From the NCBI GenBank assembly GCA_046757585.1, contig JBHHYR010000001.1, positions 3,354 through 67,353 on the forward strand: DNA of 64,000 bases. Reading direction: 5' to 3'. The position numbers and the translations under genes are program-made. Source of the stretch: Candidatus Binatia bacterium. Lineage in GTDB: Bacteria > Desulfobacterota > Binatia > HRBIN30. Shown one piece after another: positions 1 to 64,000 of this stretch; within the stretch, counting starts at the first letter, position 1; every line of letters starts with the position of its first letter. The notes under the pieces were generated by a model, which was given only the letters and a program-made list of their open reading frames with translations, had not been told where the DNA came from and ran no database searches.

Positions 1-768
1 GACCCTCCACAAGAGGGTATTTGTGCCCCTGGTAGTTGTACCACGGCATCAGCGACAGGGGCTTTTTGACCTTGAAGTGCCGCCGAACTCAGGTGAGAAG
101 AAAGCCGAACGCGAAGGGGATGTGTTGCGGATTTTGCCCCCAGCGATTCCGGACCGACGGACGCGTCACTTGGACGTCAACCGAAAGCCCACTGCTGTCA
201 ACGCTCGGAAACTGATCCTTATCAACGCTCTAAAATTGACCCACCCCTGCGCCGTTCCTTTTTCGGTGCGCTTGTTCCGTGCTGCCATTGTGGCGAGCAC
301 GGAGAGAGCCCGGTAGGGGGACCGGGTGTCCACCACGACGTGCGCACGCAGACCGCCTCCCCTTCCAAACCGGCGCGCTAGGATGCCCCCAGGTTCGACG
401 ATCGCGGCTGCGGACATCCTGACATCCGACCAATGCAGCGGCATTTGTCGGCTCAGTGCTCGGCCGCAGCGCCGCTGCCCGCGAGCGACCGCTCTCGCAG
501 CTTGCGAGTCCGGCCCGAATCCCGTTTGACCGGGCTGCTACCAAAACGATACACGATACAAGGAGGGTCAATCCTAGCCGCTAGGACTTTGACGCGTCTG
601 AATTGACTGAGGTGCGGCAGGTGTTGAGCAATAGTCCGAAGATGACAATGCATCGGGGCCGTACCCCCTGCTGTGGACTTTCGACCGGACGACCCGTGAC
701 CAGATTGCCCGGGTCGAGTTCCCCTCGAAGCCTCGCTTTGGCCGGACCCACGCCTGGGCACGCCAGCG

Positions 769-1713
769 ATGACTGAGCGGATGCGTCTCGGTCTCCTGCT
801 CGGCGGTATCGCGGATGCTGGCGCGCTGGGTGTGCTGGCGGCGGAAGCGGAAGCACTCGGGTTCGACTCACTCTGGGCTGGTGACCACATCGTGTTCCCC
901 GCACCCATCCTGGACCCCTTGCAGGTGCTGGCGTGCTTTGCGAGTCACACCCAGCGCGTGCAACTGGGCACTTGCGTGTACCTCCTGCCCCTCCGCCATC
1001 CGACGGTCGTGGCCAAGATGGTGTCCTCGCTGGACGTCATCACCGGAGGCCGGATGATCTTCGGGGTTGGCGTCGGCGGCGAGTTCCCGGCCGAGTTCCG
1101 AGCCAGCGGCGTGCCGGTGAACGAGCGGGGCGCACGAACCAATGAAGCCATCACGATCCTGCGCCGCCTCTGGCAAGGGGAGGAAGTCGAACATGCCGGG
1201 CGCTTTTTTCAGATAGGCCCTGTACGGCTCCAGCCCGGACCGGTGCAAGGCGGGGGGCCGCCGATCTGGATTGGTGGCCGTTCGGAGGCCGCGCTGCGGC
1301 GTACGGCACGCTGTGGTGACGGGTACGTTGGCTACCTGCTGAGTCCTGACGGTTTCTCCGAGCGCGTGGCGCGCATTCGCGCCCTCGCGGCGGAGCAGGG
1401 ACAGCCCAAGCGGCCGATTGCGGCGGCTCTCATGACCTTCGCCATCGTCGACCGCGAGCGCCGAGCGGCCCTCCAGCGGGCCGGCGCAGTGCTGGGGGCC
1501 ATGTACGGCCGGGACATGGAGCACGCCGCCGCCCGCTACTGTATCGCGGGGTCCCCCCACGACTGCCGCGCCGCCGTTGCGCGCTATGCTGCAGCGGGTG
1601 TCCAGCACCTGATCTTCACGCCGCTTGCTTACGGCGATGCTACCATCCCGCAGATCCGGGCGCTTGCAGACGCACTCGAAATCCGGCCAGAGAGCGGGAG
1701 CGGTGCGCAGTGA
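769..1713 (+). CDS. LLM-class (luciferase-like) flavin/F420-dependent oxidoreductase
   Basis: 314-aa ORF with blocks FDSLWAGDHI, GRMIFGVGVGG and PPIWIGG, typical of the luciferase-like monooxygenase/F420 oxidoreductase family. Confidence 0.8.
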   Translation: MTERMRLGLLLGGIADAGALGVLAAEAEALGFDSLWAGDHIVFPAPILDPLQVLACFASHTQRVQLGTCVYLLPLRHPTVVAKMVSSLDVITGGRMIFGVGVGGEFPAEFRASGVPVNERGARTNEAITILRRLWQGEEVEHAGRFFQIGPVRLQPGPVQGGGPPIWIGGRSEAALRRTARCGDGYVGYLLSPDGFSERVARIRALAAEQGQPKRPIAAALMTFAIVDRERRAALQRAGAVLGAMYGRDMEHAAARYCIAGSPHDCRAAVARYAAAGVQHLIFTPLAYGDATIPQIRALADALEIRPESGSGAQ

Positions 1714-1901
1714 GCTGTGCGACGAGGAGAGCCCCCTGTGAACTACCACCTCCGACGGTGGAACAGTCCCGCGGGAAGGCCCGCCGGTCCGTCCCGCGAA
1801 GAGGCGAGACGGACGTGGCATACGTGCAACGCGTGTGCTTGACAAAGGGGGGATGTGAACGCGAACCTTTGAGCAATCTGGGCACGCGATCGAAACGTAG
1901 T

Positions 1902-2734
1902 ATGAGACGGTGGCAGCGCACCCCCAATGTGGGGAATGAAGTGGCGAAGAGGTCTGTGCCCGTCTGGGCCGCGCTCACGGCCCTGCTCTTAGCGGCATCG
2001 CTTGGCGTGCCGCTGCCCGGCGTGGCGTGCGCGGCTGGCCTCCAGGGACCTGCGGTACTGTCCATCGGAGGCGAGCAACGCCCGCTGGTGACGTCGGGGG
2101 ATCGGCTTGCCCGCAGGGTTCAGGGTCGTTTCCGGCCCGAAGCGGGATTAGCCAAGGGGAAATTCCTCATTGCCAGCCGGCGTCTTCGTGATCCGAACTT
2201 CTCCGAAACGGTCATCCTGCTCATCGCGTACGGCGTGAACGGGGCGATGGGTGTGGTCATCAACAGACCTACGGATGTGAAGCTCTCCACGGTGTTGCCG
2301 GAGGTCAAGGAACTGCGGCGGCGGACAGACACCCTGTATATCGGCGGACCCGTGGCCCGAAACGGCGCCGTGTTACTCCTACGCTCCAGCAAACGCCCGG
2401 CGGAGTCCGTTCACGTGTTCGACCACGTGTATGCCAGCCCGAGCCTCGCCGCCCTGCGGAAGGCACTGGGCGGAAAGGTGCCCCTGCAGGGCTTTCATGC
2501 CTACGCAGGCCACGCCGGCTGGGCACCCGGGCAGCTCGACGCAGAAGTGGCGCGAGGCGACTGGCACGTGTCACCGGCCGATCCGGAAACCGTCTTTGAC
2601 CAGGCACCCCTGAAAGTCTGGCAGAAGATCATCCGCCGGGTTGAGGGGAAATGGGTGCGGGAGCACCAGCCGGACCTGGTCGTGGCAAGGGAACGTGTGA
2701 CACGACCCGGGGAGAGCAAGCAACAGGGACCGCC

Positions 2735-2738
<4 letters not shown>
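1902..2738 (+). CDS. YqgE/AlgH-family protein with N-terminal signal-like segment
   Basis: Core [46 protein letters not shown] matches the UPF0301/AlgH family. The internal ATG at 1902 precedes the hydrophobic segment [17 protein letters not shown]. The stop overlaps the glnS GTG (GTGA). Confidence 0.7.
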
Positions 2739-4441
<1,703 letters not shown>

Positions 4442-4482
4442 GGCCGTGAGCCGACTGCCATTGGCGGGTCGAGGAGGGAAGC

Positions 4483-4902
4483 ATGCCTCAACGGGAGATA
4501 GAAGTCGTTCTCATGCGACAGCTGGCAAGCTACCTCGCTATGCCGATCCTCATCGTCGATCCCAGAGGCGATCTCCTCTTTTTCAATGAGTCCGCCGAAC
4601 TGATCCTCGGCCGGCGGTTCGACGAAACCGGCGAAATCCGCCGCGGCCAGTGGTCCAGGACCTTCAAACCAACCAATCGGGATGGTTCACCACTCAAGCG
4701 CGAAGAGCAACCGCTGTTCATTGCCACCAGTCAGCACAAGCCAGCCCACCGCCGTTTCTGGATCCGCGGGCTCGATGGGAATGCGCGCGAGATTGAGGGG
4801 ACGGCGTTTCCGCTGATCGGGCAAAGCGGTCGAAATCTCGGCGCCGTGGGAATTTTCTGGCAGACCAAGGGAAGCATCAGGAACCAGCGACGGCAGCGCT
4901 GA
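4483..4902 (+). CDS. PAS-domain protein (stand-alone sensor-like)
   Basis: 139 aa with a PAS-like pattern: ILIVDPRGDLLFFNESAELILG ... REIEGTAFPLIG..G..LGAVGIFW. A GGAGGGAAGC RBS lies just before the ATG. Confidence 0.55.
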   Translation: MPQREIEVVLMRQLASYLAMPILIVDPRGDLLFFNESAELILGRRFDETGEIRRGQWSRTFKPTNRDGSPLKREEQPLFIATSQHKPAHRRFWIRGLDGNAREIEGTAFPLIGQSGRNLGAVGIFWQTKGSIRNQRRQR

Positions 4903-4929
4903 GGGCTGGCAGAATCATCCCTGAGCACC

Positions 4930-6111
4930 TCACGGACAGCGCACGTCCGGCGTCGCCGCGCCGGCTTCCTCCGGATCCGCCCGGTGGATCGCGGAGGATT
5001 TGAAGGTCACGTAGACCCGCGTACCAACGTTGAGGGCCATCTCCCGGTACGAGTGGTGTGTGATGCGGGCCATCAGCGGCTGGCCACAGTCGACGGTCAT
5101 CACAACCCCGCGCGCGTCTTGTTCGACCTTGCAGATGTGCCCGGGAAAGCAATTGCGGGCACTCGAGTGCAGCGGCGCCAGCGACACGATGATGGCCGTC
5201 GGATCAATGGCTACCGTTCGTGGCGCGAACGCGTCGGGAATTTCAATGCGCAGCGCTCCGCTCAGGAAGTAGTTGGCCCCGTCCTGGCGAGCGGTGGTGC
5301 CGCGCAGCAGGTTGACCAGCGGGAACGGCGCCAGGCGCCCGCCGACAAGCGAGACGATCGTGTCACTTACGCGATACGCCTGTGCGACGTTGTGCGTTGT
5401 CAGAATCACCGTCTTGCCTGCCGCGCCGAGGCGGCTCATGAGCGACTCGACAACGGGAACGTGCTGCCGGTCCACGTTGGCGGTCAATTCATCGAAGAGA
5501 TACACGGGCGGGTCGATTGCCAGGGCACGTGCGATGGCCACACGTTGCGACTCGCCGCCGGAGAGTTTCCACGCTGGTCGTTCAGCGAACCCCGCCAGCC
5601 CGACCGCCGCCAAAGCGGCCTCGACGCGCTCCTTCGCTGCCAGACGCCGCGCGCGCAGCCCGTACGTGATATTGGCGCGCACGGACCGGCGAAAGAGCAG
5701 CGGCGCGTGCGCCACCAGGGTCACCTGGCGCCGGTACGCCCGCAGGGCAGGCTCTCGGAATGACACCGGGCAGCCGCGGAACTCTACGACCCCGGCACTC
5801 GGGCACGCCAGGAATGCGAGGACGCGCAGCAGACTGGTCTTTCCCGCTCCGTTTGGTCCAACAATGGCGGTGACCCGTTCCGCTGGCAGATCGAGCGCCG
5901 GGATGTCCAGCACGACCCGCCCCCCCTGTGCCGCCCGAAACCCACGCAACCGGTAGGCAGGCCCGTCCGACAGCGGCCGCCGCCCGTCCTCACCGGCCGC
6001 CGCGTCGCGGTGCCTGCCGTACGGGGCGAGGGGTGAAGACGTGTGAGTCATCGTTCTCGAGCTGTGGACCGCACGTCGGCCCGCCTCCAACCCGGGCCAA
6101 CTCGCGTACAC
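4930..6111 (-). CDS. tupC: ABC transporter ATP-binding protein with C-terminal TOBE-like domain (tungstate/molybdate type)
   Basis: Walker A GPNGAGKTS, signature LSGGESQRV and Walker B LFDE. The C-terminal beta-rich segment (ICKVEQDARGVVMTVDCG..MARITHHS) is TOBE-like. It is last in the operon with the permease and binding protein. The start may instead be the ATG at 6051. Confidence 0.8.
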   Translation of the reverse strand: MYASWPGLEAGRRAVHSSRTMTHTSSPLAPYGRHRDAAAGEDGRRPLSDGPAYRLRGFRAAQGGRVVLDIPALDLPAERVTAIVGPNGAGKTSLLRVLAFLACPSAGVVEFRGCPVSFREPALRAYRRQVTLVAHAPLLFRRSVRANITYGLRARRLAAKERVEAALAAVGLAGFAERPAWKLSGGESQRVAIARALAIDPPVYLFDELTANVDRQHVPVVESLMSRLGAAGKTVILTTHNVAQAYRVSDTIVSLVGGRLAPFPLVNLLRGTTARQDGANYFLSGALRIEIPDAFAPRTVAIDPTAIIVSLAPLHSSARNCFPGHICKVEQDARGVVMTVDCGQPLMARITHHSYREMALNVGTRVYVTFKSSAIHRADPEEAGAATPDVRCP

Positions 6112-6124
6112 TGCTCCATATCAG

Positions 6125-6811
6125 TCAGTGCGTCGGAGCCAACAGCGCCACCCCGGCATTCACAGCCAAGGCGGTAGCCAAGAGGATGAGCCCGAGTGCG
6201 AAGCCAAAGGCAAACTCCCCCTTGCTGGTTTCAAGCGCGATGGCGGTGGTCATCGTGCGGGTGCTGCCGGCGATGTTTCCCCCCGCCATGAGCGCCACGC
6301 CGAGTTCGGAAATCAGCCGGCCGAACCCCGTACCGACGGCCGCGACAACGCCCCGGCGCATCTCAACCAACACGGTACACGCCGCTGCGAAACGCGAGGC
6401 GCCCAGTGTGAGCGCGGTTTCCTCGATGCGCGGGTCGGCACCGCTGATCACGGCCATGCTCAGCGCTGCCATCAACGGCGTCACCAATATGATCTCACCA
6501 AAGACCATCGCCGACGGCGTGTACAGCAGACCTAGTGGACCGAGGAGACCCCGCCGCGACAGCAGTGTGTAGGCAAGCAACCCGACCACCACCGTGGGTA
6601 GGGCCGTCGACGTTCTGAGGCACAGCTCAACCAACCGGCGGCCACGGAACTCGCGCACGGCGACCCAGAACCCGACGGGGACGCCCGCCACCGTCGCCAC
6701 GGCGATCGCCAGCATAGACACGCGCAGTGACACGCCGGCCGCCGACAGCACCTGCGGATCCAGCGTCAGCAGCAGACGCAGGGCCGACGCGAACGCCTCA
6801 CCGAACGACAT
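6125..6811 (-). CDS. tupB: ABC transporter permease (tungstate type)
   Basis: 228-aa polytopic membrane protein with a BPD-transporter EAA-like loop (IEETALTLGASRF), located between the binding-protein and ATPase genes. Confidence 0.8.
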   Translation of the reverse strand: MSFGEAFASALRLLLTLDPQVLSAAGVSLRVSMLAIAVATVAGVPVGFWVAVREFRGRRLVELCLRTSTALPTVVVGLLAYTLLSRRGLLGPLGLLYTPSAMVFGEIILVTPLMAALSMAVISGADPRIEETALTLGASRFAAACTVLVEMRRGVVAAVGTGFGRLISELGVALMAGGNIAGSTRTMTTAIALETSKGEFAFGFALGLILLATALAVNAGVALLAPTH

Positions 6812-6832
6812 GCCTACCCCTCCAGAAGCACG

Positions 6833-7699
6833 TCATGGCGACCGTGGCAGTGGGATCGCGGTGGGATGAAACAGGATCTGCCCCTCCCGTTCAAAGCTGC
6901 CAATGAGCCTCTGCCCTTGGGCCGAGGTGAACCATGCGATCAATTCCATCGCCTCGATGTACTTCACGTGTGGGTGGCGAGCCGGGTTCACGGCAATGAT
7001 GGTGTACGGATTGAACAGGAGGGGATCCCCCTGCGACACGATCACGAGCTCGTCTCGTTTCTTGTAGGCCAGAAACGTCCCGCGGTCAGCCAACGTGTAG
7101 GCCTGGCGTTCGTTGGCCATGAGCAACACCTGTCCCATGCCTTGGCCAGCAGAAACGTACCACGAGCCGCTTGGGGTGATGCCGGCGGCTTTCCAAATAG
7201 CCTTTTCCTTCTGGTGGGTGCCGGACTCGTCGCCCCGCGAGATGAACGTCGCCCGCGCCGTCGCGAGCCATTTGAAAGCGTCCACGGCCCCGGGCGCGCC
7301 ATGCAGGTGCGCCGGGTCGTTGGGTGGGCCGACGATGAGGAAATCATTGTACATGACGGACCGCCGATTGACGCCGAAGCCTGCTTGCACAAACGCCTGC
7401 TCCAGACCGGGGGCGTGGGAGAGCACGACGTCGACGTCCCCGTTCTCGGCAAGTTTCAACGCCTTGCCGCTGCCGACTGCAATGACGTCTACCTTCACAC
7501 GAAAGCGTTGCTCGAAGGGCGGCAGAACGACCGCCAAGAGGCCGGAATTTTCGGTGCTGGTGGTGGTTGAGAGCCGCAAGTGCTCCTGTCCGGGCGCCTG
7601 CGTTGCGGCGAGCAACGCACACGCCGCGGCACAGAATACGACGACCCCCCCCTTCTGCCACAACCGCCGCTGCACAACCTGTCCGACCCGACTCCCCAC
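6833..7699 (-). CDS. tupA: periplasmic tungstate-binding protein (TupA-like)
   Basis: Signal peptide, then LRLSTTTSTENSGLL (the TTTS anion-binding motif of TupA) and NDFLIVGPPNDPA. GTG start with a GGAGGG RBS. Confidence 0.75.
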   Translation of the reverse strand: MGSRVGQVVQRRLWQKGGVVVFCAAACALLAATQAPGQEHLRLSTTTSTENSGLLAVVLPPFEQRFRVKVDVIAVGSGKALKLAENGDVDVVLSHAPGLEQAFVQAGFGVNRRSVMYNDFLIVGPPNDPAHLHGAPGAVDAFKWLATARATFISRGDESGTHQKEKAIWKAAGITPSGSWYVSAGQGMGQVLLMANERQAYTLADRGTFLAYKKRDELVIVSQGDPLLFNPYTIIAVNPARHPHVKYIEAMELIAWFTSAQGQRLIGSFEREGQILFHPTAIPLPRSP

Positions 7700-7781
7700 G
7701 CTCTCGTCCCTCCGTATGCGCGGCTATAGCAATCGGAGCGCGACGCGTGCAATGCGCCGAGCTCGGGCGGCGAATGCGGAG

Positions 7782-8060
7782 CTACTGCGCTCGTGTGAAG
7801 CGGGCTCGTAGCGCTTGCCGAACCCGTTCTTGCACCTCATGCGGGATCTCGTCGCACGGCAGTTCGCTGGTGAGCTTGATGACCCCTTCGTAGCTGCTGG
7901 CAAAAGCGGCACAGTCAGGGCAGTTCCGGAAGTGCCGTTCGATGATTGCTGCCAGTTTCGGCTCGAGCGTGCCGTCGAAGTACTCCTGCAGGACGGCGAT
8001 CACATCCTCACACGTTCGCTTTCCCACGAGCCGCATCATCACCGCGACGAGCCGTTTCAT
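7782..8060 (-). CDS. soluble zinc-binding anti-sigma factor (ZAS, RsrA-like)
   Basis: 92 aa with no TM segment and an H-x3-C-x2-C motif (HFRNCPDC) plus an upstream Cys (KRTCEDV). Its ATG overlaps the sigma gene stop (ATGA). Confidence 0.75.
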   Translation of the reverse strand: MKRLVAVMMRLVGKRTCEDVIAVLQEYFDGTLEPKLAAIIERHFRNCPDCAAFASSYEGVIKLTSELPCDEIPHEVQERVRQALRARFTRAQ

Positions 8061-8644
8061 TCCTCGCCTCCGGCGTAGCGCTGGAGCTGCGCTCGCAGCC
8101 ACAAGCGCGCTCGATGCAGGCGCGTGCGGGTCGCTGCCACTGACAAACCGGTAGCTGCGGCGATATCCTCATGGGTGGCGCCTTCTGCGTCTTTGAGCCA
8201 CACGATCGCCCGATCCACCTCGGGCAGGCCCTCGAGCGCACGTGTGAGTGCGGTGCGCAACTCGGCCCGGCGCGCTGGGGCTTCGGCCGACTCTGTCCAG
8301 TCCTGCCCGGGCTGGGCGTGCATCCCCATCCAGTTGAACTGCGGGATGTCCTCCTCCAACGTGACCGGATTGCGGGCGGCAGAGCGGCGGCGCATGAGTG
8401 CACAGTTCACCGCAATGCGGTGCAACCACGTGCCGAAGGCAGCTGTGCCGCGGAAGCTGGCGAGCTTCTCGAACGCCGAGAGCATCGCTTCCTGGTACAC
8501 GTCAGCGGCGTCGGCGGAGTTTCGCAGTATCTTGAGCACAACCTGATACACCCGGCCCTCGTAGGGCCGAATTAGTTCCTCGAAGGCCGGTGAATCTCCG
8601 TCCAGAACCCTCGCCACCAGGGCTGCCTCATCGCGATTCGCCAT
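8057..8644 (-). CDS. ECF-type RNA polymerase sigma-70 family factor
   Basis: Region 2 (RVYQVVLKILRNSADAADVYQEAMLSAF) and region 4 HTH (HEDIAAATGLSVAATRTRLHRAR). The start is taken at the internal ATG (MANRDEAALV), by analogy with the paralogue at 53505-54092. Confidence 0.85.
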   Translation of the reverse strand: MANRDEAALVARVLDGDSPAFEELIRPYEGRVYQVVLKILRNSADAADVYQEAMLSAFEKLASFRGTAAFGTWLHRIAVNCALMRRRSAARNPVTLEEDIPQFNWMGMHAQPGQDWTESAEAPARRAELRTALTRALEGLPEVDRAIVWLKDAEGATHEDIAAATGLSVAATRTRLHRARLWLRAQLQRYAGGEE

Positions 8645-8809
8645 GGGCGACACCCTAGCACGACGTGCGAGAGCTGCGTATGCCAACACGCGACCTCCCC
8701 TGGTTTGATGCAGCCCGAGGGCGCGCGTTACAGCGACCCTCATCTCCTCGCAGCCCCGTCCGCCCGGCGCACCTCGACCGGGCAAGCACCATCATGGTAG
8801 GGCAACGCC

Positions 8810-10651
8810 GTGAAGGCGGACGAGGACACCGCGACGCAGATTCCGGAGTCCGCAGCGGATGCAGCAGCCGGCGCTCGCCTTCGATCCGACTGGTGGTCGG
8901 CGGCAGCGGGCCGGCACGCGAACAGCGCCCTGATCCACCTGGCAATTATCCTCCCGCTCGCTCTCGTGATGTTTTCCTTCCAGCTGGGGCGGGCAGATTG
9001 GGAGGACGATTCGGAATCGTGCGCCGGCCAAATCATCCAGGAAATGATCGCCGGCAACGGCTGGGTGCTTCCACTGCGGAACGCGCGTCACATCCCTGCC
9101 AAGCCGCCCCTTTTCTATTGGCTCGGAGCGGTGAGCGCCACCGTGCGACACAGCGGTGTCGACCTACTCGATCCGCGTCTGCCATCCGCGATGCTGGCAA
9201 CACTGGGGATCGCCATCGTGTACGCGTTCGCCCGCCGCGTCGCCGGGAGCCGCGTTGCTCTCTGGTCTGCCCTCATCCTCGTGACCACCCCACAATTCGT
9301 CATCGAAGCGCGCAATTCTCGCGTCGACATGACGTTCTGCATCTTCCTCGCGGCGGGTCTGGTCCTCGCGCAGCGGGTGTGCCAGGGGAAGGCCGGGCGT
9401 CGCGTGGCGCTGCTGGCAGCGTTCAGCTTCGGCCTCGCCACGCTCAGCAAGGGACCGCTCGCGTTCGTGCTGGCGGCGCTGGTATTGGGCACAGAGGCGG
9501 TGGTCGCCCGGCCGCTACCCGGCTGGCGGGCGCTGATCGCACCATCTTGTTTGCTGGCCGGGGTCGGCATTCCTGCGCTGTGGTACGGCGCTGCCACGAT
9601 TGCGCAGGGGTGGGCCTTTCTCCGCCTGCATTTCTACGCAGAAAACGCGAGCCGCTTGCTCGGCCAACAGGGACACTATCCGCTGTGGTGGTATGTCTGG
9701 CCATTGCTCGCGGGCGGGCTGCCGTGGACCCTGGCGCTGCCCGGTGCTACTCGAAAGGACTCCGCCTTGCCTGCACCGCTGCGGCGTTTCCTATGGGTAT
9801 GGGTGAGCGCGATGTTTGCCTTCTTTTCCCTCTCGCCCGGGAAACGACGGGCTTACCTTCTGGTGCTACGACCCGCACTGGCGATCTTGCTGGCAGGATG
9901 GCTCGCCCCGAGGTTGACCCAGCGTCACCACGGACGGCATGGTGCCACGGCCGTGCCTCGGCTGGCACGCCCTGTCCTTGCCGGTCTCGTCGTCCTGACA
10001 CTCGTGGGCATCGGCGCGCTGCGCTTTGGCTTGGGTGGCTTCGGTTCGTCCGAAACGCAGTGGAGTTACTGGTGGCGTTTATACTTGCAGGAACACCCCC
10101 TACCAGCGCTTGGCCTTATCGCCGGAATCGGCGCTGGCAGTGAATTGATGCTGCGTTGGACCTGGCGTCGCCGCTTTGATCTGGCCGCTTACGCCCTGAC
10201 AGGCACCCTCGCATGGGGATTCGTCATCGGCATTTCCGCTACCGCGATCGTCCGCGGCAACGGCGGATCCTTCCAGCACCTCGCTCGGCAGATTTCAGAG
10301 CGCGTGCGATCAACCGCCCCGCTCGCTTTTTTCGAGGTGGACGACGAGACTGCCATTGCCCTCCTCTTTCATGTGCGCCGCCACATCCCGGTGGTGCAGG
10401 CGGCGAGCCCAGACTACCCATGCGCCCCGCCTGCGCCGGGATTCTATCTGGTGGCGGAGCACGCCTGGGATGACCGCTCGTGTTTCCGGGACCCGCGCTG
10501 GCAAGCCATCGAGCGCGGTGGGCCCGCGGTCGACTCACTACGGTGGCGGCGCCTGGTGCTCGCACGCTACGAACCGCAGGCGTCAAAGCGGCTCAGGACA
10601 CACGCTGCCCCCGTTGCACGTTCAACGCCCAGTCGTAACGGAGATACTTGA
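8810..10651 (+). CDS. glycosyltransferase family 39 / ArnT-PMT-like membrane glycosyltransferase
   Basis: 613-aa polytopic protein. An N-terminal loop (GWVLPLRNARHIPAKPPLFYWLGAV) is typical of the lipid-linked sugar transferases ArnT/PMT_2. GTG start. Confidence 0.75.
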   Translation: MKADEDTATQIPESAADAAAGARLRSDWWSAAAGRHANSALIHLAIILPLALVMFSFQLGRADWEDDSESCAGQIIQEMIAGNGWVLPLRNARHIPAKPPLFYWLGAVSATVRHSGVDLLDPRLPSAMLATLGIAIVYAFARRVAGSRVALWSALILVTTPQFVIEARNSRVDMTFCIFLAAGLVLAQRVCQGKAGRRVALLAAFSFGLATLSKGPLAFVLAALVLGTEAVVARPLPGWRALIAPSCLLAGVGIPALWYGAATIAQGWAFLRLHFYAENASRLLGQQGHYPLWWYVWPLLAGGLPWTLALPGATRKDSALPAPLRRFLWVWVSAMFAFFSLSPGKRRAYLLVLRPALAILLAGWLAPRLTQRHHGRHGATAVPRLARPVLAGLVVLTLVGIGALRFGLGGFGSSETQWSYWWRLYLQEHPLPALGLIAGIGAGSELMLRWTWRRRFDLAAYALTGTLAWGFVIGISATAIVRGNGGSFQHLARQISERVRSTAPLAFFEVDDETAIALLFHVRRHIPVVQAASPDYPCAPPAPGFYLVAEHAWDDRSCFRDPRWQAIERGGPAVDSLRWRRLVLARYEPQASKRLRTHAAPVARSTPSRNGDT

Positions 10652-11459
10652 ACTGGATGTCCCGCCGGCGCAGCAGTGCCGCTTGCTGGGGGGTGTGCAC
10701 GTAGCGGGCGACGAAATTGCCCACCGATCCGGCCGCGGCAGCAAAGTCGGGTGCAAACCAGTCGAAGATGCTTGACAACGCGACCTGGCCACTAGTGGGA
10801 TCAATGCGGTTGCGGCTGGGATCATTGATGAAGCGCCGCGCTTGCTCGTCCAGTTGCTGGTCGATCCGATTGCCGCGATACGCCTCGCGGCGGAGCTTGG
10901 GGCAGCTGGTGGCGCCGCACACGAGGGCGAAATGGATGCGAGGCTCATGGAACTGCCGGCGCAGTATCTTATTTTCGATCTCGTCCGGGGTACGCAGCCG
11001 CCCGGCCACTGGAAACGTGTACCAGCGGAACAGCCGTGCCCGCGACAGCAGCGTTTCGGGAGAAAACCCCTTCAGCACCGCAGCAACGATCCCAGCGTTG
11101 TAGGCGTTGATCCAGAGGGCCAGGCGGCCTGGCCGCGTCATCGCGGCTGGATTTGCCTGCGCGAGCTGGGCCATGTAGCGGTCCAGTTTCTGGCGCCCAT
11201 GCTCCGCCAGTTGCTCGTAGGCCACCTTGCCCTCGTCATCGACATATTGCCTCAGGATTTCATCCCACAACGCTTGATCGACCTGGGTCAGCGATGCTGC
11301 GGAATCGGGATTCGTCCGCCGCATTCCCAGGACGGCAGCGAGGAGCAGGCTGGCCAAGACGCCCGCGGCCCAACGCAGACGGCGACGCGTGACGCGCGTT
11401 GTCGTCGCTGCTTTTCCACCTTCTGCGGGGCAATGACCGTTTTCCAATTGCGTCATCAA
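10593..11459 (-). CDS. DUF547 domain protein
   Basis: INAYNAGIV...IHFALVCGATSCPKL is the conserved DUF547 core; an N-terminal signal anchor is present. Confidence 0.7.
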   Translation of the reverse strand: MMTQLENGHCPAEGGKAATTTRVTRRRLRWAAGVLASLLLAAVLGMRRTNPDSAASLTQVDQALWDEILRQYVDDEGKVAYEQLAEHGRQKLDRYMAQLAQANPAAMTRPGRLALWINAYNAGIVAAVLKGFSPETLLSRARLFRWYTFPVAGRLRTPDEIENKILRRQFHEPRIHFALVCGATSCPKLRREAYRGNRIDQQLDEQARRFINDPSRNRIDPTSGQVALSSIFDWFAPDFAAAAGSVGNFVARYVHTPQQAALLRRRDIQFKYLRYDWALNVQRGQRVS

Positions 11460-11741
11460 GGCTACCCGATCCCGAGAGCCTCCGTGCCTCTCGCGTGATC
11501 CCTTGCCAAATATGATGCTGGATGCGCTCCTGCGTTACAGCCCGTGCATGCCGGCAGCTGCGCAATGCGACTTGCGGAAGCACCGGGCACAGCCGGCCGC
11601 ATCCGCACGTGCAACGAGGCGGCTCGCCAGGGCATCAAACCCGCCGGCATGACGGGACGTCAGAGTGTACAAGCCGCGTGGCGTTTGGTGCCTTCTGGTA
11701 GGATGAAGGGCCAAGCCGCCGCCCAGGGGAGCAGACCGGGG

Positions 11742-12455
11742 ATGATGGTACGCGGCGCCTGGCTCCTCGCCACGCTCGCCGCTACCCTGTGTTTCCGGCC
11801 TGGACCAAGCGCGCTGGCTTCGGAACAGGGGCGCGTTCTGTTCCAGGAAGACTTTGAAGCAGGAATCAGCGACCGCTGGGTGGAGCGCGGGTTTCCGAGC
11901 ATCGAGCGGAAGAATACCTTCTCGCTGGCAACCGACCCAGTTGGAAATCACTACCTGAAGGTCGAAAGCGCGCAATCGGCCTCCGGCCGGGGCGTTCATC
12001 TGAGGTTTTCTCCGCGGGCGTGCTCCGATGTGAGTTGGCGCTGGATGGTGTCCCACGCAATCGCCACCGCTGATATCACGCGGCGCGAAGGTGACGACGG
12101 GGCTGCTAAGCTGTATGTGGTTTTCGATGGCCCATCGCTGTGGAACCCGTTCGACAAGCGCGTCATCGTCTATGTGTGGGACAACGCCGCACCAGTTGGT
12201 CGCGTGTTCCACAACGCCTGGCTCCCGGAGAAGGAGCGGATGCTCGTATTGGAGAGCGGAAACGAGAAGGCCGGCAGGTGGGTCACCGAACGTGTGCACT
12301 TGGCGCAAGATTTCGGTCGCGCGTTCCCGGGCGAAAGACCCGGCGAGGTCGAAGCACTGGCCTTCATGGCCGACACGGACAATACTGCCACACAGGTGTC
12401 AGCCGGCCTGGATGACTTGGTCATCCGTTGCAGGGCACCAGAGCAGAGGCACTAG
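11742..12455 (+). CDS. DUF3047 domain protein (secreted)
   Basis: Signal-like MMVRGAWLLATLAATL, then the conserved W..M..........DDGAAKLYVVF...RVIVYVWD pattern of DUF3047. The TAG stop is formed at the junction with the repeat element. Confidence 0.65.
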   Translation: MMVRGAWLLATLAATLCFRPGPSALASEQGRVLFQEDFEAGISDRWVERGFPSIERKNTFSLATDPVGNHYLKVESAQSASGRGVHLRFSPRACSDVSWRWMVSHAIATADITRREGDDGAAKLYVVFDGPSLWNPFDKRVIVYVWDNAAPVGRVFHNAWLPEKERMLVLESGNEKAGRWVTERVHLAQDFGRAFPGERPGEVEALAFMADTDNTATQVSAGLDDLVIRCRAPEQRH

Positions 12456-12620
12456 CAGTCCGTTGGAAAACAGGCGCCGTAGCGAGGGCGAGCGATTTTC
12501 CGTCAGATCAAGGCGCCGAACCGGAGGCAAATCCGATGATTTTGTTGAGGATTCGGCAACGCAGAGCTGGCGGAAAATAGCCGCCCGCAGTAGGAGTCCT
12601 GTTTTTCAACGGGCTGCTAG
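12452..12620 (+). mobile_element. MITE-like 169-bp element, copy 1 (about 23-bp terminal inverted repeats, TA flanks)
   Basis: It starts CTAGCAGTCCGTTGGAAAACAGG and ends CCTGTTTTTCAACGGGCTGCTAG. It matches 33300-33468 with only about 5 mismatches counted by eye, and its first 59 bp recur at 63942-64000. Confidence 0.75.
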
Positions 12621-12706
12621 GCGCGTGCTGAGCAAATCGCATCCGCTGCGGGCCCGTGGTCTGCCACGATCCCGATCCGTAATGGCAGCGTAGGGACCGC
12701 CGGGCC

Positions 12707-13384
12707 TCACGTGACCGGTTTGGTGCTCTGTTCCGACTGGAGCGTCTCACCGTTGGCGTTCTTCTCGCGTAGCAGATTGATCAGTCTCACTGGCCCGTGG
12801 TTGCTCAGGATTTCCTGAAACTGCGAGCGGTAGTTGGCAACCAAGCTCACGCCTTCGATGATGACGTCGATCGCGCGCCACCGACCGTTGCGCCTGCGCA
12901 GGCGGTAGTCAAGCGTGAAATCGCTAGCACCAGGCCGTATGACCTTGGTCTTCACCGTCCAGTCGCCGCCGGGCTCTTGACGGTCGCCAGTGACGACGAT
13001 GCGTTCATTGTTGTAGTTCTCGACGTTCTTGCCGTACGTCATCGACAGGAACTGCTTAAACTCCTCGACGAACCGCGCCTGCTGCGCAGGCGTCAACCGT
13101 TTCCAGTTCCGCGCGAGCACAAGTCGCGAAAGGGTTTTGAAGTCGAAGTACGGGTAGACGATTTCCTGGATCTTGTGGCGCTTCTGAGCCGCCGTCAGGT
13201 TCTGGTCAGCCAGTACCGTGATAACCCGATCGCTCGTGCGCTTGACCACCACAGTCGGGCTTTCTTCGGCAGGGACGCTGGCGGGGCGCAGGCAACAGAC
13301 GCCGAGCAACGCCAAGGCAACCAGCACAGCCGCGCCGCGGACCCGCCGCCTTTTCCGCAGTAGGTCGCCAGCTTGCGCGTTCAT
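12707..13384 (-). CDS. mlaC: MlaC/Ttg2D-family phospholipid-binding periplasmic protein
   Basis: Signal peptide plus YPYFDFKTLSRLVLARNWKRLTPAQQARFVEEFK..L..TYG and IDVIIEGVSLVANYRSQF, characteristic of the toluene-tolerance Ttg2D/MlaC family. Confidence 0.8.
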   Translation of the reverse strand: MNAQAGDLLRKRRRVRGAAVLVALALLGVCCLRPASVPAEESPTVVVKRTSDRVITVLADQNLTAAQKRHKIQEIVYPYFDFKTLSRLVLARNWKRLTPAQQARFVEEFKQFLSMTYGKNVENYNNERIVVTGDRQEPGGDWTVKTKVIRPGASDFTLDYRLRRRNGRWRAIDVIIEGVSLVANYRSQFQEILSNHGPVRLINLLREKNANGETLQSEQSTKPVT

Positions 13385-13590
13385 CTATGCTTTTTGATGC
13401 CCGACAGTCGCGAGTGTTACACGCGGCGGTGTCGTCGCTGCGTCGGATCTTAGGCACGGCACTCCGCGCCCGCTCCCATTGCAACACCCCAGCGCCCGGT
13501 GCATCGAAACGAGGAATGGCACAAGGAGGGTGTCACGATGGACGGGTCCAAGAGACGGGTGACGATCCTCGCGTACGGGTTGGTCTCCGC

Positions 13591-14559
13591 TCAACCCCCC
13601 CGTCTGCACGTGTGGGTCCAATCCAGCAGGACGGCCCCCGCGGCGAGCAGCCAGGCCCGGCGGGTGGACGGACCCGAGAGGACCCGCGCCGCGAGGGCGC
13701 GCCACGAGACGTCCGTTCCGGACCGCCTGCTCAGACGGATGCGGGCATCGATCCCGTGGTGGTCGGAATATGGCATGTCCCGCCACCAGTTACAGATGAG
13801 GTCCACCTCCGCCTCCGCACGCCATGCCGCATCGTGTCTGGCGAAGACGTAGTCTCTCCAGCGTCCGTGTTTGGCGTTGCGGTCGAAATGTGTCCCACAG
13901 TTGGGCAGCTGCGTGGTCAGATCCTGCCAGGCGAGGTGTTCGACCATCGTATCGTACAGCGGAGCAGCGGGACGGACATTGAAATCGCCCGCGATGAGCA
14001 CGGGCACGCCCGGCTCGACACTGGACGCCATGGTAGCAAGCTGTTGCACTTGGGCGCTCCGCACGGCGGCGTACGCGCCGCCCGACTGCAAGTGTGTGTT
14101 GAGAATGACGAGCGTCTGGCGCGAGGGGCGATGGCGCAGGTCGAGCCGTTGGATGCCCTTGTCCGCATACCCATCCCCGTGCCAGATGCGGTACTCGCAT
14201 TCCTCCGCGTCAAACTTCTCGAATCGCGCCTGCAGGACATCCCACTTGTGGGAAACGAACGCCAGCAGGCCGCCCTTGCGGATCCTCATGAAGAGCCCTG
14301 CGAGATCCACGAAGGGCAGAAACCACGGCGGAAAAGGTTTTGTGGGAATCCCGCCCACGCGCTGGTAGCGCGCACCCAGGGTGCGTTCAAGCAAGTCTGC
14401 ATCGGCCGGGTAGAAGATCTCTTGCAAAACCACAACATCAGGCAGCGGCTCGATATCGAGAATGCGCTGTGCCGCAGCCCGCATCCGGGGCTGGCGCAGC
14501 CGGGACGTGATCGGCGCGCCGTGCAGGTTCCAACAGATGAGCCGCACCCGGAGTGTCAT
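13591..14559 (-). CDS. endonuclease/exonuclease/phosphatase (EEP) family protein, sphingomyelinase/phosphodiesterase-like
   Basis: LICWNLHG...VVVLQEIF...LNTHL...IAGDFN...SDHHG are the canonical EEP catalytic blocks. The start could be 14559 (ATG) or 14595. Confidence 0.75.
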   Translation of the reverse strand: MTLRVRLICWNLHGAPITSRLRQPRMRAAAQRILDIEPLPDVVVLQEIFYPADADLLERTLGARYQRVGGIPTKPFPPWFLPFVDLAGLFMRIRKGGLLAFVSHKWDVLQARFEKFDAEECEYRIWHGDGYADKGIQRLDLRHRPSRQTLVILNTHLQSGGAYAAVRSAQVQQLATMASSVEPGVPVLIAGDFNVRPAAPLYDTMVEHLAWQDLTTQLPNCGTHFDRNAKHGRWRDYVFARHDAAWRAEAEVDLICNWWRDMPYSDHHGIDARIRLSRRSGTDVSWRALAARVLSGPSTRRAWLLAAGAVLLDWTHTCRRGG

Positions 14560-14916
14560 GATCGTCAGGCTACCGCCGGTGCCCCACAAATCCAATCCAT
14601 CCGCATGTGATCCGAGCTTGAGGGCGGGGGGACTGGAATTTGCGTTCGGTTTTTGCGATATGGGCGTTCCAGCAGCCAGACGGGAAGGTTCTTCAGATGA
14701 GCCCGGTTTCTAGTTCGAAAGGGGCAGGCCCCTTTCACCTTGAACGGAACGACCAAGCGGAAGCGAGACGGCGCGCGGCGTAGGCGCATAGCAGCTTCCG
14801 AGAGGTTGGGCGACACGCCACGACTGCACGATCATGATGGCCAACAGGAGGAAGGGGTCGACACCCCTATTGACAGAATGTGCGCAAGCTGGGTAACGAA
14901 AGCCGAGGGGGAGACT

Positions 14917-16278
14917 GTGGGGAAGGGGCTCAAACAGACGCGCGCCGGCCGGCAGCCTGTGAAGAGAAGAGCCGCCACGCCAGAGCGCGTCGAGCGCAAG
15001 AGTTTCCGAACGGCCTTCCTGGAGCCGTTTCGTCCGTTACTGGAACAAATTGATGCTGCGCGGCAGGTGAACGTATACCCGTTCTACCCGTGCGTCGAGC
15101 CGCGGTCACCCTCGAACGGCTCTGCGGAGGCCCGCCAGGAGATTGTCCTGGTGGCGAACGATTACCTCGGCCTCGGGATGGATGGGCGTGTCCGCGACGC
15201 GGCACGCGAGGCGATTGCACGGCTGGGAACGAGCCGCTGTGCTTCCCCGCTGGCCGGCGGGTACACCGCGCTCCACCGCACCATCGAAGCCCGCCTCGCG
15301 GCGTTTCTGGGTCAGGAGGCCGTCGCGCTGTTTGCGTCCGGCTACCAGGCGAACGTCGGCATCATCTCGGCGCTGATGCTGCGCGGCGATCTGATCGTCA
15401 CCGACTTGTTCAATCACGCATCGATCGTGGACGGGGCGCGCTTGTCCGGGGCTGATGTCCGAGTGTTTCAGCACAACAGCCCGACACATCTCAGGCGCGT
15501 TCTCGAGCAGCATGCCAAGGGCCGGCGCGCCCTCGTGATCGTGGAGGGAATCTACAGCGCTGATGGAGACATCGTGTGCCTGCCTGAGATCTGTGCGGTG
15601 GCACACGCGCACCGGGCGTTGGTCATGGTCGACGAAGCGCACTCCCTCGGAGTCCTGGGACAGGCGGGTGCCGGCGCCGCCGAACATTTCGGCTGCCTGC
15701 ACGAGGTCGACCTCATCATGGGCACGATGAGCAAGTCACTGGCCAGCGTCGGCGGGTTCATCGCCGCCGACAGGCACTTGGTCGAGGTCATCCGGCACAA
15801 TGCCCGCTCTCTCATCTTCTCCGCGGCCTTGCCGCCCGCCGGCGTGGCGGCAGCGTTGGTTGCCTTGGAGATTCTCCAGGCCGAGCCGCAGCGACGCGAG
15901 CGGCTGTGGCACAACGCACGACGAATGGTCGGCGGCCTGAGGACACAGGGGTTCGACACGATGCGCAGTGAAACGCCGGTGATCCCCATCCTGGTCGGTG
16001 ATCCGGTACGGACGCTCGAGTTCACCGCCCGACTGCGCGACCGCGGCGTCCTGGTGTGCCCCGCCATCCCGCCGATGGTGCAAGGCCACCTCAGCCGGAT
16101 ACGCGCACATGTGACGGCCGCGCACGACGACGCCACCATCGATGCAGCGCTCACGATCATCGGTGACGTCGCAGCCGCTATTGGATTTCATGAGCACCGG
16201 CCGCGCCGGCAGCCTACCGCCCTCGCGGACGCCGTGCTGTCCGCACCACGTCCGGTATCACCGGCCAGCCCGCGATGA
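14917..16278 (+). CDS. alpha-oxoamine synthase family PLP enzyme, serine palmitoyltransferase-like
   Basis: ANDYLGL, SGYQANVG, IVEGIYSADGD, VDEAHSLG and the PLP-lysine block GTMSKSLASVGG. Start proposed at GTG 14917, behind a GAGGGGGAG RBS; the six-frame ORF begins at TTG 14740. Confidence 0.85.
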   Translation: MGKGLKQTRAGRQPVKRRAATPERVERKSFRTAFLEPFRPLLEQIDAARQVNVYPFYPCVEPRSPSNGSAEARQEIVLVANDYLGLGMDGRVRDAAREAIARLGTSRCASPLAGGYTALHRTIEARLAAFLGQEAVALFASGYQANVGIISALMLRGDLIVTDLFNHASIVDGARLSGADVRVFQHNSPTHLRRVLEQHAKGRRALVIVEGIYSADGDIVCLPEICAVAHAHRALVMVDEAHSLGVLGQAGAGAAEHFGCLHEVDLIMGTMSKSLASVGGFIAADRHLVEVIRHNARSLIFSAALPPAGVAAALVALEILQAEPQRRERLWHNARRMVGGLRTQGFDTMRSETPVIPILVGDPVRTLEFTARLRDRGVLVCPAIPPMVQGHLSRIRAHVTAAHDDATIDAALTIIGDVAAAIGFHEHRPRRQPTALADAVLSAPRPVSPASPR

Positions 16279-16294
16279 CCAGGCGGTCAACCCG

Positions 16295-16675
16295 ATGAGT
16301 CAACTCCACGTGGTCCCCCGCCGATCTCGGCCGACGTTGCCGACGATTGCGCAGGTGAAAGAAACGCTCCGACGCCTGATTGAAGAGCAGGCGGGCATTC
16401 CCGCCTCCGTCATCCGGGACGATTCCACCATCGAGGGAGACCTTGCGATGGATTCGCTGTCGTTCATCTCTCTCCAAGTGGCAGTGGAAGAAGTCTTCGA
16501 CATCACCTGCGACCCGGCGGATATCGAGGCGCGGAACCGTTTCGATGCAATCGCGGCGTTCATTCGCGAGCAGACCGGCGCCCGGAACGGCGCGGCACCG
16601 CAGCCACCGGCAGGTGGCGCTCGGCAGGGTGCATCGGGGCGCCGCGCGCGCGGTAGGCCCCGCTCCAAGAGCTGA
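16295..16675 (+). CDS. acyl carrier protein (dedicated), with Arg/Gly-rich tail
   Basis: GDLAMDSLSFISL carries the DSL phosphopantetheine-attachment serine. The gene lies between the oxoamine synthase and the AMP-ligase. Confidence 0.8.
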   Translation: MSQLHVVPRRSRPTLPTIAQVKETLRRLIEEQAGIPASVIRDDSTIEGDLAMDSLSFISLQVAVEEVFDITCDPADIEARNRFDAIAAFIREQTGARNGAAPQPPAGGARQGASGRRARGRPRSKS

Positions 16676-16687
16676 GCGCTACACAAC

Positions 16688-18517
16688 ATGGTTCGGAAGA
16701 AGACAGCGGGGCTGCCCGGGTGGCAGCCAGGGGGAAAAATGGGCACAACCAAGACACCGGCAGTGCTCCCCGTCACCGGGGCGGCATTGGTTCCCGCGGC
16801 AGACACGTTGGTCGAATGCTTTGCACAGCAGGCACGGGACCGCGCCAGGGTCGCGTTCTGGCTCGAGCGCGTCGACGAGCTTCCGCGAACGGTCAGATGG
16901 GCGGAGCTGGCAGACTCTGCCGCCCAGGCCGCCCTGCGCCTGCGTGCACTGGGCGTGGAGCGAGGCGACCGCGTGCTGCTGGTGTTGCCGACCGGTGCCG
17001 ATTTCGTCTTCCTCTTTTGGGGTGTGTTACTGGCAGGGGCCACACCGGTTCCGGCCTATCCTCCGGCCGGCTGGCGGCAACTCGCGTCATTTTCCGACAT
17101 GCTAGCAGGCATGGCAGCGATGACTGATGCCCGCCTCGCGGTCGTCCCTGACGCTCTGCGGGACATGTTGGCAGCCAGCCCCCATCAGGAACTCCGGAAC
17201 ACGAGCGTCATCGCCCCGGAGCAACTATGGGCCACCGCGGTGAGCGCTGCGGCGCTGCCGCCCGCAGCCGCCCCCGGGGATTTCGCTTTGATCCAGTTCT
17301 CCTCGGGCAGTACCGGGGCGCCGCGCGGCATCCGTCTCACCCAGACGAATCTCCTCTCCAACATCCGCGCGTTCGCAGATCGCATGCGCGTGCGGCGCGA
17401 AGATGCACTGGTGACGTGGTTGCCCCTGTATCATGACATGGGACTGATCGGCACCATGATCGCCCCGCTGATCGTGGGGATGCCGCTGATCTTGATTCCT
17501 CCCACGGACTTTCTGCGTCAACCAGGCTTCTGGCTACGGACCATGGCGCAGTATCGAGCCACCATTAGCGTGGCACCTCAGTTCGCTTACAGCCTGTGTG
17601 CAAGGAAAGTCGACCCACACGAACTGGCAGGGGTGGACTTGTCGCCGCTGCGCATCCTCTTAAACGGGGCGGAACCGATCCGTCCGGACGCGGTGGCGGC
17701 GTTCGAAGAACGCTACCGGGTGCTCGGGCTCCGGCGCGGCGTGGTCACTCCCTGCTACGGTCTGGCTGAGGGCACCCTAGCCGTCTGCATGCGGCCGCCG
17801 GGTGGCAGGCTGTTTGTCAAGCACCTGTACGGCAACGGTGAAGGACCCGCGTCGAAAGCGGACGGTATGGCGTACGGCGGACCCGTCGTTTCCGTGGGGC
17901 CCCCACTGGCAGGCACCGAGGTGCGCATCCGCGCTCCACGGGGTGGATGGCATCCCGAGGGACGGGTGGGTGAAATCTGCGCTCGCGGGTCGTCGGTCAG
18001 CCAAACGCAGCTCACGCATGACGGCGTTGCACCGACGGTCGACCGGGACGGCTGGTTGCACACAGGAGACCTCGGGTTTGTTTCTCACGGGGAACTCTTC
18101 GTGACCGGACGACAGAAAGACCTCATCATCATCGGCGGGCGCAATCTCTATCCGCAGGAAATCGAGGAAGAGGCAGGCAGACTCCCAGGGTTTCGCACCG
18201 GCCGTGTCGCCGCCTTCGGTGTCCTGGACCCGGACCGTGGAACCGAGGTGCTCGTGGTGACCGGGGAGACCAGCGGGACACCCAACAGCGACCCGACGGT
18301 GGCAGTCAGTCACCTGCGCCGGCAACTCCTGCACCGCTTCGGCGTGGCCCCGTACGACATTGTGTTGCTGGGCCGCGGCCAGCTCCCTGTCACCACCAGT
18401 GGGAAGCTACGCCGGTTTGAAGCCCGGGCGGTTTACGAGCGTAACTTGTTTTCCGATGTAAGCTACCGGCTACGTCCGGTGCCAGTCGAACGGCTCGCGG
18501 AGGCCGGCCAGCGGTGA
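16688..18517 (+). CDS. fatty acyl-AMP ligase / acyl-ACP synthetase (AMP-binding family)
   Basis: AMP-binding core FSSGSTGAPRGIRLTQTNL, YGLAEG, TGDLGF and a GRQKDLIIIGGRNLYPQEIE block typical of the FAAL subfamily. Confidence 0.85.
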   Translation: MVRKKTAGLPGWQPGGKMGTTKTPAVLPVTGAALVPAADTLVECFAQQARDRARVAFWLERVDELPRTVRWAELADSAAQAALRLRALGVERGDRVLLVLPTGADFVFLFWGVLLAGATPVPAYPPAGWRQLASFSDMLAGMAAMTDARLAVVPDALRDMLAASPHQELRNTSVIAPEQLWATAVSAAALPPAAAPGDFALIQFSSGSTGAPRGIRLTQTNLLSNIRAFADRMRVRREDALVTWLPLYHDMGLIGTMIAPLIVGMPLILIPPTDFLRQPGFWLRTMAQYRATISVAPQFAYSLCARKVDPHELAGVDLSPLRILLNGAEPIRPDAVAAFEERYRVLGLRRGVVTPCYGLAEGTLAVCMRPPGGRLFVKHLYGNGEGPASKADGMAYGGPVVSVGPPLAGTEVRIRAPRGGWHPEGRVGEICARGSSVSQTQLTHDGVAPTVDRDGWLHTGDLGFVSHGELFVTGRQKDLIIIGGRNLYPQEIEEEAGRLPGFRTGRVAAFGVLDPDRGTEVLVVTGETSGTPNSDPTVAVSHLRRQLLHRFGVAPYDIVLLGRGQLPVTTSGKLRRFEARAVYERNLFSDVSYRLRPVPVERLAEAGQR

Positions 18518-18539
18518 GAGGCGGGGCGCCAGCCCGCAC

Positions 18540-19493
18540 TCAGCGAAAAGCCCGCTTGCGATAGAGACGCCAGAATACGCTGCCCAAGGCAAGCAAACGA
18601 GGGCGTCTGCTACGCCAACTGGGATCTGCCCTCACACCGGAGTGGCGCTCGATCTTCCAGAGCACGTATTCGACACCCCCTTTGAAGGTGAAGGCTCCTT
18701 TGAGAATGCGCAGCAACGAGAGCAGCTTGCCTTCAGCGCGGCGCAGTCGCCAGCTGTGGCAGGCCCCCCACCGCGCTAGGGCTGGCATGCGCACTACCAC
18801 CATTGGCGCGCCGGACACCGTGTCGATCGACGTCGGATAAGGCAAAGCAGCCAGCGCAGCCTGCGTGACACGTTCGTACCGGAGGGGGGCGGCATCATAG
18901 AGACGGGCGGGGGTCTCTCCCCGTTCTGCCCGCACCTCGGAGTGGTAACTTTCCCGCAACACCCGTTTCCATAGATCCGCGATCCGGAAATGCTGCGGCA
19001 CGAGCGCAACACCCTGCCGGATGAAGGTCACCACCGCCGTGCTCAAGGCGTTGGCCACAGCCTCCGCAGCCGCTGCATTGCGCGTGTAAACGAGCGCGCA
19101 CGGCTGGGCAAAGCGGGCCCAAAAGTACGGATGAAAACAGCGAGCTGACGTGTAGCGGGCAAGACCAGCCAGGGACACCACCGCGTACTTCGCGCGCACG
19201 GGACCACTCTCCCCAGACGCCTCGATGTAGAAGACGTTCGGCGGAAGCAGCGCGTTCAACAGCGCCCAGATCCGACGCGTGTAGAAATGCCGGTAGTCGT
19301 CGACAAGGACATAGAAGTCCAGAACCCCATTACGATCGTCACCGGTCCGCAAGCAAGAGCCGTAAAACAGAATGGCCTGGACCGCCCTGCCGTGGCGCCG
19401 GCGAATTGACTCAGCAAGCACCTGCGCCCCAGCCGCAACGGGCTGGCGCAACTCTTCGGCGATCAACTCAACCAGGGCGGGTTGGGGCTCCAA
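18540..19493 (-). CDS. nucleotidyltransferase-fold protein, Tam41/Mmp37-like (putative lipid-phosphate cytidylyltransferase)
   Basis: FYGSCLRTGDDRNGVLDFYVLVDD (an NTase G-S...D-x-D-like signature), followed by VRAKYAVVSLAGL....HPYFWARFAQPCALVY. This resembles the Tam41 KYGVVS...LYLAGRLQKPV region. TTG start, 6 nt after the kinase stop. Confidence 0.45.
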   Translation of the reverse strand: MEPQPALVELIAEELRQPVAAGAQVLAESIRRRHGRAVQAILFYGSCLRTGDDRNGVLDFYVLVDDYRHFYTRRIWALLNALLPPNVFYIEASGESGPVRAKYAVVSLAGLARYTSARCFHPYFWARFAQPCALVYTRNAAAAEAVANALSTAVVTFIRQGVALVPQHFRIADLWKRVLRESYHSEVRAERGETPARLYDAAPLRYERVTQAALAALPYPTSIDTVSGAPMVVVRMPALARWGACHSWRLRRAEGKLLSLLRILKGAFTFKGGVEYVLWKIERHSGVRADPSWRSRRPRLLALGSVFWRLYRKRAFR

Positions 19494-19499
19494 TGCACC

Positions 19500-20585
19500 C
19501 TACCATCGCAGAAACAACGCCGAGTGGCCACCGCGCAGGACGACGGGCCGGCCCGGCTCAGCAGTGAACAATTCCCCGTCGAGCGTGAATCCGCCATCCA
19601 GATGCAGGAGCACCTCGTGCACGTTGCGACTCACGTAGCCGAACTCCGGGCGGACGTACCGGTTCGGCCTGCCGCGCATCACCGACCAGGCGGCTCGAAC
19701 GCAATGCTGCGGCGCATAGGTGAGGGCGCTATAGCGGAGTGGGCCGGCGCCCCGACCCCAGAACGGCCGCAGACCGAGGAGCAGTCGCTCCAGCGTTGTC
19801 GCCAGGATCCCAAAATACGCGTTGGCCGCCAACGCCTCGTGGTCCAGCCGGCCCCAGGCTTGCAACGGCGGAAACAATGCACCGCCACGTCCCAGCATGG
19901 CTCTGGCCAGGAATACGGCTAGGGCAAGCCCCGGTCCCGCATCGCGGCGCATGCCCAGCGGGTGGATGCGCTGGCGACAAAAGCGAATCCCGTGGTAGAT
20001 CGCTCCCGCCCCGAAGAACATGCCAAAGATGGGCTCCGCGGACGGCGTCACGTCCACGCGCATGACCGCCCGTCGCACGACTACGCCGTCGAGCCGGCCC
20101 GACCGGGCAGAGCCGAGAAGATGTTCCAGGGCTCTGATCGGCCGCTGCCCTGTGCCGACGTCGCCGGCAATCATGTTCGTCGTCCCTCCCGGCAGCACGG
20201 CGAGCAACGGAAAACGTTCCAGGTGCGGCTCCCGGAACAGCGCGGTCAGCACCGCTTGGACTGTGCCGTCCCCACCGTTGACGACAATGATCTCGCTACC
20301 CTCACGTGCGAGCCTACCAGTGGCCGCCTCGATGTCTGCCGGTTGCTCGACCTCGTAGTGCGGGACACCCGGAGTTCCCCCCATGGCCCGCAAAATGGAC
20401 TGAAAGCCGTTGCTGCGCAGATTACGCCCGCTGGCGGGATTGTTGATTGCTCCGACGCGAATGGGGCGTCCGGAATCGAAGGGACGCAGGATCGCCGGTC
20501 GGGCCGGCACCGGCGCGCTACTGGGCGGGGTCTCGACTGCCCGGCGATGCGCCTGGAATCTGGCGAAGCGCGCTAGCGAGCTCAT
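19500..20585 (-). CDS. DAGK-catalytic-domain lipid kinase (diacylglycerol/sphingosine/ceramide kinase family)
   Basis: NPASG....IIVVNGGDGTV...LAVLPGGTTNMIA are the DAGK_cat motifs. The internal ATG at 20585 overlaps the upstream stop (ATGA); the six-frame ORF is over-extended to 20909. Confidence 0.8.
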   Translation of the reverse strand: MSSLARFARFQAHRRAVETPPSSAPVPARPAILRPFDSGRPIRVGAINNPASGRNLRSNGFQSILRAMGGTPGVPHYEVEQPADIEAATGRLAREGSEIIVVNGGDGTVQAVLTALFREPHLERFPLLAVLPGGTTNMIAGDVGTGQRPIRALEHLLGSARSGRLDGVVVRRAVMRVDVTPSAEPIFGMFFGAGAIYHGIRFCRQRIHPLGMRRDAGPGLALAVFLARAMLGRGGALFPPLQAWGRLDHEALAANAYFGILATTLERLLLGLRPFWGRGAGPLRYSALTYAPQHCVRAAWSVMRGRPNRYVRPEFGYVSRNVHEVLLHLDGGFTLDGELFTAEPGRPVVLRGGHSALFLRW

Positions 20586-21832
20586 CCCAGTCCCATTACG
20601 TGTGGCCGAACCGTGGGGTGTGGCACAAATGGCCTGGACACACCGGACGCGTCGCCCGCCACCCCCTGCGGCACCGCGAGCCACGGGCGTAGTGGACCGC
20701 ATGTGGTGCGCCGATGCACCGCCATGGTCAGCCGCACACTGAGAAACACCGCGCACGTCAGAGTCCAGGTGGCCACCGCCATGATCCCAACGTCTGGCGC
20801 GAGCAACCCGCCCGTAAGCAGGGTGAGATTCGGATTCCGGCGTGCCAGGACGAGCCGGGAATACGAATCGATCGGACGCCAACAAAAGAGCGAGAACCTC
20901 CCCACCCACAACGTAAACGCGCCTTCAACCAGACGGCCGACAACGTACCCAACCACAACCGTTCCCAGCACGAGATCAAGGGTCAGTCCCTCCAACGGCG
21001 CTTGAAACTCCTCGAGCCCCATTCCCCACGCGAGGTACCAGAAGGGCGGGTGAATGATGTCGAGCCCGTGATCAAGGGCATGGCCGATGGACGTCGAGCC
21101 AACCGTCACCCGTGCCAGCTTGCCGTCAACGGTATCCAGAAAGGTCATCAACCAGGCCAAGCCGAGGCCGAACCCATAGCGCCCCGTGGCAAACAGGAAC
21201 GTGACCATGACGACGAGGAGCACGCTGAGGATGGTCACATGGTTGGGACGAATGCCCGCGCGGGTACAGAGGTGGGTGGCCCAGCGCGCGGGCGCCGGCC
21301 AGAGCCATTTCGTGACAAAATCAGTCACACCCTTATACGAGCCGTTGAACAGATGGCGCTCGAGCGCCGCCCGACGGTCCGGGCCGATGCGCACGACAGT
21401 TGCAGGCTCCGACCTGAGCAGCTTTTCGTCGTACGCTTCAGACAGGGCATCCGGGAACTTTATCTGGATTCCCGGCATCTCCTGGGCGCCTGCCTCCCCG
21501 TGCAGCCAGCGCCGGGCCACACACGCACGTGCGCTCGACACGTGCGCCGCGACGCGAATTGCTCGGCCACCTTCGTGAACCTGCAGGCCGACATTTGGGG
21601 CACCGACAAGGTCTCTGATGACCCGTTCGTCATACAGATAATCGGCCCGGACGAAAATGACGGTAGCCGCAGGATCCAGCTCGTCGGTTTCGCTGGCCAG
21701 GCCAGCCACACCCGCACGCTCGAACACACGCTGCAGCCGCTCCGCGGACGACAGCCCCCACAGGCGAACGTTGCACTCGCCCACGATACACCCGTACACC
21801 TTCGTTGCATGATCGCGGCCTGGTGACGCCAT
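20582..21832 (-). CDS. CDP-alcohol phosphatidyltransferase with about 170-aa N-terminal cytoplasmic domain
   Basis: DTVDGKLARVTVGSTSIGHALDHGLDIIH fits the CDP-alcohol phosphotransferase signature D-G-x2-A-R-x7,8-G-x3-D-x3-D. Several TM helices follow it, and a soluble domain precedes it. Confidence 0.8.
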   Translation of the reverse strand: MASPGRDHATKVYGCIVGECNVRLWGLSSAERLQRVFERAGVAGLASETDELDPAATVIFVRADYLYDERVIRDLVGAPNVGLQVHEGGRAIRVAAHVSSARACVARRWLHGEAGAQEMPGIQIKFPDALSEAYDEKLLRSEPATVVRIGPDRRAALERHLFNGSYKGVTDFVTKWLWPAPARWATHLCTRAGIRPNHVTILSVLLVVMVTFLFATGRYGFGLGLAWLMTFLDTVDGKLARVTVGSTSIGHALDHGLDIIHPPFWYLAWGMGLEEFQAPLEGLTLDLVLGTVVVGYVVGRLVEGAFTLWVGRFSLFCWRPIDSYSRLVLARRNPNLTLLTGGLLAPDVGIMAVATWTLTCAVFLSVRLTMAVHRRTTCGPLRPWLAVPQGVAGDASGVSRPFVPHPTVRPHVMGLG

Positions 21833-22060
21833 CAAACACTCCTCGCCTCCGCAGTCAGTCCTCGCCTGGTTAGGCCCCTTATCATCAACCCGCCCCGCAA
21901 GACAAAGGGCTCCACCTGTTGAGAATAGTAGCGCAATGAGTCAGATGCGCCAGTTGGCTTCCCGTTGCACGGGTCCAGGGCGCAAACCTACCGTACGCAT
22001 AAGCAGCCCGATCATCGTCTTTCACGCCAGCTTATCTGATCCGATTGTTCCGGTTGCGGC

Positions 22061-22101
22061 GCGGCATTACTCCTGATGAGATTCATCAGGAGTAATGCCG
22101 C
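22061..22101. repeat. perfect inverted repeat (19-bp arms, 3-nt spacer)
   Basis: GCGGCATTACTCCTGATGA-gat-TCATCAGGAGTAATGCCGC, read directly. It lies in the lower-GC gap between the lptG stop (22175) and the CDP-alcohol transferase start (21832). Confidence 0.95.
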
Positions 22102-22174
22102 CTGTCATTCGGCTGGCGTCGAGGCATCGCCGCACGCGGCGCTGGGCCCGAGGTTTCGAGCACCCCCAGGGTGT

Positions 22175-23239
22175 TCAGCGTACTCGCTGCATCAGCCACA
22201 GGCCAAGCGCCAGCGCCAATGCTCCCGGCAACGTGGCGCTGGCGATCGGATCGAGGCCAAAGACCAGGCCGAACTCTGCAAAGGTCTGGTTGAACATCTG
22301 GAAGCCGATGCCGAGCAAGGCTCCGAGGACGATCCGCTGTCCCACCCTCACTGAGGTCCCAGCGACGAGTACCAGAGGCACAGCCAAGAACATCATGATA
22401 CCCGTGATCAGAGGCAGCGTGATCCGCTTCCAAAATGCGATCTGGTAGCGGCGTGGGCTCTCGCCCCGTGCCCGCAGCGAACGGATCGACCTGTACAGGT
22501 CGTACAGTGACAGGTATTCCGGCGGAAAGGACAAGAGCCGCAGCTGTCGCGGGCTCACAAACTTCTTCCACACCCGCGTGGCCACTTTCCGGGTAGTCAC
22601 CACGTCGTTGCGGATCCGGCCCTCCACCAGTTCCTCGAGCGTCCACTGGTGGTTCGCGTAGGAGGCTGTACGCGCATAGGCGAAGGAGTCCAGCCGGTGC
22701 TGCGCATCAAACTGGTAAACGTACAGATCGTGCAGCTGTGCGCCCGGCAACGGCGTGCGGACGTTGATGAAGCGAGAGCCGTCTCGCGTCCAAAAGCCAT
22801 TCGCTGTGCTCAGCGCTAAACCGCCCGACAGCACAATCGAGCGTTGTGCCGCGGCTTGTTGCGCCAGCGGGGCGGCAGCGAACTCGCCGACCCCGACCGC
22901 CGCCACGACGAGCCAGGCGGTCACCTTCATGACCGACCAAATCAGGCGACCCGGCGCGATGCCTGCGGCCCAGACGGACACCAGTTCGTTCCGGCTCGCG
23001 AGGGTACCAAGGGCACTGACGCCGCCAAGCAAGGCGGCAGCCGGAAAGAGTTCGTAGGCCTCGCTGGGCAGTGTCATGAAGACGAACCATAACGCCTGTC
23101 GCATGCCGTACTGCGCTACGCCAACGTCTTCGAGCTCATGCATCAAGTGAATCACGGAAAAGATCGCGAGGAGGGCAGCGAGGGCAGCGAGGAAGTCCGC
23201 CGCCACTACAGTTGCAAGGTAGCGATCGAGCGTTTTCAT
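22175..23239 (-). CDS. lptG: LPS export ABC transporter permease LptG
   Basis: MKTLDRYLA... N-terminus, six predicted TM helices and a periplasmic beta-jellyroll region, typical of the YjgP/YjgQ family. Its ATG overlaps the lptF stop (ATGA). Confidence 0.8.
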   Translation of the reverse strand: MKTLDRYLATVVAADFLAALAALLAIFSVIHLMHELEDVGVAQYGMRQALWFVFMTLPSEAYELFPAAALLGGVSALGTLASRNELVSVWAAGIAPGRLIWSVMKVTAWLVVAAVGVGEFAAAPLAQQAAAQRSIVLSGGLALSTANGFWTRDGSRFINVRTPLPGAQLHDLYVYQFDAQHRLDSFAYARTASYANHQWTLEELVEGRIRNDVVTTRKVATRVWKKFVSPRQLRLLSFPPEYLSLYDLYRSIRSLRARGESPRRYQIAFWKRITLPLITGIMMFLAVPLVLVAGTSVRVGQRIVLGALLGIGFQMFNQTFAEFGLVFGLDPIASATLPGALALALGLWLMQRVR

Positions 23240-24438
23240 CGATCGCGAGCAGCGGCGCGATCGGCCTGCCATCGCGCCACTCGGTGACGCAACCGGCCGG
23301 GCGTGCGGCGCCACCACCGAGCAGCAGGCACGGCGGCAAAGCCGGCGAGGATCCCAGCCAGACACAGCGCGTGCACACCCCAGATGCCTGGAAAAGGCGG
23401 CAGTGTCCCGTGTGCTACCCAATCCTTGGCCGCGCCCAGGAGATGGCGGTAGGCCATGTAGAGAAGGATGGCGGCAAACAGCTTGGCGTATTTTCCACGG
23501 TACGGGTCCACCCGGCTGAGCGGCAATGCGATCAGCACCAGGAGGAGGGCCGACACGGGCATCGCCAAGCGCCACTGCAGTTCGGCGATATCCGCTGGGG
23601 CGTCCGACCGCAGGAGCGCGAGGGTGGAGCGCGCCTTTTGCCGTCGCTCACCCGCCGTCTCGGCCTGCAACGCGGTACGGATCGTGAGCGTTCGGTAGCG
23701 TGTGATTTCATACCTGCCCGTTTTCGGATGCAGGTCGTAGCGGTATCCATCCACCAGCGTGAGGAAGCGGTAGCCGGTAGCTTCATCCACATGTTCCGCG
23801 GCGTAGTTCGAAACCAGAATCGACACCTGCCCGTCGTGTCGATCTTGCAGGAACACGTCTCCCATGCGTCCGTCGGCTGTGCGGTGGTCCGCGAAAATGA
23901 CCTGCGCACCTCTGCGGCCGATCTCGTAAAACCGCCCTGGACTCAACGCACCAACGTCCAAGTCGCGCGCGGCATGAGTCTTTACATGCTCGAACCGGCC
24001 GGCCGCCCAGGGACGCACGGAGAGCGACATCCCGCCGATCACGGTTGCGGCAAACAGCGCAAACCCGAGCACGATGTAGGGAACACGGCCCGGTGCCACG
24101 CCGCACGCTTCCAGGGCCGTGATTTCGTTGTCCTGGAAGAAGCGGCCTAAGCCGAGCAGCACCGCAAGGTAGAGCACGACCGGCAAGAGAGAAGGAAAGG
24201 CCATGATCGTTCTGAGCGCGAGCAGATGCAGGATGACGTTCGCCGGCAAGGCGCCTTCCGCCGCATCGGTCAGGAGGCTGCCGAACCGGCGGATGAGAAA
24301 AATACCGAGAACGACGGCCAGGACGCCGACGAAGTGAATCAGGATTTCCCCGATCACGTAGCGCGGTAGGACCGGCAGCAACCTTCCGGCACCCACGCGT
24401 CCGACCCAACGTGGCGATACGCTCCCTGGGCAGGTCAT
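23236..24438 (-). CDS. lptF: LPS export ABC transporter permease LptF
   Basis: LPRYVIGEIL... YjgP/YjgQ-family pattern, paired with lptG. Its ATG overlaps the upstream stop (ATGA). Confidence 0.78.
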   Translation of the reverse strand: MTCPGSVSPRWVGRVGAGRLLPVLPRYVIGEILIHFVGVLAVVLGIFLIRRFGSLLTDAAEGALPANVILHLLALRTIMAFPSLLPVVLYLAVLLGLGRFFQDNEITALEACGVAPGRVPYIVLGFALFAATVIGGMSLSVRPWAAGRFEHVKTHAARDLDVGALSPGRFYEIGRRGAQVIFADHRTADGRMGDVFLQDRHDGQVSILVSNYAAEHVDEATGYRFLTLVDGYRYDLHPKTGRYEITRYRTLTIRTALQAETAGERRQKARSTLALLRSDAPADIAELQWRLAMPVSALLLVLIALPLSRVDPYRGKYAKLFAAILLYMAYRHLLGAAKDWVAHGTLPPFPGIWGVHALCLAGILAGFAAVPAARWWRRTPGRLRHRVARWQADRAAARDR

Positions 24439-25643
24439 GTCGCGCGCACGACGAACAGCGCGATCCCCAGGGTGACCAACGCCGCGGAGGCGAATCGGCG
24501 GAGGCGGCCTTCCATGGAGACAGCCGTGAAACGGCGGAAGAGGCCGAACAGGGCCAGCACCAATGCCAGAGCCACCAGCTGACCGGCCTCTACGCCGAGG
24601 TTGAAGCCGGCGAGCACGGGGACCAGCGCACCCCGTCCGATCTCCAGGTCGCTGATCGCGCCCGCGAAGCCGAGGCCGTGAATGAGACCAAAGGCCGAGG
24701 CGGCCAACCAGGGGAGCGCGCGTGGATAGAGCCGTCGTTGGCTGGCACGCATGTGCGCCAGGGAGAACAGCATGACGCCGAGGAGCGCAGGCGCAGGGAC
24801 CGACAGCCAGCCGCTCGCGCTCGCGGCGAGGGCCACAATGGCAAAGGCCACGAGCGCGGCGCGGCCGTGCGCCAGCAGCGGTTCGGCCGCCACTACAGCG
24901 ACGCTCAACCCGATGAGCGCTTCGACCGCGGCCGCGCGGTCCACCGTGATCAGCCGCCCCAGCGCGAGACCCAGCGTGAGGCTGTGGCCCAAGGTAAAGC
25001 CGGTCACGGCGCGCACCACCGCACCGAGTGACTCGGCACTGAGAAGCAGCGCCGCCAGGAAGGCGAGATGATCGTAGCCGGTGGCGATGTGCGTGACCCC
25101 GAGCAGAAAGAAGCTGGCCAGACCGTGGTCGCCCAGTGCCCGGCCCCGGTGAGCAAGCGAGAGGGTTCGCTGTGTATCGGACAGCACCGCTTCGTGACTC
25201 GTGACCGTCCCGCCCGCGGCACGCACGCGGACCCGCGCGATGTGCATGTGCGACGGCGCCTGGTCAAAGAACGCGCCGAACACAATGGTATCCGCAGAGC
25301 CACCGGGGCAGCGACTCTGCCAGCGATACACGAGCGCATTCGCCGGACCGGGGAGTCGTTCGGGATGCGATACGGCCGGACACGGCCTGTTCCGGACCAG
25401 GGCAGACACGTGCGCGACGAGGTAGGCACCCAGTGCCTCCTCTGGTGCCGAACCGGGCACCAGGTCGCCCAGCGTCCCGACGCCCATCGCGGGCGCCGCC
25501 CGGGCGATTTCGAGCCACGGCACCTTGAGCCGCACGGTGACCGTCTCGCCCGCGATGTCCCAGATGGAATAGGAGGTGCTCCGGGCATGTGCGGACACCT
25601 GAGCGGGCCAGAGTAGCGGCACGCCGAACAGGAGCGCCGCCAT
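24435..25643 (-). CDS. HupE/UreJ-family membrane protein with extra N-terminal periplasmic domain
   Basis: C-terminal half: GVTHIATGYDHLAFLAALLL...GFTLGHSLTL...GLIHGLGFA, the HupE/UreJ signature. The start is taken at ATG 25643 (signal-like MAALLFGVPLLWPAQVSA). The 619-aa six-frame ORF overlaps the next gene. Confidence 0.7.
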   Translation of the reverse strand: MAALLFGVPLLWPAQVSAHARSTSYSIWDIAGETVTVRLKVPWLEIARAAPAMGVGTLGDLVPGSAPEEALGAYLVAHVSALVRNRPCPAVSHPERLPGPANALVYRWQSRCPGGSADTIVFGAFFDQAPSHMHIARVRVRAAGGTVTSHEAVLSDTQRTLSLAHRGRALGDHGLASFFLLGVTHIATGYDHLAFLAALLLSAESLGAVVRAVTGFTLGHSLTLGLALGRLITVDRAAAVEALIGLSVAVVAAEPLLAHGRAALVAFAIVALAASASGWLSVPAPALLGVMLFSLAHMRASQRRLYPRALPWLAASAFGLIHGLGFAGAISDLEIGRGALVPVLAGFNLGVEAGQLVALALVLALFGLFRRFTAVSMEGRLRRFASAALVTLGIALFVVRAT

Positions 25644-25662
25644 ACACCACGACTGGCACCAA

Positions 25663-26538
25663 TCAACCGCCAACGTCGCCTCGAATGATCGCTGCCTGTG
25701 CGCGTAGGCGCGCCAGCGCCGTGGCCACCGCCCGTTCGCGCGCCTCGCGTCGCCAGTCCGCAAGCACTGCAGCACGCAGGCGCGAAAAATCGGCCGCTGG
25801 CTCCACCACGCGGTCGCTGACGAGCAAGACACGGTAGCCCCGCCCCGACCGGATCGGCGCACTGGTGGCACCAGGCGCCAGCTCGGCCGCCGCGTGGGCT
25901 GCCGTTGGCCCGAGATACTCGACCAGCTTGCCGAGCGGTAGCAGTCCGTCTGGGAGCGGTACCGGGGGCCGGTCGCCCAAGCGGGCAGCAACCTCCGCAA
26001 ACGGCGCGCCGGCGGCCAGCGCGCGCGCGGCTTCAGCCGCCCGGGCGCGGCCGGCGGCGTCGTGCTGGGCGTCCGCCACGTCCACGAAAATTTGGCGCAG
26101 CGCGACGCGCGCCTGGCCGCGGTAGCGCTCGCTATTGCGCTGGAAATAGGCACGCAGCGCTGCATCGTTCGGATCGGCCACTTCCTGCGCGCCGGCAATC
26201 GAGTCGAGCATGGTCCGCACCAGCATGTTGCGTACGACCCGATCGCGTTCCGCCAGACCCAGCGCGAGCGCGCGCTGGACGAGTATTTCCTCATCGATCA
26301 GCTTGTCGAGCGCCAGCCGGCGGCCCGCCGCGGGCAGCCGGCCGCGCCGCGGGGTGACTGCCACCGCGTCCAGCAGGGCACGCGCAATGGGTTTCCCATT
26401 GACCAGCGCCACGACCCCAGGCGGGAGGACGCCCGAAGACGCGGCCGGCGCGACGAGCCCGTACGCACCCAAGGCAAGGCCAGCCAGCATCGCCAGGGGG
26501 AGCAGCCAGCGCTCGAGCGCAGACGGCCGGCGCGTCAT
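25663..26538 (-). CDS. SurA/PpiD-like periplasmic chaperone / parvulin-type PPIase-domain protein
   Basis: TM anchor, then VNGKPI....LIDEEILVQRA (a SurA N-domain-like segment) and a parvulin-like segment, ALRQIFV....A..LAAGAPFAEVA. Its ATG overlaps the upstream stop. Confidence 0.6.
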   Translation of the reverse strand: MTRRPSALERWLLPLAMLAGLALGAYGLVAPAASSGVLPPGVVALVNGKPIARALLDAVAVTPRRGRLPAAGRRLALDKLIDEEILVQRALALGLAERDRVVRNMLVRTMLDSIAGAQEVADPNDAALRAYFQRNSERYRGQARVALRQIFVDVADAQHDAAGRARAAEAARALAAGAPFAEVAARLGDRPPVPLPDGLLPLGKLVEYLGPTAAHAAAELAPGATSAPIRSGRGYRVLLVSDRVVEPAADFSRLRAAVLADWRREARERAVATALARLRAQAAIIRGDVGG

Positions 26539-28715
26539 TGCGGCGGTGCAGCTGCCGCGAAGTCGACGAAAATCGGCGAGGACCAGGCGCGCTCCCGCGC
26601 CGGGGCCGCACAGTTGTCGGACTCCTCTCGGCACAGCCTGACGCTCACGCAGGCGCCGCGCTCATCCCGCGTGCAGCGGAGCCCGGCCGCATTCACCTGC
26701 ATGGTGGGGCTCTGAAGCGCTCGCACATAGTAGACCGTATCGCGCCTGTCGCGGGCGAAATCAGGGTCGGTAAACCGCACCGTGCAGGCCTCCTGCCCTC
26801 GCGCACAGGGAAGGACTTTCCAGGGGTCCTCGATCAGCGGGCCGACCGGCTCGCCGGGTCGGATCTGCGGGCGGATGCGCACCACCTCGATCCGTTCGAT
26901 CGGCAGACGCTGATCGGAAGGGTTGTAGCATTCGCCGTAGCAGAGCCTGGTGAGCAGACCCGGGGGCGCGCTGGCTGCCGTGTCGGCCGGGCAGCCGGGC
27001 TGCTGCTTGAAGCCACCGATGGCGTGCACCTCGAATGTCGGATTGGTGTCGAGGGAGACCTCGGAACCCATGGGCAACCGCCGGCCCTTTGCGCTGAGCA
27101 GGTTGAACCAGAGCAGGATGCGTGCGCCAGAGGTGCCGTACACGTCGCGGCGCTCGAGCGCCTCCCAGATTGCCCGCCGCCCCCTCCCCCGAACGTGAAC
27201 GGCCGCGAGCCCGCTGGCGTAAAAGAAGCTGTTCTGGCGTTCGTATTCCCAGAACGCCGGGCTGCGGCGCACCTTGCTGGTGGGCGTTCCCTTGTCGACC
27301 CCGAACAGCCAGCGGAAAGCACTCCCCCGGTCGTCGTCAGTGAATCCTTGCCGGATTTCCTTGTAACCGGTGCCGGGCTGCGCGCGGTGATCATCGCTCG
27401 ACGCGAGCAGGCCAAAGCGGTAGCGCAGCGGATGTCTGGGATCATCGAAGTTGGTGAGGGCCAGCGCATACTGCACCGTCGCCCGCGGCCGGAGACTGAA
27501 CGCCGGGTTGTAGCAATCGCGGCACTGGCCGCAGTCGAGCCAGTCCTCCGGGCGTGCATCGGGAATGGTCTCATCCCCGTAGAGCCCCGCCGCCAGGAAC
27601 GCCGCCCGTGCCCGCTCGACCGCCGCTTCACAGGCCGGAGTACCCGGCTGGGCGCAGCGCTCGTGTGCCAGCTCGCCGGCGCGCCAGCAGCACGGCAAGT
27701 AGTCGGGGCGCGGCTGCGGGCAGACGGGGGTCGTGCCCTGCCGCTCCTCCGGCCTGTAGTCACGATACTCCTCGTTGTTGCCGTGACCCGAGTACACCTC
27801 GATCAAGCGCTGGCGCTCGACGTCATGGTTGAGACGATCGAGCTGGTTCTCCCAGTGTGCCCCTGGCGGCACCATCAGCCCCCAGCCGGTACCGTGGGGG
27901 ATGACCAGCACGTCGAAACCCCACTGACCCAGTTTCTCGAACAGCGTTTGCGGGTCAGGCGCCGCTTCGAGGCAATCGCGCGAGAGCGCACGCGAGTCCA
28001 CGCCCGATGGGCAGAAATCCCCCCAGCCGAGATGCACCATCCACGACAGCAGACGGAGGTACCCGGAGGCGTGTAGGGGGTCGCGCAGGGCGGTGCCCGC
28101 TATGCCCGCGAAGTCGGGCCACTCCTGATCGGGGCCTGGCGGTTGGCGCGAAGAGATCGGGCGGGGCGGCAGGCGCTTCGGGTCGAGGTCACGGAAGATC
28201 ACGTTCTTGTGACCGTAATACTTCGCTTCCGTCTCGGCCATCTGCGTCCACTCCCAGCCTGGGAAGACGACGAGGTCCGGATCGGCAGGGGGACCTGCCA
28301 CGGCCTGGCACTGACCCATCTCGGCGATGCTCTGGCGCCACATGTCGTTGGTGAGTGCTTCAGCGTGGTCCGTGATTGCGAAGAAGTCGAGGTTCGAACA
28401 GAAGCGCGCGAAGTCACAGGCGTCGGCGATCGGATGCAGGCCGGTGTTGCGGCTGATCGGCAGCGCGGTGATGAAGGCATCGAACGACTTGGCCGTATGC
28501 ACGTGCAGGTCGCCGAAGAGGATCTGCTCGGCCGGCCGAGCCCGGGGAGCGCCGCTGGTCACCGGCACGCGGTGTCTCGGCGGGTGTGACTTCGTTGGCT
28601 CGGACGGCCGCGAGCAGGCTGACTGCAGCAGCACACTGCTAACCAGCACCCACACCGAAATTACCGACTCCGCGTGCCGCGCCGGGAGCGGCCGTATCCG
28701 TTGAGCGTTCTTCAC
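26535..28715 (-). CDS. DUF3604 domain protein (PHP-like metal hydrolase fold), secreted
   Basis: ILFGDLHVHTAKSFDAF...FFAITDHAE...IPHGT match the DUF3604 metal-binding blocks. Start proposed at GTG 28715, behind a GGAAG RBS and before a hydrophobic signal. The six-frame ORF runs to 29201 and would overlap the GT2 gene. Confidence 0.7.
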   Translation of the reverse strand: MKNAQRIRPLPARHAESVISVWVLVSSVLLQSACSRPSEPTKSHPPRHRVPVTSGAPRARPAEQILFGDLHVHTAKSFDAFITALPISRNTGLHPIADACDFARFCSNLDFFAITDHAEALTNDMWRQSIAEMGQCQAVAGPPADPDLVVFPGWEWTQMAETEAKYYGHKNVIFRDLDPKRLPPRPISSRQPPGPDQEWPDFAGIAGTALRDPLHASGYLRLLSWMVHLGWGDFCPSGVDSRALSRDCLEAAPDPQTLFEKLGQWGFDVLVIPHGTGWGLMVPPGAHWENQLDRLNHDVERQRLIEVYSGHGNNEEYRDYRPEERQGTTPVCPQPRPDYLPCCWRAGELAHERCAQPGTPACEAAVERARAAFLAAGLYGDETIPDARPEDWLDCGQCRDCYNPAFSLRPRATVQYALALTNFDDPRHPLRYRFGLLASSDDHRAQPGTGYKEIRQGFTDDDRGSAFRWLFGVDKGTPTSKVRRSPAFWEYERQNSFFYASGLAAVHVRGRGRRAIWEALERRDVYGTSGARILLWFNLLSAKGRRLPMGSEVSLDTNPTFEVHAIGGFKQQPGCPADTAASAPPGLLTRLCYGECYNPSDQRLPIERIEVVRIRPQIRPGEPVGPLIEDPWKVLPCARGQEACTVRFTDPDFARDRRDTVYYVRALQSPTMQVNAAGLRCTRDERGACVSVRLCREESDNCAAPARERAWSSPIFVDFAAAAPPQ

Positions 28716-28899
28716 ACCATCGCTTCCTAGATCGATCCGCTTCCGGTCGTCAACCCGACTCTCCCACGCCACCGGCCAACGCGCAGCGGCATCGGTGCCG
28801 CCCAGAACTGAGGAGGAAAAGCTGTGATTATCAAGTGAGCCGCACCGGCAAGCATCCCGTCTCTGGCCGCGGACGACATTGCCAGTGCGAAACGTCCTT

Positions 28900-30021
28900 T
28901 TACCTCGCGGCTCTGTGAGGTATCGGTCGGGGGCTGGTCTGTGGTCGCTGCCGCTGCATGACCGGCCGGCTTTGCCGGGCCACCCACGGGCTGTATCCCT
29001 TGAAGCGCCTCGGAGCGTAGAGCCACACGCGCCTGCACAGGCCGCGCCAGGCCGCACGGCGCAACGGCGACCGCCACAAGCCTTGCCAAGCCGCCCACCA
29101 GAGCTTCGTCGGTGCATACCAGCACACCTTGAGCCAGAACAACCCGAGCACCTGCGAGAACGCTGGCTCTGGATAGCAGCGCGCAATCTGGTTGGCAGCA
29201 CGCAGCTGGAGCAGCCACGCTCTGGCCCAATCGAGATACGCGCGACCCGGCGTGAAGCCCATCTTCTGCATGCGGCGCAGGAGGTAATGCCGTTGGAGGT
29301 CGCTGGCGGTAAACCGGATGCCGAGGCCGGTCAGCTGTGCGGCAAAAATAGTGAGGCGCCGCTCTGCTATCTGCGTTCCCCTACGCTGGGTCGTGCGGCC
29401 TCCGTGCATCCTCCGCCGCACCAGAACTTCCGGCAGAGTTGCAAGCTTGTGGTCCGCTACGATGCGGACCCACAGGTCGAAATCCGAGCCCAGGTCGTAC
29501 TCCTCATGATGGCCGTACTGCCGTATGACGGCCGTGCGAGCCATACTCGCGGAATTCTCCAAACAGGAGCGGAAGAGCCGTTCGGCTGCAATGTCATCCG
29601 CCGCGATGGGCTTGCGCTTGACCCGTCTCAGCGAGCGGCCCTGCTCATCCATGCGCCTGATCCAGGCACCCACTGCGGCGTACTCGCGGTGGCGGTCCAG
29701 GAAAGCCACCTGCTTGGCAAGCCGCTCCGGATAGGCGCAGTCATCGCTATCCAGAAACGCCAGGTATTCGCCACGTGCGAGTTCAATACCTGCATTGCGC
29801 GTTCTGGGGATGCCGAGGTTGGCCGTGTTACAGACCAGGCGAATACGCCGGTCGCGGTACGAGCGCACAATCTCCCGCGTTGCGTCAGTCGAGCCGTCAT
29901 CGATCACGAGCAGCTCAAAATCCGTGAAGGTCTGGACCAGGATACTGTCGATCGCGTCGGCGACGTAGCGTTCCCGATTGTATACAGGGATCAGCACCGT
30001 GACCTTTGGTGATCTATTCAT
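28900..30021 (-). CDS. glycosyltransferase family 2
   Basis: VTVLIPVYNRERYVADAIDSILVQTFTDFELLVIDDGSTD and LDSDD (DxD) are the GT2 (GT-A) signatures. Confidence 0.85.
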   Translation of the reverse strand: MNRSPKVTVLIPVYNRERYVADAIDSILVQTFTDFELLVIDDGSTDATREIVRSYRDRRIRLVCNTANLGIPRTRNAGIELARGEYLAFLDSDDCAYPERLAKQVAFLDRHREYAAVGAWIRRMDEQGRSLRRVKRKPIAADDIAAERLFRSCLENSASMARTAVIRQYGHHEEYDLGSDFDLWVRIVADHKLATLPEVLVRRRMHGGRTTQRRGTQIAERRLTIFAAQLTGLGIRFTASDLQRHYLLRRMQKMGFTPGRAYLDWARAWLLQLRAANQIARCYPEPAFSQVLGLFWLKVCWYAPTKLWWAAWQGLWRSPLRRAAWRGLCRRVWLYAPRRFKGYSPWVARQSRPVMQRQRPQTSPRPIPHRAAR

Positions 30022-30532
30022 GGTGGTGAGCAGCACGCTGTGAAAATCCGGCCGGTCGAGATCTCTGCCTGAGTCGGAGGAAGGACCGGAAAATCTTCTT
30101 TGCTGCCGGATTCGCGGAGTTGGGAAGCAGGTATCTCATGTCCCGACGAGCAGGTCGCGCATGCGATTGGCACTTTCCTCAACCAAGCTCAGCGAGCGTC
30201 TCGTTCGCGCCAATCCACGTTTCAGCGTCCTGCTCGGCGGTGAAATAGCCCCGCGTGCCCACCCGCCTTTTCGCGCCGCATATTGAAGTGGTCGGGCGGT
30301 CTGGAACCTGTAACACTGATTGTTCTCCAACGCGTACTCCCCTGTCCGTGGCTGTGCTGGTAGCACGGAACTGCGAGCGACAGCAACCCGCCGAGGTACC
30401 CTGACCGCCGGGAAGAACGGGTTGCCCATGTGAGGCGGGACTTTCATACCCCACCGGGCGCGGCGCTGGATGGAGCCCGCGCGCTACACCATGGCGCGCA
30501 CGAACGATACTCTCTTGCGGCGAGGTGGCGAG

Positions 30533-31534
30533 TCACGCCCGGCGCAGCTTGCGCCAGAGCGCCGGCACGAGCTGCAACGGACCCAAGGGATTGCGCTGGG
30601 CGCGCCGCAGCTCGGCTTCCACCTGGTCGATGTGCCGCAGCACCGGCGCCATCGCGGCGACCCCGTGCTCGATACGTTGCCAGTCTTCCCACAGCTCGGC
30701 CGCGTGCGGACCAACTTCGTCAGTCGCGAGGCGCCGCAGCCATCGGTACGCGTCGCGGGTCAAGACATTGACGCGGCCGTCGCACCCCAGATCATCATCG
30801 CTGAACTGGCTGTGTCGCATGCTGCGGCGCAAAAACTCCGCTGCGTACGTTTGGATCGCGTTCTTCGTGCCGGCAGTCACAGGAATGTCCAGCGCCCCGG
30901 CCACCCGTTCCATCTGAGCCACGGGATTCGCCATGAGGAGGTCGTAGTCGACCACGACGAAGGGCCGCTCCTGGATCCGCCGGAAATAGGGCACGACATT
31001 CACCAGCCACTCGAGATCACTGTGCTCTTGCCTACCGCGGCGTGGGTCGAGCTTCGCCCGAGACCGGGCAACGCTCAACGGATTGCGCACGGCCACGACG
31101 TAACGCACATCCAAATCCAGAGATCGATAGACGTCTTCCCAGAACGGCAGCAGGCGCAGCGTGCGCCCGTACTTGTAGCCCCACAGCGGGTAGCGGCCGA
31201 AGCGGCGTCGGATGGTTTCCACAGCTTCCTGGTGCAACGCCTGCACCGGTGGCGCACGCCACTGGTCCGGCTCGATCAGGGCGACGCTGTCGGCTCTGAG
31301 GACCAGAATCCTGCGTAGGCGTTTGTTGATGGCAAGCAAGCTTTGGTCTTCAAAGAAACCGGTTGGGTTTTTCCCGCCGGCCGGCTTGAGGTGATCACCG
31401 AGTTCTATCCCGAGCGCCTGCAGGCCGCGTGTAATGGCACTGGTGCCGCTGCGGCCGGCGCCGACGACGACCATAGCGCGCGCTTCCGACAGCGTGCGGG
31501 CTTCCGTCGCGACCCGGCTGGCTGCTGCAGGCAT
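30533..31534 (-). CDS. sulfotransferase family protein
   Basis: P-loop-like PAPS 5-phosphosulfate-binding motif VVGAGRSGTS and a downstream RNPLSVARS block. The start abuts the upstream sulfotransferase stop. Confidence 0.65.
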   Translation of the reverse strand: MPAAASRVATEARTLSEARAMVVVGAGRSGTSAITRGLQALGIELGDHLKPAGGKNPTGFFEDQSLLAINKRLRRILVLRADSVALIEPDQWRAPPVQALHQEAVETIRRRFGRYPLWGYKYGRTLRLLPFWEDVYRSLDLDVRYVVAVRNPLSVARSRAKLDPRRGRQEHSDLEWLVNVVPYFRRIQERPFVVVDYDLLMANPVAQMERVAGALDIPVTAGTKNAIQTYAAEFLRRSMRHSQFSDDDLGCDGRVNVLTRDAYRWLRRLATDEVGPHAAELWEDWQRIEHGVAAMAPVLRHIDQVEAELRRAQRNPLGPLQLVPALWRKLRRA

Positions 31535-31536
31535 GG

Positions 31537-32457
31537 TCAGTACCCGAAAGTGGAAGAAAGCCGGCTGCGGACGAGCGCGTCCATTTCGGCAGTTTGCTCA
31601 GGGGTAAAGTAATCGCGGTAGCCACCCACTTTGCCACGCCGCACCTTGAAGGAATCCGGATCATTCGGGTTGTGAAGTCTCAACCCCCAGTTCGAGAAAT
31701 AGTGCGTTCGTTCCAACTGCTTCAAGTTGTCGAAGGCGGCAAACGCGACCGCGTCTTCGATCGCCTCGTCCCCGAACGACTCGCCCATGAAAGAAGTCAA
31801 CCGTCTCATGGTGTCCGCCGGACGAGCGCGCAAATCTTCGTAGCGGAGCAGGAACCGCGGCGCGATCTGGGAAAGATTTCGCTCCCAGCGGTTCAAGTAC
31901 GCCACGAGGGCGGGCAGGCCGAGCTCGGGATGCATGACGAACTCCCACATCGGAATGGCTGCCGGGTCGACCGGCTGGCGCAGGGTGTGCGCGATCAGTT
32001 CGCGCTTGTAGGCGCTGATCCGTTTCGTGAATTGCAGGTACCACGACACCGCGACGTCGCAAGGGTGACGGGCCAGGAACACAACCTTCTTGCGATCCCA
32101 CCCCGACTGTACCGCGAGGGACGCAAAGGATCTCTCGAGCACGCCTTCGTACGTATAGTGGCCATTGGTGATCAGGAATCTCGGCAGCGCTGGGTTGCGG
32201 TTGTAAAGCTCATCGGTCTTCACGATCCGCCGTGACGGTAGGCCGTATTTCACCTGGTACAGCCGAGAAACCATGACCCGCAGCCAGGTACCGCCGCTCT
32301 TCGGATGCACGACGATGACAATGTCCGCTCGGGCGGCCTTGGCAAGCTGAAAACGGGACAGCAGCCGAAACCGAGCAGGGAGTCGAAGTGGTTTCGGGAG
32401 TCCGGCGGTCGAAGCCAGAATGGCGGCATGCTTCAGCACGTCAGGGACTTGAGTCAT
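31537..32457 (-). CDS. sulfotransferase (Sulfotransfer_1-like)
   Basis: 5-PSB motif HPKSGGTWL and 3-PB motif FLARHPCDVAVSWY. Confidence 0.8.
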   Translation of the reverse strand: MTQVPDVLKHAAILASTAGLPKPLRLPARFRLLSRFQLAKAARADIVIVVHPKSGGTWLRVMVSRLYQVKYGLPSRRIVKTDELYNRNPALPRFLITNGHYTYEGVLERSFASLAVQSGWDRKKVVFLARHPCDVAVSWYLQFTKRISAYKRELIAHTLRQPVDPAAIPMWEFVMHPELGLPALVAYLNRWERNLSQIAPRFLLRYEDLRARPADTMRRLTSFMGESFGDEAIEDAVAFAAFDNLKQLERTHYFSNWGLRLHNPNDPDSFKVRRGKVGGYRDYFTPEQTAEMDALVRSRLSSTFGY

Positions 32458-32511
32458 GGTGTCGCCAGATGCACGCGCATGCGAGCCTGCTTGTCCGCAC
32501 GGATCTGAACG

Positions 32512-33288
32512 CTAGTACCGCTGGTGCTGCAGGCCGACCGCGCGGAGCAGGCGGTCGATCGGCCTGAACCGGTTGATCACGACAATGAACACCTTACGCA
32601 GGCGATCCTGCGGGCAATGGATTTCGCGCACGCCATGCCACGATTGCTGCGTACGCGCGAACAGTACACTGCGGTTGCCCAGCGCCTGCGTGGAAATCAC
32701 CTGCTGAAAGTCGTCGAACTCGGGGGCTGACGCACGCTTGAAACGTCCCCCATCGTCGAGCACCAATGTCTCTCCTCCCCAAGCGGGGTCCCAGTCCTCG
32801 GTGGTGTTGAAGTAGAAGATGTGCGAGCCGAGCTTGCGTTTGGCATCGCAGTGGGGCGAAACGGAACACCCGTTCGGCGTGTAGTGCCAATGAAACCCCA
32901 CATCGAGGGAGTCGACACGGAGCATCCGGCGTAAGAAGCCTTGGTATTTCTTGCCCCGCAACTCCGCGATGAATTCCTTCCAGGGGGACGCAACATCAAG
33001 ATCATCGCTGTAATCGAGGTAGTAGCGATCGTGGCTTTTCTGGCCGTGAGAACGTTTCTTGCCGAAGAATGGCTTGAAACGGGAGACATCGGGGAGTGTT
33101 TCGAGCAAGCGCCGGTACCCTATCGTCGTCAGAAGCCCCTCGGGGTTGATCCAAGGATAGGGCTTCTGCGACCGGAAAGCATCGGCGCTAATCGCTGCCA
33201 GACGGTCGAAATCCAAGTATGTCATGGCATCCCTGTTGCGCTGAAACGCTCTTTCATGAACCAGATCGACCCCAAGTATAGAAGACAT
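32512..33288 (-). CDS. 2OG-Fe(II) oxygenase-like protein
   Basis: Candidate facial triad: H-x-D (SPHCDAK) and a distal His (QSWHGV), in a beta-rich context. Start at ATG 33288, because the upstream part of the six-frame ORF runs into the repeat element. Confidence 0.55.
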   Translation of the reverse strand: MSSILGVDLVHERAFQRNRDAMTYLDFDRLAAISADAFRSQKPYPWINPEGLLTTIGYRRLLETLPDVSRFKPFFGKKRSHGQKSHDRYYLDYSDDLDVASPWKEFIAELRGKKYQGFLRRMLRVDSLDVGFHWHYTPNGCSVSPHCDAKRKLGSHIFYFNTTEDWDPAWGGETLVLDDGGRFKRASAPEFDDFQQVISTQALGNRSVLFARTQQSWHGVREIHCPQDRLRKVFIVVINRFRPIDRLLRAVGLQHQRY

Positions 33289-33299
33289 GGCGGGCAAGT

Positions 33300-33468
33300 C
33301 TAGCAGTCCGTCGAAAAACAGGCGCCGTAGCGAGGGCGAGCGATTTTCCGTCAGATCAAGGCGCCGAACCGGAGGCAAATCCGATGATTTTGTTGAGGAT
33401 TCGGCAACGCAGAGCTGGCGGAAAATAGCCGCCCGCAGTAGGGGCCCTGTTTTTCAACGGGCTGCTGG
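33300..33468 (+). mobile_element. MITE-like 169-bp element, copy 2
   Basis: Near-identical to 12452-12620, in the same orientation. It fills the gap between the ELM1-family gene stop (33484) and the oxygenase start (33288). Confidence 0.75.
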
Positions 33469-33483
33469 CCCGTGGTGGACGCG

Positions 33484-34638
33484 CTAATCAGCCAGCAGGG
33501 CACGAACGCGGGCGACCGCGCGCGCCATGTCGTCCAGAGGCTGCCGCCGCACGGTGTCTGCGCTCTCGCCCAGCCGTGTCACCAAGCCGCGTACCTTGAG
33601 CGCCCGGTGGTACGCGTCAAAGTCACGTCGCGGCTTGATCAGCCCCAGATCTACCCGTCGATCATACCGGCCGGCCGGCCCGTCCGCGGGCGCGGCCGCG
33701 CCAGCCGCGTCGCTACGGTCCACCTGCAGCTGGCCGCCAGGGCGCAGAAAGGTGCGCACCGCGAATCGCCAGCCGGCCCGTCGCGGCCATTCGAACAACG
33801 CCACTGGCTTGGCAGTCGCGCACGCTTCCACGAGCATCGACGCGCTGTCCGCGGTGACAATGAAGCGATCCGCTAGCGCGAGAAACGCTAGATAGGGATT
33901 CTCTGGGTCATGCGGGTGCCAGCGGTGGCAGTACGCGGGACATGTGACGGCGGCCAACAGCGCGTCGGCGGCGGCCACCGGCGTGCGCGGGCTGGTGCTG
34001 AGCAGGAGCGATCCACCGCTGGCGCGCACCTGGGCGCTGGCCTCGCGAGCGAGACGTGCCGCGGTGACCGGATCGAGCACGTACGAGGAGCTGTTTCCAC
34101 CTACGAAGAGAGCCGTGTACGGCCGCACGAACCCCTCGAGCCGTGATGCCCAGCGAGACGCGGCCTCGGCCAGCCGCTCAGGGGCAAGGCGATTCAACGG
34201 TGCCGTCAGATGCAACACGTTCGGACGCTGCGGCAAACAATACTGGGGCAGCGTGATGACGAGATCGAATAGGGCCAGCGGCGCCTGGGTATGCAGGAGA
34301 TGCACGAGCCGGGTGTGGCCCGCCGACTGCTTCTTGATCCATCGCGCTACCGGTACGCTGCGCCGCGAGGCGGCGATCACCAGGTCCGGCCAGGGCGGCC
34401 TCAGCGGACTCGATCTACGGTGGTTCAGGCTCAGCAGCGAAGCGCCAAGCAACAAGTTGGGGCAACGGTTCAATGGGTTGTGCACCAGCTGTTTGGTCTC
34501 GTAGGGCCATCCCAGGGCGGCTGCCAGGCTCAACATCTGTCCGTTTCCGCCGGTTCCCTTGCCCAAGAGAACCCACACCGTCGGTGGGGATGCCCGGCAT
34601 GCGGTCTCCGTTAGCGGAGCACCTTCTTCAGAATCCAT
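33484..34638 (-). CDS. ELM1 (mitochondrial-fission ELM1 / DUF1022) family protein, GT-B-like
   Basis: VWVLLGKGTGGNGQMLSLAAALGWPYETK...PWPDLVIAASRRSVPVARWIKKQS is the family N-terminal pattern. An alternative GTG start at 34578 would remove the 28-nt overlap with gpmA. Confidence 0.72.
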   Translation of the reverse strand: MDSEEGAPLTETACRASPPTVWVLLGKGTGGNGQMLSLAAALGWPYETKQLVHNPLNRCPNLLLGASLLSLNHRRSSPLRPPWPDLVIAASRRSVPVARWIKKQSAGHTRLVHLLHTQAPLALFDLVITLPQYCLPQRPNVLHLTAPLNRLAPERLAEAASRWASRLEGFVRPYTALFVGGNSSSYVLDPVTAARLAREASAQVRASGGSLLLSTSPRTPVAAADALLAAVTCPAYCHRWHPHDPENPYLAFLALADRFIVTADSASMLVEACATAKPVALFEWPRRAGWRFAVRTFLRPGGQLQVDRSDAAGAAAPADGPAGRYDRRVDLGLIKPRRDFDAYHRALKVRGLVTRLGESADTVRRQPLDDMARAVARVRALLAD

Positions 34639-35345
34639 TCGAGAAGTTCGGGACGGCGTCGGAGATAATAGTGCCGCAGCGGCCGCACGTCGCGGTTCAG
34701 TTCGTACACCAGGGGCTCGCCGGTTGGAACATGGATGGCGGGCACCTCCGCGTCGGGGATATCGTCGAGATACTTGATGAGTCCCCGCAGAGTGTTGCCG
34801 TGTGCGACGACGAGGATCTGTTTGCCGCGTCGGAGCTCCGGCACGATGGTATCATGCCAATAGGGGAGGAGGCGCGTCACAGTGTCTTTCAGGCTTTCGG
34901 TGTGCGGGAGTGCAGCCGTGCCGAGCGCGGCATAGCGTGGGTCAAACCCCGGGTAGCGGGCGTCGCCCCTGTCGAGTGGGGGGGGCGGCACGGCGAAGTG
35001 CCGTTGCCAGACGAGCACCTGTCTAGCACCGTACTTCCGCACGGCCTCCCACCGGCTCAACCCCTGCAACGCTCCGTAATGCCGTTCGTTCAGACACCAG
35101 CTCTGCTGGACGGGGACGCACGCGAAATTCATGGTTTCAAGCACGATCCGCAGTGTTTCGGTCGCGCGTTTCAGACAGGAAGTGAAGCACAGATCAAACG
35201 CAAATCCCTTCGCTCTCAACAGACGTCCCGCCCGCTTCGCCTGCGCCACGCCACGCCTGCTCAGAGCGACATCGGTCCAGCCGGTGAACCGTCTCTCGCG
35301 GTTCCAAACGCTTTCGCCGTGGCGCAGGAGTGTGAGCTTGACCAT
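34611..35345 (-). CDS. gpmA: 2,3-bisphosphoglycerate-dependent phosphoglycerate mutase
   Basis: LLRHGESVWNRERRFTGWTDVALS (catalytic His motif) and VVAHGNTLRGLIKYLD..IPTGEPLVYEL. Confidence 0.9.
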   Translation of the reverse strand: MVKLTLLRHGESVWNRERRFTGWTDVALSRRGVAQAKRAGRLLRAKGFAFDLCFTSCLKRATETLRIVLETMNFACVPVQQSWCLNERHYGALQGLSRWEAVRKYGARQVLVWQRHFAVPPPPLDRGDARYPGFDPRYAALGTAALPHTESLKDTVTRLLPYWHDTIVPELRRGKQILVVAHGNTLRGLIKYLDDIPDAEVPAIHVPTGEPLVYELNRDVRPLRHYYLRRRPELLEWILKKVLR

Positions 35346-35369
35346 CGTCGTTCATCGGCTCCTCGACGA

Positions 35370-37907
35370 TCAGAGCGTCGCGCTGCAGCGGTCTCCCGGC
35401 ACAGCCTCGTGGCCCTCGTCCGGTACGCGACTGGGATCGGTGATGCCCAACAGCGCCCGCACCTTGGCGGCTACTGCATCGACTTCCCGCAGTGCGGGGC
35501 GTGGCCCCGTCTGCAGCGGTTCGCCGAAAAAGCGAGCGATGCCACGTTCGACCATGCGGTGGTGCAGCGCGTTGAGATCCCGCGGGGGCCGCACGAGGCC
35601 GTGTGCGATGAACCACGCACACAGGTATTCTAAGCCCTGTTGCGGCCGTACCGTCCCACGCCGGTTCAGTGGGCGCGCCGTGGCACGCGCGACCACCCAC
35701 TCTCTGAGCCGCAGCCACGGCCCCAGGAGCTGCTCCGGCAGCGGGTAAATGTACATCGGTTTGCCGGTGGCGGCTGCCTCGGCGAGCATCGACTCGCTGT
35801 CTCCAGTCACAACCAGCACATCGGCCAAGGCCAAGTACCCCAGGTAGGGGTTCGCTCGGCGTCCCGGCTGCCACTGATGCACGGACGCGGAGCCGCCAAG
35901 TCCCGCCTTGAGGGCCTCCGTAGCCTCCGCCCCCGTGCGGCGGCTGGTCACAGCGAACACGGACCCGCCCGCGGCTTGGGCGACGGCACGCACTTCCTCG
36001 GCCATGCGCCGCGCGGTCTTCCGATCCAGCCGGTGCCGCAGCGAAGTCCCTCCCACCACGAGCACGATCCGCGGGCGCGGGCGGTTGTCCAGCAGATTGG
36101 GCCAGCGGGCGGCCGCCTTCGCAAGCCGCGCCGGCGTGACGGGGTTGAGCGGCACAACGGTTTCAATGCGCCGCGGATGGCGCGGAAAACGGAAGTGCCC
36201 GCAGGTGATCACCACGTCGAACCGCCCGACGACATCACCACCCTTACGCCCCAGCTGCACCAACCGGGTTCCGCCTTGACTCTGCTTGCCGATCCAGCGT
36301 GCCACCGGTGCGGTCCGCCGGCCGGTCGCGATCACCACGTCGGGCCACGGCGGGGCGAGCCCCGCCGACCGCCGTCTATCGAGCGAGATTCGCTTCGCCC
36401 CGAGCAGGCCGTTGCTCAGGAGGTTGAGCGCGTTGAACCGTAACGCCTTGGTCTCGTAAGGCCAACCGAGCGCCTGGGCGAGTCCGACGGATTGGATTGT
36501 GTGGCCCGGCTTGTGATCGGTAAGGACCCACACTCTTGGGGCGCTTCCCAGCCAGCAGCCCCCCGACCGCACCCGGGTTTCGCTGCGCCCCATTGCAGTC
36601 CGCCACGACGCGACGAGCCGCCAGTGCACGTGTGGGTGACGCGCAGCGGCCGCTTCGAACCGTGCGAACCACCACTCCGGCTCACGCGGTCGCCGGCGCG
36701 ATCGGGTTCCATCGTGCAGGATCCCTGCGCCCGCACCAGCGGACACGCTCGCGTACACGAAGCGGCCGGCGTACCGGAACAGCTCTTCAACAACCCAGGG
36801 AACGTCTTCGTCCGGCAACAGCTCCAGCCCGCCGGTACACGCGACGCCGTCGAACTGTTCCGTAGGTGGCGTCGCCATGGACGGCACGGCAGGATCGTAG
36901 CGTGTGACGATGTGTTCCCCGTCCGCAGCGAGGTCCATTTCGGCCACTCCCATCGCACCGTCGTCCCCGCTCCAGCGGTACTCCAAAATTGTGCGTGCGC
37001 CCGTCATAGTGATCAGCTCGCGGAGCCGCGCTTCCGGGGCAGCCGCAGCGGGTCGTACCGTTGCACGGGGGCCATCGCCACGGCCGCGCGCGGCGCGTAG
37101 CCGCGCCAGCAATGCCGTATACCCGGCGCTCGGACGGGCAGCCGTGAACACTTGGTACCCACTTGCGTCAGCCGCCCGTTCAAGATCGAACCAGACGTCA
37201 TCGATGGGGTTCGACTGGTAGACGAACCGGCGTGGAAATGGCCGCCATGGTTGTGTGTGCAGAACGGTGTAGTGCAACAATCTCGACCGCCCCCGCACAT
37301 ACTCCCGGTCACGCGCGTTCCACTCGGGAGCCAGGGCACCGTGCAACCCCGGCACTGCAAGTGCCTTGGCCAGCAGGGAATTTTTTCGGCCACGCTGCGC
37401 GGCGTCAAGGGTCCAGATCTCCGCCATCCGTGCACAGTCGATCAACATGACCGAGGAGTCCTTCGCGTCGATAGCAAGGAAACCATGGCCACCCATGTCG
37501 GTGTCGAACAGCTCTGCGGGATCGCGCAGGTAGACTTGATCCACGTCGTTGTATATCGCCCGCCCGCTGCGGCCGGCAAAGTGCGGAATGGCGAAGCGGT
37601 AGTTCGTGAAGCCTGTGAGCCACAGGTGCCGGCGCCAGCCGAAACCTGCCAGTTCCTTCATGAGATAGATCTCATACACCCGCGACGGATCCCGCACCTG
37701 TTCGATGGACCAGATGAACACCCGCTCAGCGCGCCAATGGGCCGGCTCAGTGCCCAGGAAGATGCGTACCGGTGGCTTCGAACAGGGGGGGACGCCGCTG
37801 CGCACGTCGAGCACGACTCGCTCGGGCTGCATCCGCACGGCGGCGCGGCCATTGTCTGCCCGGGACCAGAACCGCGCGGCCACGCGCGCCGCTGTCGCAA
37901 GGGTCAT
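35370..37907 (-). CDS. multidomain GT8-like glycosyltransferase / methyltransferase-like middle region / ELM1-family fusion protein
   Basis: N-terminus: NYRFAIPHF..AIYNDVDQVY (GT8 DxD). Middle: FDGVACTGGLELLPDEDVPWVVEELFRYAGRFVYASV, which resembles a methyltransferase C-terminal region. C-terminus: VWVLTDHKPGHTIQSVGLAQALGWPYETK...PWPDVVIATGRRTAPVARWIGKQS, paralogous to 33484-34638. Confidence 0.7.
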   Translation of the reverse strand: MTLATAARVAARFWSRADNGRAAVRMQPERVVLDVRSGVPPCSKPPVRIFLGTEPAHWRAERVFIWSIEQVRDPSRVYEIYLMKELAGFGWRRHLWLTGFTNYRFAIPHFAGRSGRAIYNDVDQVYLRDPAELFDTDMGGHGFLAIDAKDSSVMLIDCARMAEIWTLDAAQRGRKNSLLAKALAVPGLHGALAPEWNARDREYVRGRSRLLHYTVLHTQPWRPFPRRFVYQSNPIDDVWFDLERAADASGYQVFTAARPSAGYTALLARLRAARGRGDGPRATVRPAAAAPEARLRELITMTGARTILEYRWSGDDGAMGVAEMDLAADGEHIVTRYDPAVPSMATPPTEQFDGVACTGGLELLPDEDVPWVVEELFRYAGRFVYASVSAGAGAGILHDGTRSRRRPREPEWWFARFEAAAARHPHVHWRLVASWRTAMGRSETRVRSGGCWLGSAPRVWVLTDHKPGHTIQSVGLAQALGWPYETKALRFNALNLLSNGLLGAKRISLDRRRSAGLAPPWPDVVIATGRRTAPVARWIGKQSQGGTRLVQLGRKGGDVVGRFDVVITCGHFRFPRHPRRIETVVPLNPVTPARLAKAAARWPNLLDNRPRPRIVLVVGGTSLRHRLDRKTARRMAEEVRAVAQAAGGSVFAVTSRRTGAEATEALKAGLGGSASVHQWQPGRRANPYLGYLALADVLVVTGDSESMLAEAAATGKPMYIYPLPEQLLGPWLRLREWVVARATARPLNRRGTVRPQQGLEYLCAWFIAHGLVRPPRDLNALHHRMVERGIARFFGEPLQTGPRPALREVDAVAAKVRALLGITDPSRVPDEGHEAVPGDRCSATL

Positions 37908-38162
37908 AACCGCTTCCGTCTACCGGCGGTGATCAGTTGACACGAACGCCCGCCCTGCCATCCACCTGAGATGCCTGGTTAGCAGGAAGCGGTGCAAGAA
38001 ACCATCCGCGGGCGGCGTTCGGTGCCAGCGAGGGCGGCCGGAACGCAGTGCCCGGGAGTACGGTGCGCCCCGGGCACTGGGGTCGCCGCCTCCCTGCGCT
38101 CTCCGACGCAGCGAACTCTCACTTCGCCTTGGCGGACACCCGATTGTATGCGAAAGGGAGCC

Positions 38163-39419
38163 ATGCCGATGAGCGGGGACCGAAAGCACGTGACCGTGTT
38201 CATCCATGGCCTGACGGCTGGGGGGGCGCAGCGCCGCACCCTTGCTCTGACCCGCGCCTTTGCCGCGCGTGGCCACCACGTGGATCTGGTCGTGGTGCAC
38301 GCGGCCGGGCCGCTACGGAATCAACTCTCCCATCTGGTACACCTTGTCGAGCTCGATCCCTGGACAACCCATCTTCCTGTGCTGAGACAGTCGAGGCGGG
38401 GCCAAGTGTTTGCGAGCATTCCGGCGCTGGCACGCTATCTCCGAGCGCAGCACCCCGACGTCATGCTGTCAGCAGCGAGCCACGTCAATCTGGGAGCACT
38501 CTGGGCTCGGCGGCTGGCGCGGGTTGGCACGCCCCTGGTCTTGCGAGTCAGCAATCATCTTTCGCGCGCGGCGTTCAACACAAGACGGGCGCCGCGCCTG
38601 CTTGCGCCGTTGCTGGCTCGGCACTGTTATCCCTGGGCGGATGCGATCATTGCGGTCTCGAACAGCGTGGCAGACGATCTGGCGAAGGTGACGCGAGCGC
38701 CGCGCGAACGGATCGTGACGATCTACAGCCCGGTTCTCACGGTAGAGCTGCAACGACAAATGGCCGCCCCGTTCGAGCACGCGTGGTTTGCACCCGGCGC
38801 TCCTCCCGTGGTGCTTGGCGCCGGTCGTTTCGTCGCGCAAAAGGATTTCCCCACCCTGCTCAAGGCCTTTGCACGGGTGCGCGCGGAACGTCCGGCACGA
38901 CTGATGATTCTGGGTGGAGCCAAGACTCCCAGGCGGCGGAGACGGCTGCTGGCACTGGCGCAGCGACTGCGGATGGCTGACGATGTAGCCCTGCCCGGCT
39001 TCATCCCGAATCCATTGCCCTACATGGCGCGCGCCGCAGTCTTCGTTCTGTCCTCGGCATGGGAAGGACTCCCCGCGGTGTTGATCGAGGCAATGGCGTG
39101 TGGCTGCCCAGTGGTGAGCACCGATTGTCCGGGCGGGTCCGCCGAAATATTGGAACGGGGCCGCTACGGACCGCTGGTTCCGGTCGGCGACGCTCCCGCG
39201 CTGGCGCATGCCATTTTGTCGCAGCTCGACGCGACACCAGACCGCGAGCGCCTGCGAGCGCGAGCCGCAATGTTCTCCGCCCCTGCCGCTGCGGATCGCT
39301 ACCTGGAGGTCCTGCTCGGCGTATGTCGCGGTGGCCCGCCGCGCATTGACTCACAACCCCTTCACCCACTTGCGAGGGGCAGCACCGCGCGCGGCGCCAG
39401 CCCTCAGCTCCGGGCCTGA
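38163..39419 (+). CDS. glycosyltransferase family 4 (GT-B)
   Basis: VTVFIHGLTAGGAQR at the N-terminus and the C-terminal E-x7-E region (SSAWEGLPAVLIEAMACGCPVVSTD). ATG at 38163 behind an AGGGAG RBS. Confidence 0.85.
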   Translation: MPMSGDRKHVTVFIHGLTAGGAQRRTLALTRAFAARGHHVDLVVVHAAGPLRNQLSHLVHLVELDPWTTHLPVLRQSRRGQVFASIPALARYLRAQHPDVMLSAASHVNLGALWARRLARVGTPLVLRVSNHLSRAAFNTRRAPRLLAPLLARHCYPWADAIIAVSNSVADDLAKVTRAPRERIVTIYSPVLTVELQRQMAAPFEHAWFAPGAPPVVLGAGRFVAQKDFPTLLKAFARVRAERPARLMILGGAKTPRRRRRLLALAQRLRMADDVALPGFIPNPLPYMARAAVFVLSSAWEGLPAVLIEAMACGCPVVSTDCPGGSAEILERGRYGPLVPVGDAPALAHAILSQLDATPDRERLRARAAMFSAPAAADRYLEVLLGVCRGGPPRIDSQPLHPLARGSTARGASPQLRA

Positions 39420-41201
39420 CGTACCCGCCGCCGCGGGCTGCATCCCACCGGCTGCCTGGCTCGTGGCGCCCTTTTCGTCTAATGGAGCAAGCGGGGTGAT
39501 CCGGCCATCTCCGACGTGATAGACATGGTCGGCAATGTCGATCAGCCGCCCCTGGTGGCAAATCGCCAGGATCGTCATCGTGCCCCGGAGTTCCAGCAAG
39601 GTCGCGCAAATTCCTTCCTCAGTCGCCGGGTCTAGGCCGGTCGTCGCTTCGTCCAAGATCAGTAGCCGCGGCCGGCGTGCCAACGCACGGGCCAAGGCGA
39701 TTCGCTGCCGCTGACCGCCGGAGATCCGTAGGCCTCGTTCGCCGACCATGGTGTCCGGTCCCTCCGGCAGTGCGGTCACGAATTCCCACGCGCCCGCCGC
39801 CCGCAATGCGGCTTCGACATCCGCTGCCGTCAGATCCGGGTCACCGAGCGTAACGTTGAGGCGGACGCTGTCGTGCAAGAGGAACGTCTCCTGCGGCACG
39901 TAGCCAATCATGGCACGCCAGAGGCGTGCGTCCAAAATGCGGAGCGAGACATCATCGATGAACACGTCTCCTGCTTGCGGTTCGATCAGACCGATGAGCA
40001 GGTCGGCAACGGTTGTCTTCCCGGCACCGGAGGGGCCGACAAGCACGGTCAGCCGGCCGGCAGGGACCCTGAGGCACGCGTCGCGTAGTACCCACCGTTG
40101 CTCGTACGCAAAGCTCGCATGCTGTAGCACCACCTCGCGCTGGAGCACGGGCGGTGTCCTCCCAGGTTTCACCTCATGTGCCGCTTCGGCCTGCTCGATC
40201 ATCGCGTTCAACGACCAGAACGCGCTCTCGCAAGCACCCATGCGCTGCACTTCCTTTTGAACCTTGCCTAGGCCGGCAACGATCTGCGCACACAGCAGCG
40301 CGAGCATGATCACGGTTGCCAGCGGCAACGTCGAGCGGGTCAATGCAACGTACAGGCCAGCCGCCAGGAACGCCACGATCAAGGGCTCCTGCAGTGCTCG
40401 CAGCGCTTCCTTGCTCAACACCTCGCGCTGCAGTGCGCGGTTCAGACGCCGGGTCTCACTTTCCAGCAGGGGCCCGATCAAGGTTTCGCGCGCCATCGCC
40501 TTGAGGGGCTTGACGCCCTGCAGCGTATCGGTAAGCCGCCCGAGCAGGGACTTCGTCAGCCGCGTTTGCCGTGTGCCTGCCCGGCGCGTCACATGGACCA
40601 GCCGATTGAAGGCGTACACGATCACCGCACCTGCAACCAGCGCCACAAGCGTCGCCCGCCATGACACGAGGAACGCCACACAGGCGTACACCACCGCCTC
40701 GACCAACAGGGAGAGGATCATGGTCGCGTGCAGGTAGGCTTCCGAAGCGCGCCGGGCTTCGGACGCCACCGCGTTGGCGAAGGCACCGACCGGTTGGTGA
40801 ACGTAATACTCCCAGCGTGTGCGCAACAGCGCGCGGATGAGCGCAAGCCGCAGGTCCGTCGCGACCTGGGCCACCGTGTACCCCACCTGCTTGTTGGCCA
40901 GGAGCACGAGGCCCGCTTTCACGGTCATCCCCGTTACGATCACCGCGAGGAGCACACCCGTGGTGGGCTGCAGTCCCACCACCTGTAAGGCGCGGGTGAC
41001 CGCCTGTTCCAGGGCGTTCGGGCTGCCACCGCCGTGCGTGCCCCCACCGGTCCGTGCGCCGGAGCGATTTGCGGCCAGCCCGATCAAGGGTAGGAGACTC
41101 GAGAGGCCCACGCCGGCAGCAAGACCACCAAGCAGCAGACAGATCAGCATGACGGCGGTGTGCCACGGGTACCTCCGCGCGAAACGGATCAAGAGCTGCA
41201 T
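39351..41201 (-). CDS. ABC exporter, fused TMD-NBD (MsbA-like lipid/glycolipid flippase)
   Basis: Six-helix N-terminal domain, then Walker A GPSGAGKTT, signature ISGGQRQRIALARA and Walker B LILDEAT. The convergent 3-prime end overlaps the GT4 gene by 69 nt. Confidence 0.85.
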   Translation of the reverse strand: MQLLIRFARRYPWHTAVMLICLLLGGLAAGVGLSSLLPLIGLAANRSGARTGGGTHGGGSPNALEQAVTRALQVVGLQPTTGVLLAVIVTGMTVKAGLVLLANKQVGYTVAQVATDLRLALIRALLRTRWEYYVHQPVGAFANAVASEARRASEAYLHATMILSLLVEAVVYACVAFLVSWRATLVALVAGAVIVYAFNRLVHVTRRAGTRQTRLTKSLLGRLTDTLQGVKPLKAMARETLIGPLLESETRRLNRALQREVLSKEALRALQEPLIVAFLAAGLYVALTRSTLPLATVIMLALLCAQIVAGLGKVQKEVQRMGACESAFWSLNAMIEQAEAAHEVKPGRTPPVLQREVVLQHASFAYEQRWVLRDACLRVPAGRLTVLVGPSGAGKTTVADLLIGLIEPQAGDVFIDDVSLRILDARLWRAMIGYVPQETFLLHDSVRLNVTLGDPDLTAADVEAALRAAGAWEFVTALPEGPDTMVGERGLRISGGQRQRIALARALARRPRLLILDEATTGLDPATEEGICATLLELRGTMTILAICHQGRLIDIADHVYHVGDGRITPLAPLDEKGATSQAAGGMQPAAAGTSGPELRAGAARGAAPRKWVKGL

Positions 41202-41312
41202 AGCGCCACCCGTGTGGTCTTGTAGCAGGATGTGTGTGGAAGCGACACCTCCACGCGCCTTGACATTGTGGCCGCGCTGCGCGCATCTCTACCCTGGTCG
41301 ACCGCGAAGCCT

Positions 41313-42536
41313 ATGAGTCCGAATGTCGCCTCCGAGGCCCCGCCGGCCGCATCCCCACGGCAGGAGGGGGCGGCCCGCCGCGGTGGCGAGCCCGCGCGGG
41401 CAACGCCGCCCGTGTATGCGCTCCCGGTCCAACATCGTCGCGACCGGACCCGCTTCATCAAAGTACCGTGGTCGGTCTACGCGGACGATCCGGTCTGGGT
41501 ACCGCCCCTCGTGGTGGAACGCCGGCAGCATCTATCGCAGCGCAACCCGTTTTTCGCCCACGCGCGGGCGCAGTTCTGGGTTGCCTACCGGCAGGGCCGG
41601 CCGGTCGGCCGCATCAGCGCCCAGGTGGATGACCTGCACCTGGAGCGTTATCACGACGCGACGGGCTATTTCGGATTTCTGGAATGCATCGACGATGGCC
41701 CGACGTTTCACACCTTGTTCACGGCCGCGGAAGAATGGCTGCGCCAGCAAGGCATGCGGCGCGCGATCGGGCCGTTCAACTTCTCCATCAACGACGAGTG
41801 CGGCCTGTTGATCGACGGTTTCGATACCCCCCCCATGTTCCTGATGGGCCACGGTCGTCCTTACTATGATGAACGCGTCAAGCAGCAAGGCTACCGAAAG
41901 GCCAAGGACACCGTGGCATATCTCCTCGCCACGGCGCAGTCGCCCCCCGCGGTCATGCAGGCGACCGTCCGCCGTGCCGGCTCGGGGCGCATACAGGTTC
42001 GCCCGCTGCGCCTCGCACATTTGCGCGAGGACCTCGACATCTTGCGCGACATCTTCAACGATGCCTGGTCGGACAACTGGAACTACACCCCGTTCACAGC
42101 CGCGGAATTGGCGGGGCTTGGCCAGAGCTTGAAGCTGTTTGTCCCGCCCGAGTTCGTGCAGATCGCGGAAGTGGACGGCATCCCCGCAGCAATGATCGTC
42201 GTAGTACCGAACCTCAACGAAAGCATTCGCGACCTCGGAGGTCACTTACTCCCGTTTGGCTGGCTGCGGCTGCTGTGGCGCCTCAAATGGGCCGGGCCAC
42301 GGACAGGCCGTGTGCCCCTGATGGGCGTGCGGCACGCGTATCAGCGCAGCTCGCTGGGCATGGCGTTGGTCTTCCTCCTGGTCGAGGCGGTGCGTGGCCC
42401 GGTGGCGCAACGCGGCATCGAACAGATGGAGCTCTCCTGGACGCTCGAAGACAACCGGGCGATGCGTCACATCAAGGAACGCCTCGGCGCTCGTTTGTAC
42501 AAGACCTACCGCATCTACGAAAAGACCTTGGTCTAA
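41313..42536 (+). CDS. GNAT-fold-like acyltransferase family protein (uncharacterised)
   Basis: Conserved N-terminal pattern FIKVPWSVYADDPVWVPPL....RNPFF.HA....WVAYR.GRPVGRISAQ.D plus GPFNFSINDECGLLIDGF. I recognise this as a family usually annotated as N-acetyltransferase. Recalled from memory, not searched. Confidence 0.5.
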   Translation: MSPNVASEAPPAASPRQEGAARRGGEPARATPPVYALPVQHRRDRTRFIKVPWSVYADDPVWVPPLVVERRQHLSQRNPFFAHARAQFWVAYRQGRPVGRISAQVDDLHLERYHDATGYFGFLECIDDGPTFHTLFTAAEEWLRQQGMRRAIGPFNFSINDECGLLIDGFDTPPMFLMGHGRPYYDERVKQQGYRKAKDTVAYLLATAQSPPAVMQATVRRAGSGRIQVRPLRLAHLREDLDILRDIFNDAWSDNWNYTPFTAAELAGLGQSLKLFVPPEFVQIAEVDGIPAAMIVVVPNLNESIRDLGGHLLPFGWLRLLWRLKWAGPRTGRVPLMGVRHAYQRSSLGMALVFLLVEAVRGPVAQRGIEQMELSWTLEDNRAMRHIKERLGARLYKTYRIYEKTLV

Positions 42537-42577
42537 AGACACGGGCCGTCCATCTTCAGGCGTCAGAGGCAGGCACG

Positions 42578-43420
42578 TTGCACGAATCGGAACCGGGAGA
42601 GGACGGCGTCTCAGGCAACCATTTTACCGCTCTGGTCCTGGCGGGGCGCCGTCCTAGTGGCGATGCGTTTGGCCGGATCACCGGCGTGTCTGATAAAGTA
42701 CTGATTCCTGTCGCCGGTGTGGCAATGTTGGTGCGGGTCGTTCGGACGCTGCGCGCCGCGCAATACGTGAACCGGGTCGTCGTTTGTGGAGTCGACGCGG
42801 CGATGCTTGCGGACCAGATGGAGCTCCGCGCATTCATGGACGCCGGAGAGGTGGCACTCCTGGACAGCCGGGCAACGCCCAGCGCCAGCGTGTTGCACGC
42901 TCTGGACCGGCTGCCGCAGTGTGTGCCGCTGTTGGTCACAACCGCGGATCATCCCTTACTGACCGCGGAAATGGTCGACTACTTTTGCAAGGCGGCGTTG
43001 CAGACTGGAGGCGACGTCGCCGTGGGACTGGTGGGTGCAGACGTGGTGCGCGCCGCGTTCCCGGAGTCCAAACGCACGTATCTGAGGTTTCGCGCCCAGG
43101 CCTACTGTGGGAGCAATCTTTTCGCGCTGCTGAGTCCCGCGGCGCGGCGTGCGCCCGCTGCGTGGATGCAGGTTGAGCAATACCGGAAACGACCTTGGAA
43201 GATGGTGCGCGCCTTGGGAGGCGTCGTGCTGCTCCGCTTTCTGCTGGGACGCCTGACGCTCGACGCCGTCGTCCGCTTGGCGTCCCGCAGGATCGGTATC
43301 CGGGCAGCTCCGGTCATACTCCCCTATCCCGACGCTGCTATCGACGTCGACACGCCGAAGGATTTGGCGCTGGCCGAGGCTATCCTGCGCCAGCGCGGGG
43401 AAACCGGACAGCGGCTCTGA
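42578..43420 (+). CDS. MobA-like NTP-transferase-domain protein
   Basis: ALVLAGRRPSGD...KVLIPVAGVAML...LLVTTADHPLL resembles NTP_transf_3 proteins. Start uncertain (TTG 42578 proposed). Confidence 0.5.
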   Translation: MHESEPGEDGVSGNHFTALVLAGRRPSGDAFGRITGVSDKVLIPVAGVAMLVRVVRTLRAAQYVNRVVVCGVDAAMLADQMELRAFMDAGEVALLDSRATPSASVLHALDRLPQCVPLLVTTADHPLLTAEMVDYFCKAALQTGGDVAVGLVGADVVRAAFPESKRTYLRFRAQAYCGSNLFALLSPAARRAPAAWMQVEQYRKRPWKMVRALGGVVLLRFLLGRLTLDAVVRLASRRIGIRAAPVILPYPDAAIDVDTPKDLALAEAILRQRGETGQRL

Positions 43421-43467
43421 GACGAGCGCAGGCGGTGCGACCTCGCTTCATCAGGCAGCGCGGGCTG

Positions 43468-44211
43468 CTACTGCCGCTCCATGATCTGCCACCTGGCAAC
43501 GAACTCGTGCGCTTTCCTGAGATCCTGCGGAAAATCGATCTCCATCCACTGCTGCGCATCGACGGATACAGCTTGCACGTGGCCGCGTTGCGCCAAATCG
43601 TTGATGACCGACAGGTACCAGAGGCGTCGCGCGCCCGGCTCCATCACGGCTGCTTCCAGTGCCTCACGGAATAACCCGGGCCCGGCACCCCGAAATATCA
43701 GCATCCCGATCGATTCGCCGTGGGTTTCCTGTGGAGGTAGGTCCTTTCCGATGCCGAGCAACGTGCGGCCATCGCAGCGCACTTTCATGTCGTCCGCGTC
43801 GTACGCGCCTTTGCGGCCGATCGCGACGGTGATGGGGGCGGGCTCGCTGGCAAGGAGCTGGCGCAGCACCGCAGCCTCGAACAGCGTGTCCCCATTGAGG
43901 AGAATGAAATCATCGTGCATGGCTTGGCGGGCCACCCAGCAACTCACCAAATTGTCCGCCACGTGGAAGAAGGGATTGTGCACCGTGTCGATCTGCGACG
44001 GCCGTGCACACGCCTGCGCGAGGGCTTCCTGGACCTTGCTGGCCGCAAACCCGACGACGACGGTGACCTTGCGGACGCCGCACGCCGCAAGCTCCTGCAA
44101 TTGCCAGTCGATGATTCGTTGACCCGCAACCGGCAACAGACACTTGGGCTGGCTGGCCGTCAGAGGAAGCAGGCGCTTACCTTGCCCAGCATTCAACATG
44201 AGCGCGTTCAC
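43468..44211 (-). CDS. sugar-/alcohol-phosphate nucleotidyltransferase (LicC/GlmU-N-like)
   Basis: MLNAGQGKRLLPLTASQPKCLLPVAG is the G-x-G-x-R-L nucleotide-binding signature. At 247 aa it is a single-domain protein. Confidence 0.78.
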   Translation of the reverse strand: MNALMLNAGQGKRLLPLTASQPKCLLPVAGQRIIDWQLQELAACGVRKVTVVVGFAASKVQEALAQACARPSQIDTVHNPFFHVADNLVSCWVARQAMHDDFILLNGDTLFEAAVLRQLLASEPAPITVAIGRKGAYDADDMKVRCDGRTLLGIGKDLPPQETHGESIGMLIFRGAGPGLFREALEAAVMEPGARRLWYLSVINDLAQRGHVQAVSVDAQQWMEIDFPQDLRKAHEFVARWQIMERQ

Positions 44212-44296
44212 GTGCGTCCCCCCGCTACGCGTGCCCTACTGCACATAAGGAAGTCTGCGCCAAGCGGAATTTCTGACGACGGACCCGCTCAACCCG

Positions 44297-44785
44297 TCAC
44301 CGCAGCTCTGAACTCCTATCCTTACGGCGCGTTCTGCGAGGCGGCGATACACGGTGGGGCCGGAGAGTGCGCAGACGCAAGCGGCGGAGCCGCATGTCAG
44401 CCCCTGGCGCCGTCTCGAGGCGCTGTTTCCACTCCTGCAACGTATCCCTCAGAAGAACCGGGTTCAAGTCTAGGATAGCGCAGATCGATTCAAAGGAAAA
44501 CAGCCATGGAGACCCGTCCTCGAAGATCCACTGCGCGGCCTCGGCGAAGAGTCGCCTTCCACGCGGGCGGCTGGCTGTGGCGTATTTTTGGAAGGACCGA
44601 ATCGCATCCTCCAAGATCGCCACCATCAGTCGTCTTTCTCCCTCAATCTCGCGCTGGCCGGGCCGCGCATCGAAATACTGTGCTGGAAAGACCACTTCCG
44701 GTCGGAAAAGGCCGACGGTGTCCGCGTCGAGACGCGGCACTCCCGCGCCGACTGCTATGGCCAGCTCACCACCATTCATCGTCAT
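44297..44785 (-). CDS. uncharacterised small protein with Arg-rich C-terminal tail (paralogue A)
   Basis: Shares the core ..PAQ(Y/F)...ERRLM.A(I/V)L(E/Q)DA......Y.......R.......W......(L/P)F(S/A)F..IC..L.L(N/D).......(L/I).EW with 59006-59446. GAAGGG RBS before the ATG. Confidence 0.5.
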   Translation of the reverse strand: MTMNGGELAIAVGAGVPRLDADTVGLFRPEVVFPAQYFDARPGQREIEGERRLMVAILEDAIRSFQKYATASRPRGRRLFAEAAQWIFEDGSPWLFSFESICAILDLNPVLLRDTLQEWKQRLETAPGADMRLRRLRLRTLRPHRVSPPRRTRRKDRSSELR

Positions 44786-44984
44786 GGCACCCTTCTGTGA
44801 GTCAGATGCTGGGCACGCGGGAACGTTGCAGTGGGTACCGTCAATCTCTCGACTCGACATCTTTCCGGAGGCCGTACCGCTGGCCGCGCTGCCGCCAGGG
44901 TGTCCGCCGGGCGTGCAACGCCGGACACACCCGCCGCATCTGACTAGGTTGAGAATGCCTGGCAGAAGAGGGGGGTGCGCGCGC

Positions 44985-45680
44985 ATGCGACTGAGTGCAC
45001 TGAGCGCCGTCGGGGCCACCGTGGCGTTGTTGGCGGTCCGATTGGTAACCTCGGAACCGGCTTGGGCAGAACATGCCGCATCCGCTGCCGAGCGGACCGC
45101 CGCCGGCAAACAGCTCGCGCAGCGCGCGTTGGACTGGTTGCATCGGGGCGAAGATGCCGCCACCAAACACGCCAGGCTGGCAGCCTACCGCAGAGGGGCC
45201 GAGCTGGCGCAACGCGCGATTGCCGCCGACCCAACAAACGCCGACGCACACTTTGCCGCGTTCGCTAACAAGGGACGTATCCTGCTCCTTGAAGGAGCGA
45301 CCGTCAACCTGTTGAACCTCCTGCGGTTGAATCGCGAACTCGATCGAACTCTGGAGCTCAATCCAAACCATGTCGACGCACTGGCGGCCCGGGGCGGTAT
45401 GTATCGCCAGCTCCCGTGGCTGCTCGGCGGCGACCTCAACAAGGCGGCGAGGTACCTCTCACGCGCCGTGGCACTTGATCCCCAAGCGGTAGGTGCACGC
45501 ATCGAGCTGGCCGAGGCCTACCGTGATATGGGCCATCCAGAGCGCAGCGTGCCTTTGCTGGAAAAGGCAGCTCGATTAGCGCAAAACATGGGCAAGGCAC
45601 GGCAGCTCGCCCAGGCGCGGGGCCTGCTTCGCGCACTGACGTCGAAGCGGCAGCCGGACCTCTCTTCCCCAAACAACTAG
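44985..45680 (+). CDS. TPR-repeat protein with signal peptide
   Basis: Signal MRLSALSAVGATVALLAV..AWA, then repeated A..Y..A...DP....A helix pairs (DPTNADAHF, NPNHVDAL, DPQAVGARIELAEAY). Confidence 0.65.
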   Translation: MRLSALSAVGATVALLAVRLVTSEPAWAEHAASAAERTAAGKQLAQRALDWLHRGEDAATKHARLAAYRRGAELAQRAIAADPTNADAHFAAFANKGRILLLEGATVNLLNLLRLNRELDRTLELNPNHVDALAARGGMYRQLPWLLGGDLNKAARYLSRAVALDPQAVGARIELAEAYRDMGHPERSVPLLEKAARLAQNMGKARQLAQARGLLRALTSKRQPDLSSPNN

Positions 45681-45693
45681 ACGAAGGATCGCC

Positions 45694-47079
45694 GTGTTCA
45701 GGGACCTCCCCGGTCGTTCGGTGCAACGTCTTGCCTGGGTCACGCTGTGGATCCTTTCCTTCCCGGTGCTGGACGCCCCCGTTGCTGGGGCAGAGCTGAC
45801 GCTGCAGCAAGCCGTCGCGCAGGCGGTTCACGCCAACACGGAAATTCGGATTGCGGCGCTCGAAACTGCGAAGGCCCAAGACGAGTCATCGCAGGCCCGC
45901 AGTGTTTATCTGCCGCGGCTGTGGGTGAGCAGCAATGCAGGGTACTCGAGCCGCTTGAACAAGAAGCTCCGGGCGGTGGACCGAAACGGACGGGAGCGCA
46001 CCTTTGGACTGGCCTCGCTCGGCGCCACGCGAGGGTTTTTCAACGCCGGCGTGGATCAGGTCCTGTTCGATGTCAGACGCTGGATCGAGGCCAACCAGAC
46101 GCAGCGCGGCGCGGAAGCCGCCGGGGTAGCTGAAGCAGCCCGCCGCGAGGAGATCGTGGCCGAGGTCGTGCGCCGGTACACCGATGTCCTTCGGCTGCAG
46201 CACCATCTCCGTCTCGACAAGCAGCATGTCACCCAGGCGGTGCAGCTGCGGGAGCAGGCCGCGGCGCTCGCGAAGGTGGGGAAGGCACTGGCCACGGACA
46301 TCGAGCTGGCAGCGCTGGGTGTCGACGCCGCACGCGCCGCTCGGGAAGCCCGTACCGCGGATCTCACCAGCGCCCGCGAGTCACTCATGCGCACAATTGG
46401 TTGGGGTGGCGGCAACACCTCCGCACCTCCGGCGCTGGTCGAGCAGAGTCTCCCCGACACCGGTACCCTCAGCACCGGTCGCATCGAGGACGCGGAGCTC
46501 TCGCAGACGCCTGACGTCAAGCTCCTCGGCTTGCGCGCACAGATGGAAGAGCAGAACGTGCAGGCGGCGCGGGCGGAGCGCCTTCCGACGGTGGCCCTCA
46601 CCGGTGAGTACTCGAACTTCGGGCCGAAGCGCTTCGACAATTTTCAAGATGAGTTCCGTCTCGGCGTCGAGGCTCGGCTGACCCTCTTCGACGGCTTGCA
46701 GACGCGCAATGCCATTGCAAAGGCCGAAAAGGGCCTCGCAGTGGCGCGCCTCCGGCATGACGCCGCGCTCGCGCTGAGGCGGGAACAAATTGACGCCATG
46801 ATCCGCCGGCTGGCGGCGGCGCGCCGGTCCACCGAGCTGGCGGCGCGTCGGGCTGTGGACGCCAAGGAACGACTGCGGCTCGCGGGTATCCGCCTCAGAA
46901 CGGGACAGAACACCATCGCTACGGCGGCGGATGCACTCGAGGGCTGGGCCCGGATCGCCCACGCTGCGGTCGATGCGCGCTTCGATCAGTTCGTGCTCTG
47001 GTCCCGGCTGGAACATGCACGCGGCCGTCTGGCCAAGACGCTGGGCAGCCCTGCCGCCGGCTCGGCCCCCATGCATTGA
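45694..47079 (+). CDS. TolC-family outer-membrane efflux protein
   Basis: LTLQQAVAQAVHANTEIRIA at the N-terminus and duplicated coiled-coil/OEP repeats. It is followed by MFP and ABC genes. Confidence 0.85.
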   Translation: MFRDLPGRSVQRLAWVTLWILSFPVLDAPVAGAELTLQQAVAQAVHANTEIRIAALETAKAQDESSQARSVYLPRLWVSSNAGYSSRLNKKLRAVDRNGRERTFGLASLGATRGFFNAGVDQVLFDVRRWIEANQTQRGAEAAGVAEAARREEIVAEVVRRYTDVLRLQHHLRLDKQHVTQAVQLREQAAALAKVGKALATDIELAALGVDAARAAREARTADLTSARESLMRTIGWGGGNTSAPPALVEQSLPDTGTLSTGRIEDAELSQTPDVKLLGLRAQMEEQNVQAARAERLPTVALTGEYSNFGPKRFDNFQDEFRLGVEARLTLFDGLQTRNAIAKAEKGLAVARLRHDAALALRREQIDAMIRRLAAARRSTELAARRAVDAKERLRLAGIRLRTGQNTIATAADALEGWARIAHAAVDARFDQFVLWSRLEHARGRLAKTLGSPAAGSAPMH

Positions 47080-47087
47080 CGGGCAGC

Positions 47088-48257
47088 ATGCTTGAGCCAG
47101 CTCTTAGACGCACGCCCCGGGCGCTCGTTGCGGCCGCGGTGGTCGTGCTCGTCCTCTTTGCCGTCGCGATGAGCCTGCGGCGCCGGCCACTGGTGGTGGA
47201 CACGGCCGCCGCCACCATTGGCCCGCTCGTGGTGCGTGTAGTCACCAACGGCACGGTGGAGCCGGTGCACGACCTCGAAGTGCGCGCGCGCTCCCGCGGG
47301 CGCGTTGCTGCAGTGCTGGACGCCGGCACACATGTGGAGCAAGGGGACATCCTCGTGCGCCTCGATGACACCGAGCTCCGCGCGCAACGTGCGCAGGCCG
47401 AGTCCGATCGGCTCGCCGCGCAGCTGCGGCTGGAACAGACGCGCACCACCCGCGAGCTGGCCCGCCGTCAGCTCGCAACGGACCAGTACCTCTACGACCA
47501 GGGTGCGGTGACCCGCGAGCGGTACCAGCAGAGCAGCGCTCGGTTTGCAAAAGCCAGCGCTGACCTCCAGGCCGTGACGAAACAAGTGGCCCGCCTGGTG
47601 GCCAGCCTCACCCTGCGGATTGCCCAGCTCTCGATGCAGGAACAAGCGGCGGCAGTGGTGGCCCCGTTTCCCGGCACCGTCTACCGCACCCACGTCAAGG
47701 TCGGTCAAGTCGTGGAGCCGGGCACGGTCCTGCTCAAGTTCGCCGATCTGCGCAACCTGCGCGTGCGGGTGAACGTTGATCAGACCGATCTGGGCCGCGT
47801 GCGTACCGGCCAGCCCGTGCGCATCACGTCGGACGCCTACCCCAGCCGGTCGTGGTCAGGACACGTTGCGGAGCTCATCCCCGACGTGGTCGTCAAGGAA
47901 AGTCGCTCTGTCTCGGAAGCGCTCGTGCCATTGGAGCCGCCGGTCGGCGCCCTGGTTCCCGGCATGACCGTGGACGCGGAAATCACGGTTGCGCGGCGGG
48001 ACAGCGCACTCCTGGTTCCGAGCGTGGCCATTTTCTCCGAGCAAGGCCGGACGGTGGCCTACCGGGTCGAACACCGGAGAGCCCGGCGCACCCTGGTGAC
48101 GATCGGTCGATCCAACGCGACCCACGTCGAGGTCACCGATGGGCTCACTGCGGGAGATATCATCGTGCTCGCTCCGGCGGCTGGCCTCGCCGACGGGGTA
48201 CGCCTGACGCCGCGGCGACAGGACACTGCAACAGACACGGCGCCTGCCGCATCATAG
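47088..48257 (+). CDS. efflux periplasmic adaptor (HlyD/MacA-type membrane fusion protein)
   Basis: TM anchor, a lipoyl-like GDILVRLDD, a coiled-coil region, and VAPFPGTVY/GQPVRIT barrel motifs. Confidence 0.85.
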   Translation: MLEPALRRTPRALVAAAVVVLVLFAVAMSLRRRPLVVDTAAATIGPLVVRVVTNGTVEPVHDLEVRARSRGRVAAVLDAGTHVEQGDILVRLDDTELRAQRAQAESDRLAAQLRLEQTRTTRELARRQLATDQYLYDQGAVTRERYQQSSARFAKASADLQAVTKQVARLVASLTLRIAQLSMQEQAAAVVAPFPGTVYRTHVKVGQVVEPGTVLLKFADLRNLRVRVNVDQTDLGRVRTGQPVRITSDAYPSRSWSGHVAELIPDVVVKESRSVSEALVPLEPPVGALVPGMTVDAEITVARRDSALLVPSVAIFSEQGRTVAYRVEHRRARRTLVTIGRSNATHVEVTDGLTAGDIIVLAPAAGLADGVRLTPRRQDTATDTAPAAS

Positions 48258-48274
48258 CTGCCGGAGGTGGGTGC

Positions 48275-48946
48275 ATGATTAGACTCATGAGCGTTTCGAA
48301 GCGATACGATCTCGACGGCGTTGGGGTGCAAGCACTGGATGACGTCACCTGCCACATTCCAGCCGGGCAGTTCGCGGCGATCGTCGGCCCCTCCGGTTCA
48401 GGCAAGTCGACGCTCCTCCACATCCTGGGCCTGCTGGATACCCGTTTCGAGGGGCGCTATCTGTTGGACGGCCGACCCGTGTCTGGGCTTTCGGAAGACC
48501 AGCTGGCGGCGCTGCGCAGCGGCGAGATGGGGTTTGTCTTCCAAGCGTTCAACCTCCTGCCGCAGCTCACCATTCTTGAGAACGTCGCCTTACCGGCGCT
48601 GTACGCCGGCGATCGTTCGCCCGCCGTCTGCCGGGCCGCAGCGCGCGCGCGGCTCGAGCAGCTTGGCCTGTCCGACCGGCTCGCGCACCGCCCGGCGCAA
48701 CTTTCCGCGGGCCAGCGCCAACGGGTTGCCATCGCTCGGGCGATCGTCAACAGCCCTCGGCTGCTGCTTGCAGACGAGCCTACCGGTGCCCTCGACAGCC
48801 GCACGGCGCAGGAAATCCTCGGCATCCTGCGCGGGCTGCATCGGGAGGGCATGACCGTCGTGGTGGTCACCCATAACCCTCGCGTCGCCGCCGCCGCGCA
48901 GCGGGTGATCGATGTCCTCGACGGCGCAATACGCGACGCGGCTTAG
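48275..48946 (+). CDS. MacB/LolD-type ABC ATP-binding protein
   Basis: GPSGSGKSTLLHILG, MGFVFQAFNLLP, LSAGQRQRVAIARA and LLADEPTGALD. GGAGGTGGG RBS. Confidence 0.9.
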   Translation: MIRLMSVSKRYDLDGVGVQALDDVTCHIPAGQFAAIVGPSGSGKSTLLHILGLLDTRFEGRYLLDGRPVSGLSEDQLAALRSGEMGFVFQAFNLLPQLTILENVALPALYAGDRSPAVCRAAARARLEQLGLSDRLAHRPAQLSAGQRQRVAIARAIVNSPRLLLADEPTGALDSRTAQEILGILRGLHREGMTVVVVTHNPRVAAAAQRVIDVLDGAIRDAA

Positions 48947-50126
48947 GCTGCTTTGGCGCTTTGCCCTCGACGGCCTGGCGGGTCAGAAGCGTCGTTCCAT
49001 CCTCACCGTTTTGGGAATCGCGATCGGCACGGCGAGCGTCGTCGGCGTCGTCTCCGTCGGCCTGCTCGGACGCGAGTACATCATTGATCAGATCGAGGGA
49101 GTCGGTGCGAACCTCATCTTCGCCTACAGCGACGACGAGGGCACCAGCCCAGACGAAGTGACCTTCGACGACGTCGCCGCCCTCGCGCGTCGCGCCGTAG
49201 GGGTCGCTGCCATGGCCCCCGTTCTGGAAGACGATCAGACCCTGACCGTACACGATCGGCCACAGCGAATTTCAGTATTAGGCACCACACCGTCGTATCT
49301 GCAGGTGCGAAATCTCGTCATGGAGTCCGGACGCTTCTACAGCGCGCAGGAGGAAGCGTCACGGGACAAGGTGTGTGTGCTGTCACATGATCTGGCGCGC
49401 AAGCTATATGGAACCACCCGGGTGCGCAATCGTTGGCTGCGCCTGTACGCGCTCCGCTTCCGCGTGTTGGGTGTGTACCGTGAAGCCGTGAGCAGTGCGG
49501 CCGCCGTCCAGAGGAGCGAAGCCGCCGGCCTCACGGCCATCATCCCGTTTGCCACCTTACGCAGTCTATCGGGCATTCGCTGGGTGCACGTGGTCTACGT
49601 GCAAGCCGAACGACCGGACCTGGTCCCCCTGGCCGTGCAGTCGATCCACGCGACTTTACGCGCGCGGCATCGGCCGGCAGCCAGTTTCAAGGTGAAATCT
49701 CTGCAAGGTTATCTCGACATTGCCAAACGCATCACGAACGCTATCACCTGGGGGCTCATGGGTGTAGCGGGGATATCGCTCGTGGTCGGCGGAATCGGCA
49801 TCATGAATATCATGCTCGTGAGCGTTACGGAGCGGACCAAGGACATTGGGATCCGGCTCTCAGTCGGTGCGCGGCCACGTGACATCCTGATCCAGTTCCT
49901 GTTCGAGGCGGTGATCCTAGCACTGTCCGGCGGCGTCCTCGGCGTGGCAGTCGGGACTGTTCTGCCGGCTTACGTCGGCATGCTCTACGGGGTGCACGTA
50001 CCCATTTCACCGGCAAGCGCAGCGATTGCCTTCAGCGTGTCGGTGCTCGTGGGCCTTTTCTTCGGCTACTATCCGGCACGCAAGGCGGCACGGATGAACC
50101 TGGTTGATTCGCTGCGCTATGAATAA
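48912..50126 (+). CDS. MacB-type ABC permease (FtsX-like)
   Basis: QKRRSILTVLGIAIGTASVV at the N-terminus, a large periplasmic loop and a C-terminal FtsX domain (GIGIMNIMLVSVTERTKDIGIRLSVGA). Confidence 0.85.
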   Translation: MSSTAQYATRLRLLWRFALDGLAGQKRRSILTVLGIAIGTASVVGVVSVGLLGREYIIDQIEGVGANLIFAYSDDEGTSPDEVTFDDVAALARRAVGVAAMAPVLEDDQTLTVHDRPQRISVLGTTPSYLQVRNLVMESGRFYSAQEEASRDKVCVLSHDLARKLYGTTRVRNRWLRLYALRFRVLGVYREAVSSAAAVQRSEAAGLTAIIPFATLRSLSGIRWVHVVYVQAERPDLVPLAVQSIHATLRARHRPAASFKVKSLQGYLDIAKRITNAITWGLMGVAGISLVVGGIGIMNIMLVSVTERTKDIGIRLSVGARPRDILIQFLFEAVILALSGGVLGVAVGTVLPAYVGMLYGVHVPISPASAAIAFSVSVLVGLFFGYYPARKAARMNLVDSLRYE

Positions 50127-50181
50127 TAGATGATCCGGTCTGCCGCGGAGCCCCGTACGGCCCACAGGGGGACGGTCACCG

Positions 50182-51030
50182 CTAGTAGGCAGCCAGCGGT
50201 TTGGCCCGCCATTCGCTGCCTTCCTGAGCGGCCGGAAGGACGGGGACGCCGGCGAGAAAGCTGGCGGGGCGATGCAGGCCTACCAGTTTGTCAGCCGCCT
50301 CGGTCAGCGCCTCCTCGGCAACCTGGCGTCGTGGCCACCACTGAAAGCCTTCCCGCCACCAGATCGGCAAGGCGAGGAGGTTGCTCATCAGAGGTACCTG
50401 CCGCCGACTGAAAATGAACTTGTGTGTCAGCGCTCCTGTCGACACGTCGACCAGGGCCAGTGAAAACGCGACGTTGGCGGGCTGGCGGCTCCCGAACCGC
50501 GACCCCGAGAATTCCTCGTAGCACGTCACCACACCCATGATCACCTTGCTCGCCCCCCCTTTTTTGCCAAGCGTGACCGCCAGGGACGGTTGGTATCGGT
50601 CGCGCAATACCGGATCGGCAGCGGACACGAGCTGGGAGCCCTGCTCGAAGGGCACCAGATCAACGCCACGACGCTGCAGTCCGCGAAACAACACGGCGGC
50701 AAACTGGGTCCCGGCACCATGCGGAACCTGGCCAGCGGGAAGCTGCTCGCCGGTCAAGTGGCACATCACATGATCGCCGTTGGCCGGCAGGAAGCTGCCA
50801 TCGCGCAGTGGCAGCACGAGCACCCGATCTGCTCCGCTCACGAGGGAGCGCCGTTGCACGCTCGCGGCGAGCGTGTTCGGCTGGCGGTTGCCATGCGGCA
50901 ACCCGCAGCCCGCGCCCAGCGCGGCAACAACGCACAGTGATACGGCGGCTGCGGCAAGCCCCCTACCAGCGTTCGTTCCGGGATTGGGGGCGTTGCAGCC
51001 CACCGCCGGCGCCGCTGAACGGCTCATCAT
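50182..51030 (-). CDS. secreted/lipoprotein-like hypothetical protein
   Basis: Hydrophobic leader AAAVSLCVVAALGAGC. GGTGGAG RBS. Its ATG overlaps the upstream stop (ATGA). No family recognised. Confidence 0.5.
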   Translation of the reverse strand: MMSRSAAPAVGCNAPNPGTNAGRGLAAAAVSLCVVAALGAGCGLPHGNRQPNTLAASVQRRSLVSGADRVLVLPLRDGSFLPANGDHVMCHLTGEQLPAGQVPHGAGTQFAAVLFRGLQRRGVDLVPFEQGSQLVSAADPVLRDRYQPSLAVTLGKKGGASKVIMGVVTCYEEFSGSRFGSRQPANVAFSLALVDVSTGALTHKFIFSRRQVPLMSNLLALPIWWREGFQWWPRRQVAEEALTEAADKLVGLHRPASFLAGVPVLPAAQEGSEWRAKPLAAY

Positions 51031-51557
51031 GGCTCCACCCTCAAATTCGGGTGGCGGCGCCAGAGGTACGCTGCCATCGCGCCGGCTGCCAGCACGTTCC
51101 CAACCAGGACCGCAGGCCATGCCAAGACGTGCAGGACGGCCTCGGCAAACAGCGTGGTGCCCACAACGAACCCGCACTCAAAAATCACGAAGAACAGGAG
51201 GATGCCAAAGCCCAGATTGGGGGTCCGTTCGGCTATCGCCAACAGCCGAGAGGCCGCGCCGCCTACCAGGGTAAAGATGAGCGCATGCACCCACGTGAAC
51301 ACCAGCGCCATGTCGAACGACGCCGGCAGGGTGTGTGGTGAATCGAGGGCCGCTGCTGTCCCCCGAAACAGAGCCGTTCCCAGAAGGGTCGGCGTATACA
51401 GCGGTCGTCCCTCCAGCGAATCCAGAATCAGGAACCAGATCGCGAGCGTTGCCGCGCCGAGCGCGCCGGCAACAAGCCCCTCCGCGTATACCTTCGACGA
51501 CACTTGGGCGCGCTCTTCGGAATGCGTTTGCGCCACCGCACGGAGTTGCTCTTGCAT
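51027..51557 (-). CDS. integral membrane protein, four predicted helices (uncharacterised)
   Basis: Strong AAGGAGGG RBS and four hydrophobic stretches. Translationally coupled to the downstream lipoprotein-like gene. Confidence 0.6.
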   Translation of the reverse strand: MQEQLRAVAQTHSEERAQVSSKVYAEGLVAGALGAATLAIWFLILDSLEGRPLYTPTLLGTALFRGTAAALDSPHTLPASFDMALVFTWVHALIFTLVGGAASRLLAIAERTPNLGFGILLFFVIFECGFVVGTTLFAEAVLHVLAWPAVLVGNVLAAGAMAAYLWRRHPNLRVEP

Positions 51558-51735
51558 ACGCCCTCCTTTTCGGGAGCTTCAACCCGCATTGGCATAGGAT
51601 TAGATGCGTCAGGGTGCAGGGTGTGGCACAGCCCGAGAGGGCGGTCCGGCTGCACGCGTTACAGCCGCGCGTCCTGCTCGTTCTTCCTCGTTGGCGCTCA
51701 GCCGATCGAGCCCGCAGCACGCCGGCTGGCAGGCT

Positions 51736-53073
51736 TCAGTAGTAGTCGACCGGGTCGATCCGACGCTTCGCACCCCAGTAGAAGTACAAATTGCTCGGAA
51801 TGCCTTGGCCCGTATACGCGTTGGGGGGCAACAGGAGACGCCTGACGATCGACCGCATCGAGTAGAACCGTTCCGTGCACCGCCACACGCCTTCCTCTAC
51901 CTGCTGGGGTGTCAGGTTCTTCGGCACGAACATGCAGCGGTGATTGTTAGTGAACTGATCGGCATCCGGGATGATCACCCGCCCCTCTTGCTCGAGCTGT
52001 GTGCGCATGGGCGTGCCGCGGCGCGGCGTCACCGTGTTGAAAAAGGCCACCGGCGCCTTCACTTCGTCAAGGAACCGGATGGTTTCGTCGAAGATGCCTT
52101 CGCGGTCATCGTCGAGCCCGAACAGGAAGTTCAACGAGTAGAAGATGCCGTAGCTGCGCAACCGTGCCAGCAGCCTCTTGTACTCCCCGGCGTGGTTCTG
52201 CACCTTCTCGATGCTCTTGAGGCTCCCTTGGCTGATGCTCTCCACCCCGATGTTCACGTGATAGACGCCGGCCTTGGCAGCGAGGTCAAGGAGCTCCTCG
52301 TCGTGGTTGGTGTTGATCGTCCACAAACAGCTGAACTTGATTTTCTCCGGCGCCAGCGCGTGAAAGAGATCTTTCGCATACTGGTGCTTGCCCGCGATCT
52401 GGTCATCGATGAACTGAAAATTACGCAGACCCGTGACCTTGATCACCTCGCGGATCTCCTTGATGACATCGTCGACCGGTCGCGTTCGGAACGCGCCACC
52501 GTAGAACACCGGAATCTCGCAGAAGGAGCAGCGATACGGACAGCCTCGGGTCGCCTGAATCGGGATCGCCTTGAACAGATACCGGTTGAGCTTCAACAGT
52601 TCATGCCGCGGGCGCGGCAACCCCTTCAAGTCATGGAGTTTCTCCGCCTTGTAGATCGGCCGTAGCTTGCCATCCACCGCATCCTGGAGGACCTGCTCCC
52701 ACACCAGATCCGCTTCGCCGACTACCACGGCATCAGCGTGCTGCAGCGTCTCCTGCGGGAGCAAGGAGGCGTGAAAGCCGCCCATGACCACCAGGACCCC
52801 GCGGCGGCGAAACTCGTCGGCCAGCTGATAGGCGCGCAGCGCGGAGCCGATGGTGGTCGTCATGCCGACGAGGTCATAGCCCCCGTTGAAGTTGATGTCT
52901 TCCAGCCGCTCGTCGCAGAGCTCGACGTCGACATCTGGTGGCGTGAGACCAGCTATCAAGGGCGTCATCAAGCCCATGATGAACCGCCGTCTGCTCTTCA
53001 AGGGCGTGTGGTCCAGATGAACGGTGGTGGGTTGGACCAGCAAGACTCTCATGCGTTTGCCACGCACAGCCAT
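51736..53073 (-). CDS. B12-binding-domain radical SAM protein (class B)
   Basis: N-terminal Rossmann-like B12 domain (VLLVQP...DLVGMTT...) and the radical SAM cluster motif ATRGCPYRCSFCE (C-x3-C-x2-C). Confidence 0.85.
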   Translation of the reverse strand: MAVRGKRMRVLLVQPTTVHLDHTPLKSRRRFIMGLMTPLIAGLTPPDVDVELCDERLEDINFNGGYDLVGMTTTIGSALRAYQLADEFRRRGVLVVMGGFHASLLPQETLQHADAVVVGEADLVWEQVLQDAVDGKLRPIYKAEKLHDLKGLPRPRHELLKLNRYLFKAIPIQATRGCPYRCSFCEIPVFYGGAFRTRPVDDVIKEIREVIKVTGLRNFQFIDDQIAGKHQYAKDLFHALAPEKIKFSCLWTINTNHDEELLDLAAKAGVYHVNIGVESISQGSLKSIEKVQNHAGEYKRLLARLRSYGIFYSLNFLFGLDDDREGIFDETIRFLDEVKAPVAFFNTVTPRRGTPMRTQLEQEGRVIIPDADQFTNNHRCMFVPKNLTPQQVEEGVWRCTERFYSMRSIVRRLLLPPNAYTGQGIPSNLYFYWGAKRRIDPVDYY

Positions 53074-53229
53074 GGTAGCATCCTCTCCCCCAAGCGTTAT
53101 CGCGGCCTGTCGTTCGAGTGTCCGGACAACGCAGAGCTTCCGGTGTCGTCGCAGACGGTGAAGCGCGTCATGCCCGCACGTCCGACCCGTGCTTGCGCTG
53201 TCAGACGCGGCGTTACCGCCTTGTGCACC

Positions 53230-53508
53230 TCAGCGCCCCGCTTGAATACGTTCCTCCAGCGCTGCATGGACCCGGCGCTGCACCTCCTCCGGAATGTCCT
53301 CACCTGCCAGCTCACCGGTAAGTTGGATCAGCGTTTCGTAGGTATCCGAGAACGCTTCGCAGTCCGGACAGTCACGAAAATGTCGTTTGATGCTGTCCGC
53401 AGTCTTCGGGTCTAGTGTGCCATCAAAGTAGTCGTGGAGCACGGCGACGACGTCCTCGCACGTTCGCTTGCCGAACCCGCGCATCATCCACGCAACCAGG
53501 CGTTTCAC
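53230..53508 (-). CDS. soluble zinc-binding anti-sigma factor (ZAS, RsrA-like), paralogue 2
   Basis: HFRDCPDC (H-x3-C-x2-C) plus KRTCEDV, with no TM segment. Its GTG start overlaps the sigma stop (GTGA). Collinear with 7782-8060 over its whole length. Confidence 0.75.
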   Translation of the reverse strand: MKRLVAWMMRGFGKRTCEDVVAVLHDYFDGTLDPKTADSIKRHFRDCPDCEAFSDTYETLIQLTGELAGEDIPEEVQRRVHAALEERIQAGR

Positions 53509-54092
53509 TGTTGCGCTCCGAACTGTGCGGCTAAGCGGTCGCGCAGACGCAAGCGCGCGCGGTGCAGTCGCGAGCGGATTGCCAGCACCGTGAGTCCGGT
53601 TGCCGCCGCAACGTCGGCATGGCTGAGACCTTCCACGTCTTTCAGCCACACGATCGCTCGGTCGATGTCCGGCAGTGCACCCAACGCGCCGGCGAGCGCC
53701 GCACGGAGCTCGACCCGATAGGCACAGTCCTCCGCGGAGCGCGCCCAGTTGCGCACGGGTTGCCCGTATCCGCCCATCCAATTGAACCGCGGGATGTCCA
53801 CGTCAGCCATCGCCTGGTCCCGCTTGGTAGCCCGTCGGCTCATCAGGGCGCAGTTCACCGCAATCTGAAACAGCCAGCTTCCAAAGGCCGCGTCACCCCG
53901 AAAGTCATCCAGCTTCTCGAACGCGGCAAGAATCGCGGTTTGATACACGTCGGCGGCGTCGGCCGGGTTACGCGTGATGCGCAGCACGGTCTGGTACACG
54001 CGCTGCCCGTAGGGTCGTAGGAGCTCTTCGAAGGCGGGCAGGTCACCACTGCGGATCCGCGCGATGAGTGCCTGCTCGTGCGGGTCTGCCAT
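53505..54092 (-). CDS. ECF-type sigma factor, paralogue 2
   Basis: RVYQTVLRITRNPADAADVYQTAILAAF and HADVAAATGLTVLAIRSRLHRAR. Collinear with 8057-8644. Confidence 0.85.
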   Translation of the reverse strand: MADPHEQALIARIRSGDLPAFEELLRPYGQRVYQTVLRITRNPADAADVYQTAILAAFEKLDDFRGDAAFGSWLFQIAVNCALMSRRATKRDQAMADVDIPRFNWMGGYGQPVRNWARSAEDCAYRVELRAALAGALGALPDIDRAIVWLKDVEGLSHADVAAATGLTVLAIRSRLHRARLRLRDRLAAQFGAQQ

Positions 54093-54175
54093 CAGTGATA
54101 TGAACACCCCATACGCCGTTTCAGTTCCCATCCGCGGCTGAATAATCCCTCTACCGGGAACGGCGCAGGCGCTCG

Positions 54176-54904
54176 TCAGCGCGGTTTGATTTCGAACGAT
54201 ACTTCAGCCGTATGCCCCGTGGACACCGTCACGGACTTTTCCATCTTGCCGATCACCTCGTGCCAGGCCCGAAGCTTATACGTGCCCGGGGGGACGTCCG
54301 TCAACTGAAAGGCACCATTTTCGTCGCTCAACGTGTAGTATGGGTGCGCCTCCACCACCACGTAGGCACTCATCCAACCATGGACGTCGCAGGTCACTTT
54401 GATGATCTCCGGGTGCGTGAAGGTTTCCTTCAGCTCGGGCTTGAATTTCGGCTGCGCCCGGTTGAGGGGAGTGTTTGCCTTGCTGTAGGTGTGCACGTTG
54501 TGCAGGATCCCGTCTTCGTTGAGGATCGTGAGCGTTCCCCCGGCCGGCAGCAGCACCAGATGCGGAACGTACTGGCACCCCTTCTGGCTCAGCGTCGCTG
54601 CCTGAGGCGCGAACGCTTTGCCCCTGGCCAGATCCACCAGCGACACGACGACATTCTTGAGGCCCTTTGTTGCTGGTGAAACGATGAATTTTTCGTCGCG
54701 CTTTTCCTGACCGCACACCTCGAAGTCCTTGGTCACCTCAAGCGTGTCCGGGGGCGGGTACGTGTTCGCGAACCGGACGACCCCCTTGATCGTACCCCCG
54801 TTCGCGACCGGGCCGCCCTGGTACGCGCTGGCAACCGTGGGGAACGCGGCCAGCAGAGCCGCGGGTACGACGCGAGCACACCACGAACGAATCCTGCATT
54901 GCAT
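54176..54904 (-). CDS. cupredoxin-like protein (type-1 copper motif) with C-terminal Ig/CarboxypepD_reg-like domain
   Basis: Signal peptide; candidate copper ligands H (LHNVH) and C-x2-H-x2-M (CDVHGWM, amicyanin-type spacing); C-terminal GAFQLTDVPPGTYKLRAWH beta-sandwich motif. Confidence 0.55.
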   Translation of the reverse strand: MQCRIRSWCARVVPAALLAAFPTVASAYQGGPVANGGTIKGVVRFANTYPPPDTLEVTKDFEVCGQEKRDEKFIVSPATKGLKNVVVSLVDLARGKAFAPQAATLSQKGCQYVPHLVLLPAGGTLTILNEDGILHNVHTYSKANTPLNRAQPKFKPELKETFTHPEIIKVTCDVHGWMSAYVVVEAHPYYTLSDENGAFQLTDVPPGTYKLRAWHEVIGKMEKSVTVSTGHTAEVSFEIKPR

Positions 54905-54921
54905 TGCGCACCTCTCGTCTC

Positions 54922-55947
54922 CTAGTTGAACGTCCACTTGGACTTCTTAGGTCCCAGGCTGATCACGTAGGCCACCAGATCACGCAGCTCCGCATCCGAC
55001 AGGACGCCCTGCCACCGCGGACAAACCAGCGGTGGCGCAGGGCCCTCGGGATCCAGTTTCGGCTGCGCGCGTCCCTGCAGCACGATACGCTTCAATGCCG
55101 TCGCATCGTACTTCTGGCTGGCCCGAGTCAACGGGGGAACCTGCTCGTCGGGAGCAGCGTTGGGATTCCGGAATCCGCCCGCGGTACCGTGTTCGCCGTG
55201 GCAGCCACGGCAGCCGAGCTTCTCGAACACCAGTTCGCCCCGGACCACCGGCTTGCGGCGATACGCGGCGAGCTTCCAGCGCTGATCGTCCGCGTATGCT
55301 TGTCCCCGGAGCCCGTGCAGGAACGCCACCAGCGCAGTGATTTCCTGCGGCTTGAGGTGGAAGTTCGGCATGAACGTTCCGGGCCGGTGTGCAGCCGGAT
55401 CGTGCAACCAACCCGCTTCCCATTCCATGCTCTGCCAGTACCCCACCCACGTGAGATCGGGGGCATTGTATCGGCCCCGGCGCCCGATCCGGTGACAGGC
55501 ATAGCAGTCGTACGCGTCAAAGAGTTGGCGCCCCGCCTCTTCCTGACTACCGGCGTGCGCCACGATCGCCTGCGGGTCGAAGTCACGGCGCATGTGCTTG
55601 AGATCGGCGATCAGCGTGTCGATTTCCTGGTCCGTGAAGCCGAAGTTGGGCATTTTCGTCCCGGGCTTGACCGCTGACGGATTGTGCAGCCAGGTGCGCA
55701 GCCACTGGACCGTGCGACGGTTGGCGACTTGATTGAGCACGGGCCCCACGGTACCGCCCGTGGTGCCAATGGTGTGGCAGCTGACACAGCTGCGCTGGAG
55801 CACGATGGCGTTGCTGCGCAGCCGTTCCGGCGGAGTTTTCGGCAGAAAGGGCAGAATCGGTCGGAGGTTACAGCCGGCGCACACCAGCGCCAGCATTGCA
55901 CCTCCGACGAGCAGGTATCTGGACCGTTCCATGACCTCACACGACAT
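54922..55947 (-). CDS. tri-haem c-type cytochrome
   Basis: Three CxxCH motifs (CVSCH, CYACH, CRGCH), two of them followed by class-I-like MPNF Met-ligand segments. N-terminal signal. Confidence 0.8.
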   Translation of the reverse strand: MSCEVMERSRYLLVGGAMLALVCAGCNLRPILPFLPKTPPERLRSNAIVLQRSCVSCHTIGTTGGTVGPVLNQVANRRTVQWLRTWLHNPSAVKPGTKMPNFGFTDQEIDTLIADLKHMRRDFDPQAIVAHAGSQEEAGRQLFDAYDCYACHRIGRRGRYNAPDLTWVGYWQSMEWEAGWLHDPAAHRPGTFMPNFHLKPQEITALVAFLHGLRGQAYADDQRWKLAAYRRKPVVRGELVFEKLGCRGCHGEHGTAGGFRNPNAAPDEQVPPLTRASQKYDATALKRIVLQGRAQPKLDPEGPAPPLVCPRWQGVLSDAELRDLVAYVISLGPKKSKWTFN

Positions 55948-56030
55948 TTCCGTTGCGAAAACGCGGGGGGGGGCTGGCGGGCCCGGCCGCCCAGGCCCCT
56001 CCCGCGCGTTGATACTGTGCAGTGCACCTC

Positions 56031-56597
56031 TTACTTACTGCCTACCTGGACCTGCTCCCCCTTACTAAACGATGTCACGTACATGGCCAAGGCATCCGAA
56101 TCCTCGTCGGACAGGCCACGTCCCATCACGAACATCCGCAGGCAATTGGTATCCATCTGCTCCAGTGTAATCACGCGGCCACTGGGAACCTTGAACTTGG
56201 GAAACGTCGCCGCGGCGCCATGGAGATCGGGTATCGGGACGCGGAACTCGGTCATGGGCAGCTGGGCTTCCCCGCCAGTTGTTCCACCGTTCGGGTGACA
56301 CGACGCGCACGCTAGGCCGCTGTTACCCAGCTCCTTGTCGTGGAAAATCTCGTTCCCGCGACGCAACGTTTCGGCCTGCGTTTTGGCGATCAGGGCCTGC
56401 CGCTGGTGCGCCGCCATCGGAATCAGCTCGTTGACGTTGCCCAGCGCGTCGGCCATGTCGCCCATACCCATCATGCGCATCATGAACGTCGGCGGATTCA
56501 TTTCCACCAGGCGTGGTGATGGCGTGCAGGCCGCAATCGAAATCACGAACACGCCGCTCAATATGATCGCACCTCCCAGGTGCATCCCTCTTTTCAT
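56031..56597 (-). CDS. mono-haem c-type cytochrome, secreted
   Basis: One CxxCH motif (CASCH). Signal/lipobox-like VISIAAC. AAAGGGGA RBS before ATG 56597. Confidence 0.65.
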   Translation of the reverse strand: MKRGMHLGGAIILSGVFVISIAACTPSPRLVEMNPPTFMMRMMGMGDMADALGNVNELIPMAAHQRQALIAKTQAETLRRGNEIFHDKELGNSGLACASCHPNGGTTGGEAQLPMTEFRVPIPDLHGAAATFPKFKVPSGRVITLEQMDTNCLRMFVMGRGLSDEDSDALAMYVTSFSKGEQVQVGSK

Positions 56598-56730
56598 AGG
56601 TTCCCCTTTCGTGGCTTGACCCTGTCGTTGCCTGAATTCAGTCCGTGAGAGCTTGCAATCGGCACCCCTGCTAGGGGGGGCACGGATCGCAAACCGCTTG
56701 TCGGTAAGCAGGGCGCGTCCCATTCTAACC

Positions 56731-57138
56731 TTAGGGTGTCGCGTGTGCCGGGCGTTGCTGGCGTTCATGAATCTCGCGGACGAAAATGGTGCACCACGGC
56801 TCTGCATAGGTTCCAGACACCGTCACCTCCTTCTCGTGCAGCGCCGCCGATTTGATGCGTTGCTCGATTGCCGGAGTCGCGCCGATCAGGTGCGCAATCA
56901 TGTCCCCTTCCATCAACAGCAACGCGTCATGTTCGCCGCGCTCACAGCCCGGCAACTTCTGTTGGAGGAGGTCTTCCCCTGCGCAGATCAGGCGCCCCTG
57001 GAACGTTCCTTCCGTGCGGACACCCTGAAAGTATTTCTGAATGGCAGCTGATAGTGGCTTGTGCTCCTGGGCGCGCACCACGCCGCAGCACAGTCCGGTT
57101 GCCAAGCCGACGGCAGCGAGAAGGGAGTCGACCCGCAT
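56731..57138 (-). CDS. small secreted hypothetical protein
   Basis: AAGGAGGA RBS and signal peptide MRVDSLLAAVGLATGLCCGVVRA. No family recognised. Confidence 0.5.
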   Translation of the reverse strand: MRVDSLLAAVGLATGLCCGVVRAQEHKPLSAAIQKYFQGVRTEGTFQGRLICAGEDLLQQKLPGCERGEHDALLLMEGDMIAHLIGATPAIEQRIKSAALHEKEVTVSGTYAEPWCTIFVREIHERQQRPAHATP

Positions 57139-57510
57139 AGGTCCTCCTTGTGGCATGCTGCAAGAGTGCCAGATGCTTTGCCTTACCCGCCTGCGTACCT
57201 AAGAGATGCTCCCCCCCGGCGTGTCATAGGAACTTTAAGGTCCTTAGATGCCCGCAGGGGCTGGTGCGTTGCACGAAACGTTTCCCGCAACCGCTGCGTG
57301 GGGCGAGGATTGTTCTGCAACACTCTGCGGGTCTGGCGCATCTTAACAAGCACAGAGGAGCCCAGGAGATTCATACCGCCAAACCATGACAACGACGGAC
57401 GGCGCCGCCCCCCGCGCCCGGCCGTCGTCTCCTGGGTTCCTCTACCAACCACCGTGCAGTTCCGGCAAACGAAGTGCGAAAAAAGACAGCCGCGTGCCGC
57501 CACCCGGCGC

Positions 57511-58842
57511 ATGCAGCGTCGGCGGCTGCTTGACCGTCTCTGGCTGCCGTTCCTAACCGGGCTGTTGTGGGCATCGTCCGTGGCGGCGGCCTCGCCCCCG
57601 CGCAAGACTCTCACACGCTTTCACGACCCGGTTATCGTATCCACCTCCCTGCTGGCAGGACTGGCGGACCACCGGACCGCGCAGAGCCGGCTCTACAGCG
57701 CGCGGCGGGGGGTCTTGGTCCCGATTCCGTTTCAGTTCGATGCACGCCATGGCGACGGGGACGTCGTTTTCCCAGACACGGCAGCCGATCAGGAATTCGT
57801 TTTCGACGACAACGACGAGCTAGTCTTCATGGCAAAAGATACCGGTGATCGCGTCCCACGCAGCGTGCTGCCTTCGCAGAGCGACGCCGCACTTGAGATT
57901 GCGGTGACGGATCCGCTCACCGGCGAACAGGGGTGGACATACCTGCTCCATTTCCCAGGCGCCCCCCCACCCAGATCACCCGTTACCTATGCAACCTTCG
58001 ATGTCCAGACCAATCAGGCGCGCACGCCGTTGTACACGATGGAATATTACCCTGGTCGCAATTTCTTTACCGGCATGCGCATCGCACCGGCCGCAGGTGG
58101 AACGGGAGAGAATATCCTCGACCGGATGAAAGTGCGGGTCAATCCAACCTTCTCGCTATTGCTCACCAGTTGGAGCCCCCTGTTCACCGAGGAGGACTTC
58201 TCGGTGAAAATCGACGGCGTCAAAAACGGAGCGGTGCGCGCCATCCGTCGAGTTCGGCAGTGGCTCAACCTGGGCAAGTTCTTTCCCCACGTCCCCGGCG
58301 GCACGGTGTACACTTACTACTATTTCAGTTCGTTCAGTACACCGTCGAAGTTTTCGATCCCGTGGCTGGTCCTGAAAGCCCTGCGCGGTTTCCGTTTCGT
58401 CGGCGCCAACGACTTCCGCAACAGCGCAATCGGGATGACGTACTGGGATGCAGCGAACCCCCAGGGCCTGCCGTACACAGGTCACAACCACGCCACGGTC
58501 AACCGCAGCCAAGATCATGGCTGGTGGGTCGTCAGCGGTCGCGGCGGCACCTGCCTGCATGCCTTCGTCATTCCCGAACAGTGGCGCAAATGGGGCATTG
58601 CGCGAGGCACGATCTTTACGGACGACAGCGGCATGACCGACGCCGAAGGGCCGGAAGACAATCCGGGTTCCTTTCTGGCTGGCTACAGCCTGCTGCACAT
58701 GACGAATCTTCGCCAACCCGGGGTCTATGACATGAACCTTGCGGTCTTCATCTTGCCGCATCCGTACCGGCCAGGTGACGAAGCGCAGCCGCTGGCGATG
58801 CTGAAACATCCGCTGCGAGCGAAGGTGCATCCCGTGGAATGA
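57511..58842 (+). CDS. secreted hypothetical protein (about 440 aa)
   Basis: ATG 57511 followed by signal LWLPFLTGLLWASSVAAA. Non-biased composition along the whole length. No family recognised. Confidence 0.55.
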   Translation: MQRRRLLDRLWLPFLTGLLWASSVAAASPPRKTLTRFHDPVIVSTSLLAGLADHRTAQSRLYSARRGVLVPIPFQFDARHGDGDVVFPDTAADQEFVFDDNDELVFMAKDTGDRVPRSVLPSQSDAALEIAVTDPLTGEQGWTYLLHFPGAPPPRSPVTYATFDVQTNQARTPLYTMEYYPGRNFFTGMRIAPAAGGTGENILDRMKVRVNPTFSLLLTSWSPLFTEEDFSVKIDGVKNGAVRAIRRVRQWLNLGKFFPHVPGGTVYTYYYFSSFSTPSKFSIPWLVLKALRGFRFVGANDFRNSAIGMTYWDAANPQGLPYTGHNHATVNRSQDHGWWVVSGRGGTCLHAFVIPEQWRKWGIARGTIFTDDSGMTDAEGPEDNPGSFLAGYSLLHMTNLRQPGVYDMNLAVFILPHPYRPGDEAQPLAMLKHPLRAKVHPVE

Positions 58843-59005
58843 AGGATTGCCTGTTCCGCGAGGTCGACCGCGGCCCGCATGCAACGTCCAAGATACTTGC
58901 GGCATCGTAAAGGTAGCCTCAAACTGCAAACTCCACCATTCAAGGGGGCGTCTGCCATACCGGCAACCGTATTGTCAGGGGGACGACGGGGATAGCAGGC
59001 AGGAG

Positions 59006-59446
59006 ATGGAGAAAGTACCATACTATGGGGATGTCTGGTCTGTGCCCGACCAACTGGTGGGCGTGGAGACACTCGTGCCTGCCCAGTTCTGGCCTCAGGA
59101 AGCTCCGGACGGTCGTGGGGAACCGGAGCGCCGTCTCATGCGTGCGGTCTTGCAAGACGCTGTTTTATCCTTGAGCACGTATTCGCGGCAGCGAACGGGA
59201 CGTGCTCGCCGCATTGTGGGTGAAGTCGAAATGTGGATGGCAAGCAACGCACGCTCCTACCCCTTTGCATTCGCGACAATCTGCGACGTGCTTGAGCTGG
59301 ACGCCGATCACGTCCGCAAAGCGATTCGCGAGTGGAATCTGGCACTGGTGTCACCGCCACGGGGACGGCGCACACATGCGGGCCGGACGCGATATCGCTT
59401 GAGGCTCAACCGGGACACCCGCAGGCGGCGCCGGGGCGCTGCATGA
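59006..59446 (+). CDS. uncharacterised small protein with Arg-rich C-terminal tail (paralogue B)
   Basis: Homologous to 44297-44785 (ERRLMRAVLQDAV...YPFAFATICDVLELD...IREW). Its stop overlaps the next ATG (ATGA). Start uncertain. Confidence 0.5.
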   Translation: MEKVPYYGDVWSVPDQLVGVETLVPAQFWPQEAPDGRGEPERRLMRAVLQDAVLSLSTYSRQRTGRARRIVGEVEMWMASNARSYPFAFATICDVLELDADHVRKAIREWNLALVSPPRGRRTHAGRTRYRLRLNRDTRRRRRGAA

Positions 59447-60480
59447 CTCGGCTGCGTGCCTACCAACTCCTGTCCGCACTCACCGTGGTGCTGTGCTTCC
59501 TGGTGGGCGCAGTACTTCTGAGCGGCTTCGTGTCCAACACGCTGCTGCCAGCGGCAATGCAACGGGGCCCCACACCACTTGAGACCAACTACTGGGGCTT
59601 TTACATGATGGGGTTTGCCGGGGTGCTGCTCATGACGTGGGGGGCCTGTCTGTTGTACGCCGTGCGCACCCCCGCGCTCGCGCGGGCGGTCGGTACGGCC
59701 ACCGCTTTCGGGCTCAGCCTGAATGCCATCTTCCGCATCCTGGCATGGTTCAGTGGTGAGTACGCCGAGGTCGGTAACCTGCCCCGCATCGAGGCAGCGA
59801 TCATGCTGCTGCTGGCACTGGGGTTCGTCTGGCTGCGCCCGCAGCCGGCTGACATCGCGCGGTCGTCTGCCAAGCGCCGGGGTGTCATGCGTGCTGCCGG
59901 AAGATGGGTCGCCACTGCGGCCTGCCTGGCCCTGCTGCTGGTCGTGGGCACGCTTGATCGCAACTTTCACGGCAGTGCCGAGGTCAGGAGCGACGTGCCG
60001 GCCGCGGTCGGGGAAATTGGCGGTCGGCTGCCCGACTTCACCCTGCCGGACATCACCGGCCGAGCTGTCTCACTGAGTCAGTTCCATGGCCGGAGCCGGG
60101 TCCTGTTGACCTTCGAGCGGTCGCTCGACTGGTGACCATTTACCAAGGCGCGGCTCGTGGAGCTGCGGCAAGTGCTGACGGGCACACCGGACCTCACGGT
60201 GCTCTATGTGATGAGCGGCAACCAAGTGAATGCGAAAGCGCTGAAGTTCATCCACGATCATCGGATGCCGTTCATCTTTCTCGTCGATGGCGACCACCAC
60301 GTCATCGATGAGTTTGGTATCTACAACGACGGGGTGCGCGAAACATTCGAGCAGGGGGTACCACATCCGACCACCTATTTACTCGATCGCCAGGGCATCA
60401 TTCGGTTCAAGGATTCCCGCAAGGACTTCCACGTTTGGCTGTCGGCACCAGTCCTGCGTAACGCACTCAGAGCAATGTGA
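59443..60480 (+). CDS. membrane-anchored redoxin/peroxiredoxin-like thiol-disulfide oxidoreductase with in-frame TGA (probable selenocysteine) at 60133-60135
   Basis: ORFs 59332-60135 and 60157-60480 are in the same frame. Read through the TGA, the sequence is PDFTLPDITGRAVSLSQFHGRSRVLLTFERSLDW-U-PFTKARLVEL...FIFLVDGD...PHPTTYLLDRQGIIRF. This is a continuous thioredoxin-fold AhpC/TSA-redoxin domain with the TGA at the W-C-P-x-C catalytic position. An alternative internal start for the redoxin part alone is ATG 59887. Confidence 0.6.
60149..60167 (+). promoter_or_regulatory. candidate bacterial SECIS hairpin
   Basis: CGCGGCUC-GUG-GAGCUGCG: an 8-bp stem with one G-U pair, starting 13 nt after the UGA, with a G/U-containing apical loop. 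Confidence 0.4.
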
Positions 60481-60660
60481 AGACGGCGCGCCGCCAGGCG
60501 CGCCGAAAACCGCTTGCCGGCTCCACAGTCGCCACGGTGTTTCTGCGGCGCCCGCCCCTCGACCCGCGTAACGCTCTTGCGCGCGGAGCATCGAACTCAT
60601 AATGATGTGAGATGATCCGGTTGCTCGGCAACTTGGTCAGATAAGCTGTTTGAGGACGAC

Positions 60661-61821
60661 ATGACGCAACTGAATATCGAAGAGGTCGTGGGGAAGCGAT
60701 ACACAGAGGGGGCACTGGCCCGCCAGGAGACCCTGTGCTGCCCGACCGACTACGACGACCGCTACCTGGCGGTCCTGCCGGGGGAAATCATCGAGCGGGA
60801 CTACGGCTGTGGAGATCCGTCGGCCTACGTACGAGAAGGCGAAACGGTACTCGATTTGGGCTCGGGCAGTGGCAAGACCTGTTACATTGCGGCGCAGGTC
60901 GTCGGGCCATCGGGCCACGTGATCGGAATCGACATGAACGACGACATGCTAGCCCTTGCCCGCCGGCATCAATCCGAGATCGCGCGTCGTCTGGGGTACA
61001 ACAACGTGAGTTTCCATCGTGGCAAGATCCAGGACCTGCGGACGGACCTCGACGCCGTCGACGCCTACTTACAGCGGCACCCCGTCGCATCGGCGCGAGA
61101 TCTGGCGGCTTTCGAGCGCTTCCGCCGGGAACAGCAGTCGACGCACCCGCTGGTGGCCGATAATGCGGTTGATGTGGTCGTGTCCAACTGTGTTCTCAAC
61201 CTTGTCTCTGACGACGACAAGCAGGTGTTGTTCGCCGAATTGTTTCGGGTGCTCCGCCCCGGGGGCCGCGCGGTGATTTGCGATATCGTGTCGGACGAGT
61301 GCGTTCCCCAGAGCCTCAAAGAAGACCCGGATCTATGGTCCGGTTGCATCGCCGGAGCGTTTCAGGAAGGCGCCTTCCTCGACGCCTTCGCGACAGCGGG
61401 CTTCTATGGCATCGAGTTGCTCAAGCGGGACGTGCAGCCGTGGCGGACCGTTGCCGGCATTGAGTTCCGTTCTGTCGCCGTCCAAGCATGGAAGGGAAAG
61501 CAGGGTGAATGCTGGGACTACAATCAAGCAGTCATCTACCGGGGACCGTGGAGCGAGGTGCGAGACGACGACGGGCATACGCTACGCCGGGGTGTCCCGA
61601 TGGCCGTCTGTGAGAAGACCTTCCGTCTTTACACGCGCGAGCCCTACGCACGGGGCATCATCCCGGTCGCACCACGCGTCGCAGTCGACCCCGCCACGGC
61701 CCGGCCCTTCGACTGTACCCGCGAGGCGGTCCGCCACCCCCGTGAGACCAAAGGTCGAGACTACCAGGCAACGAGCGCCGCCCCGGCCACGTGCTGCGGG
61801 CCGGCGGGCGACTGCTGCTGA
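60661..61821 (+). CDS. arsM: arsenite S-adenosylmethionine methyltransferase-like protein
   Basis: SAM motif VLDLGSGSGKTC and the ArsM-type conserved cysteines: ETLCCPTDYD, DYGCGDP, VVSNCVLNLV and LWSGCIAGAF. Confidence 0.8.
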   Translation: MTQLNIEEVVGKRYTEGALARQETLCCPTDYDDRYLAVLPGEIIERDYGCGDPSAYVREGETVLDLGSGSGKTCYIAAQVVGPSGHVIGIDMNDDMLALARRHQSEIARRLGYNNVSFHRGKIQDLRTDLDAVDAYLQRHPVASARDLAAFERFRREQQSTHPLVADNAVDVVVSNCVLNLVSDDDKQVLFAELFRVLRPGGRAVICDIVSDECVPQSLKEDPDLWSGCIAGAFQEGAFLDAFATAGFYGIELLKRDVQPWRTVAGIEFRSVAVQAWKGKQGECWDYNQAVIYRGPWSEVRDDDGHTLRRGVPMAVCEKTFRLYTREPYARGIIPVAPRVAVDPATARPFDCTREAVRHPRETKGRDYQATSAAPATCCGPAGDCC

Positions 61822-61837
61822 ACCGCACGGTTTCTCC

Positions 61838-62839
61838 ATGCAGGTCGATTGCCTGTCCGCTCCGTGCGACTTCGCGGTAACGCTCCGGCGCCATCGCCTC
61901 GGAGTTCTGCGCCGCGGCGTGCTCCGGACGCTGCAAGTCAACGTCGGCAAGCTGTGCAACCAGGCCTGCCACCATTGTCACGTAGACGCTGGGCCAAAGC
62001 GCACGGAGATCATGGGCCGTGCCGCCGCGGAACGGGTGATCTTGCTGCTCGGGCAGAGTCCCGCCGTTGAAATGCTGGACCTTACTGGAGGCGCGCCCGA
62101 GCTCAACCCGCACTTCCGCTACCTGGTCCAGCAGGCCCGGGCGATGAACCGACGTGTGACGGTTCGCTGCAACCTGACCGTGATCTTCGTTCCGCAGATG
62201 GAAGGTCTGCCACGGTTCTACCGCGACAACGAAGTCGAACTCGTCTGCTCGTTGCCGTGTTACACTGCAGGGAACGTGGACGGCCAGCGCGGCCACGGCG
62301 TGTTCGACCAGAGCATTGAGGCGCTGCGGTTGTTGAACCGTCTCGGCTATGGCCGTGCCGGCTCGCCGCTTGTACTCGACCTCGTCTACAACCCAGTCGG
62401 CGCCTTCCTGCCCCCGCCGCAGGCAGCGCTGGAAGCCCGGTACCGAGAGGAACTGAAACGGCTGTTCGGCATCGAGTTCCGTCACCTGTTGACCGTCACC
62501 AACATGCCAATCAAACGGTTCGCCGACCAGTTGTACCGCTGGGGGCAGTACAACGAGTACATGGGCGTCCTCGTCAACCACTTCAATCCGCGCACGGTCC
62601 GCGCCCTGATGTGCCGCAGTCTGGTCAGTGTCGCCTGGGACGGCAAGCTGTATGACTGCGACTTCAACCAGATGCTGGAGCTCCCGATCATCCCGCCGTT
62701 GGCGGCCGCAGGACAACCGCTGACCGTGTGGGATATCGAGCGAACTGAACAGCTCGAGGGGCGCCCGATCGCCACCGGCGCACACTGTTTTGCGTGTACG
62801 GCCGGCGCCGGTTCGAGCTGCGGGGGGGCGCTGGCGTGA
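61838..62839 (+). CDS. arsS: radical SAM / Cys-rich-domain protein of the ArsS (arsenosugar biosynthesis) family
   Basis: Radical SAM motif CNQACHHCH and the family-typical C-terminal Cys-rich tail AHCFACTAGAGSSCGGAL. It lies directly downstream of arsM. Confidence 0.82.
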   Translation: MQVDCLSAPCDFAVTLRRHRLGVLRRGVLRTLQVNVGKLCNQACHHCHVDAGPKRTEIMGRAAAERVILLLGQSPAVEMLDLTGGAPELNPHFRYLVQQARAMNRRVTVRCNLTVIFVPQMEGLPRFYRDNEVELVCSLPCYTAGNVDGQRGHGVFDQSIEALRLLNRLGYGRAGSPLVLDLVYNPVGAFLPPPQAALEARYREELKRLFGIEFRHLLTVTNMPIKRFADQLYRWGQYNEYMGVLVNHFNPRTVRALMCRSLVSVAWDGKLYDCDFNQMLELPIIPPLAAAGQPLTVWDIERTEQLEGRPIATGAHCFACTAGAGSSCGGALA

Positions 62840-62843
62840 ACGC

Positions 62844-63956
62844 GTGGTAACGACCCTCGTCTTCTTGGTGCTCGCCGCCCTGTTCGTGGCCTACGCCAAC
62901 GGTGCCAACGATAACTTCAAGGGCGTCGCGACGCTGTACGGCAGTGGCACCCTCGAGTACCGCGGCGCGCTTCTCCTGGCGACCGTCGCAACGTTTCTCG
63001 GATCGCTGGCCGCGCTTTACGTCGGCGGGAGCCTGATCAGCAGCTTCAGCGGGAGGGGCCTCGTCCCGGACACGGTTGTGGCCGACCCCGCCTTCTTGAG
63101 CGCCGTCGGCTTCGGCGGAGCCTTGACGGTTCTCCTCGCCACGCGGCTCGGTTTCCCCGTTTCAACCACACACGCACTCGTCGGTGCACTCATCGGCGCT
63201 GGGATCATCGAAGCGGGCGCGGCCGTGAATCTCGGGCGCCTAAGCAGTATGTTCCTCATGCCCCTACTCATCAGCCCGATCATTGCGTCAGCACTGGCAA
63301 GCGCCCAGTATCCAACCTTCAGCGCCTTACGGAGGAGGCTCGGCATCACGCGAGAGACCTGCGTCTGTGCCGGCGAAGAACTCGTCCCAGTCGCTACCCT
63401 CGGCGGGACGGCCACCGCCGCGCGGGTCACAACGCTCACCCTCGATACCACGCCGAAATGTATCGAGCGTTACCAAGGTGCGGTCGTTGGCGTCGACGCC
63501 ACCACGCTCCTCAACGGCCTGCACTACGCTTCTGCAGCCGCCGTGAGCTTCGCCCGGGGTGTGAATGATACGCCCAAGATCGTCGCGTTGCTCCTGGCCG
63601 CACATCTGGTGGCGCCACGGCATGCGTTCGTTCTGGTCGGGATCGCCATCGCCCTTGGAGGGCTACTCGGGGCCCGGCGCGTGGCGGAGACGATGAGCCA
63701 CAAGATCACACCCATGAACCCCGGTCAGGCCTTCACCGGCAACCTCGTCACCGCCCTGTTGGTGCTGTTCGCCAGCCGGCTGGGCCTTCCGGTCTCCACC
63801 ACGCACGTTGCCTGTGGCGCGCTCGGAGGGATCGGGGCCGTGAACCGCCAGGCCCACTGGAGCACCATCGGCCAGATCCTCCTCGCGTGGGTGACCACCC
63901 TGCCGCTGGCGGCAGCGCTCGCGGCCGCCACGGCGCTCGTCCTAGCAGTCCGTTGA
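62844..63956 (+). CDS. PiT-family inorganic phosphate (and arsenate) transporter
   Basis: Duplicated PHO4 signature GANDNFKGVATLYG / GVNDTPKIVA and GFPVSTTHALVGALIG / GLPVSTTHVACGALGG. GTG start at 62844. The last four codons and the stop lie inside repeat copy 3. Confidence 0.85.
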   Translation: MVTTLVFLVLAALFVAYANGANDNFKGVATLYGSGTLEYRGALLLATVATFLGSLAALYVGGSLISSFSGRGLVPDTVVADPAFLSAVGFGGALTVLLATRLGFPVSTTHALVGALIGAGIIEAGAAVNLGRLSSMFLMPLLISPIIASALASAQYPTFSALRRRLGITRETCVCAGEELVPVATLGGTATAARVTTLTLDTTPKCIERYQGAVVGVDATTLLNGLHYASAAAVSFARGVNDTPKIVALLLAAHLVAPRHAFVLVGIAIALGGLLGARRVAETMSHKITPMNPGQAFTGNLVTALLVLFASRLGLPVSTTHVACGALGGIGAVNRQAHWSTIGQILLAWVTTLPLAAALAAATALVLAVR

Positions 63957-64000
63957 AAAACAGGCACCGTAGCGAGGGTAAGCGATTTTGCGTCAGATCA
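63942..64000 (+). mobile_element. MITE-like element, copy 3 (truncated by window end)
   Basis: CTAGCAGTCCGTTGAAAAACAGGCACCGTAGCGAGGGTAAGCGATTTTGCGTCAGATCA aligns with the first 59 bp of copies 1 and 2, with about 4-5 mismatches. Confidence 0.7.

What the first reader, a model, noticed from the sequence alone, without database searches (positions are those of the whole stretch)
12452..12620. Three-copy 169-bp element with 23-bp terminal inverted repeats and TA flanks (Correia-/MITE-like)
Seen in the sequence:
- 12452-12620 and 33300-33468 are near-identical, with about 5 mismatches.
- 63942-64000 matches their first 59 bp.
- All three copies are in the same orientation.
- The ends are CTAGCAGTCCGTTGAAAAACAGG and CCTGTTTTTCAACGGGCTGCTAG. 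They are reverse complements with one mismatch in copy 1 (a G-U-compatible change in the left arm).
- The inverted symmetry continues imperfectly inward, so the whole unit can fold into a long hairpin.
- If the element proper starts at GCAG and ends at CTGC, it is flanked by TA on both sides in copy 1. Copy 2 has TA/TG, and copy 3 has TA on the visible side.

Established knowledge: a TA target duplication plus TIRs is typical of IS630/Tc1-mariner-derived MITEs, such as the Neisseria Correia elements.

The element contains no credible ORF; the identical peptides in the ORF track are an artefact. I could only scan by eye, so further degenerate copies may exist in the window.
Basis: seen in the sequence. 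Interest (0 to 1): 0.7.

Follow-up and report, generated by a model that had tools for sequence, protein, structure and literature searches.

The report
Hairpin MITE of an IS1182-like transposon
The repeat is a real, recently mobile, non-coding miniature transposon (MITE) of Candidatus Binatia bacteria. It borrows the ends of a 1.5-kb IS1182/IS5-type insertion sequence and duplicates four bases (CTAG-like) on insertion, so it is a new family of a well-known kind, not a mariner/IS630-type element.

Summary
There are two full copies (12452-12620 and 33300-33468, 5 mismatches) and one copy cut by the window end (63942-64000). All are in the same orientation, and each folds into one long hairpin.

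The MITE call is right, but the TA duplication and the IS630/mariner link are not.
- **Target duplication:** across 77 independent copies from MAGs and metagenomes the flanks are 4-bp direct repeats of YTAR: CTAG 31, TTAG 6, TTAA 5, CTAA 3. The element proper is 161 nt (CAGTCC...GGGCTG).
- **Mobility:** a contig from a public sequencing run carries the same strain with the copy-1 site empty.
- **Parent element:** full-length 1.47-1.5-kb insertion sequences have the same termini (CAGCCCGTTGAAAAACAGG) and CTAG flanks. They encode a 455-468-aa DUF772+DDE transposase whose best match is the IS1182 family.
- **Insertion sites:** copies often land in TAG/TAA stop codons. Copy 1 sits on one, and copy 3 rewrites the last four codons of a phosphate-transporter gene.

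Two things are less ordinary.
- **Conserved hairpin:** 98% of cells are paired and 27 pairs show compensatory changes. G:T wobbles outnumber A:C about 11 to 1, so one particular strand seems to need to fold.
- **Empty-site mismatch:** the empty site reads GTAG, while the filled site has CTAG on both sides.

This is a new member of a known kind, of modest interest.

The parts
12452..12455 (+). Copy 1, left 4-bp target duplication CTAG. Its TAG is the stop codon of the DUF3047 gene (11565-12455).
   Evidence: The empty allele L100 has a single GTAG here.
12456..12616 (+). Copy 1, the element proper (161 nt, CAGTCC...GGGCTG). It is one long imperfect hairpin with no conserved ORF.
12456..12474 (+). 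Copy 1, left terminal inverted repeat CAGTCCGTTGGAAAACAGG. This is the presumed transposase-binding end, and it matches the termini of the parent IS.
12598..12616 (-). Copy 1, right terminal inverted repeat (reverse complement CAGCCCGTTGAAAAACAGG). It is identical to the transposase-proximal end of the IS in L163.
12617..12620 (+). Copy 1, right 4-bp target duplication CTAG
33300..33303 (+). Copy 2, left 4-bp duplication CTAG
33304..33464 (+). Copy 2, element proper (161 nt). It lies between two minus-strand ORFs (33484-34638 and 32512-33225). The same filled site is seen in Logan contig L101.
33465..33468 (+). Copy 2, right 4-bp duplication, decayed to CTGG
63942..63945 (+). Copy 3, left 4-bp flank CTAG
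63946..64000 (+). Copy 3, first 55 nt of the element, cut by the window end. It supplies part of the last four codons (LAVR) and the TGA stop (63954-63956) of the PiT/anion permease gene 62844-63956.
   Evidence: P0001 is 100% identical and ends ..ALVLAVR

Best explanation
The element is a non-autonomous miniature inverted-repeat transposable element of Candidatus Binatia and related uncultured bacteria. It is 161 nt long and is flanked by a 4-bp target-site duplication of consensus YTAR, most often CTAG.

Its 19-nt termini are the same as those of a family of 1.47-1.5-kb insertion sequences. These encode a single DUF772+DDE transposase of the IS1182/IS5 superfamily.

The inferred mechanism is as follows. 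The transposase, supplied in trans, binds the two termini, excises or copies the element, and joins it to a target cut with a 4-nt stagger at YTAR. Repair of the stagger produces the direct repeat.

In this 65% G+C genome YTAR is scarce inside genes and common at TAG/TAA stop codons. Copies therefore accumulate just at gene ends, usually leaving the gene intact because the stop codon is duplicated.

- **Shown:** repetition, inverted ends, the 4-bp direct repeats, an empty allele, and full-length elements with the same ends and flanks.
- **Inferred:** trans-mobilisation by that transposase, the chemistry of the reaction, and the reason the whole element is kept as a strand-specific hairpin.
For: - **Copies.** Three copies lie in the window, against 0 expected by chance. 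nhmmer finds 145 family hits, 84 of them full-length, in 216 fetched loci from at least 8 MAGs and several JGI/ENA metagenomes. The window itself comes from an NCBI 'Candidatus Binatia bacterium' MAG contig of 85,068 nt.
- **Target duplication.** Of 77 independent copies, 45 have identical 4-mers on both sides: CTAG 31, TTAG 6, TTAA 5, CTAA 3. Left and right positions 1 and 4 are associated as direct repeats, with p = 1e-7 and 2e-10.
- **Mobility.** Logan contig L100 (run SRR29324609) is identical to window 11452-14900 over 3,284 nt, except that 165 nt (element plus one 4-mer) are absent and one base differs. The same run holds the filled copy-2 site at 100% identity. No insertion site is shared between different MAGs.
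- **Parent element.** L163 positions 126-1606 read CTAG|CAGCCCGTTGAAGAAG...CCTGTTTTTCAACGGGCTG|CTAG, with one 467-aa ORF. That ORF matches DUF772 (2e-17) and DDE_Tnp_1_6/DDE_Tnp_1. Its best NCBIfam match is the IS1182 family (8e-46), followed by IS5.
- **Further full-length copies.** L104, L135, L217 and L218-L227 show the termini CAGCCCGTTGAA. All carry CTAG-type 4-mers, except that L217's distal end was not found and L226-L227 stop before theirs.
- **Distant relative.** A 49%-identical transposase gene on Sphingobium indicum plasmid pCHQ1 has the same layout: CTAA|CAGGCCGTTGACGAAG...CGCGCTG|CTAG.
- **Literature.** Published IS1182-family members make 4-bp duplications or target 4-bp palindromes (PMC3281130, ISPse1, DR 4; PMC8027508, ISPsy36, GGCC).
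- **Stop codons.** In 14 of 37 gene-end contexts the stop codon lies inside the duplicated 4-mer.
Against: - The transposase best match to IS1182 scores 157 bits, below NCBIfam's curated cut-off of 270. The IS-family assignment is therefore at superfamily level only.
- No full-length IS was found in the window. Its presence in this MAG could not be checked.
- Only the first 19 nt are shared between the MITE and the IS ends. The internal 120 nt have an unknown origin.
- The one clean empty site reads GTAG, while the filled site has CTAG on both sides. A plain duplication does not predict this.
- A transposase that acts on double-stranded DNA does not explain why internal pairing is conserved, nor why G:T is tolerated and A:C is not.
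- Some mismatched flank pairs, and the flanks of the full-length ISs, may be assembly chimeras formed across near-identical repeats.
Confidence: 0.85

Rival explanations
1. One reading: a Correia-like MITE that derives from, and is moved by, an IS630/Tc1-mariner transposase and duplicates the dinucleotide TA.
For: TA is present next to most ends. When the two flanking 4-mers differ, the bases next to the element are nearly always G (left) and C (right), as if the element were GCAG...CTGC sitting between TA repeats. IS630 is known, from memory, to prefer CTAG and to duplicate TA.
Against: The outer base on the left co-varies with the inner base on the right, and vice versa: TTAG/TTAG 6, CTAA/CTAA 3, p = 1e-7 and 2e-10. 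This cannot happen if only TA is duplicated. The insertion sequences with the same termini encode DUF772+DDE IS1182/IS5-type transposases, not IS630.
Confidence: 0.03
2. The element is primarily a structured RNA, for example a bidirectional terminator, an RNase III-processed 3' UTR hairpin or a small RNA. In this reading its spread is secondary to that host function.
For: - 98.1% of cells are paired and 27 of 60 pairs show compensatory changes.
- G:T cells number 329 against 30 A:C. Fifteen columns have at least 3 G:T, against 2 with at least 3 A:C. Rare new variants are symmetric (28 vs 22).
- The apical loops are conserved in sequence.
- The stem is flanked by A5 on the 5' side and T5 on the 3' side, like a two-way terminator (seen in the sequence; inference).
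- Copies sit at gene ends.
Against: - Orientation relative to neighbouring genes is random: left 21 vs 21, right 25 vs 18. Convergent, divergent and tandem contexts all occur.
- There is no Rfam match, even at E up to 5-10.
- The simple scan finds no promoter-like or terminator-like site.
- No insertion site is conserved between genomes.
- The position at gene ends is explained by the YTAR target.
Confidence: 0.08
3. A palindromic element moved as single-stranded DNA by an HUH/Y1 enzyme, as for REPIN/RAYT or IS200/IS605-derived elements.
For: The strand-specific wobble pattern implies that one particular strand folds. The whole element is a hairpin.
Against: - Those systems make no target duplication and have no terminal inverted repeats shared with a DDE-type insertion sequence. 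Here both are present.
- The filled site cannot be derived from the empty site by a pure insertion next to a fixed tetranucleotide.
- The 19-nt terminus is not itself a REP-like palindrome.
- Neighbouring copies are not significantly co-oriented: 8 same vs 5 different.
Confidence: 0.03

Closest known systems
IS1182-family insertion sequences (e.g. ISPse1, ISPsy36) and their non-autonomous derivatives
   Same: - Full-length partners are 1.47-1.5 kb with one ORF of 455-468 aa carrying DUF772 plus a DDE domain.
- The best NCBIfam match is the IS1182 family.
- They make a 4-bp duplication at a near-palindromic tetranucleotide, as reported for ISPse1 (DR 4, PMC3281130) and ISPsy36 (GGCC, PMC8027508).
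   Different: - The transposase scores below the curated IS1182 cut-off (157 vs 270 bits).
- It is at most 51% identical to any plasmid-borne annotated relative.
- The target is YTAR rather than GGCC.
- No MITE of this family with this sequence was found in the searched literature.
IS5 group of the IS5 family (E. coli IS5/InsH)
   Same: Both have a 4-bp duplication with a YTAR/CTAG-like target (from memory of ISfinder). Both have the DUF772 N-terminal domain. The second-best NCBIfam match is IS5 (1e-21).
   Different: IS5 transposases are about 330 aa and IS5 ends begin GGAAGG. Here the transposase is about 460 aa and the ends begin CAGCCC.
Neisseria Correia elements (CREE/NEMIS)
   Same: Both are about 100-160 nt, non-coding, high-copy elements with terminal inverted repeats. 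Both are foldable as a hairpin and are often found at gene ends.
   Different: Correia elements have a TA duplication, unrelated 26-bp termini and no known transposase, and they are restricted to Neisseria. There is no sequence similarity. Here the duplication is 4 bp and the parent IS is identified.
Enterobacterial ERIC/IRU and pneumococcal RUP/BOX elements
   Same: All are small intergenic imperfect palindromes whose secondary structure is conserved and which are thought to act at the RNA level when transcribed.
   Different: The sequences and hosts are different. RUP is linked to IS630-Spn1 (TA), and ERIC has no known transposase. Here orientation relative to genes is random, and the partner is an IS1182/IS5-type element.
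piggyBac-type cut-and-paste (eukaryotic; mechanistic analogy only)
   Same: Both use a 4-bp palindromic target (TTAA there, CTAG here). In piggyBac the excised element carries 4-nt 5' flaps from the donor site, and these are ligated into the new site. This could explain why the flanks here can differ from the target (GTAG in the empty site, CTAG/CTAG in the filled site).
   Different: There is no evidence that this transposase uses that chemistry, and it does not belong to the same protein family. The idea rests on a single empty-site comparison.

Membership tests
MITE (miniature inverted-repeat transposable element) | Small size (well under 500 bp) and no coding capacity | tested here: met
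   The element is 161 nt, with variants of about 191 and 215 nt. ORFs through it differ in frame between subfamilies, and the start codon in the apical loop is not conserved.
MITE (miniature inverted-repeat transposable element) | Terminal inverted repeats | tested here: met
   The 19-nt ends are CAGYCCGTTGAAAAACAGG and its complement. They give 5 hits in the window against 0 expected and are conserved in 65 aligned copies.
MITE (miniature inverted-repeat transposable element) | Target-site duplication of fixed length | tested here: met
   The duplication is 4 bp, YTAR. Of 77 copies, 45 have identical 4-mers, and the direct-repeat association has p = 1e-7 and 2e-10.
MITE (miniature inverted-repeat transposable element) | Many dispersed copies, and presence/absence polymorphism | tested here: met
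   There are 84 full-length copies at different sites. An empty allele, L100, exists in the same strain, and no site is shared between MAGs.
MITE (miniature inverted-repeat transposable element) | An autonomous element with matching ends and the same duplication | tested here: met
   L163, L104, L135, L217 and L218-L227 meet this.
IS630/Tc1-mariner-derived MITE | 2-bp TA duplication | tested here: not met
   Four bases are duplicated. The non-palindromic pairs TTAG/TTAG and CTAA/CTAA occur 9 times, against 1 inverted-type pair.
IS630/Tc1-mariner-derived MITE | An IS630-family transposase gene bounded by the same inverted repeats | tested here: not met
   The elements bounded by these repeats encode DUF772+DDE_Tnp_1/1_6 proteins, which match IS1182/IS5 models.
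IS1182 family (parent element) | Transposase reaches the curated family score | tested here: inconclusive
   NF033551 is the best hit (8e-46, 157 bits) but lies below the cut-off of 270. IS5 models score lower.
IS1182 family (parent element) | Size about 1.3-1.95 kb, single ORF, inverted repeats, 4-bp duplication | tested here: met
   The elements are 1,473-1,481 bp with one ORF of 455-468 aa, a 12-19-nt inverted repeat and CTAG flanks. The literature values come from PMC3281130.
Correia element | Characteristic 26-bp Neisseria termini and TA flanks | tested here: not met
   The termini are unrelated, judged from my memory of the Correia terminus (TATAGNGGATTAACAAAAATCAGGAC), not from a search. 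The hosts are Binatia-like MAGs, and the duplication is 4 bp.
Known structured RNA family (Rfam) | Match to a curated covariance model | tested here: not met
   There is no hit at gathering score in the whole window. Relaxed thresholds on two subfamilies give only noise at E of 2.6 or more, or nothing.
REPIN / IS200-IS605-type single-strand elements | No target duplication; insertion next to a fixed short motif; association with a Y1/HUH enzyme | tested here: not met
   A duplication is present. The filled site is not a pure insertion into the empty site. The associated enzyme is a DDE transposase.

The most novel reading that the evidence does not exclude
The element may be more than a passive passenger of its transposase. 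Its whole-length hairpin and its conserved apical loops are maintained on one specific strand: G:T is tolerated and A:C is purged. This would mean that a single-stranded form has a function. That form could be an RNA made from the element, or a folded DNA strand used during transposition.

A related possibility concerns the mechanism. Like piggyBac, the element may carry 4-nt donor flaps (CTAG) that are ligated into imperfectly matching targets. That would explain the GTAG empty site next to a CTAG/CTAG filled site. It would also be a mechanism not yet described for bacterial IS1182/IS5-type elements.
Probability: 0.2. Interest if true: 0.55.

Novelty: new member of a known kind. Interest (0 to 1): 0.3.

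Why it matters
**What the result gives**
- It is a clean, well-delimited MITE family, with its parent insertion sequence, for Candidatus Binatia, a phylum with no cultured representatives and almost no described mobile elements.
- The family is active now: one insertion is polymorphic within a single natural population. It is dense, at about one copy per 20-30 kb in the window and in long contigs.
- It breaks short-read assemblies. Contigs L059 and L101 end inside copies.
- It alters gene ends. The PiT permease in this window has an element-encoded C-terminus.

**Practical uses**
- The profile can be used to mask repeats and to type strains in Binatia MAGs.
- Annotators should not call the short peptides translated from the element.

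**Scientific questions**
- The strand-specific conservation of the hairpin and the mismatch between empty site and duplication are small, testable puzzles about how IS1182/IS5-type elements move their miniature derivatives.

Tried and rejected
- **Rfam.** The whole window at gathering score, and two subfamilies at relaxed E-values, gave nothing credible.
- **Plasmid collection with the 169-nt unit.** No match.
- **Literature search for the terminal sequence.** No paper found.
- **TA-only duplication model.** Rejected by the co-variation of the outer and inner flank bases.
- **Stem-extension model** (the 4-mers as part of the inverted repeat). Only a weak association (p = 0.05 and 0.007), explained by palindromic targets.
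- **IS200/IS605-type pure insertion.** Impossible given the empty and filled sequences.
- **Simple deletion of the filled allele to give the empty one.** No pair of direct repeats yields GTAG (worked through by hand).
- **Conserved small ORF behind the GGAGG in the apex.** The start codon and frame differ between subfamilies, and the G/A of GGAGG pairs within a stem.
- **Internal promoter or canonical terminator.** None found by the simple scan.
- **Orientation bias relative to neighbouring genes.** None.
- **Co-orientation of neighbouring copies**, as a proxy for a replication-strand bias. Eight pairs were the same and 5 different within 100 kb, which is not significant.
- **Orthologous filled sites shared between MAGs.** None. 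The one long inter-locus match is a conserved thiolase gene at a different distance from the element.
- **Ancestral state of the G/C base at the copy-1 site.** The closest other DUF3047 homologue is only 71% identical and has a different tail.
- **Exact-protein look-ups** for genes 33484-34638, 32512-33225 and 60661-61821, for P0001, and for the filled-allele DUF3047 protein. None is on record.
- **Second empty-site comparison.** Copy L167:4062 lies inside another repeat whose uninserted paralogues read CCAG. It is uninformative because the paralogues are only about 90% identical.

Full report
**1. The observation**

- Window 12452-12620 and 33300-33468 differ at 5 of 169 positions.
- Window 63942-64000 repeats the first 59 nt and is cut by the window end.
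- The 23-nt terminus occurs five times with up to 2 mismatches, against 0.00 expected in 100 shuffles. Three hits are left ends on the + strand and two are right ends on the - strand.
- The unit folds into one long hairpin. The energy is -98.4 kcal/mol (z = -10) for the + strand and -84.2 (z = -8) for the - strand.
- A family profile finds no other copy in the window.
- One detail needs correcting. Copy 1 has GTTGGAAAAC in its left end, so its arms differ at two positions, both G:T-compatible.

**2. Source and distribution**

The window comes from an NCBI MAG named Candidatus Binatia bacterium, on a contig of 85,068 nt. Two window proteins are 100% identical to its records.

A scan of species-representative genomes with the terminal 19-mer found full-length relatives at 73-89% identity in eight MAGs. 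Their labels were Deltaproteobacteria OFTM157, Thermodesulfobacteriota JTS-RE355, RBC016, MFD05684.bin.1.163, Candidatus Binatia ffbe4ed3, Co_bin.149, Polyangia Co_bin.340 and Acidobacteriota Maj_2_bin.65.

A metagenome scan added 115 loci, many of them from one JGI sample. In all, nhmmer finds 145 non-overlapping family hits, of which 84 are full-length. The size classes are 161, about 191 and about 215 nt. There is no match in Rfam, in plasmids or in the searched literature.

**3. Ends and target duplication**

I anchored each copy on the conserved termini and tabulated the four bases outside them.
- In 77 independent copies the pairs are CTAG/CTAG 31, TTAG/TTAG 6, TTAA/TTAA 5 and CTAA/CTAA 3, so 45 pairs are identical.
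- The non-palindromic cases decide between models. There are nine direct pairs and only one inverted-type pair (TTAG/CTAA).
- Left and right position 1 are associated with p = 1e-7, and position 4 with p = 2e-10. The associations expected if the bases merely extended the stem are weak (p = 0.05 and 0.007).

The duplication is therefore 4 bp, YTAR, and the element proper is CAGTCC...GGGCTG (161 nt).

**4. Mobility**

An exact-protein look-up with the MlaC gene next to copy 1 returned a Logan contig from run SRR29324609 (L100, 3,284 nt). It is identical to window 11452-14900, except that 165 nt are absent and one base differs. The absent 165 nt are the element plus one 4-mer.

The same run contains the copy-2 site in the filled state, at 100% identity. 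That contig ends 44 nt into the element. The insertion at the copy-1 site is therefore polymorphic within one strain-level population. No insertion site is shared between different MAGs.

**5. The parent element**

I searched the fetched loci for YTAR-flanked inverted repeats 0.6-3.5 kb apart. This found L163 positions 126-1606: CTAG|CAGCCCGTTGAAGAAGTGATGG ... CGACCTGTTTTTCAACGGGCTG|CTAG. It spans 1,473 bp and has one 467-aa ORF.
- The protein has DUF772 (2e-17) and DDE_Tnp_1_6/DDE_Tnp_1.
- Its best NCBIfam match is the IS1182 family (8e-46, 157 bits, below the cut-off of 270), followed by IS5.
- Related transposase genes bounded by the same termini occur in L104, L135 and L102 (partial).
- They also occur in loci fetched through homologues: L217 from an NCBI assembly, and L218-L227 from ten JGI samples. 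In L218-L225 a perfect 12-nt repeat, CAGCCCGTTGAA, and CTAG-type 4-mers lie on both sides, next to at least six different flanks. L217's far end was not found, and L226-L227 stop before theirs.
- A 49%-identical relative on Sphingobium indicum plasmid pCHQ1 has the same layout.
- Published IS1182-family members give 4-bp duplications or target 4-bp palindromes (PMC3281130, PMC8027508).
- The MITE shares only its first 19 nt with the IS ends.

**6. Where it lands**

Orientation relative to neighbouring genes is random: left 21 vs 21, right 25 vs 18. Tandem, convergent and divergent contexts all occur.

In 14 of 37 cases where a gene ends at the element, its TAG or TAA stop codon lies inside the duplicated 4-mer. 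Copy 1 is such a case.

CTAG is depleted in the window: 37 are observed, against 208 expected from composition and 61 from a Markov model. Stop codons therefore provide a good share of harmless targets.

Copy 3 lies out of frame with the PiT gene. It supplies the gene's last four codons and its stop codon.

**7. The hairpin**

On 65 distinct copies RNAalifold predicts one hairpin of 60 pairs.
- 98.1% of cells form standard pairs, against 89.9% in shuffles and about 40% with slid partners.
- 27 pairs show changes on both sides, including GC to CG transversions.
- On the strand as drawn, G:T cells number 329 and A:C cells 30.
- Fifteen columns have at least three G:T, against two columns with at least three A:C.
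- Rare variants, which are presumably recent mutations, are symmetric (28 vs 22).

New mutations therefore hit both strands alike, but the variants that propagate keep the + strand foldable. The apical internal loops (GGAGG, UUGAGGAUU, CGCAACGCAG) are conserved in sequence.

A transposase that acts on duplex DNA does not predict this. Three explanations remain possible, and none was tested:
- a folded single strand used during transposition;
- an RNA role;
- in part, template-switch correction of quasi-palindromes, which would give compensatory changes but not the strand asymmetry.

Neighbouring copies are not significantly co-oriented (8 vs 5).

**8. An unexplained detail**

The empty allele reads GGCA-GTAG-GCG. 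The filled allele reads GGCA-CTAG-[161 nt]-CTAG-GCG. This is the only other difference in 3,284 nt, and a plain duplication of GTAG would give GTAG twice.

The possible explanations are:
- a chance SNP in the target (roughly 4 in 3,284);
- donor-derived 4-nt flaps ligated into the new site, as in piggyBac;
- correction of G:G mismatches at the base of the hairpin;
- k-mer error correction toward the abundant repeat during MAG assembly.

Across copies, when the two 4-mers differ, the bases next to the element are nearly always G and C. This fits the flap idea, but it could also reflect decay or chimeric assemblies.

The filled-allele protein is on record only in the MAG, and the empty-allele protein only in Logan. 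The closest other homologue is too distant to polarise the change.

**9. Verdict**

The repeat is a genuine, currently mobile MITE. Its partner is an IS1182/IS5-superfamily insertion sequence and its target duplication is 4-bp YTAR. It is a new family of a known kind. The interest is modest, raised slightly by the strand-specific conservation of the hairpin and by the flank anomaly.

Noticed in passing
L017:3800-3840 (-), L081:2540-2580, L069:600-630: In other taxa (two 'Deltaproteobacteria' MAGs and a gammaproteobacterial MAG) a 22-nt mini-hairpin occurs: CAGCC-TGTTTTTCAACG-GGCTG. In L017 it is flanked by TTAA on both sides, and in L017 and L081 it is preceded by a conserved GGCGGCACGTCC(A/C)TG(C/T)GCCG. 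These may be ultra-short remnants of the same IS family's ends.
   Followed up: partly
L019:1637-1702 (-): A derivative of about 60 nt made only of the two termini joined by a short loop: TTAA|CAGTCCACTGAAAAACAGGCGCGTACTTGCAGCGCGAGTCCTGTTTTTCAACGGGCTG|TTGA.
   Followed up: no
L110:124-404; L149:7893-8107; OFTM157 loci L008, L014, L037, L057, L079: Longer subfamilies (about 191 and 215 nt) carry a ~30-nt GC-rich insert (CCGGCATGCCACCCGAAGCCTTGGCGAAGG) at the apex. In L110 this unit is repeated four times in tandem, forming a minisatellite inside the MITE.
   Followed up: partly
L167:4020-4330 versus L141:7668-7815 and L141:1105-1226: One copy is inserted inside a different repeat family (GTCACCCCGGCGAAAGCCGGGGT..CTGGATCCCGGCTTTCGCCGGGATGACG, two small hairpins). 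The uninserted paralogues read CCAG where the filled copy has CTAG...CTGG.
   Followed up: partly
L126:503-1731, L173:307-1504, L183:2222-3505: Three other ~1.2-kb units are bounded by inverted repeats that differ from the MITE's (TGCTTTGTCAAG.., TAGGGTGTAAC.., AGAATGTCTAC..). They are flanked by CTAG or TTAG. In L126 and L173 they abut a copy of the MITE and share its 4-mer. They are probably other YTAR-targeting insertion sequences; their ORFs were not examined.
   Followed up: no
window 62844-63956: The PiT/anion permease gene reads 13 nt into copy 3. Its annotated product (P0001) ends ..ALVLAVR, with the last four residues and the stop codon coming from the element. Homologues end differently.
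   Followed up: yes
L059:2186-2240; L101:1-44; window 63942-64000: Short-read contigs repeatedly stop inside the element: L059 ends 55 nt in, and L101 starts 44 nt in. The family therefore fragments assemblies of these genomes.
   Followed up: partly
window, whole: CTAG is strongly under-represented: 37 observed, 208 expected from base composition and 61 from a second-order model. TTAA (4), TTAG (18) and CTAA (17) are also rare. Four of the 37 CTAG sites belong to the three element copies.
   Followed up: partly
L067:6384-6550 and 6620-7015: A copy whose left end is disrupted lies next to an ORF whose C-terminus (..LLRRAFELDILACPDCGDRLRLVATI..) resembles IS91-type transposases. This resemblance is from memory and was not tested.
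   Followed up: no
L228 (Sphingobium indicum UT26S plasmid pCHQ1, 125353-127409): A transposase gene annotated only as 'transposase' is bounded by CTAA|CAGGCCGTTGACGAAGTCGG and CCGACTTCGTCACCGCGCTG|CTAG. The CAG...GTTGA terminus and the YTAR flank are thus shared across a wide clade of these DUF772+DDE elements.
   Followed up: partly

Follow-up and report, generated by a model that had tools for sequence, protein, structure and literature searches.

The locus CC_1152-CC_1168 of Caulobacter crescentus, which contains spt, acpR, aasR, bcerS, cerR, cpgA-D and lptF2/G2/C2, is responsible for the formation of ceramide phosphoglycerate and ceramide diphosphoglycerate. Work in Caulobacter and Escherichia coli has demonstrated what the kinase, CpgD and Spt/AcpR/AasR do enzymatically, that CpgA and CpgC are needed genetically, and that LptF2/G2 are required. 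In Caulobacter, CpgB is a ceramide kinase (PMC10331486), CpgD synthesises CDP-glycerate (PMC12275187), and cpg mutants lose their ceramide phospholipids (PMC11324152). In a CC_1159/1160 double mutant, CC_1160 without CC_1159 restores ceramide phosphoglycerate, indicating that CpgA becomes necessary only when the second head group is added (PMC11324152). LptF2/G2 are required when the anionic sphingolipid is made (bioRxiv 10.64898/2026.04.12.717747). The spt locus of E. coli consists of yghO, FAAL/aasR, cerR, acpR, spt, paralogues of lptG and lptF, and a flippase gene; the Spt and AasR of E. coli BL21(DE3), with AcpR, have been biochemically characterised (PMC9386255).

The stretch of DNA analysed here (the window; 64,000 nucleotides) originates from an uncultured Binatia bacterium and probably contains a Caulobacter-type phosphosphingolipid locus, through which an anionic phospho-ceramide of the ceramide phosphoglycerate type would be made and sent to the outer membrane. 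Both Caulobacter and the Binatia bacterium have Spt, ACP and acyl-ACP synthetase, LptF/LptG, a GNAT acyltransferase, a MobA-like nucleotidyltransferase (NTase) and a cytidylyltransferase, as well as a CDP-alcohol transferase with an N-terminal cytosolic domain followed by a DAGK_cat kinase and a Tam41-like gene. The order lptFG, cpgA, cpgB, cpgC, spt is also common to both. The Binatia locus is spread over 30 kb in two blocks. The initial annotation covered seven genes of the main block, and their strands, a 6-nt gap and an ATGA overlap are all borne out by ORF coordinates and the junction sequence. Its description of a self-contained island does not hold, since lptF and lptG (22175-24438, minus strand) lie directly upstream of the transferase/kinase/Tam41-like trio, and bCerS-like, MobA-like and CpgD-like genes are present at 41.3-44.2 kb, 20 kb from the main block.

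For comparison, 85 loci were used; counts by species cover 80 loci, 37 of them with full 10-kb flanks. One carrier of the module, Desulfoprunum benzoelyticum DSM 28570, is in culture. Their gene content and order are the same as those of Caulobacter CC_1152-CC_1165 as described in PMC11324152. Orthology to Caulobacter was assigned through a bridging alphaproteobacterial locus and published descriptions rather than through Caulobacter sequences. This bridging locus, on a plasmid of Roseomonas mucosa, has the full Caulobacter-type set, including HIT and metallophosphoesterase genes, and shows 33-52% identity to every component in the window.

The plus-strand genes are supported by sequence matches as a sphingolipid-initiating set, as had been proposed. 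The alpha-oxoamine synthase (PF00155; ORF 14740-16278, likely start at 14878 or 14917) has serine palmitoyltransferase (SPT) of S. multivorum as its best PDB match (302 bits, versus 234 for Kbl and 188 for BioF). Its best NCBIfam model is also SPT, under the cut-off (375 versus 640) and with the bioF model close at 363. It is 36% identical to E. coli Spt and 40% to Spt of the Roseomonas locus, and according to PDB matches and PMC9386255 it is closer to the Bacteroidetes/delta-proteobacterial subgroup than to the alphaproteobacterial one. The dedicated, AcpR-like ACP (16295-16675, plus strand, PF00550), carrying the DSL serine motif, is encoded 16 nt downstream of spt and 12 nt upstream of the gene for an AasR-like fatty acyl-AMP ligase/acyl-ACP synthetase (16688-18517, plus strand, PF00501). 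This ligase matches the NCBIfam fatty acyl-AMP ligase model at 406 bits and is 33% identical to E. coli AasR and 37% to the Roseomonas FAAL.

Convergent with this operon, the minus-strand trio is transcribed in the order CDP-alcohol transferase (20582-21832, PF01066), kinase (19500-20585, PF00781, with a GGDG motif) and Tam41-like gene (18540-19493), the reverse of its listing in the initial annotation. The transferase stop and kinase start share ATGA, and 6 nt separate the kinase stop codon (TAG) from the start codon (TTG) of the Tam41-like gene. The 317-aa product of the latter falls under the Pfam threshold when searched alone (PF09139, E=0.11, 12.3 bits versus 24), and PF09139 is the sole Pfam match in 15 of 30 family members (best E=3.3e-9). 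A PDB search with the family profile puts S. pombe Tam41 first, and Tam41 also ranks first among the fold matches of an AF2 model (pLDDT 90; E=5.6e-10, TM 0.52/0.58). The protein is thus Tam41-like by profile and predicted fold, in agreement with the earlier assignment. It shares the fold of the mitochondrial CDP-diacylglycerol synthase Tam41/Mmp37 (PDB 6IG2/6IG4) at ~14% identity; the motifs KYG/AV.S, Y..(G/A)R.Q(K)P and SY..(D/E).R align, and the NTase signature G-S...D, shared with Tam41, is invariant in its family. The Roseomonas gene in the CpgC position is 38% identical over 95% of the length. Judging from the genetic context, the substrate would be ceramide 1-phosphate and not phosphatidate. 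A CDP-ceramide-type pathway had been thought undescribed in bacteria, a novelty that is not supported: Caulobacter CpgC has IPR015222 (Tam41 domain), and an NDP-activated ceramide was proposed by Olea-Ozuna et al. (2024) (PMC11324152, main text and S1 Text).

The kinase adjoins the Tam41-like gene in 74 of the 85 loci and is 34% identical to its positional orthologue in Roseomonas. The transferase has a complete DxxDGxxARx8Gx3Dx3D motif that is invariant across its family, and in fold it resembles AF2299 across both domains (E=1e-10, TM 0.58/0.70). AF2299 and IPCT-DIPPS of Archaeoglobus fulgidus are CDP-alcohol phosphotransferases with an N-terminal cytosolic nucleotidyltransferase-like domain, and this two-domain architecture is shared by the Binatia enzyme, together with the complete CDP-alcohol signature, at 14% identity. 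The N-terminal sequence match is weak, and no Pfam NTase match is detectable in that domain. Presumably, a ceramide phosphate lipid in the membrane serves as the acceptor. In position and architecture, the assignment of the kinase, the Tam41-like protein and the transferase as counterparts of Caulobacter CpgB, CpgC and CpgA, respectively, is supported by these sequence comparisons.

It had been proposed that the trio forms a closed three-enzyme route, in which the kinase yields a lipid 1-phosphate, the Tam41-like enzyme a CDP-lipid, and the transferase uses this CDP-lipid as donor in the last step. The translational coupling of the trio and its joint presence in 30 of the 37 full-flank loci fit this scheme, as do the CDP-lipid-forming chemistry of Tam41, the use of lipid-linked CDP donors by CDP-alcohol transferases such as PIP synthase, and the PIPS structures among the transferase fold matches. 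However, the first head group is made in Caulobacter even without CpgA (PMC11324152), the closest folds, AF2299 and IPCT-DIPPS, belong to enzymes of soluble CDP-alcohols, and 7 of 37 loci have the kinase and Tam41-like genes but no transferase gene. Across genomes, presence of the transferase follows that of the soluble CpgD-like cytidylyltransferase rather than that of the Tam41-like gene: the CpgD-like gene is present in 27 of 30 loci with the transferase versus 1 of 7 without it (Fisher p=2e-4, with loci counted irrespective of phylogeny). The linear scheme is therefore unlikely, and a transferase consuming the Tam41 product does not agree with these data.

Besides the Tam41-like gene, the 37 full-flank loci contain the kinase (33), the CDP-alcohol transferase (30), MobA-like (29), LptG (29), bCerS-like (28), CpgD-like (28) and LptF (27) genes, and FAAL (17) and Spt (12) genes. 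The rarity of Spt genes within 10 kb would fit a CdsA-independent glycerolipid route, in which a diacylglycerol kinase, a Tam41-like enzyme converting phosphatidate to CDP-diacylglycerol and a transferase forming a phosphatidyl-alcohol, e.g., PI-phosphate, recycle diacylglycerol from envelope biogenesis. Tam41 itself acts as a cytidylyltransferase on phosphatidate, CpgB phosphorylates diacylglycerol and ceramide about equally well in vitro (PMC10331486), and the best NCBIfam models for the transferase are archaetidylinositol-phosphate and PIP synthases, far under the cut-off. This route is nevertheless improbable: 28 of 37 loci combine the module with a bCerS-like gene and roughly one third to one half with Spt/FAAL, the Binatia module abuts Spt/ACP/FAAL and a sphingomyelinase-family gene, and deletion of cpgB in Caulobacter leaves phosphatidate unchanged (PMC10331486), whereas ceramide phospholipids are lost in cpg mutants. 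The initial annotation had named a trio mostly lacking a nearby SPT-like gene as evidence against a sphingolipid role; this distribution is indeed found (12 of 37), but the sphingolipid reading stands because of the 28 loci with a bCerS-like gene.

The permeases LptG (22175-23239, minus strand, PF03739) and LptF (23236-24438, minus strand, PF03739) are encoded by genes joined through an ATGA overlap of the lptF stop and lptG start, and in 52 of 80 species loci an LptG gene precedes the trio in the same orientation. Both pass the NCBIfam LPS-exporter equivalog cut-offs (TIGR04408 at 322 bits and TIGR04407 at 315 bits, respectively), and could therefore be the housekeeping pair. Given this co-orientation with canonical-looking lptF/lptG, which recurs in most loci, the trio might decorate or recycle an LPS-related lipid, with the Spt triad as an unrelated neighbour; glycosyltransferase and sulfotransferase genes are also present further along the window. 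Such a lipid A/LPS modification module is highly improbable. The exporter models do not separate the two roles, since PGAP gives the same names to the paralogues of the E. coli spt locus (31% identity for LptF), Caulobacter LptF2/G2 are genetically linked to anionic sphingolipid, and the conserved module is without any lipid A enzyme. In addition, lptG and the trio are separated by a strong hairpin (22061-22101, minus strand) with a perfect 19-bp stem and a folding energy of -39.9 kcal/mol (z -8.2), the only one of its kind within the window.

The second block adds further components to the phosphosphingolipid locus. The initial annotation had noted that no bCerS or CerR gene is adjacent, and CerR is indeed not found in the window. 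However, a bCerS-like GNAT acyltransferase gene (41313-42536, plus strand, start uncertain, weak PF00583) is present, and so it does not follow that the product is not a classical ceramide. The encoded protein is 47% identical (E=1.8e-115) to E. coli YghO, whose gene adjoins the E. coli spt operon, and 50% identical to the Roseomonas protein in the bCerS position. A MobA-like, CC_1153-like NTP transferase (42578-43420, plus strand, start uncertain, PF12804) is 39% identical to a Roseomonas 'NTP transferase domain-containing protein', and the CpgD-like cytidylyltransferase (43468-44211, minus strand, PF00483/PF12804) is 52% identical to the 'phosphocholine cytidylyltransferase family protein' in the CpgD position. 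An MsbA-like ABC exporter gene (39351-41201, minus strand, PF00664 and PF00005) is a candidate flippase gene of weaker linkage; in 13 of 85 loci, homologues (43-60% identity) are encoded close to the module. Neither Pfam nor tblastn with E. coli and Roseomonas proteins revealed a CerR-type reductase, HIT protein, metallophosphoesterase, LptC2 or Wzx-type flippase in the window. These absences, like the spread of the locus over 30 kb and the near tie of the SPT and bioF models, weigh against the phosphosphingolipid reading.

The EEP phosphodiesterase gene (13591-14559, minus strand, PF03372) had been suggested to encode a matching head-group phosphodiesterase. A single-sequence search gave no PDB match, while the profile of this small family (489 representatives) matches human SMPD2 best (E=1.9e-31), followed by bacterial sphingomyelinases C (~1e-18). 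The EEP catalytic residues, shared with SMPD2 and the sphingomyelinase C/beta-haemolysin enzymes, are invariant in the family. Membership of the neutral-sphingomyelinase family is thus supported at the sequence level, making the enzyme a candidate phosphosphingolipid head-group hydrolase; as it has no signal peptide, it is not a secreted toxin. The gene is absent from all 85 compared loci, and a 45%-identical homologue lies inside the same module on one independent contig, where it also adjoins an MsbA-like exporter homologue. This recurrence in one independent locus indicates an occasional accessory.

What the sequence shows is the set of genes, their domains and folds, their homology to annotated loci and a conserved gene order; from these we infer every enzyme activity in this organism, as well as a CDP-ceramide intermediate, the nature of the head group and what the EEP enzyme does. 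The acyl-AMP ligase would load a fatty acid onto the dedicated ACP, and Spt would condense acyl-ACP with serine to 3-ketosphinganine. N-acylation by the YghO/bCerS-like GNAT and reduction of the keto group by a reductase encoded outside the window would follow. The CpgB-like kinase would form ceramide 1-phosphate, which the CpgC homologue would activate or convert towards the first head group, in the simplest form by transferring CMP from CTP, with CDP-ceramide as the product. The CpgD-like cytidylyltransferase would supply a soluble CDP-alcohol (CDP-glycerate in Caulobacter), from which the AF2299-type CpgA-like transferase may add a further phospho-head-group. The lipid would then be extracted for transport by LptF/LptG with LptB, and its head group may be hydrolysed by the sphingomyelinase-like EEP enzyme during turnover.

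The Binatia locus differs from that of Caulobacter in its phylum, in its two blocks 20 kb apart and in the convergent spt operon; CerR, HIT, a calcineurin-type phosphoesterase, a Wzx flippase and LptC2 are missing from the window, and the EEP gene and MsbA-like exporter are present instead. The E. coli spt locus is related to it as well (Spt 36%, AasR 33%, YghO/GNAT 47%, LptF/G 29-31% identity), but the E. coli stretch examined contains CerR and is without kinase, Tam41-like and CDP-alcohol transferase genes. As its gene set is that of Caulobacter, the locus represents a further example of a pathway already under study and not a new kind. The Caulobacter-type phosphosphingolipid gene set is thereby now found in an uncultured Binatia bacterium.

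Judged by homology, the window (G+C about 65%), which comes from a metagenome-assembled genome, holds a gene set of the same type as the phosphosphingolipid locus of Caulobacter crescentus. On the plus strand, the genes for an Spt-like alpha-oxoamine synthase (from 14878 or 14917 to 16278; PF00155), an acyl carrier protein (ACP; 16295-16675; PF00550) and an AMP-ligase of the FAAL type (16688-18517; PF00501) are contiguous over 14878-18517 and are homologous to the sets of E. coli and Roseomonas. The minus strand carries a trio transcribed in the order CDP-alcohol transferase (20582-21832; PF01066), DAGK_cat kinase (19500-20585; PF00781) and a Tam41-like protein of 317 aa (18540-19493). The first two of these genes overlap in an ATGA and the last two are separated by 6 nt, as is directly visible in the sequence. 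An EEP gene (PF03372) lies at 13591-14559, also on the minus strand. This anatomy, including the gap and the overlap, had been described in the initial annotation and was confirmed by the ORF map, the translations and the sequence. The island was also described as self-contained, which is refuted by two sets of genes. Immediately 5' of the trio and in the same orientation are lptF (23236-24438) and lptG (22175-23239), and about 20 kb away are the genes for an MsbA-like ABC exporter (39351-41201), a bCerS-like GNAT of 434 aa (41313-42536), a MobA-like NTP transferase (42578-43420) and a CpgD-like nucleotidyltransferase of 247 aa (43468-44211). Promoter and terminator scans gave matches no better than chance. 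In the 340 bp that separate lptG from the transferase gene lies a hairpin with a perfect 19-bp stem (22061-22101; dG -39.9 kcal/mol, z -8.2). It has no U-tract, is the only one of its kind in the window and might act as an attenuator, stabilize the RNA or be a palindrome to which a protein binds.

The phosphosphingolipid locus of C. crescentus has been described by Olea-Ozuna et al. 2024 (PMC11324152). It encodes a nucleotidyltransferase now named CpgD (CC_1152), a MobA/CofC-like protein (CC_1153), bCerS (CC_1154), LptG2 (CC_1155), LptF2 (CC_1156), a HIT protein (CC_1157), a calcineurin-type phosphoesterase (CC_1158), CpgA, which combines PF01066 with an N-terminal cytoplasmic domain (CC_1159), the ceramide kinase CpgB (CC_1160), CpgC with the Tam41 domain IPR015222 (CC_1161), Spt (CC_1162), AcpR (CC_1163), CerR (CC_1164) and AasR (CC_1165) (PMC11324152). 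The window shares with this locus an Spt gene accompanied by a dedicated ACP and acyl-ACP synthetase, a CpgB-type kinase gene directly followed by a Tam41-domain gene (as CC_1160 and CC_1161), a transferase in which PF01066 is combined with a cytoplasmic domain at the N-terminus (as CC_1159), a CpgD-type cytidylyltransferase with a CC_1153-type MobA-like NTase, and an LptF/LptG pair. A bCerS-like GNAT gene is present (41313-42536), and a CerR-type epimerase/reductase was not found in the 64 kb using Pfam or tblastn with the E. coli and Roseomonas proteins. The earlier suggestion of a pathway undescribed in bacteria fails, since the Caulobacter set is already published (PMC11324152). What is new is the presence of a Caulobacter-type locus in Binatia, a phylum for which none had been noted before.

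The window was likened to C. crescentus through the published descriptions, and the sequence comparison was bridged by the loci of Roseomonas mucosa plasmid p1 and E. coli. The Roseomonas plasmid carries a complete Caulobacter-type set, in the order NTP transferase, hypothetical protein (at the bCerS position), desaturase, two LptF/G permeases, HIT, metallophosphoesterase, CDP-alcohol transferase, DAG kinase, hypothetical protein (at the CpgC position), GT39, PLP aminotransferase, ACP, flippase, GT4, ELM1/GtrOC1, SDR, FAAL and cytidylyltransferase. Identities between the window proteins and this locus are 40% for Spt, 37% for FAAL, 38% for the Tam41-like protein, 34% for the kinase, 33% and 45% for the N-terminal and C-terminal parts of the transferase, 50% for the GNAT, 39% for the MobA-like NTase, 52% for the 247-aa NTase and 42% for an ELM1-like protein. 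Between the window (42416-42536) and the Roseomonas locus (L088, 3669-3783), the MobA-like ORFs remain similar for about 115 nt further upstream, where they run, in a different frame, through the 3' end of the bCerS-like gene; the two genes either truly overlap over this length or the alignment is misleading. The Spt/AcpR/AasR system of E. coli BL21(DE3) has been characterized biochemically (PMC9386255). A match to the spt locus of E. coli was present in 4139 of 5426 complete genomes of this species; the example used here (NZ_CP116100.1, 3781087-3792448) contains spt, ACP, an epimerase, FAAL, a second lptF/lptG pair, yghO and a flippase-like gene. Identities of the window proteins to this locus are 36% for Spt, 33% for FAAL and, with YghO, 47% for the GNAT (E=1.8e-115).

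Spt-like genes have been reported from 40 phyla (PMC11334938). The top PDB match of the synthase in the window is the Sphingobacterium SPT (302 bits), followed by a BioF/Kbl-type AOS (251), Kbl (234), the alphaproteobacterial SPT of Sphingomonas (230), ALAS (202), BioF (188) and CqsA (134). On these bit scores, the synthase is nearer to characterized SPTs than to Kbl, BioF, ALAS or CqsA. Against the NCBIfam models, it scored 375 bits with the SPT equivalog NF047600, not reaching the cut-off of 640, and 363 bits with bioF (cut-off 426), which is a near tie.

For the 317-aa protein, whose gene starts with TTG, an exact-sequence look-up gave no match, but a homologue search returned the identical NCBI entry ACE5I7_00100, located on a contig of 85 kb, together with more than 2,300 homologues. 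The protein alone is below the threshold of PF09139 (Tam41_Mmp37), with 12.3 bits against a gathering score of 24 (E=0.11), but 15 of 30 aligned close homologues match PF09139 and no other family (E<=0.01, best 3.3e-9). The top PDB match of the family profile is the Tam41 of S. pombe (E=0.002), with KY.V.S, Y..R..QP and SY...R as the motifs that align. An AlphaFold2 model (pLDDT 90) has the fold of Tam41, an NTase domain plus a winged-helix/helical domain. In a Foldseek search, its best four matches were all Tam41 chains (E 5.6e-10 to 5e-9, TM 0.52/0.58), well separated from the next family, the aminoglycoside nucleotidyltransferase ANT(4') (8e-5, TM 0.29). Because half of the aligned homologues match PF09139 and Tam41 is both the best PDB match of the family profile and the best fold match of the model, the label Tam41-like is right at the level of the predicted fold. 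Profile and predicted fold thus agree with the initial assignment. The wider interpretation is right in part, in that the locus is of the sphingolipid type and includes a Tam41-like step. By analogy, the enzyme would activate ceramide 1-phosphate, with CDP-ceramide as the simplest chemistry. To our knowledge, this liponucleotide has never been demonstrated in any organism, and the exact phrase "CDP-ceramide" does not occur in the set of papers searched. A text search for Tam41 with bacterial sphingolipids returned mitochondrial reviews only, and a list of catalytic residues for mapping was not found in a review of CDP-DAG synthases. The chemistry of this enzyme is a question that is already being pursued in Caulobacter.

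The distribution of the module was surveyed with one genome per species, giving at least 587 genomes that encode a relative of the Tam41-like protein. From these, 80 loci were fetched, including Binatia, Desulfobacterota, Nitrospirota, Rokubacteria, Calditrichota, Myxococcota and Alpha- and Gammaproteobacteria, with a single cultured strain, Desulfoprunum benzoelyticum. Among the 37 loci whose 10-kb flanks are complete, the Tam41-like gene is accompanied by the kinase in 33, the CDP-alcohol transferase in 30, LptG and the MobA-like NTase in 29 each, GNAT and the 247-aa NTase in 28 each, LptF in 27, FAAL in 17 and Spt in 12. The kinase/Tam41-like pair is kept in 74 of the 85 loci compared, and the common order is [GNAT, MobA-like, NTase] - lptF - lptG - transferase - kinase - Tam41-like. 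Related contigs, Binatia-like ones among them (L001, 10972-11940; L004, 12913-13884; L066), have a Lipid_DES/FA_desaturase gene of the kind that encodes sphingolipid delta-4-desaturases beside the pair, and no homologue is present in the window.

The kinase matches only YegS/DgkB in the PDB, and weakly. Caulobacter CpgB is a proven ceramide kinase (PMC10331486). The transferase carries the full signature D-x2-D-G-x2-A-R-x8-G-x3-D-x3-D, and D234, D237, G238, A241, R242, G251, D255 and D259 are invariant in an alignment of 30 sequences. Its model (pLDDT 85) can be superposed on AF2299 along the cytosolic N-terminal domain as well as the membrane domain (TM 0.58/0.70), with IPCT-DIPPS and then PIP synthases as the following fold matches. 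The CpgD-like protein matched only generic sugar-phosphate nucleotidyltransferases in the PDB, and an entry for CpgD was not among the matches. In Caulobacter, CpgD makes CDP-glycerate, the proposed donor for CpgA (PMC12275187). In the initial annotation, the transferase was thought to consume the CDP-lipid made by the Tam41-like enzyme. This last step is probably wrong, because the first head group in Caulobacter is formed without CpgA (PMC11324152) and because the transferase co-varies with the CpgD-like gene, which is present in 27 of 30 loci with the transferase versus one of seven without it (Fisher p=2e-4, phylogeny uncorrected). Together with the seven of 37 loci that have the kinase/Tam41-like pair without a transferase, this makes the transferase look like the partner of the soluble CpgD-like cytidylyltransferase. 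The co-variation provides independent comparative support for the Caulobacter model in which CpgD supplies CpgA. An ATP-grasp (ATPgrasp_ST) gene was also observed between lptG and the kinase gene in four loci (L001, 7331-8623; L007; L012; L030). In L001, L007 and L030, which do not have the CDP-alcohol transferase, it occupies the place of the transferase gene, which hints at an alternative head-group chemistry.

The lptF and lptG genes of the window (22175-24438) pass the canonical NCBIfam cut-offs for LPS exporters and are the only such pair in the window. Passing these models was considered as a mark of a housekeeping pair and was rejected. The scores cannot separate a housekeeping from a sphingolipid pair, because PGAP labels the E. 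coli spt-locus paralogues plainly as LptF and LptG. In Caulobacter, LptF2/G2/C2 can be deleted only when anionic sphingolipids are not synthesized, and LptF2/G2 bind LptB (bioRxiv 10.64898/2026.04.12.717747). An lptF/lptG pair co-oriented with the trio was also noted among loci L006-L085.

The EEP protein gave no PDB match as a single sequence. A profile from its small family (489 representatives) matched the human neutral sphingomyelinase SMPD2 with 112.6 bits (E=1.9e-31) and bacterial sphingomyelinases C with 58-68 bits (E about 1e-18), whereas nocturnin and TDP2 scored lower, at most 54 bits. By profile similarity, the gene belongs to the neutral sphingomyelinase branch of the EEP superfamily, and it plausibly encodes a phosphosphingolipid phosphodiesterase, a candidate for bacterial phosphosphingolipid turnover. 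The idea of a matching headgroup phosphodiesterase is supported by the family match. EEP is near the Tam41-like gene in none of the 37 loci. On an independent 83-kb contig, a 45%-identical homologue lies between an ABC exporter and a block of histidine phosphatase, lptFG, transferase, kinase and Tam41-like genes, and two further homologues have unrelated neighbours. The gene is best read as an occasional accessory outside the conserved module. Genes for MlaC (phospholipid transport; 12707-13384) and a DUF3047 protein (11544-12455) adjoin it, and these three genes also occur together on a separate Logan contig (L086).

Other genes were noticed in the window. The block at 28900-37907 encodes a GT2 glycosyltransferase, two sulfotransferases, a 2OG-Fe(II) oxygenase, two ELM1/GtrOC1-like putative glycosyltransferases and a histidine phosphatase, and is syntenic with the related Binatia-like contigs L006, L001 and L007. 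The Roseomonas sphingolipid locus likewise has an ELM1/GtrOC1 gene, and the enzymes of the block could modify either the sphingolipid or the core of the LPS, perhaps through sulfation. At 24435-26634, two long ORFs on the minus strand, one for a HupE/UreJ_2 protein of 619 aa and the other for a PPIC-type rotamase of 323 aa, overlap in different frames. Genes for a B12-binding radical SAM protein (51736-53073) and a DUF3641 radical SAM protein (61406-62839), with an ECF sigma factor (53505-54131) and cytochrome c genes (54922-56807) between them, appear unrelated to the lipid locus.

By analogy, the window most likely encodes a phosphosphingolipid pathway of the Caulobacter type. In this pathway, Spt, ACP and the ligase would form a long-chain base, which would be acylated by the YghO/bCerS-like enzyme and reduced by a reductase encoded elsewhere. 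The kinase would then give ceramide 1-phosphate, to be activated by the Tam41-like enzyme, in the simplest case to CDP-ceramide. The CpgD-like enzyme would supply a soluble CDP-alcohol as the donor for the AF2299-type transferase, and LptFG would export the finished lipid. A bolder reading, which we hold to be rather doubtful, is that CDP-ceramide is truly made and that the eight genes for the bCerS-like enzyme, the two NTases, LptF, LptG, the CDP-alcohol transferase, the kinase and the Tam41-like protein form an old and widespread outer-membrane sphingolipid system, whose LptFG is the only pair in many lineages, so that Lpt carries both LPS and sphingolipid. With this locus, the anionic-sphingolipid pathway of Caulobacter and the Lpt-type genes for its export are extended to Binatia. 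The module is also frequent in Desulfobacterota, Nitrospirota and further uncultured lineages, in which outer-membrane sphingolipids have received little attention.

Follow-up and report, generated by a model that had tools for sequence, protein, structure and literature searches.

The closest described counterpart of the gene reported here is cpgC of Caulobacter, which belongs to the ceramide-phosphoglycerate pathway. The lipids of this pathway can partly replace LPS in Caulobacter and determine sensitivity to polymyxin and colistin. Deletion of cpgC abolishes CPG and CPG2 with ceramide phosphate being kept (PMC9393093), and genetics places CpgC after ceramide-1-phosphate (PMC9393093; PMC11324152); the head group in Caulobacter is glycerate or phosphoglycerate. 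CpgC is the sole step of the pathway that lacks an assigned chemistry. CC_1161 was published in 2024 as carrying the Tam41 domain IPR015222 (PMC11324152, S1 Text), an NDP-activated ceramide has been proposed as a possible CpgC product (PMC11324152), and the Klein laboratory, in 2025-2026, called the CpgC mechanism unidentified. A connection of this family to Tam41 is thus not a new idea, since CpgC had already been defined genetically and assigned IPR015222. In the literature that we searched, we found no relevant paper on bacterial Tam41 together with sphingolipids and no mention of CDP-ceramide or a ceramide cytidylyltransferase.

Published gene orders with this arrangement are CC_1159-1160-1161, Neut_1104-1105-1106, and Avin_44350-44360-44370. 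The same order of CDP-alcohol transferase, kinase, and Tam41-like gene, all three on the (-) strand, is found in the window studied here, by which we mean the whole analysed stretch of 64,000 nucleotides.

The gene and its operon

The original prediction had described a 317-aa protein encoded at positions 18540 to 19493, and the ORF is indeed present on the (-) strand of the window, opening with a TTG start codon and listed with 317 aa. Its protein has 2371 homologues at E<=1e-3, and an alignment of 30 homologues that are 48-59% identical to it shows a mean column identity of 59% with 37 invariant columns. The GC3 of the gene is 0.72 versus a GC2 of 0.51, and the neighbouring genes behave alike. 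On the strength of the homologues, the conserved alignment, and this GC3/GC2 pattern, the ORF is a real, conserved gene rather than a chance ORF. The closest relatives (55-59% identity) are from MAGs of uncultured organisms that carry labels such as Binatia, Rokubacteria, and "bacterium", and some sources call the homologues "predicted nucleotidyltransferase".

The gene is the last of a tightly packed unit that begins with LptF-LptG and continues through a CDP-alcohol transferase and a lipid kinase:

18540..19493, (-) strand: cpgC-like gene (target), 317-aa Tam41-superfamily nucleotidyltransferase (Pfam, profile, hhalign, Foldseek)
19500..20585, (-) strand: cpgB-like lipid (ceramide) kinase, DAGK_cat (PF00781, E=1.6e-16)
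20582..21835, (-) strand: cpgA-like CDP-alcohol phosphotransferase (PF01066)
22175..23236, start approximate, (-) strand: LptG-family permease, probable sphingolipid-specific LptG2 (PF03739, E=3.5e-61)
23236..24438, (-) strand: LptF-family permease, probable LptF2 (tblastn and synteny)

Only 6 nt separate the TAG stop of the kinase gene from the start of the target, and the CDP-alcohol transferase and kinase genes overlap by ATGA at 20585-20582. The predicted sharing of one operon by all three is borne out. Terminator-like matches in the region numbered 8 against 6.4 +/- 3.0 expected, none of them in intergenic gaps; the scan for promoters and terminators as a whole gave counts at chance level and was uninformative.

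The kinase probably starts at the ATG at 20585 (the mechanically called ORF runs to 20909), has NCBIfam matches of the YegS/LCB5 type, and is 34-35% identical to the kinases of two plasmid-borne clusters from Roseomonas and Pseudomonas that are described below. Its upstream neighbour, the CpgA-like protein, is 42-44% identical to its plasmid-cluster counterparts and combines a conserved cytoplasmic N-terminal domain of ~190 aa with an intact catalytic motif (D234xxD237G238xxA241R242...G251xxxD255xxxD259). The AF2 model of this transferase (pLDDT 85.9) is closest in fold to AF2299 (TM 0.59/0.72) and IPCT-DIPPS 4mnd, and its best NCBIfam matches are PIP/AIP synthases. For the LptG-family permease, the PF03739 match begins only at residue 118 of the mechanically called ORF 22175-23575, and the LptF-family permease was found by tblastn with LptF of Pseudomonas pPNP1 (31% identity, E=8e-35). 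LptF2/G2 have a described role in sphingolipid transport (bioRxiv 10.64898/2026.04.12.717747).

Relationship to Tam41 in sequence, fold, and active site

Searches with the single target sequence gave no significant match: phmmer against the PDB returned nothing at E<=10, and Pfam plus NCBIfam at default thresholds assigned no family, so that profiles and structure prediction were needed. The sole Pfam family matched by the target is PF09139 (Tam41_Mmp37), with 12.3 bits and E=0.11 over residues 99-196, which falls below the gathering score of 24 bits. Of the 30 close homologues, 15 match PF09139 at E<=1 (best 3.3e-9), and several homologues have a precomputed match to this family on record. 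When a profile of the target family was run against the PDB with hmmsearch, S. pombe Tam41 (6ig2/6ig4) ranked best at E=0.008. The proposed check with Tam41-family HMMs thus turned out positive at the level of the family profile, while the Pfam score of the target itself stays under the threshold. Alignment of the family to Tam41 by hhalign yielded a probability of 83.9% and E=7.8e-6 over 167 columns. Its Tam41 side consisted of three sequences (S. pombe, S. cerevisiae, and Firmicutes); the S. cerevisiae row had also served as bait for Tam41 entries in the PDB and is close enough for this purpose, as it finds 6ig2/6ig4 at ~1e-54 and 7ecd at 2e-29. Identity to Tam41 is 13-15% in Foldseek structural alignments and 20% (38/190) in the hhalign alignment to S. 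pombe Tam41.

Structure prediction gave a confident model of a soluble alpha/beta protein (AF2, pLDDT 89.3, pTM 0.87) with the two-domain arrangement of Tam41, i.e., an NTase domain followed by a winged helix. The four best Foldseek matches are all Tam41 chains, aligned over 277-301 columns with E-values of 1.1e-9 to 6.8e-9 and TM scores of 0.48-0.60. ANT(4') follows as the second-ranked family with E=4e-5 and a TM score of ~0.3, and unrelated nucleotidyltransferases are therefore not the best matches. The resemblance to Tam41 that had initially been judged by eye thus holds in profile, hhalign, and fold comparison alike, and the target is a distant bacterial relative of mitochondrial Tam41. 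Its predicted separateness from CdsA also stands, given that PF09139 is the sole family matched in Pfam and NCBIfam even with the cut-off relaxed to E<=10. CdsA (CTP_transf_1) was rejected as an assignment, with no family match at E<=10 and a model that is soluble rather than a polytopic membrane protein.

All three segments highlighted in the original prediction are located in the protein (FYGS at 43-46, KYAVVSL at 102-108, and FWARFAQP at 124-131). The literal D-x-D that was said to follow FYGS is absent, and the strand instead reads L58-D59-F60-Y61-V-L-V-D65-D66. D59 is the sole family-invariant acidic residue of this strand, the second acidic position being taken by the invariant Y61. Tam41 likewise has no literal D-x-D and retains one of the three acidic residues of NTases (PMC11646218), and hhalign places D59 opposite its single conserved Asp in I-D-F-I. 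Across the alignment, 14 of the 51 Tam41-invariant columns are identical in the target and at least 90% conserved in its family, compared with 0-3 in shifted registers. These 14 include, with S. pombe residues numbered by their position in the 6ig2_A chain sequence, Y44/G45/S46 (Y72/G73/S74), D59 (D91), K102/Y103 (K150/Y151), Y123 (Y170), R127 (R174), P131 (P178), Y183 (Y225), R188 (R230), and E190 (E236), with E186 lying opposite an Asp. The target thereby displays the active-site signature of Tam41, with G-S loop, single Asp, KY, YxxxRFxxP, and SYxx[DE]xR.

The family also departs from Tam41 in several places. A 17-residue Tam41 insert, "WHKINLQQNPSHYSFVK", with its NPxHYS motif is a gap in the target family in the hhalign alignment; R49 stands for Phe, Y61 for Ile, and Q130 for Lys; and the family has invariant motifs of its own (LLPPNV, YFW[AG]RFAQP, and WKIERHSG). 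With the insert missing and these family-specific motifs present, substrate and chemistry could differ from those of Tam41. The C-terminal 80 residues (238-317) form helices that contain many W/F/L and carry 20 K+R versus 4 D+E, an observation on composition only. Since the C-terminus of Tam41 has a role in membrane binding (PMC7018664), this basic helical tail is compatible with an analogous peripheral membrane anchor.

Probable CpgC orthology and the sphingolipid island

Two plasmid-borne clusters connect the target to Caulobacter. The locus on Roseomonas mucosa p1 has the Caulobacter gene content in largely the same order, and downstream of its cpgA- and cpgB-like genes the position of cpgC is occupied by a hypothetical protein with 38.0% identity to the target (E=1e-42). 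On Pseudomonas sp. JS425 pPNP1, where most of the Caulobacter genes are present in rearranged order, the protein in the same position is 36.7% identical to the target (E=2e-45); its equivalent in Qipengyuania (Sphingomonadales) reaches 32.7%. Through these intermediates and synteny, the target is very probably an orthologue of CpgC (CC_1161/CCNA_01219) within the Tam41 superfamily.

The window also carries further genes of a sphingolipid island:

14740..16278, (+) strand: serine palmitoyltransferase (SPT)-like alpha-oxoamine synthase (PF00155, E=1e-51)
16142..16675, (+) strand: acyl carrier protein, AcpR-like (PF00550, E=1.8e-9; ACP NCBIfam matches)
16688..18517, (+) strand: fatty acyl-AMP ligase (FAAL), AasR-like acyl-ACP synthetase (PF00501, E=2.5e-60; NF006624, 406 bits)
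41232..42536, (+) strand: GNAT-type protein, probable bCerS, CC_1154-like (Roseomonas match)
42275..43420, (+) strand: MobA-like NTP transferase, CC_1153-like (PF12804, E=1.7e-14)
43468..44211, (-) strand: CpgD-like cytidylyltransferase, CC_1152-like (PF00483 and PF12804)

The fatty acyl-AMP ligase gene is convergent with the cpgC-like gene across a gap of 22 nt. The true start of the SPT-like gene is probably further downstream; its protein is 40% identical to Roseomonas Spt, and its best NCBIfam match is serine palmitoyltransferase at 375 bits, which lies below the curated cut-off of 640 bits. In the acyl carrier protein, the PP-binding domain covers residues 74-141 of the mechanically called ORF. 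The bCerS-like protein gives a weak GNAT match and shares 50% identity over 381 aa with a hypothetical protein of 385 aa from the cluster in Roseomonas (E=4e-113). The MobA-like domain starts at residue 120 of its mechanically called ORF, and the protein is 42-44% identical to nucleotidyltransferases of both plasmid clusters. The CpgD-like protein is 48% identical to a "phosphocholine cytidylyltransferase family protein" of Pseudomonas pPNP1; the biochemistry of CpgD has been described in PMC12275187. Of the linkage of spt, acpR, aasR, bcerS, lptF2/G2, and cpgD, everything is thus present in the window bar cerR: neither a CerR-type reductase nor a CC_1158-type metallophosphoesterase was detected there by tblastn with the plasmid clusters and by Pfam over most of the 48 called genes. 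Sulfotransferases and a number of glycosyltransferases are also encoded in the island, so that its end product may not be the same lipid as in Caulobacter.

The arrangement recurs widely. In a survey of 80 species loci, the Tam41-like gene is immediately preceded by a kinase gene in 65 of 75, with a CDP-alcohol transferase upstream in 43 of 68 and an LptF/G gene upstream in 44 of 64. Among 39 long loci, 24 have SPT or FAAL at a distance of up to 10 kb and 15 have none within that distance. Loci with CpgC-type genes occur in at least 589 species-representative genomes from phyla and classes that include Desulfobacterota, Nitrospirota, Nitrospinota, Methylomirabilota/Rokubacteria, Binatia, Calditrichota, Myxococcota, Alphaproteobacteria, and Gammaproteobacteria, and the module is present in the cultured Desulfoprunum benzoelyticum DSM 28570 and Pelagibius marinus. 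The module of cpgA-cpgB-cpgC plus lptF2G2 therefore reaches well past the Proteobacteria, and in thousands of entries the label "hypothetical protein" could give way to CpgC-like.

Proposed reaction, alternatives, and known systems

By analogy with Tam41, we infer a reaction together with its product and consumer: with slightly better than even confidence, CTP and ceramide-1-phosphate would be converted to CDP-ceramide. The target would be a soluble, peripherally membrane-bound enzyme whose gene closes the operon lptF2-lptG2-cpgA-cpgB-cpgC. CTP would sit between its NTase domain and its winged helix, and the single Asp D59 would serve in catalysis with the basic and aromatic residues K102, Y103, R127, Y183, E186, and R188. 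Transfer of CMP onto the phosphate of the lipid would release pyrophosphate and leave CDP-ceramide, on the model of Tam41, which converts phosphatidate to CDP-diacylglycerol. The activated ceramide might then be joined to a hydroxy-acid or alcohol head group, yielding an anionic phosphosphingolipid of the ceramide-phosphoglycerate type. The CDP-alcohol transferase could extend this lipid with CDP-glycerate supplied by the CpgD-like enzyme, and the LptF2G2 paralogues would export the finished lipid to the outer membrane.

The lipid context that the original prediction had invoked is real and strongly conserved, but the argument that the neighbouring transferase uses the product is weaker than it looks. 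CPG is still made after deletion of cpgA in Caulobacter (PMC9393093), and the CpgA-like protein has the AF2299/IPCT-DIPPS architecture, whose characterised member uses a soluble CDP-alcohol donor. The adjacent transferase is therefore a doubtful consumer of CDP-ceramide.

Among the alternatives, the one that survives best is a CpgC orthologue that acts on ceramide-1-phosphate by other chemistry, either with ATP, GTP, or UTP, which would yield another NDP-ceramide, or through direct coupling of glycerate or phosphoglycerate (Zik et al.). We regard this as rather unlikely. The genetics place CpgC no more precisely than between ceramide-1-phosphate and CPG (PMC9393093), Olea-Ozuna et al. write "NTP/NDP" and not CTP (PMC11324152), and the differences from Tam41 at R49, Y61, and Q130 as well as the loss of the NPxHYS insert leave room for it. 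CPG also arises without CpgA, CpgD, or CC_1153, so that none of the three is needed as a separate head-group transferase. However, direct esterification of a phosphomonoester with glycerate would proceed without an energy source (PMC11324152), an NMP is what enzymes of the NTase fold transfer, and the motifs shared with Tam41 surround its nucleotide site according to the summaries of PMC7018664 and PMC11646218.

A genuine CDP-DAG synthase of the Tam41 type, which would turn kinase-made phosphatidate into CDP-DAG for the adjacent transferase and thereby lead to a glycerophospholipid, appears improbable. Deletion of cpgC in Caulobacter leads to accumulation of ceramide phosphate and specific loss of CPG (PMC9393093), which speaks against phosphatidate as the substrate despite CpgB also phosphorylating DAG in vitro (PMC11324152 S1 Text). 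Tam41 is the nearest solved fold and profile match, and the Firmicutes Tam41 makes CDP-DAG (Kimura 2022, as summarized in PMC11646218), but this bacterial enzyme (7ecd) was not reached by the family profile at E<=10 and lies outside the top 50 folds. Similarly, the PIP/AIP synthases that best match the transferase use CDP-DAG or CDP-archaeol and the 15 long loci devoid of nearby SPT or FAAL would suit a glycerophospholipid pathway; against this stands the recurrent linkage to LptFG paralogues of the sphingolipid type and to genes for SPT, ACP, FAAL, and bCerS-like proteins.

Less probable still is a non-catalytic accessory protein with a degenerate NTase fold that would present lipids to the kinase, the transferase, or LptF2G2 or act as a scaffold subunit for one of them. 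The presence of one of three canonical acidic residues and the sub-threshold Pfam score could be read this way, yet active Tam41 has the same single Asp (PMC11646218), the 37 invariant columns cluster on Tam41 active-site motifs, and the strong and specific loss of CPG fits an enzymatic step (PMC9393093).

An unrelated minimal NTase (ANT/KNTase-like, toxin-antitoxin, or defence) next to lipid genes by chance is effectively refuted: ANT(4') and others are second-tier matches (profile E=0.08-0.6 over ~40 residues, Foldseek 4e-5 to 1e-2) and some homologues are labelled "predicted nucleotidyltransferase", but the matches are limited to the shared N-terminal core with a TM score of ~0.3 versus 0.5-0.6 for Tam41, the motifs KY, YxxxRFxxP, and SYxx[DE]xR are specific to Tam41, and kinase synteny is kept in 65 of 75 loci from many phyla. 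As candidates, ANT/KNTase (~40-50 aligned residues of the NTase core, TM ~0.3, invariant Y61 in place of the second acidic residue) and the toxin-antitoxin NTases (rejected on the Tam41-specific motifs and kinase synteny) were thus discarded.

Returning to CDP-ceramide synthesis as the preferred reading, we tentatively propose, a little short of even confidence, that CpgC-type enzymes in general make CDP-ceramide and that the kinase-cytidylyltransferase-transferase module with its dedicated LptFG exporters constitutes a widespread route to anionic sphingolipids of the outer membrane. If true, bacteria would have a sphingolipid version of the CDP-diacylglycerol (Kennedy-type) pathway that relies on the Tam41 fold, which is otherwise known in mitochondria. 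The evidence from profile, fold, and active site turns the InterPro-based suggestion of 2024 into a specific claim, namely that the enzyme is a CTP:ceramide-1-phosphate cytidylyltransferase of the Tam41 fold whose catalytic residues are named; the target gene by itself holds no further new principle.

[quoted passage not shown] The Firmicutes Tam41 7ECD also represents the Tam41 superfamily in bacteria and, as a peripheral membrane protein, synthesizes a CDP-lipid (PMC11646218), but the CpgC-type family differs in operon context. While 7ECD is close to eukaryotic Tam41 (E=2e-29 to the yeast sequence), neither the family profile at E<=10 nor the top 50 folds reached it, which makes the CpgC-type family a separate, more divergent branch.

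Tam41/Mmp37 itself (TAMM41; 6IG2/6IG4) has the same NTase plus winged-helix fold, is soluble, as is predicted for the target, and shares the motifs YGS, single Asp, KY, Y-x3-R-F-x2-P, and S-Y-x2-[D/E]-x-R-x-E; the basic helical C-terminal tail of the target may suit peripheral membrane binding. In contrast, the target is devoid of the 17-residue NPxHYS insert and has its own LLPPNV, W125, Q130 for Lys, and WKIERHSG, and its genomic and genetic context indicates ceramide-1-phosphate rather than phosphatidate as substrate.

The comparison with Caulobacter CpgC runs through the proteins in the same position in Roseomonas and Pseudomonas (37-38% identity). The host of the window stands outside Caulobacterales and Sphingomonadales, its SPT-ACP-FAAL genes are convergent with no intervening CerR, and a CC_1158-type metallophosphoesterase or HIT gene is missing from the window. 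Both proteins nonetheless belong to a like size class (~290-320 aa) with a like Tam41-type InterPro/Pfam signal, have LptF2/LptG2, spt, acp, and acyl-ACP synthetase as shared neighbours and bCerS-like, CC_1153-like, and CpgD-like genes in the same island, and occupy the same last place in the triplet of CDP-alcohol transferase, ceramide kinase, and CpgC.

The target gene and its lipid neighbourhood

The open reading frame predicted at 18540-19493 is indeed present on the minus strand, starts with TTG, and encodes a protein of 317 aa. It is clearly a genuine gene: its codon-position GC agrees with that of the adjacent genes, its product has 2371 homologues at E<=1e-3, and 37 columns are invariant in a 30-sequence alignment whose members are 48-59% identical to the query. 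The gene forms an operon with a lipid kinase and a CDP-alcohol transferase, as originally proposed, with all three on the same strand, an ATGA overlap joining the transferase stop to the kinase start, and 6 nt separating the kinase stop from the target start. The surrounding genes are as follows:

14740-16278 (+): serine-palmitoyltransferase-like (SPT-like) enzyme, convergent with the target unit
between the SPT-like and ligase entries (+): acyl carrier protein (ACP), convergent
16688-18517 (+): fatty acyl-AMP ligase (FAAL), convergent, ending 22 nt from the target stop
18540-19493 (-): Tam41-like target gene
19500-20585 (-): DAGK_cat lipid kinase
20582-21835 (-): CDP-alcohol phosphotransferase (CpgA-like)
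about 22175-23236 (-): LptG-like gene
23236-24438 (-): LptF-like gene
24435-26294 (-): 619-aa ORF with a C-terminal HupE/UreJ_2 domain, its N-terminal 400 residues without Pfam match

The 619-aa ORF ends at the start of the LptF-like gene, with which it shares 24435-24438 and may be co-transcribed. Envelope-lipid genes form another block at 28900-44211, which also includes a bCerS-like GNAT protein and two NTP transferases:

GT2 glycosyltransferase
30533-31534 and 31537-32457: two sulfotransferases
2OG-Fe(II) oxygenase
33484-34638 and 35370-37907: two ELM1/GtrOC1-type glycosyltransferases
histidine phosphatase
GT4 glycosyltransferase
39351-41201: MsbA-type ABC transporter
41232-42536: GNAT protein sharing 50% identity with the probable Roseomonas bCerS
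about 42600-43420: MobA-like NTP transferase
43468-44211: CpgD-like cytidylyltransferase

ELM1-type glycosyltransferases are also common to the Roseomonas and Pseudomonas sphingolipid clusters, and the two sulfotransferases may point to a glyco- or phosphosphingolipid that is sulfated. SPT, ACP, FAAL, and bCerS-like genes are all in the window. Neither tblastn nor Pfam searches over most of its 48 crudely called genes found a CerR-type SDR / NAD-dependent epimerase (ceramide reductase) there, and CerR may be encoded elsewhere in the genome or have been replaced. These searches did not detect a metallophosphoesterase of the CC_1158 type, as encoded in the Caulobacter locus, either, so that a PF03372 endonuclease/exonuclease/phosphatase-family protein (13591-14595 (-), E=3.7e-16), whose gene is flanked by those for MlaC (12707-13384) and the SPT-like enzyme, might serve as phosphoesterase in head-group processing; sphingomyelinase-type phosphodiesterases are members of this superfamily. 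A PMT_2/GT39-family glycosyltransferase is encoded at 8810-10651 (+), and on the plasmid of Roseomonas mucosa, a GT39 gene (10827-12353 of locus L082) directly adjoins the CpgC-like gene.

Relationship to Tam41

The segments on which the Tam41 resemblance had been judged by eye are located at residues 43-46 (FYGS), 102-108 (KYAVVSL), and 124-131 (FWARFAQP). With the target protein alone, searches of PDB sequences and NCBIfam gave no match, and the sole Pfam match was Tam41_Mmp37 (PF09139) at 12.3 bits (E=0.11), below the cut-off of 24 bits. At the level of the family, 15 of the 30 homologues match PF09139 at E<=1 (best 3.3e-9), and the best PDB sequences for the family profile are Schizosaccharomyces pombe Tam41 (6ig2/6ig4, E=0.008), followed by kanamycin nucleotidyltransferase (E=0.08, N-terminal ~40-50 residues only). 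Aligning the family by hhalign with three true Tam41 sequences, of which two came from the PDB alignments and the yeast one was validated by its matches to PDB Tam41 entries, gave a probability of 83.9% and E=7.8e-6 over 167 columns.

The AlphaFold2 model of the target is confident (pLDDT 89.3, pTM 0.87), and Tam41 chains take the first four ranks when it is compared with the PDB by Foldseek (E 1.1e-9 to 6.8e-9, TM 0.48-0.60, 277-301 aligned columns). The next match is the nucleotidyltransferase ANT(4') (E=4e-5, TM about 0.3). Firmicutes Tam41 (7ecd) was neither reached by the family profile nor among the top 50 fold matches.

The active site is conserved as well. Profile alignment showed that 14 of 51 Tam41-invariant columns are identical and >=90% conserved in the CpgC-like family (Y44-G45-S46, D59, V64, K102-Y103, Y123, R127, P131, A153, Y183, R188, and E190), compared to 0-3 with shifted registers, while E186 is aligned opposite an Asp of Tam41. 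A "D-x-D" that had been described after FYGS is absent: within the strand past the G-S loop (L-D59-F-Y61-V-L-V-D65-D66), D59 is the only invariant acidic residue of the 30-sequence alignment, and the likewise invariant Y61 occupies the place of the second acidic residue of a canonical nucleotidyltransferase. Tam41 itself retains one of three such acidic residues (PMC11646218), and the missing "D-x-D" is therefore a trait of Tam41 rather than a defect. Over its final 80 residues, the protein is helical and has a strong excess of basic residues (K+R = 20 vs D+E = 4), a composition consistent with binding to the membrane periphery like that of the Tam41 C-terminus (PMC7018664). Taken together, the family-level evidence is mutually consistent; apart from this one motif, the original observations were correct, and their interpretation as Tam41 likeness is supported.

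A probable CpgC orthologue and its proposed reaction

The sphingolipid locus of Caulobacter encodes NTP transferase(s), bCerS, LptF2/LptG2, a HIT protein, and a metallophosphoesterase, followed by the CDP-alcohol transferase CpgA, the DAG-kinase-family ceramide kinase CpgB, and the "hypothetical protein" CpgC, and ends with Spt, AcpR, CerR, and AasR (PMC11324152). A megaplasmid of Roseomonas mucosa matches this locus (CC_1152-CC_1165) in gene content and, for the most part, in gene order, and plasmid pPNP1 of Pseudomonas sp. JS425 has most of these genes in rearranged order. The proteins in the CpgC slot beside the kinase gene are 38% (Roseomonas, 1e-42) and 36.7% (Pseudomonas, 2e-45) identical to the target protein, and in published orthologue tables, Neut_1104-1106 of Nitrosomonas eutropha and Avin_44350-44370 of Azotobacter vinelandii form a triplet of the same cpgA-cpgB-cpgC-type order. 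Because of this identity and gene order, we assign the target as a putative CpgC orthologue, based on the sequences of these intermediates and conserved position.

Plasmid pPNP1 is 125 kb in size, has an IncP replicon, and was typed as non-mobilizable. Its cluster is near-complete (spt, acp, cerR, FAAL, lptFG, kinase, cpgC-like, cpgA-like, and cpgD-like) and adjoins genes for an IS5 transposase and for the integrase of a class 1 integron. This setting suggests horizontal spread of the sphingolipid pathway. A plasmid of Diaphorobacter sp. JS3051 (NZ_CP065408.1) gave a sequence match to the cpgC-like protein.

CpgC was originally described as lacking conserved domains, and its deletion abolishes the ceramide-phosphoglycerate lipids CPG and CPG2 while ceramide phosphate is kept (PMC9393093). 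By analogy to these genetics, the target would act after ceramide-1-phosphate. In the best-supported scheme, the kinase would form ceramide-1-phosphate, the Tam41-like enzyme would pass the CMP of CTP to it to give CDP-ceramide and PPi, the head group would be joined, and LptF2G2 would export the anionic sphingolipid. The LptF2/LptG2 proteins of the Caulobacter locus were reported in 2026 to be required for sphingolipid transport (bioRxiv 10.64898/2026.04.12.717747). Family membership, the conserved active site, and the operon structure come from the present data, and from these and the Caulobacter genetics we infer CTP and ceramide-1-phosphate as substrates and CDP-ceramide as product.

The weak point of this scheme is the consumer of CDP-ceramide. 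The CpgA-like protein (20582-21835) has an intact CDP-alcohol transferase motif, and its model (pLDDT 85.9) adopts the fold of AF2299 (TM 0.59/0.72) and of bifunctional IPCT-DIPPS (4mnd). The DIPP synthase of the latter uses a soluble CDP-alcohol, and to our knowledge no natural substrates have been established for AF2299. The N-terminal domain (about 190 aa), which is conserved and cytoplasmic, is weakly similar to CTP:inositol-1-phosphate cytidylyltransferase (2xmh, E about 0.03), has no nucleotidyltransferase match in Pfam or NCBIfam, and may be a degenerate or regulatory nucleotidyltransferase domain. In Caulobacter, CPG is still made upon deletion of cpgA (PMC9393093), and CDP-glycerate from CpgD has been proposed as the CpgA substrate in the work on CpgD. 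The original argument from lipid context is thus attractive but not secure.

Olea-Ozuna et al. noted the Tam41 InterPro domain IPR015222 in Caulobacter CpgC (CC_1161) and suggested NDP-activated ceramide as a possible product (PMC11324152). In JBC in 2025 and in a CpgD preprint of May 2026, CpgC was still said to act "through a yet unidentified mechanism"; no mention of CDP-ceramide was found in the literature searched. That the target uses the same substrate with another nucleotide or another chemistry is conceivable, if rather unlikely. We consider it improbable that it is a true CDP-DAG synthase, since the mutant phenotype in Caulobacter and the linkage to sphingolipid genes both speak against this, and there is very little chance of a non-catalytic accessory protein. 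An unrelated ANT-like nucleotidyltransferase can be dismissed based on fold ranking, Tam41-specific motifs, and synteny.

Distribution of the module and comparison with known systems

A contig scan with one genome per species revealed at least 589 confirmed relatives, and synteny was assessed for the best 80 loci of these by tblastn with the window proteins, counting loci with enough flank. These 80 loci span Desulfobacterota, Nitrospirota, Nitrospinota, Rokubacteria, Binatia, Calditrichota, Myxococcota, Spirochaetales, and Alpha- and Gammaproteobacteria, including two cultured carriers (Desulfoprunum benzoelyticum DSM 28570 and Pelagibius marinus). The kinase lies directly upstream on the same strand at 65 of 75 loci, a CDP-alcohol transferase is found upstream at 43 of 68 and LptF/G at 44 of 64, and SPT or FAAL is encoded within 10 kb at 24 of 39. 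The close relative in 'bacterium KF840' (58% identity; GCA_019637795.1, 3907-11940) is found in the order SPT-LptF-LptG-(ATP-grasp)-DAGK-CpgC-like, followed by a Lipid_DES/FA_desaturase (sphingolipid-desaturase-type) gene, with SPT fused into a unit with LptF-LptG and the ATP-grasp gene in opposite orientation. No CDP-alcohol transferase is present within 10 kb of this locus, and the pair of kinase and CpgC-like protein is therefore the conserved core of the module, for which CpgA is dispensable.

Identity between the target and Tam41 is 13-15% when they are aligned structurally by Foldseek, and 20% (38/190) by hhalign. The CpgC-like family lacks the 17-residue insert of Tam41 with NPxHYS and has invariant motifs of its own (LLPPNV, W125, Q130, and WKIERHSG). 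The target is a new member of the genetically defined CpgC family, whose relationship to Tam41 and possible role in nucleotide activation have already been published. Its residual interest lies in the biochemical step of CpgC and in the spread of the cpg module far beyond that described in published accounts.
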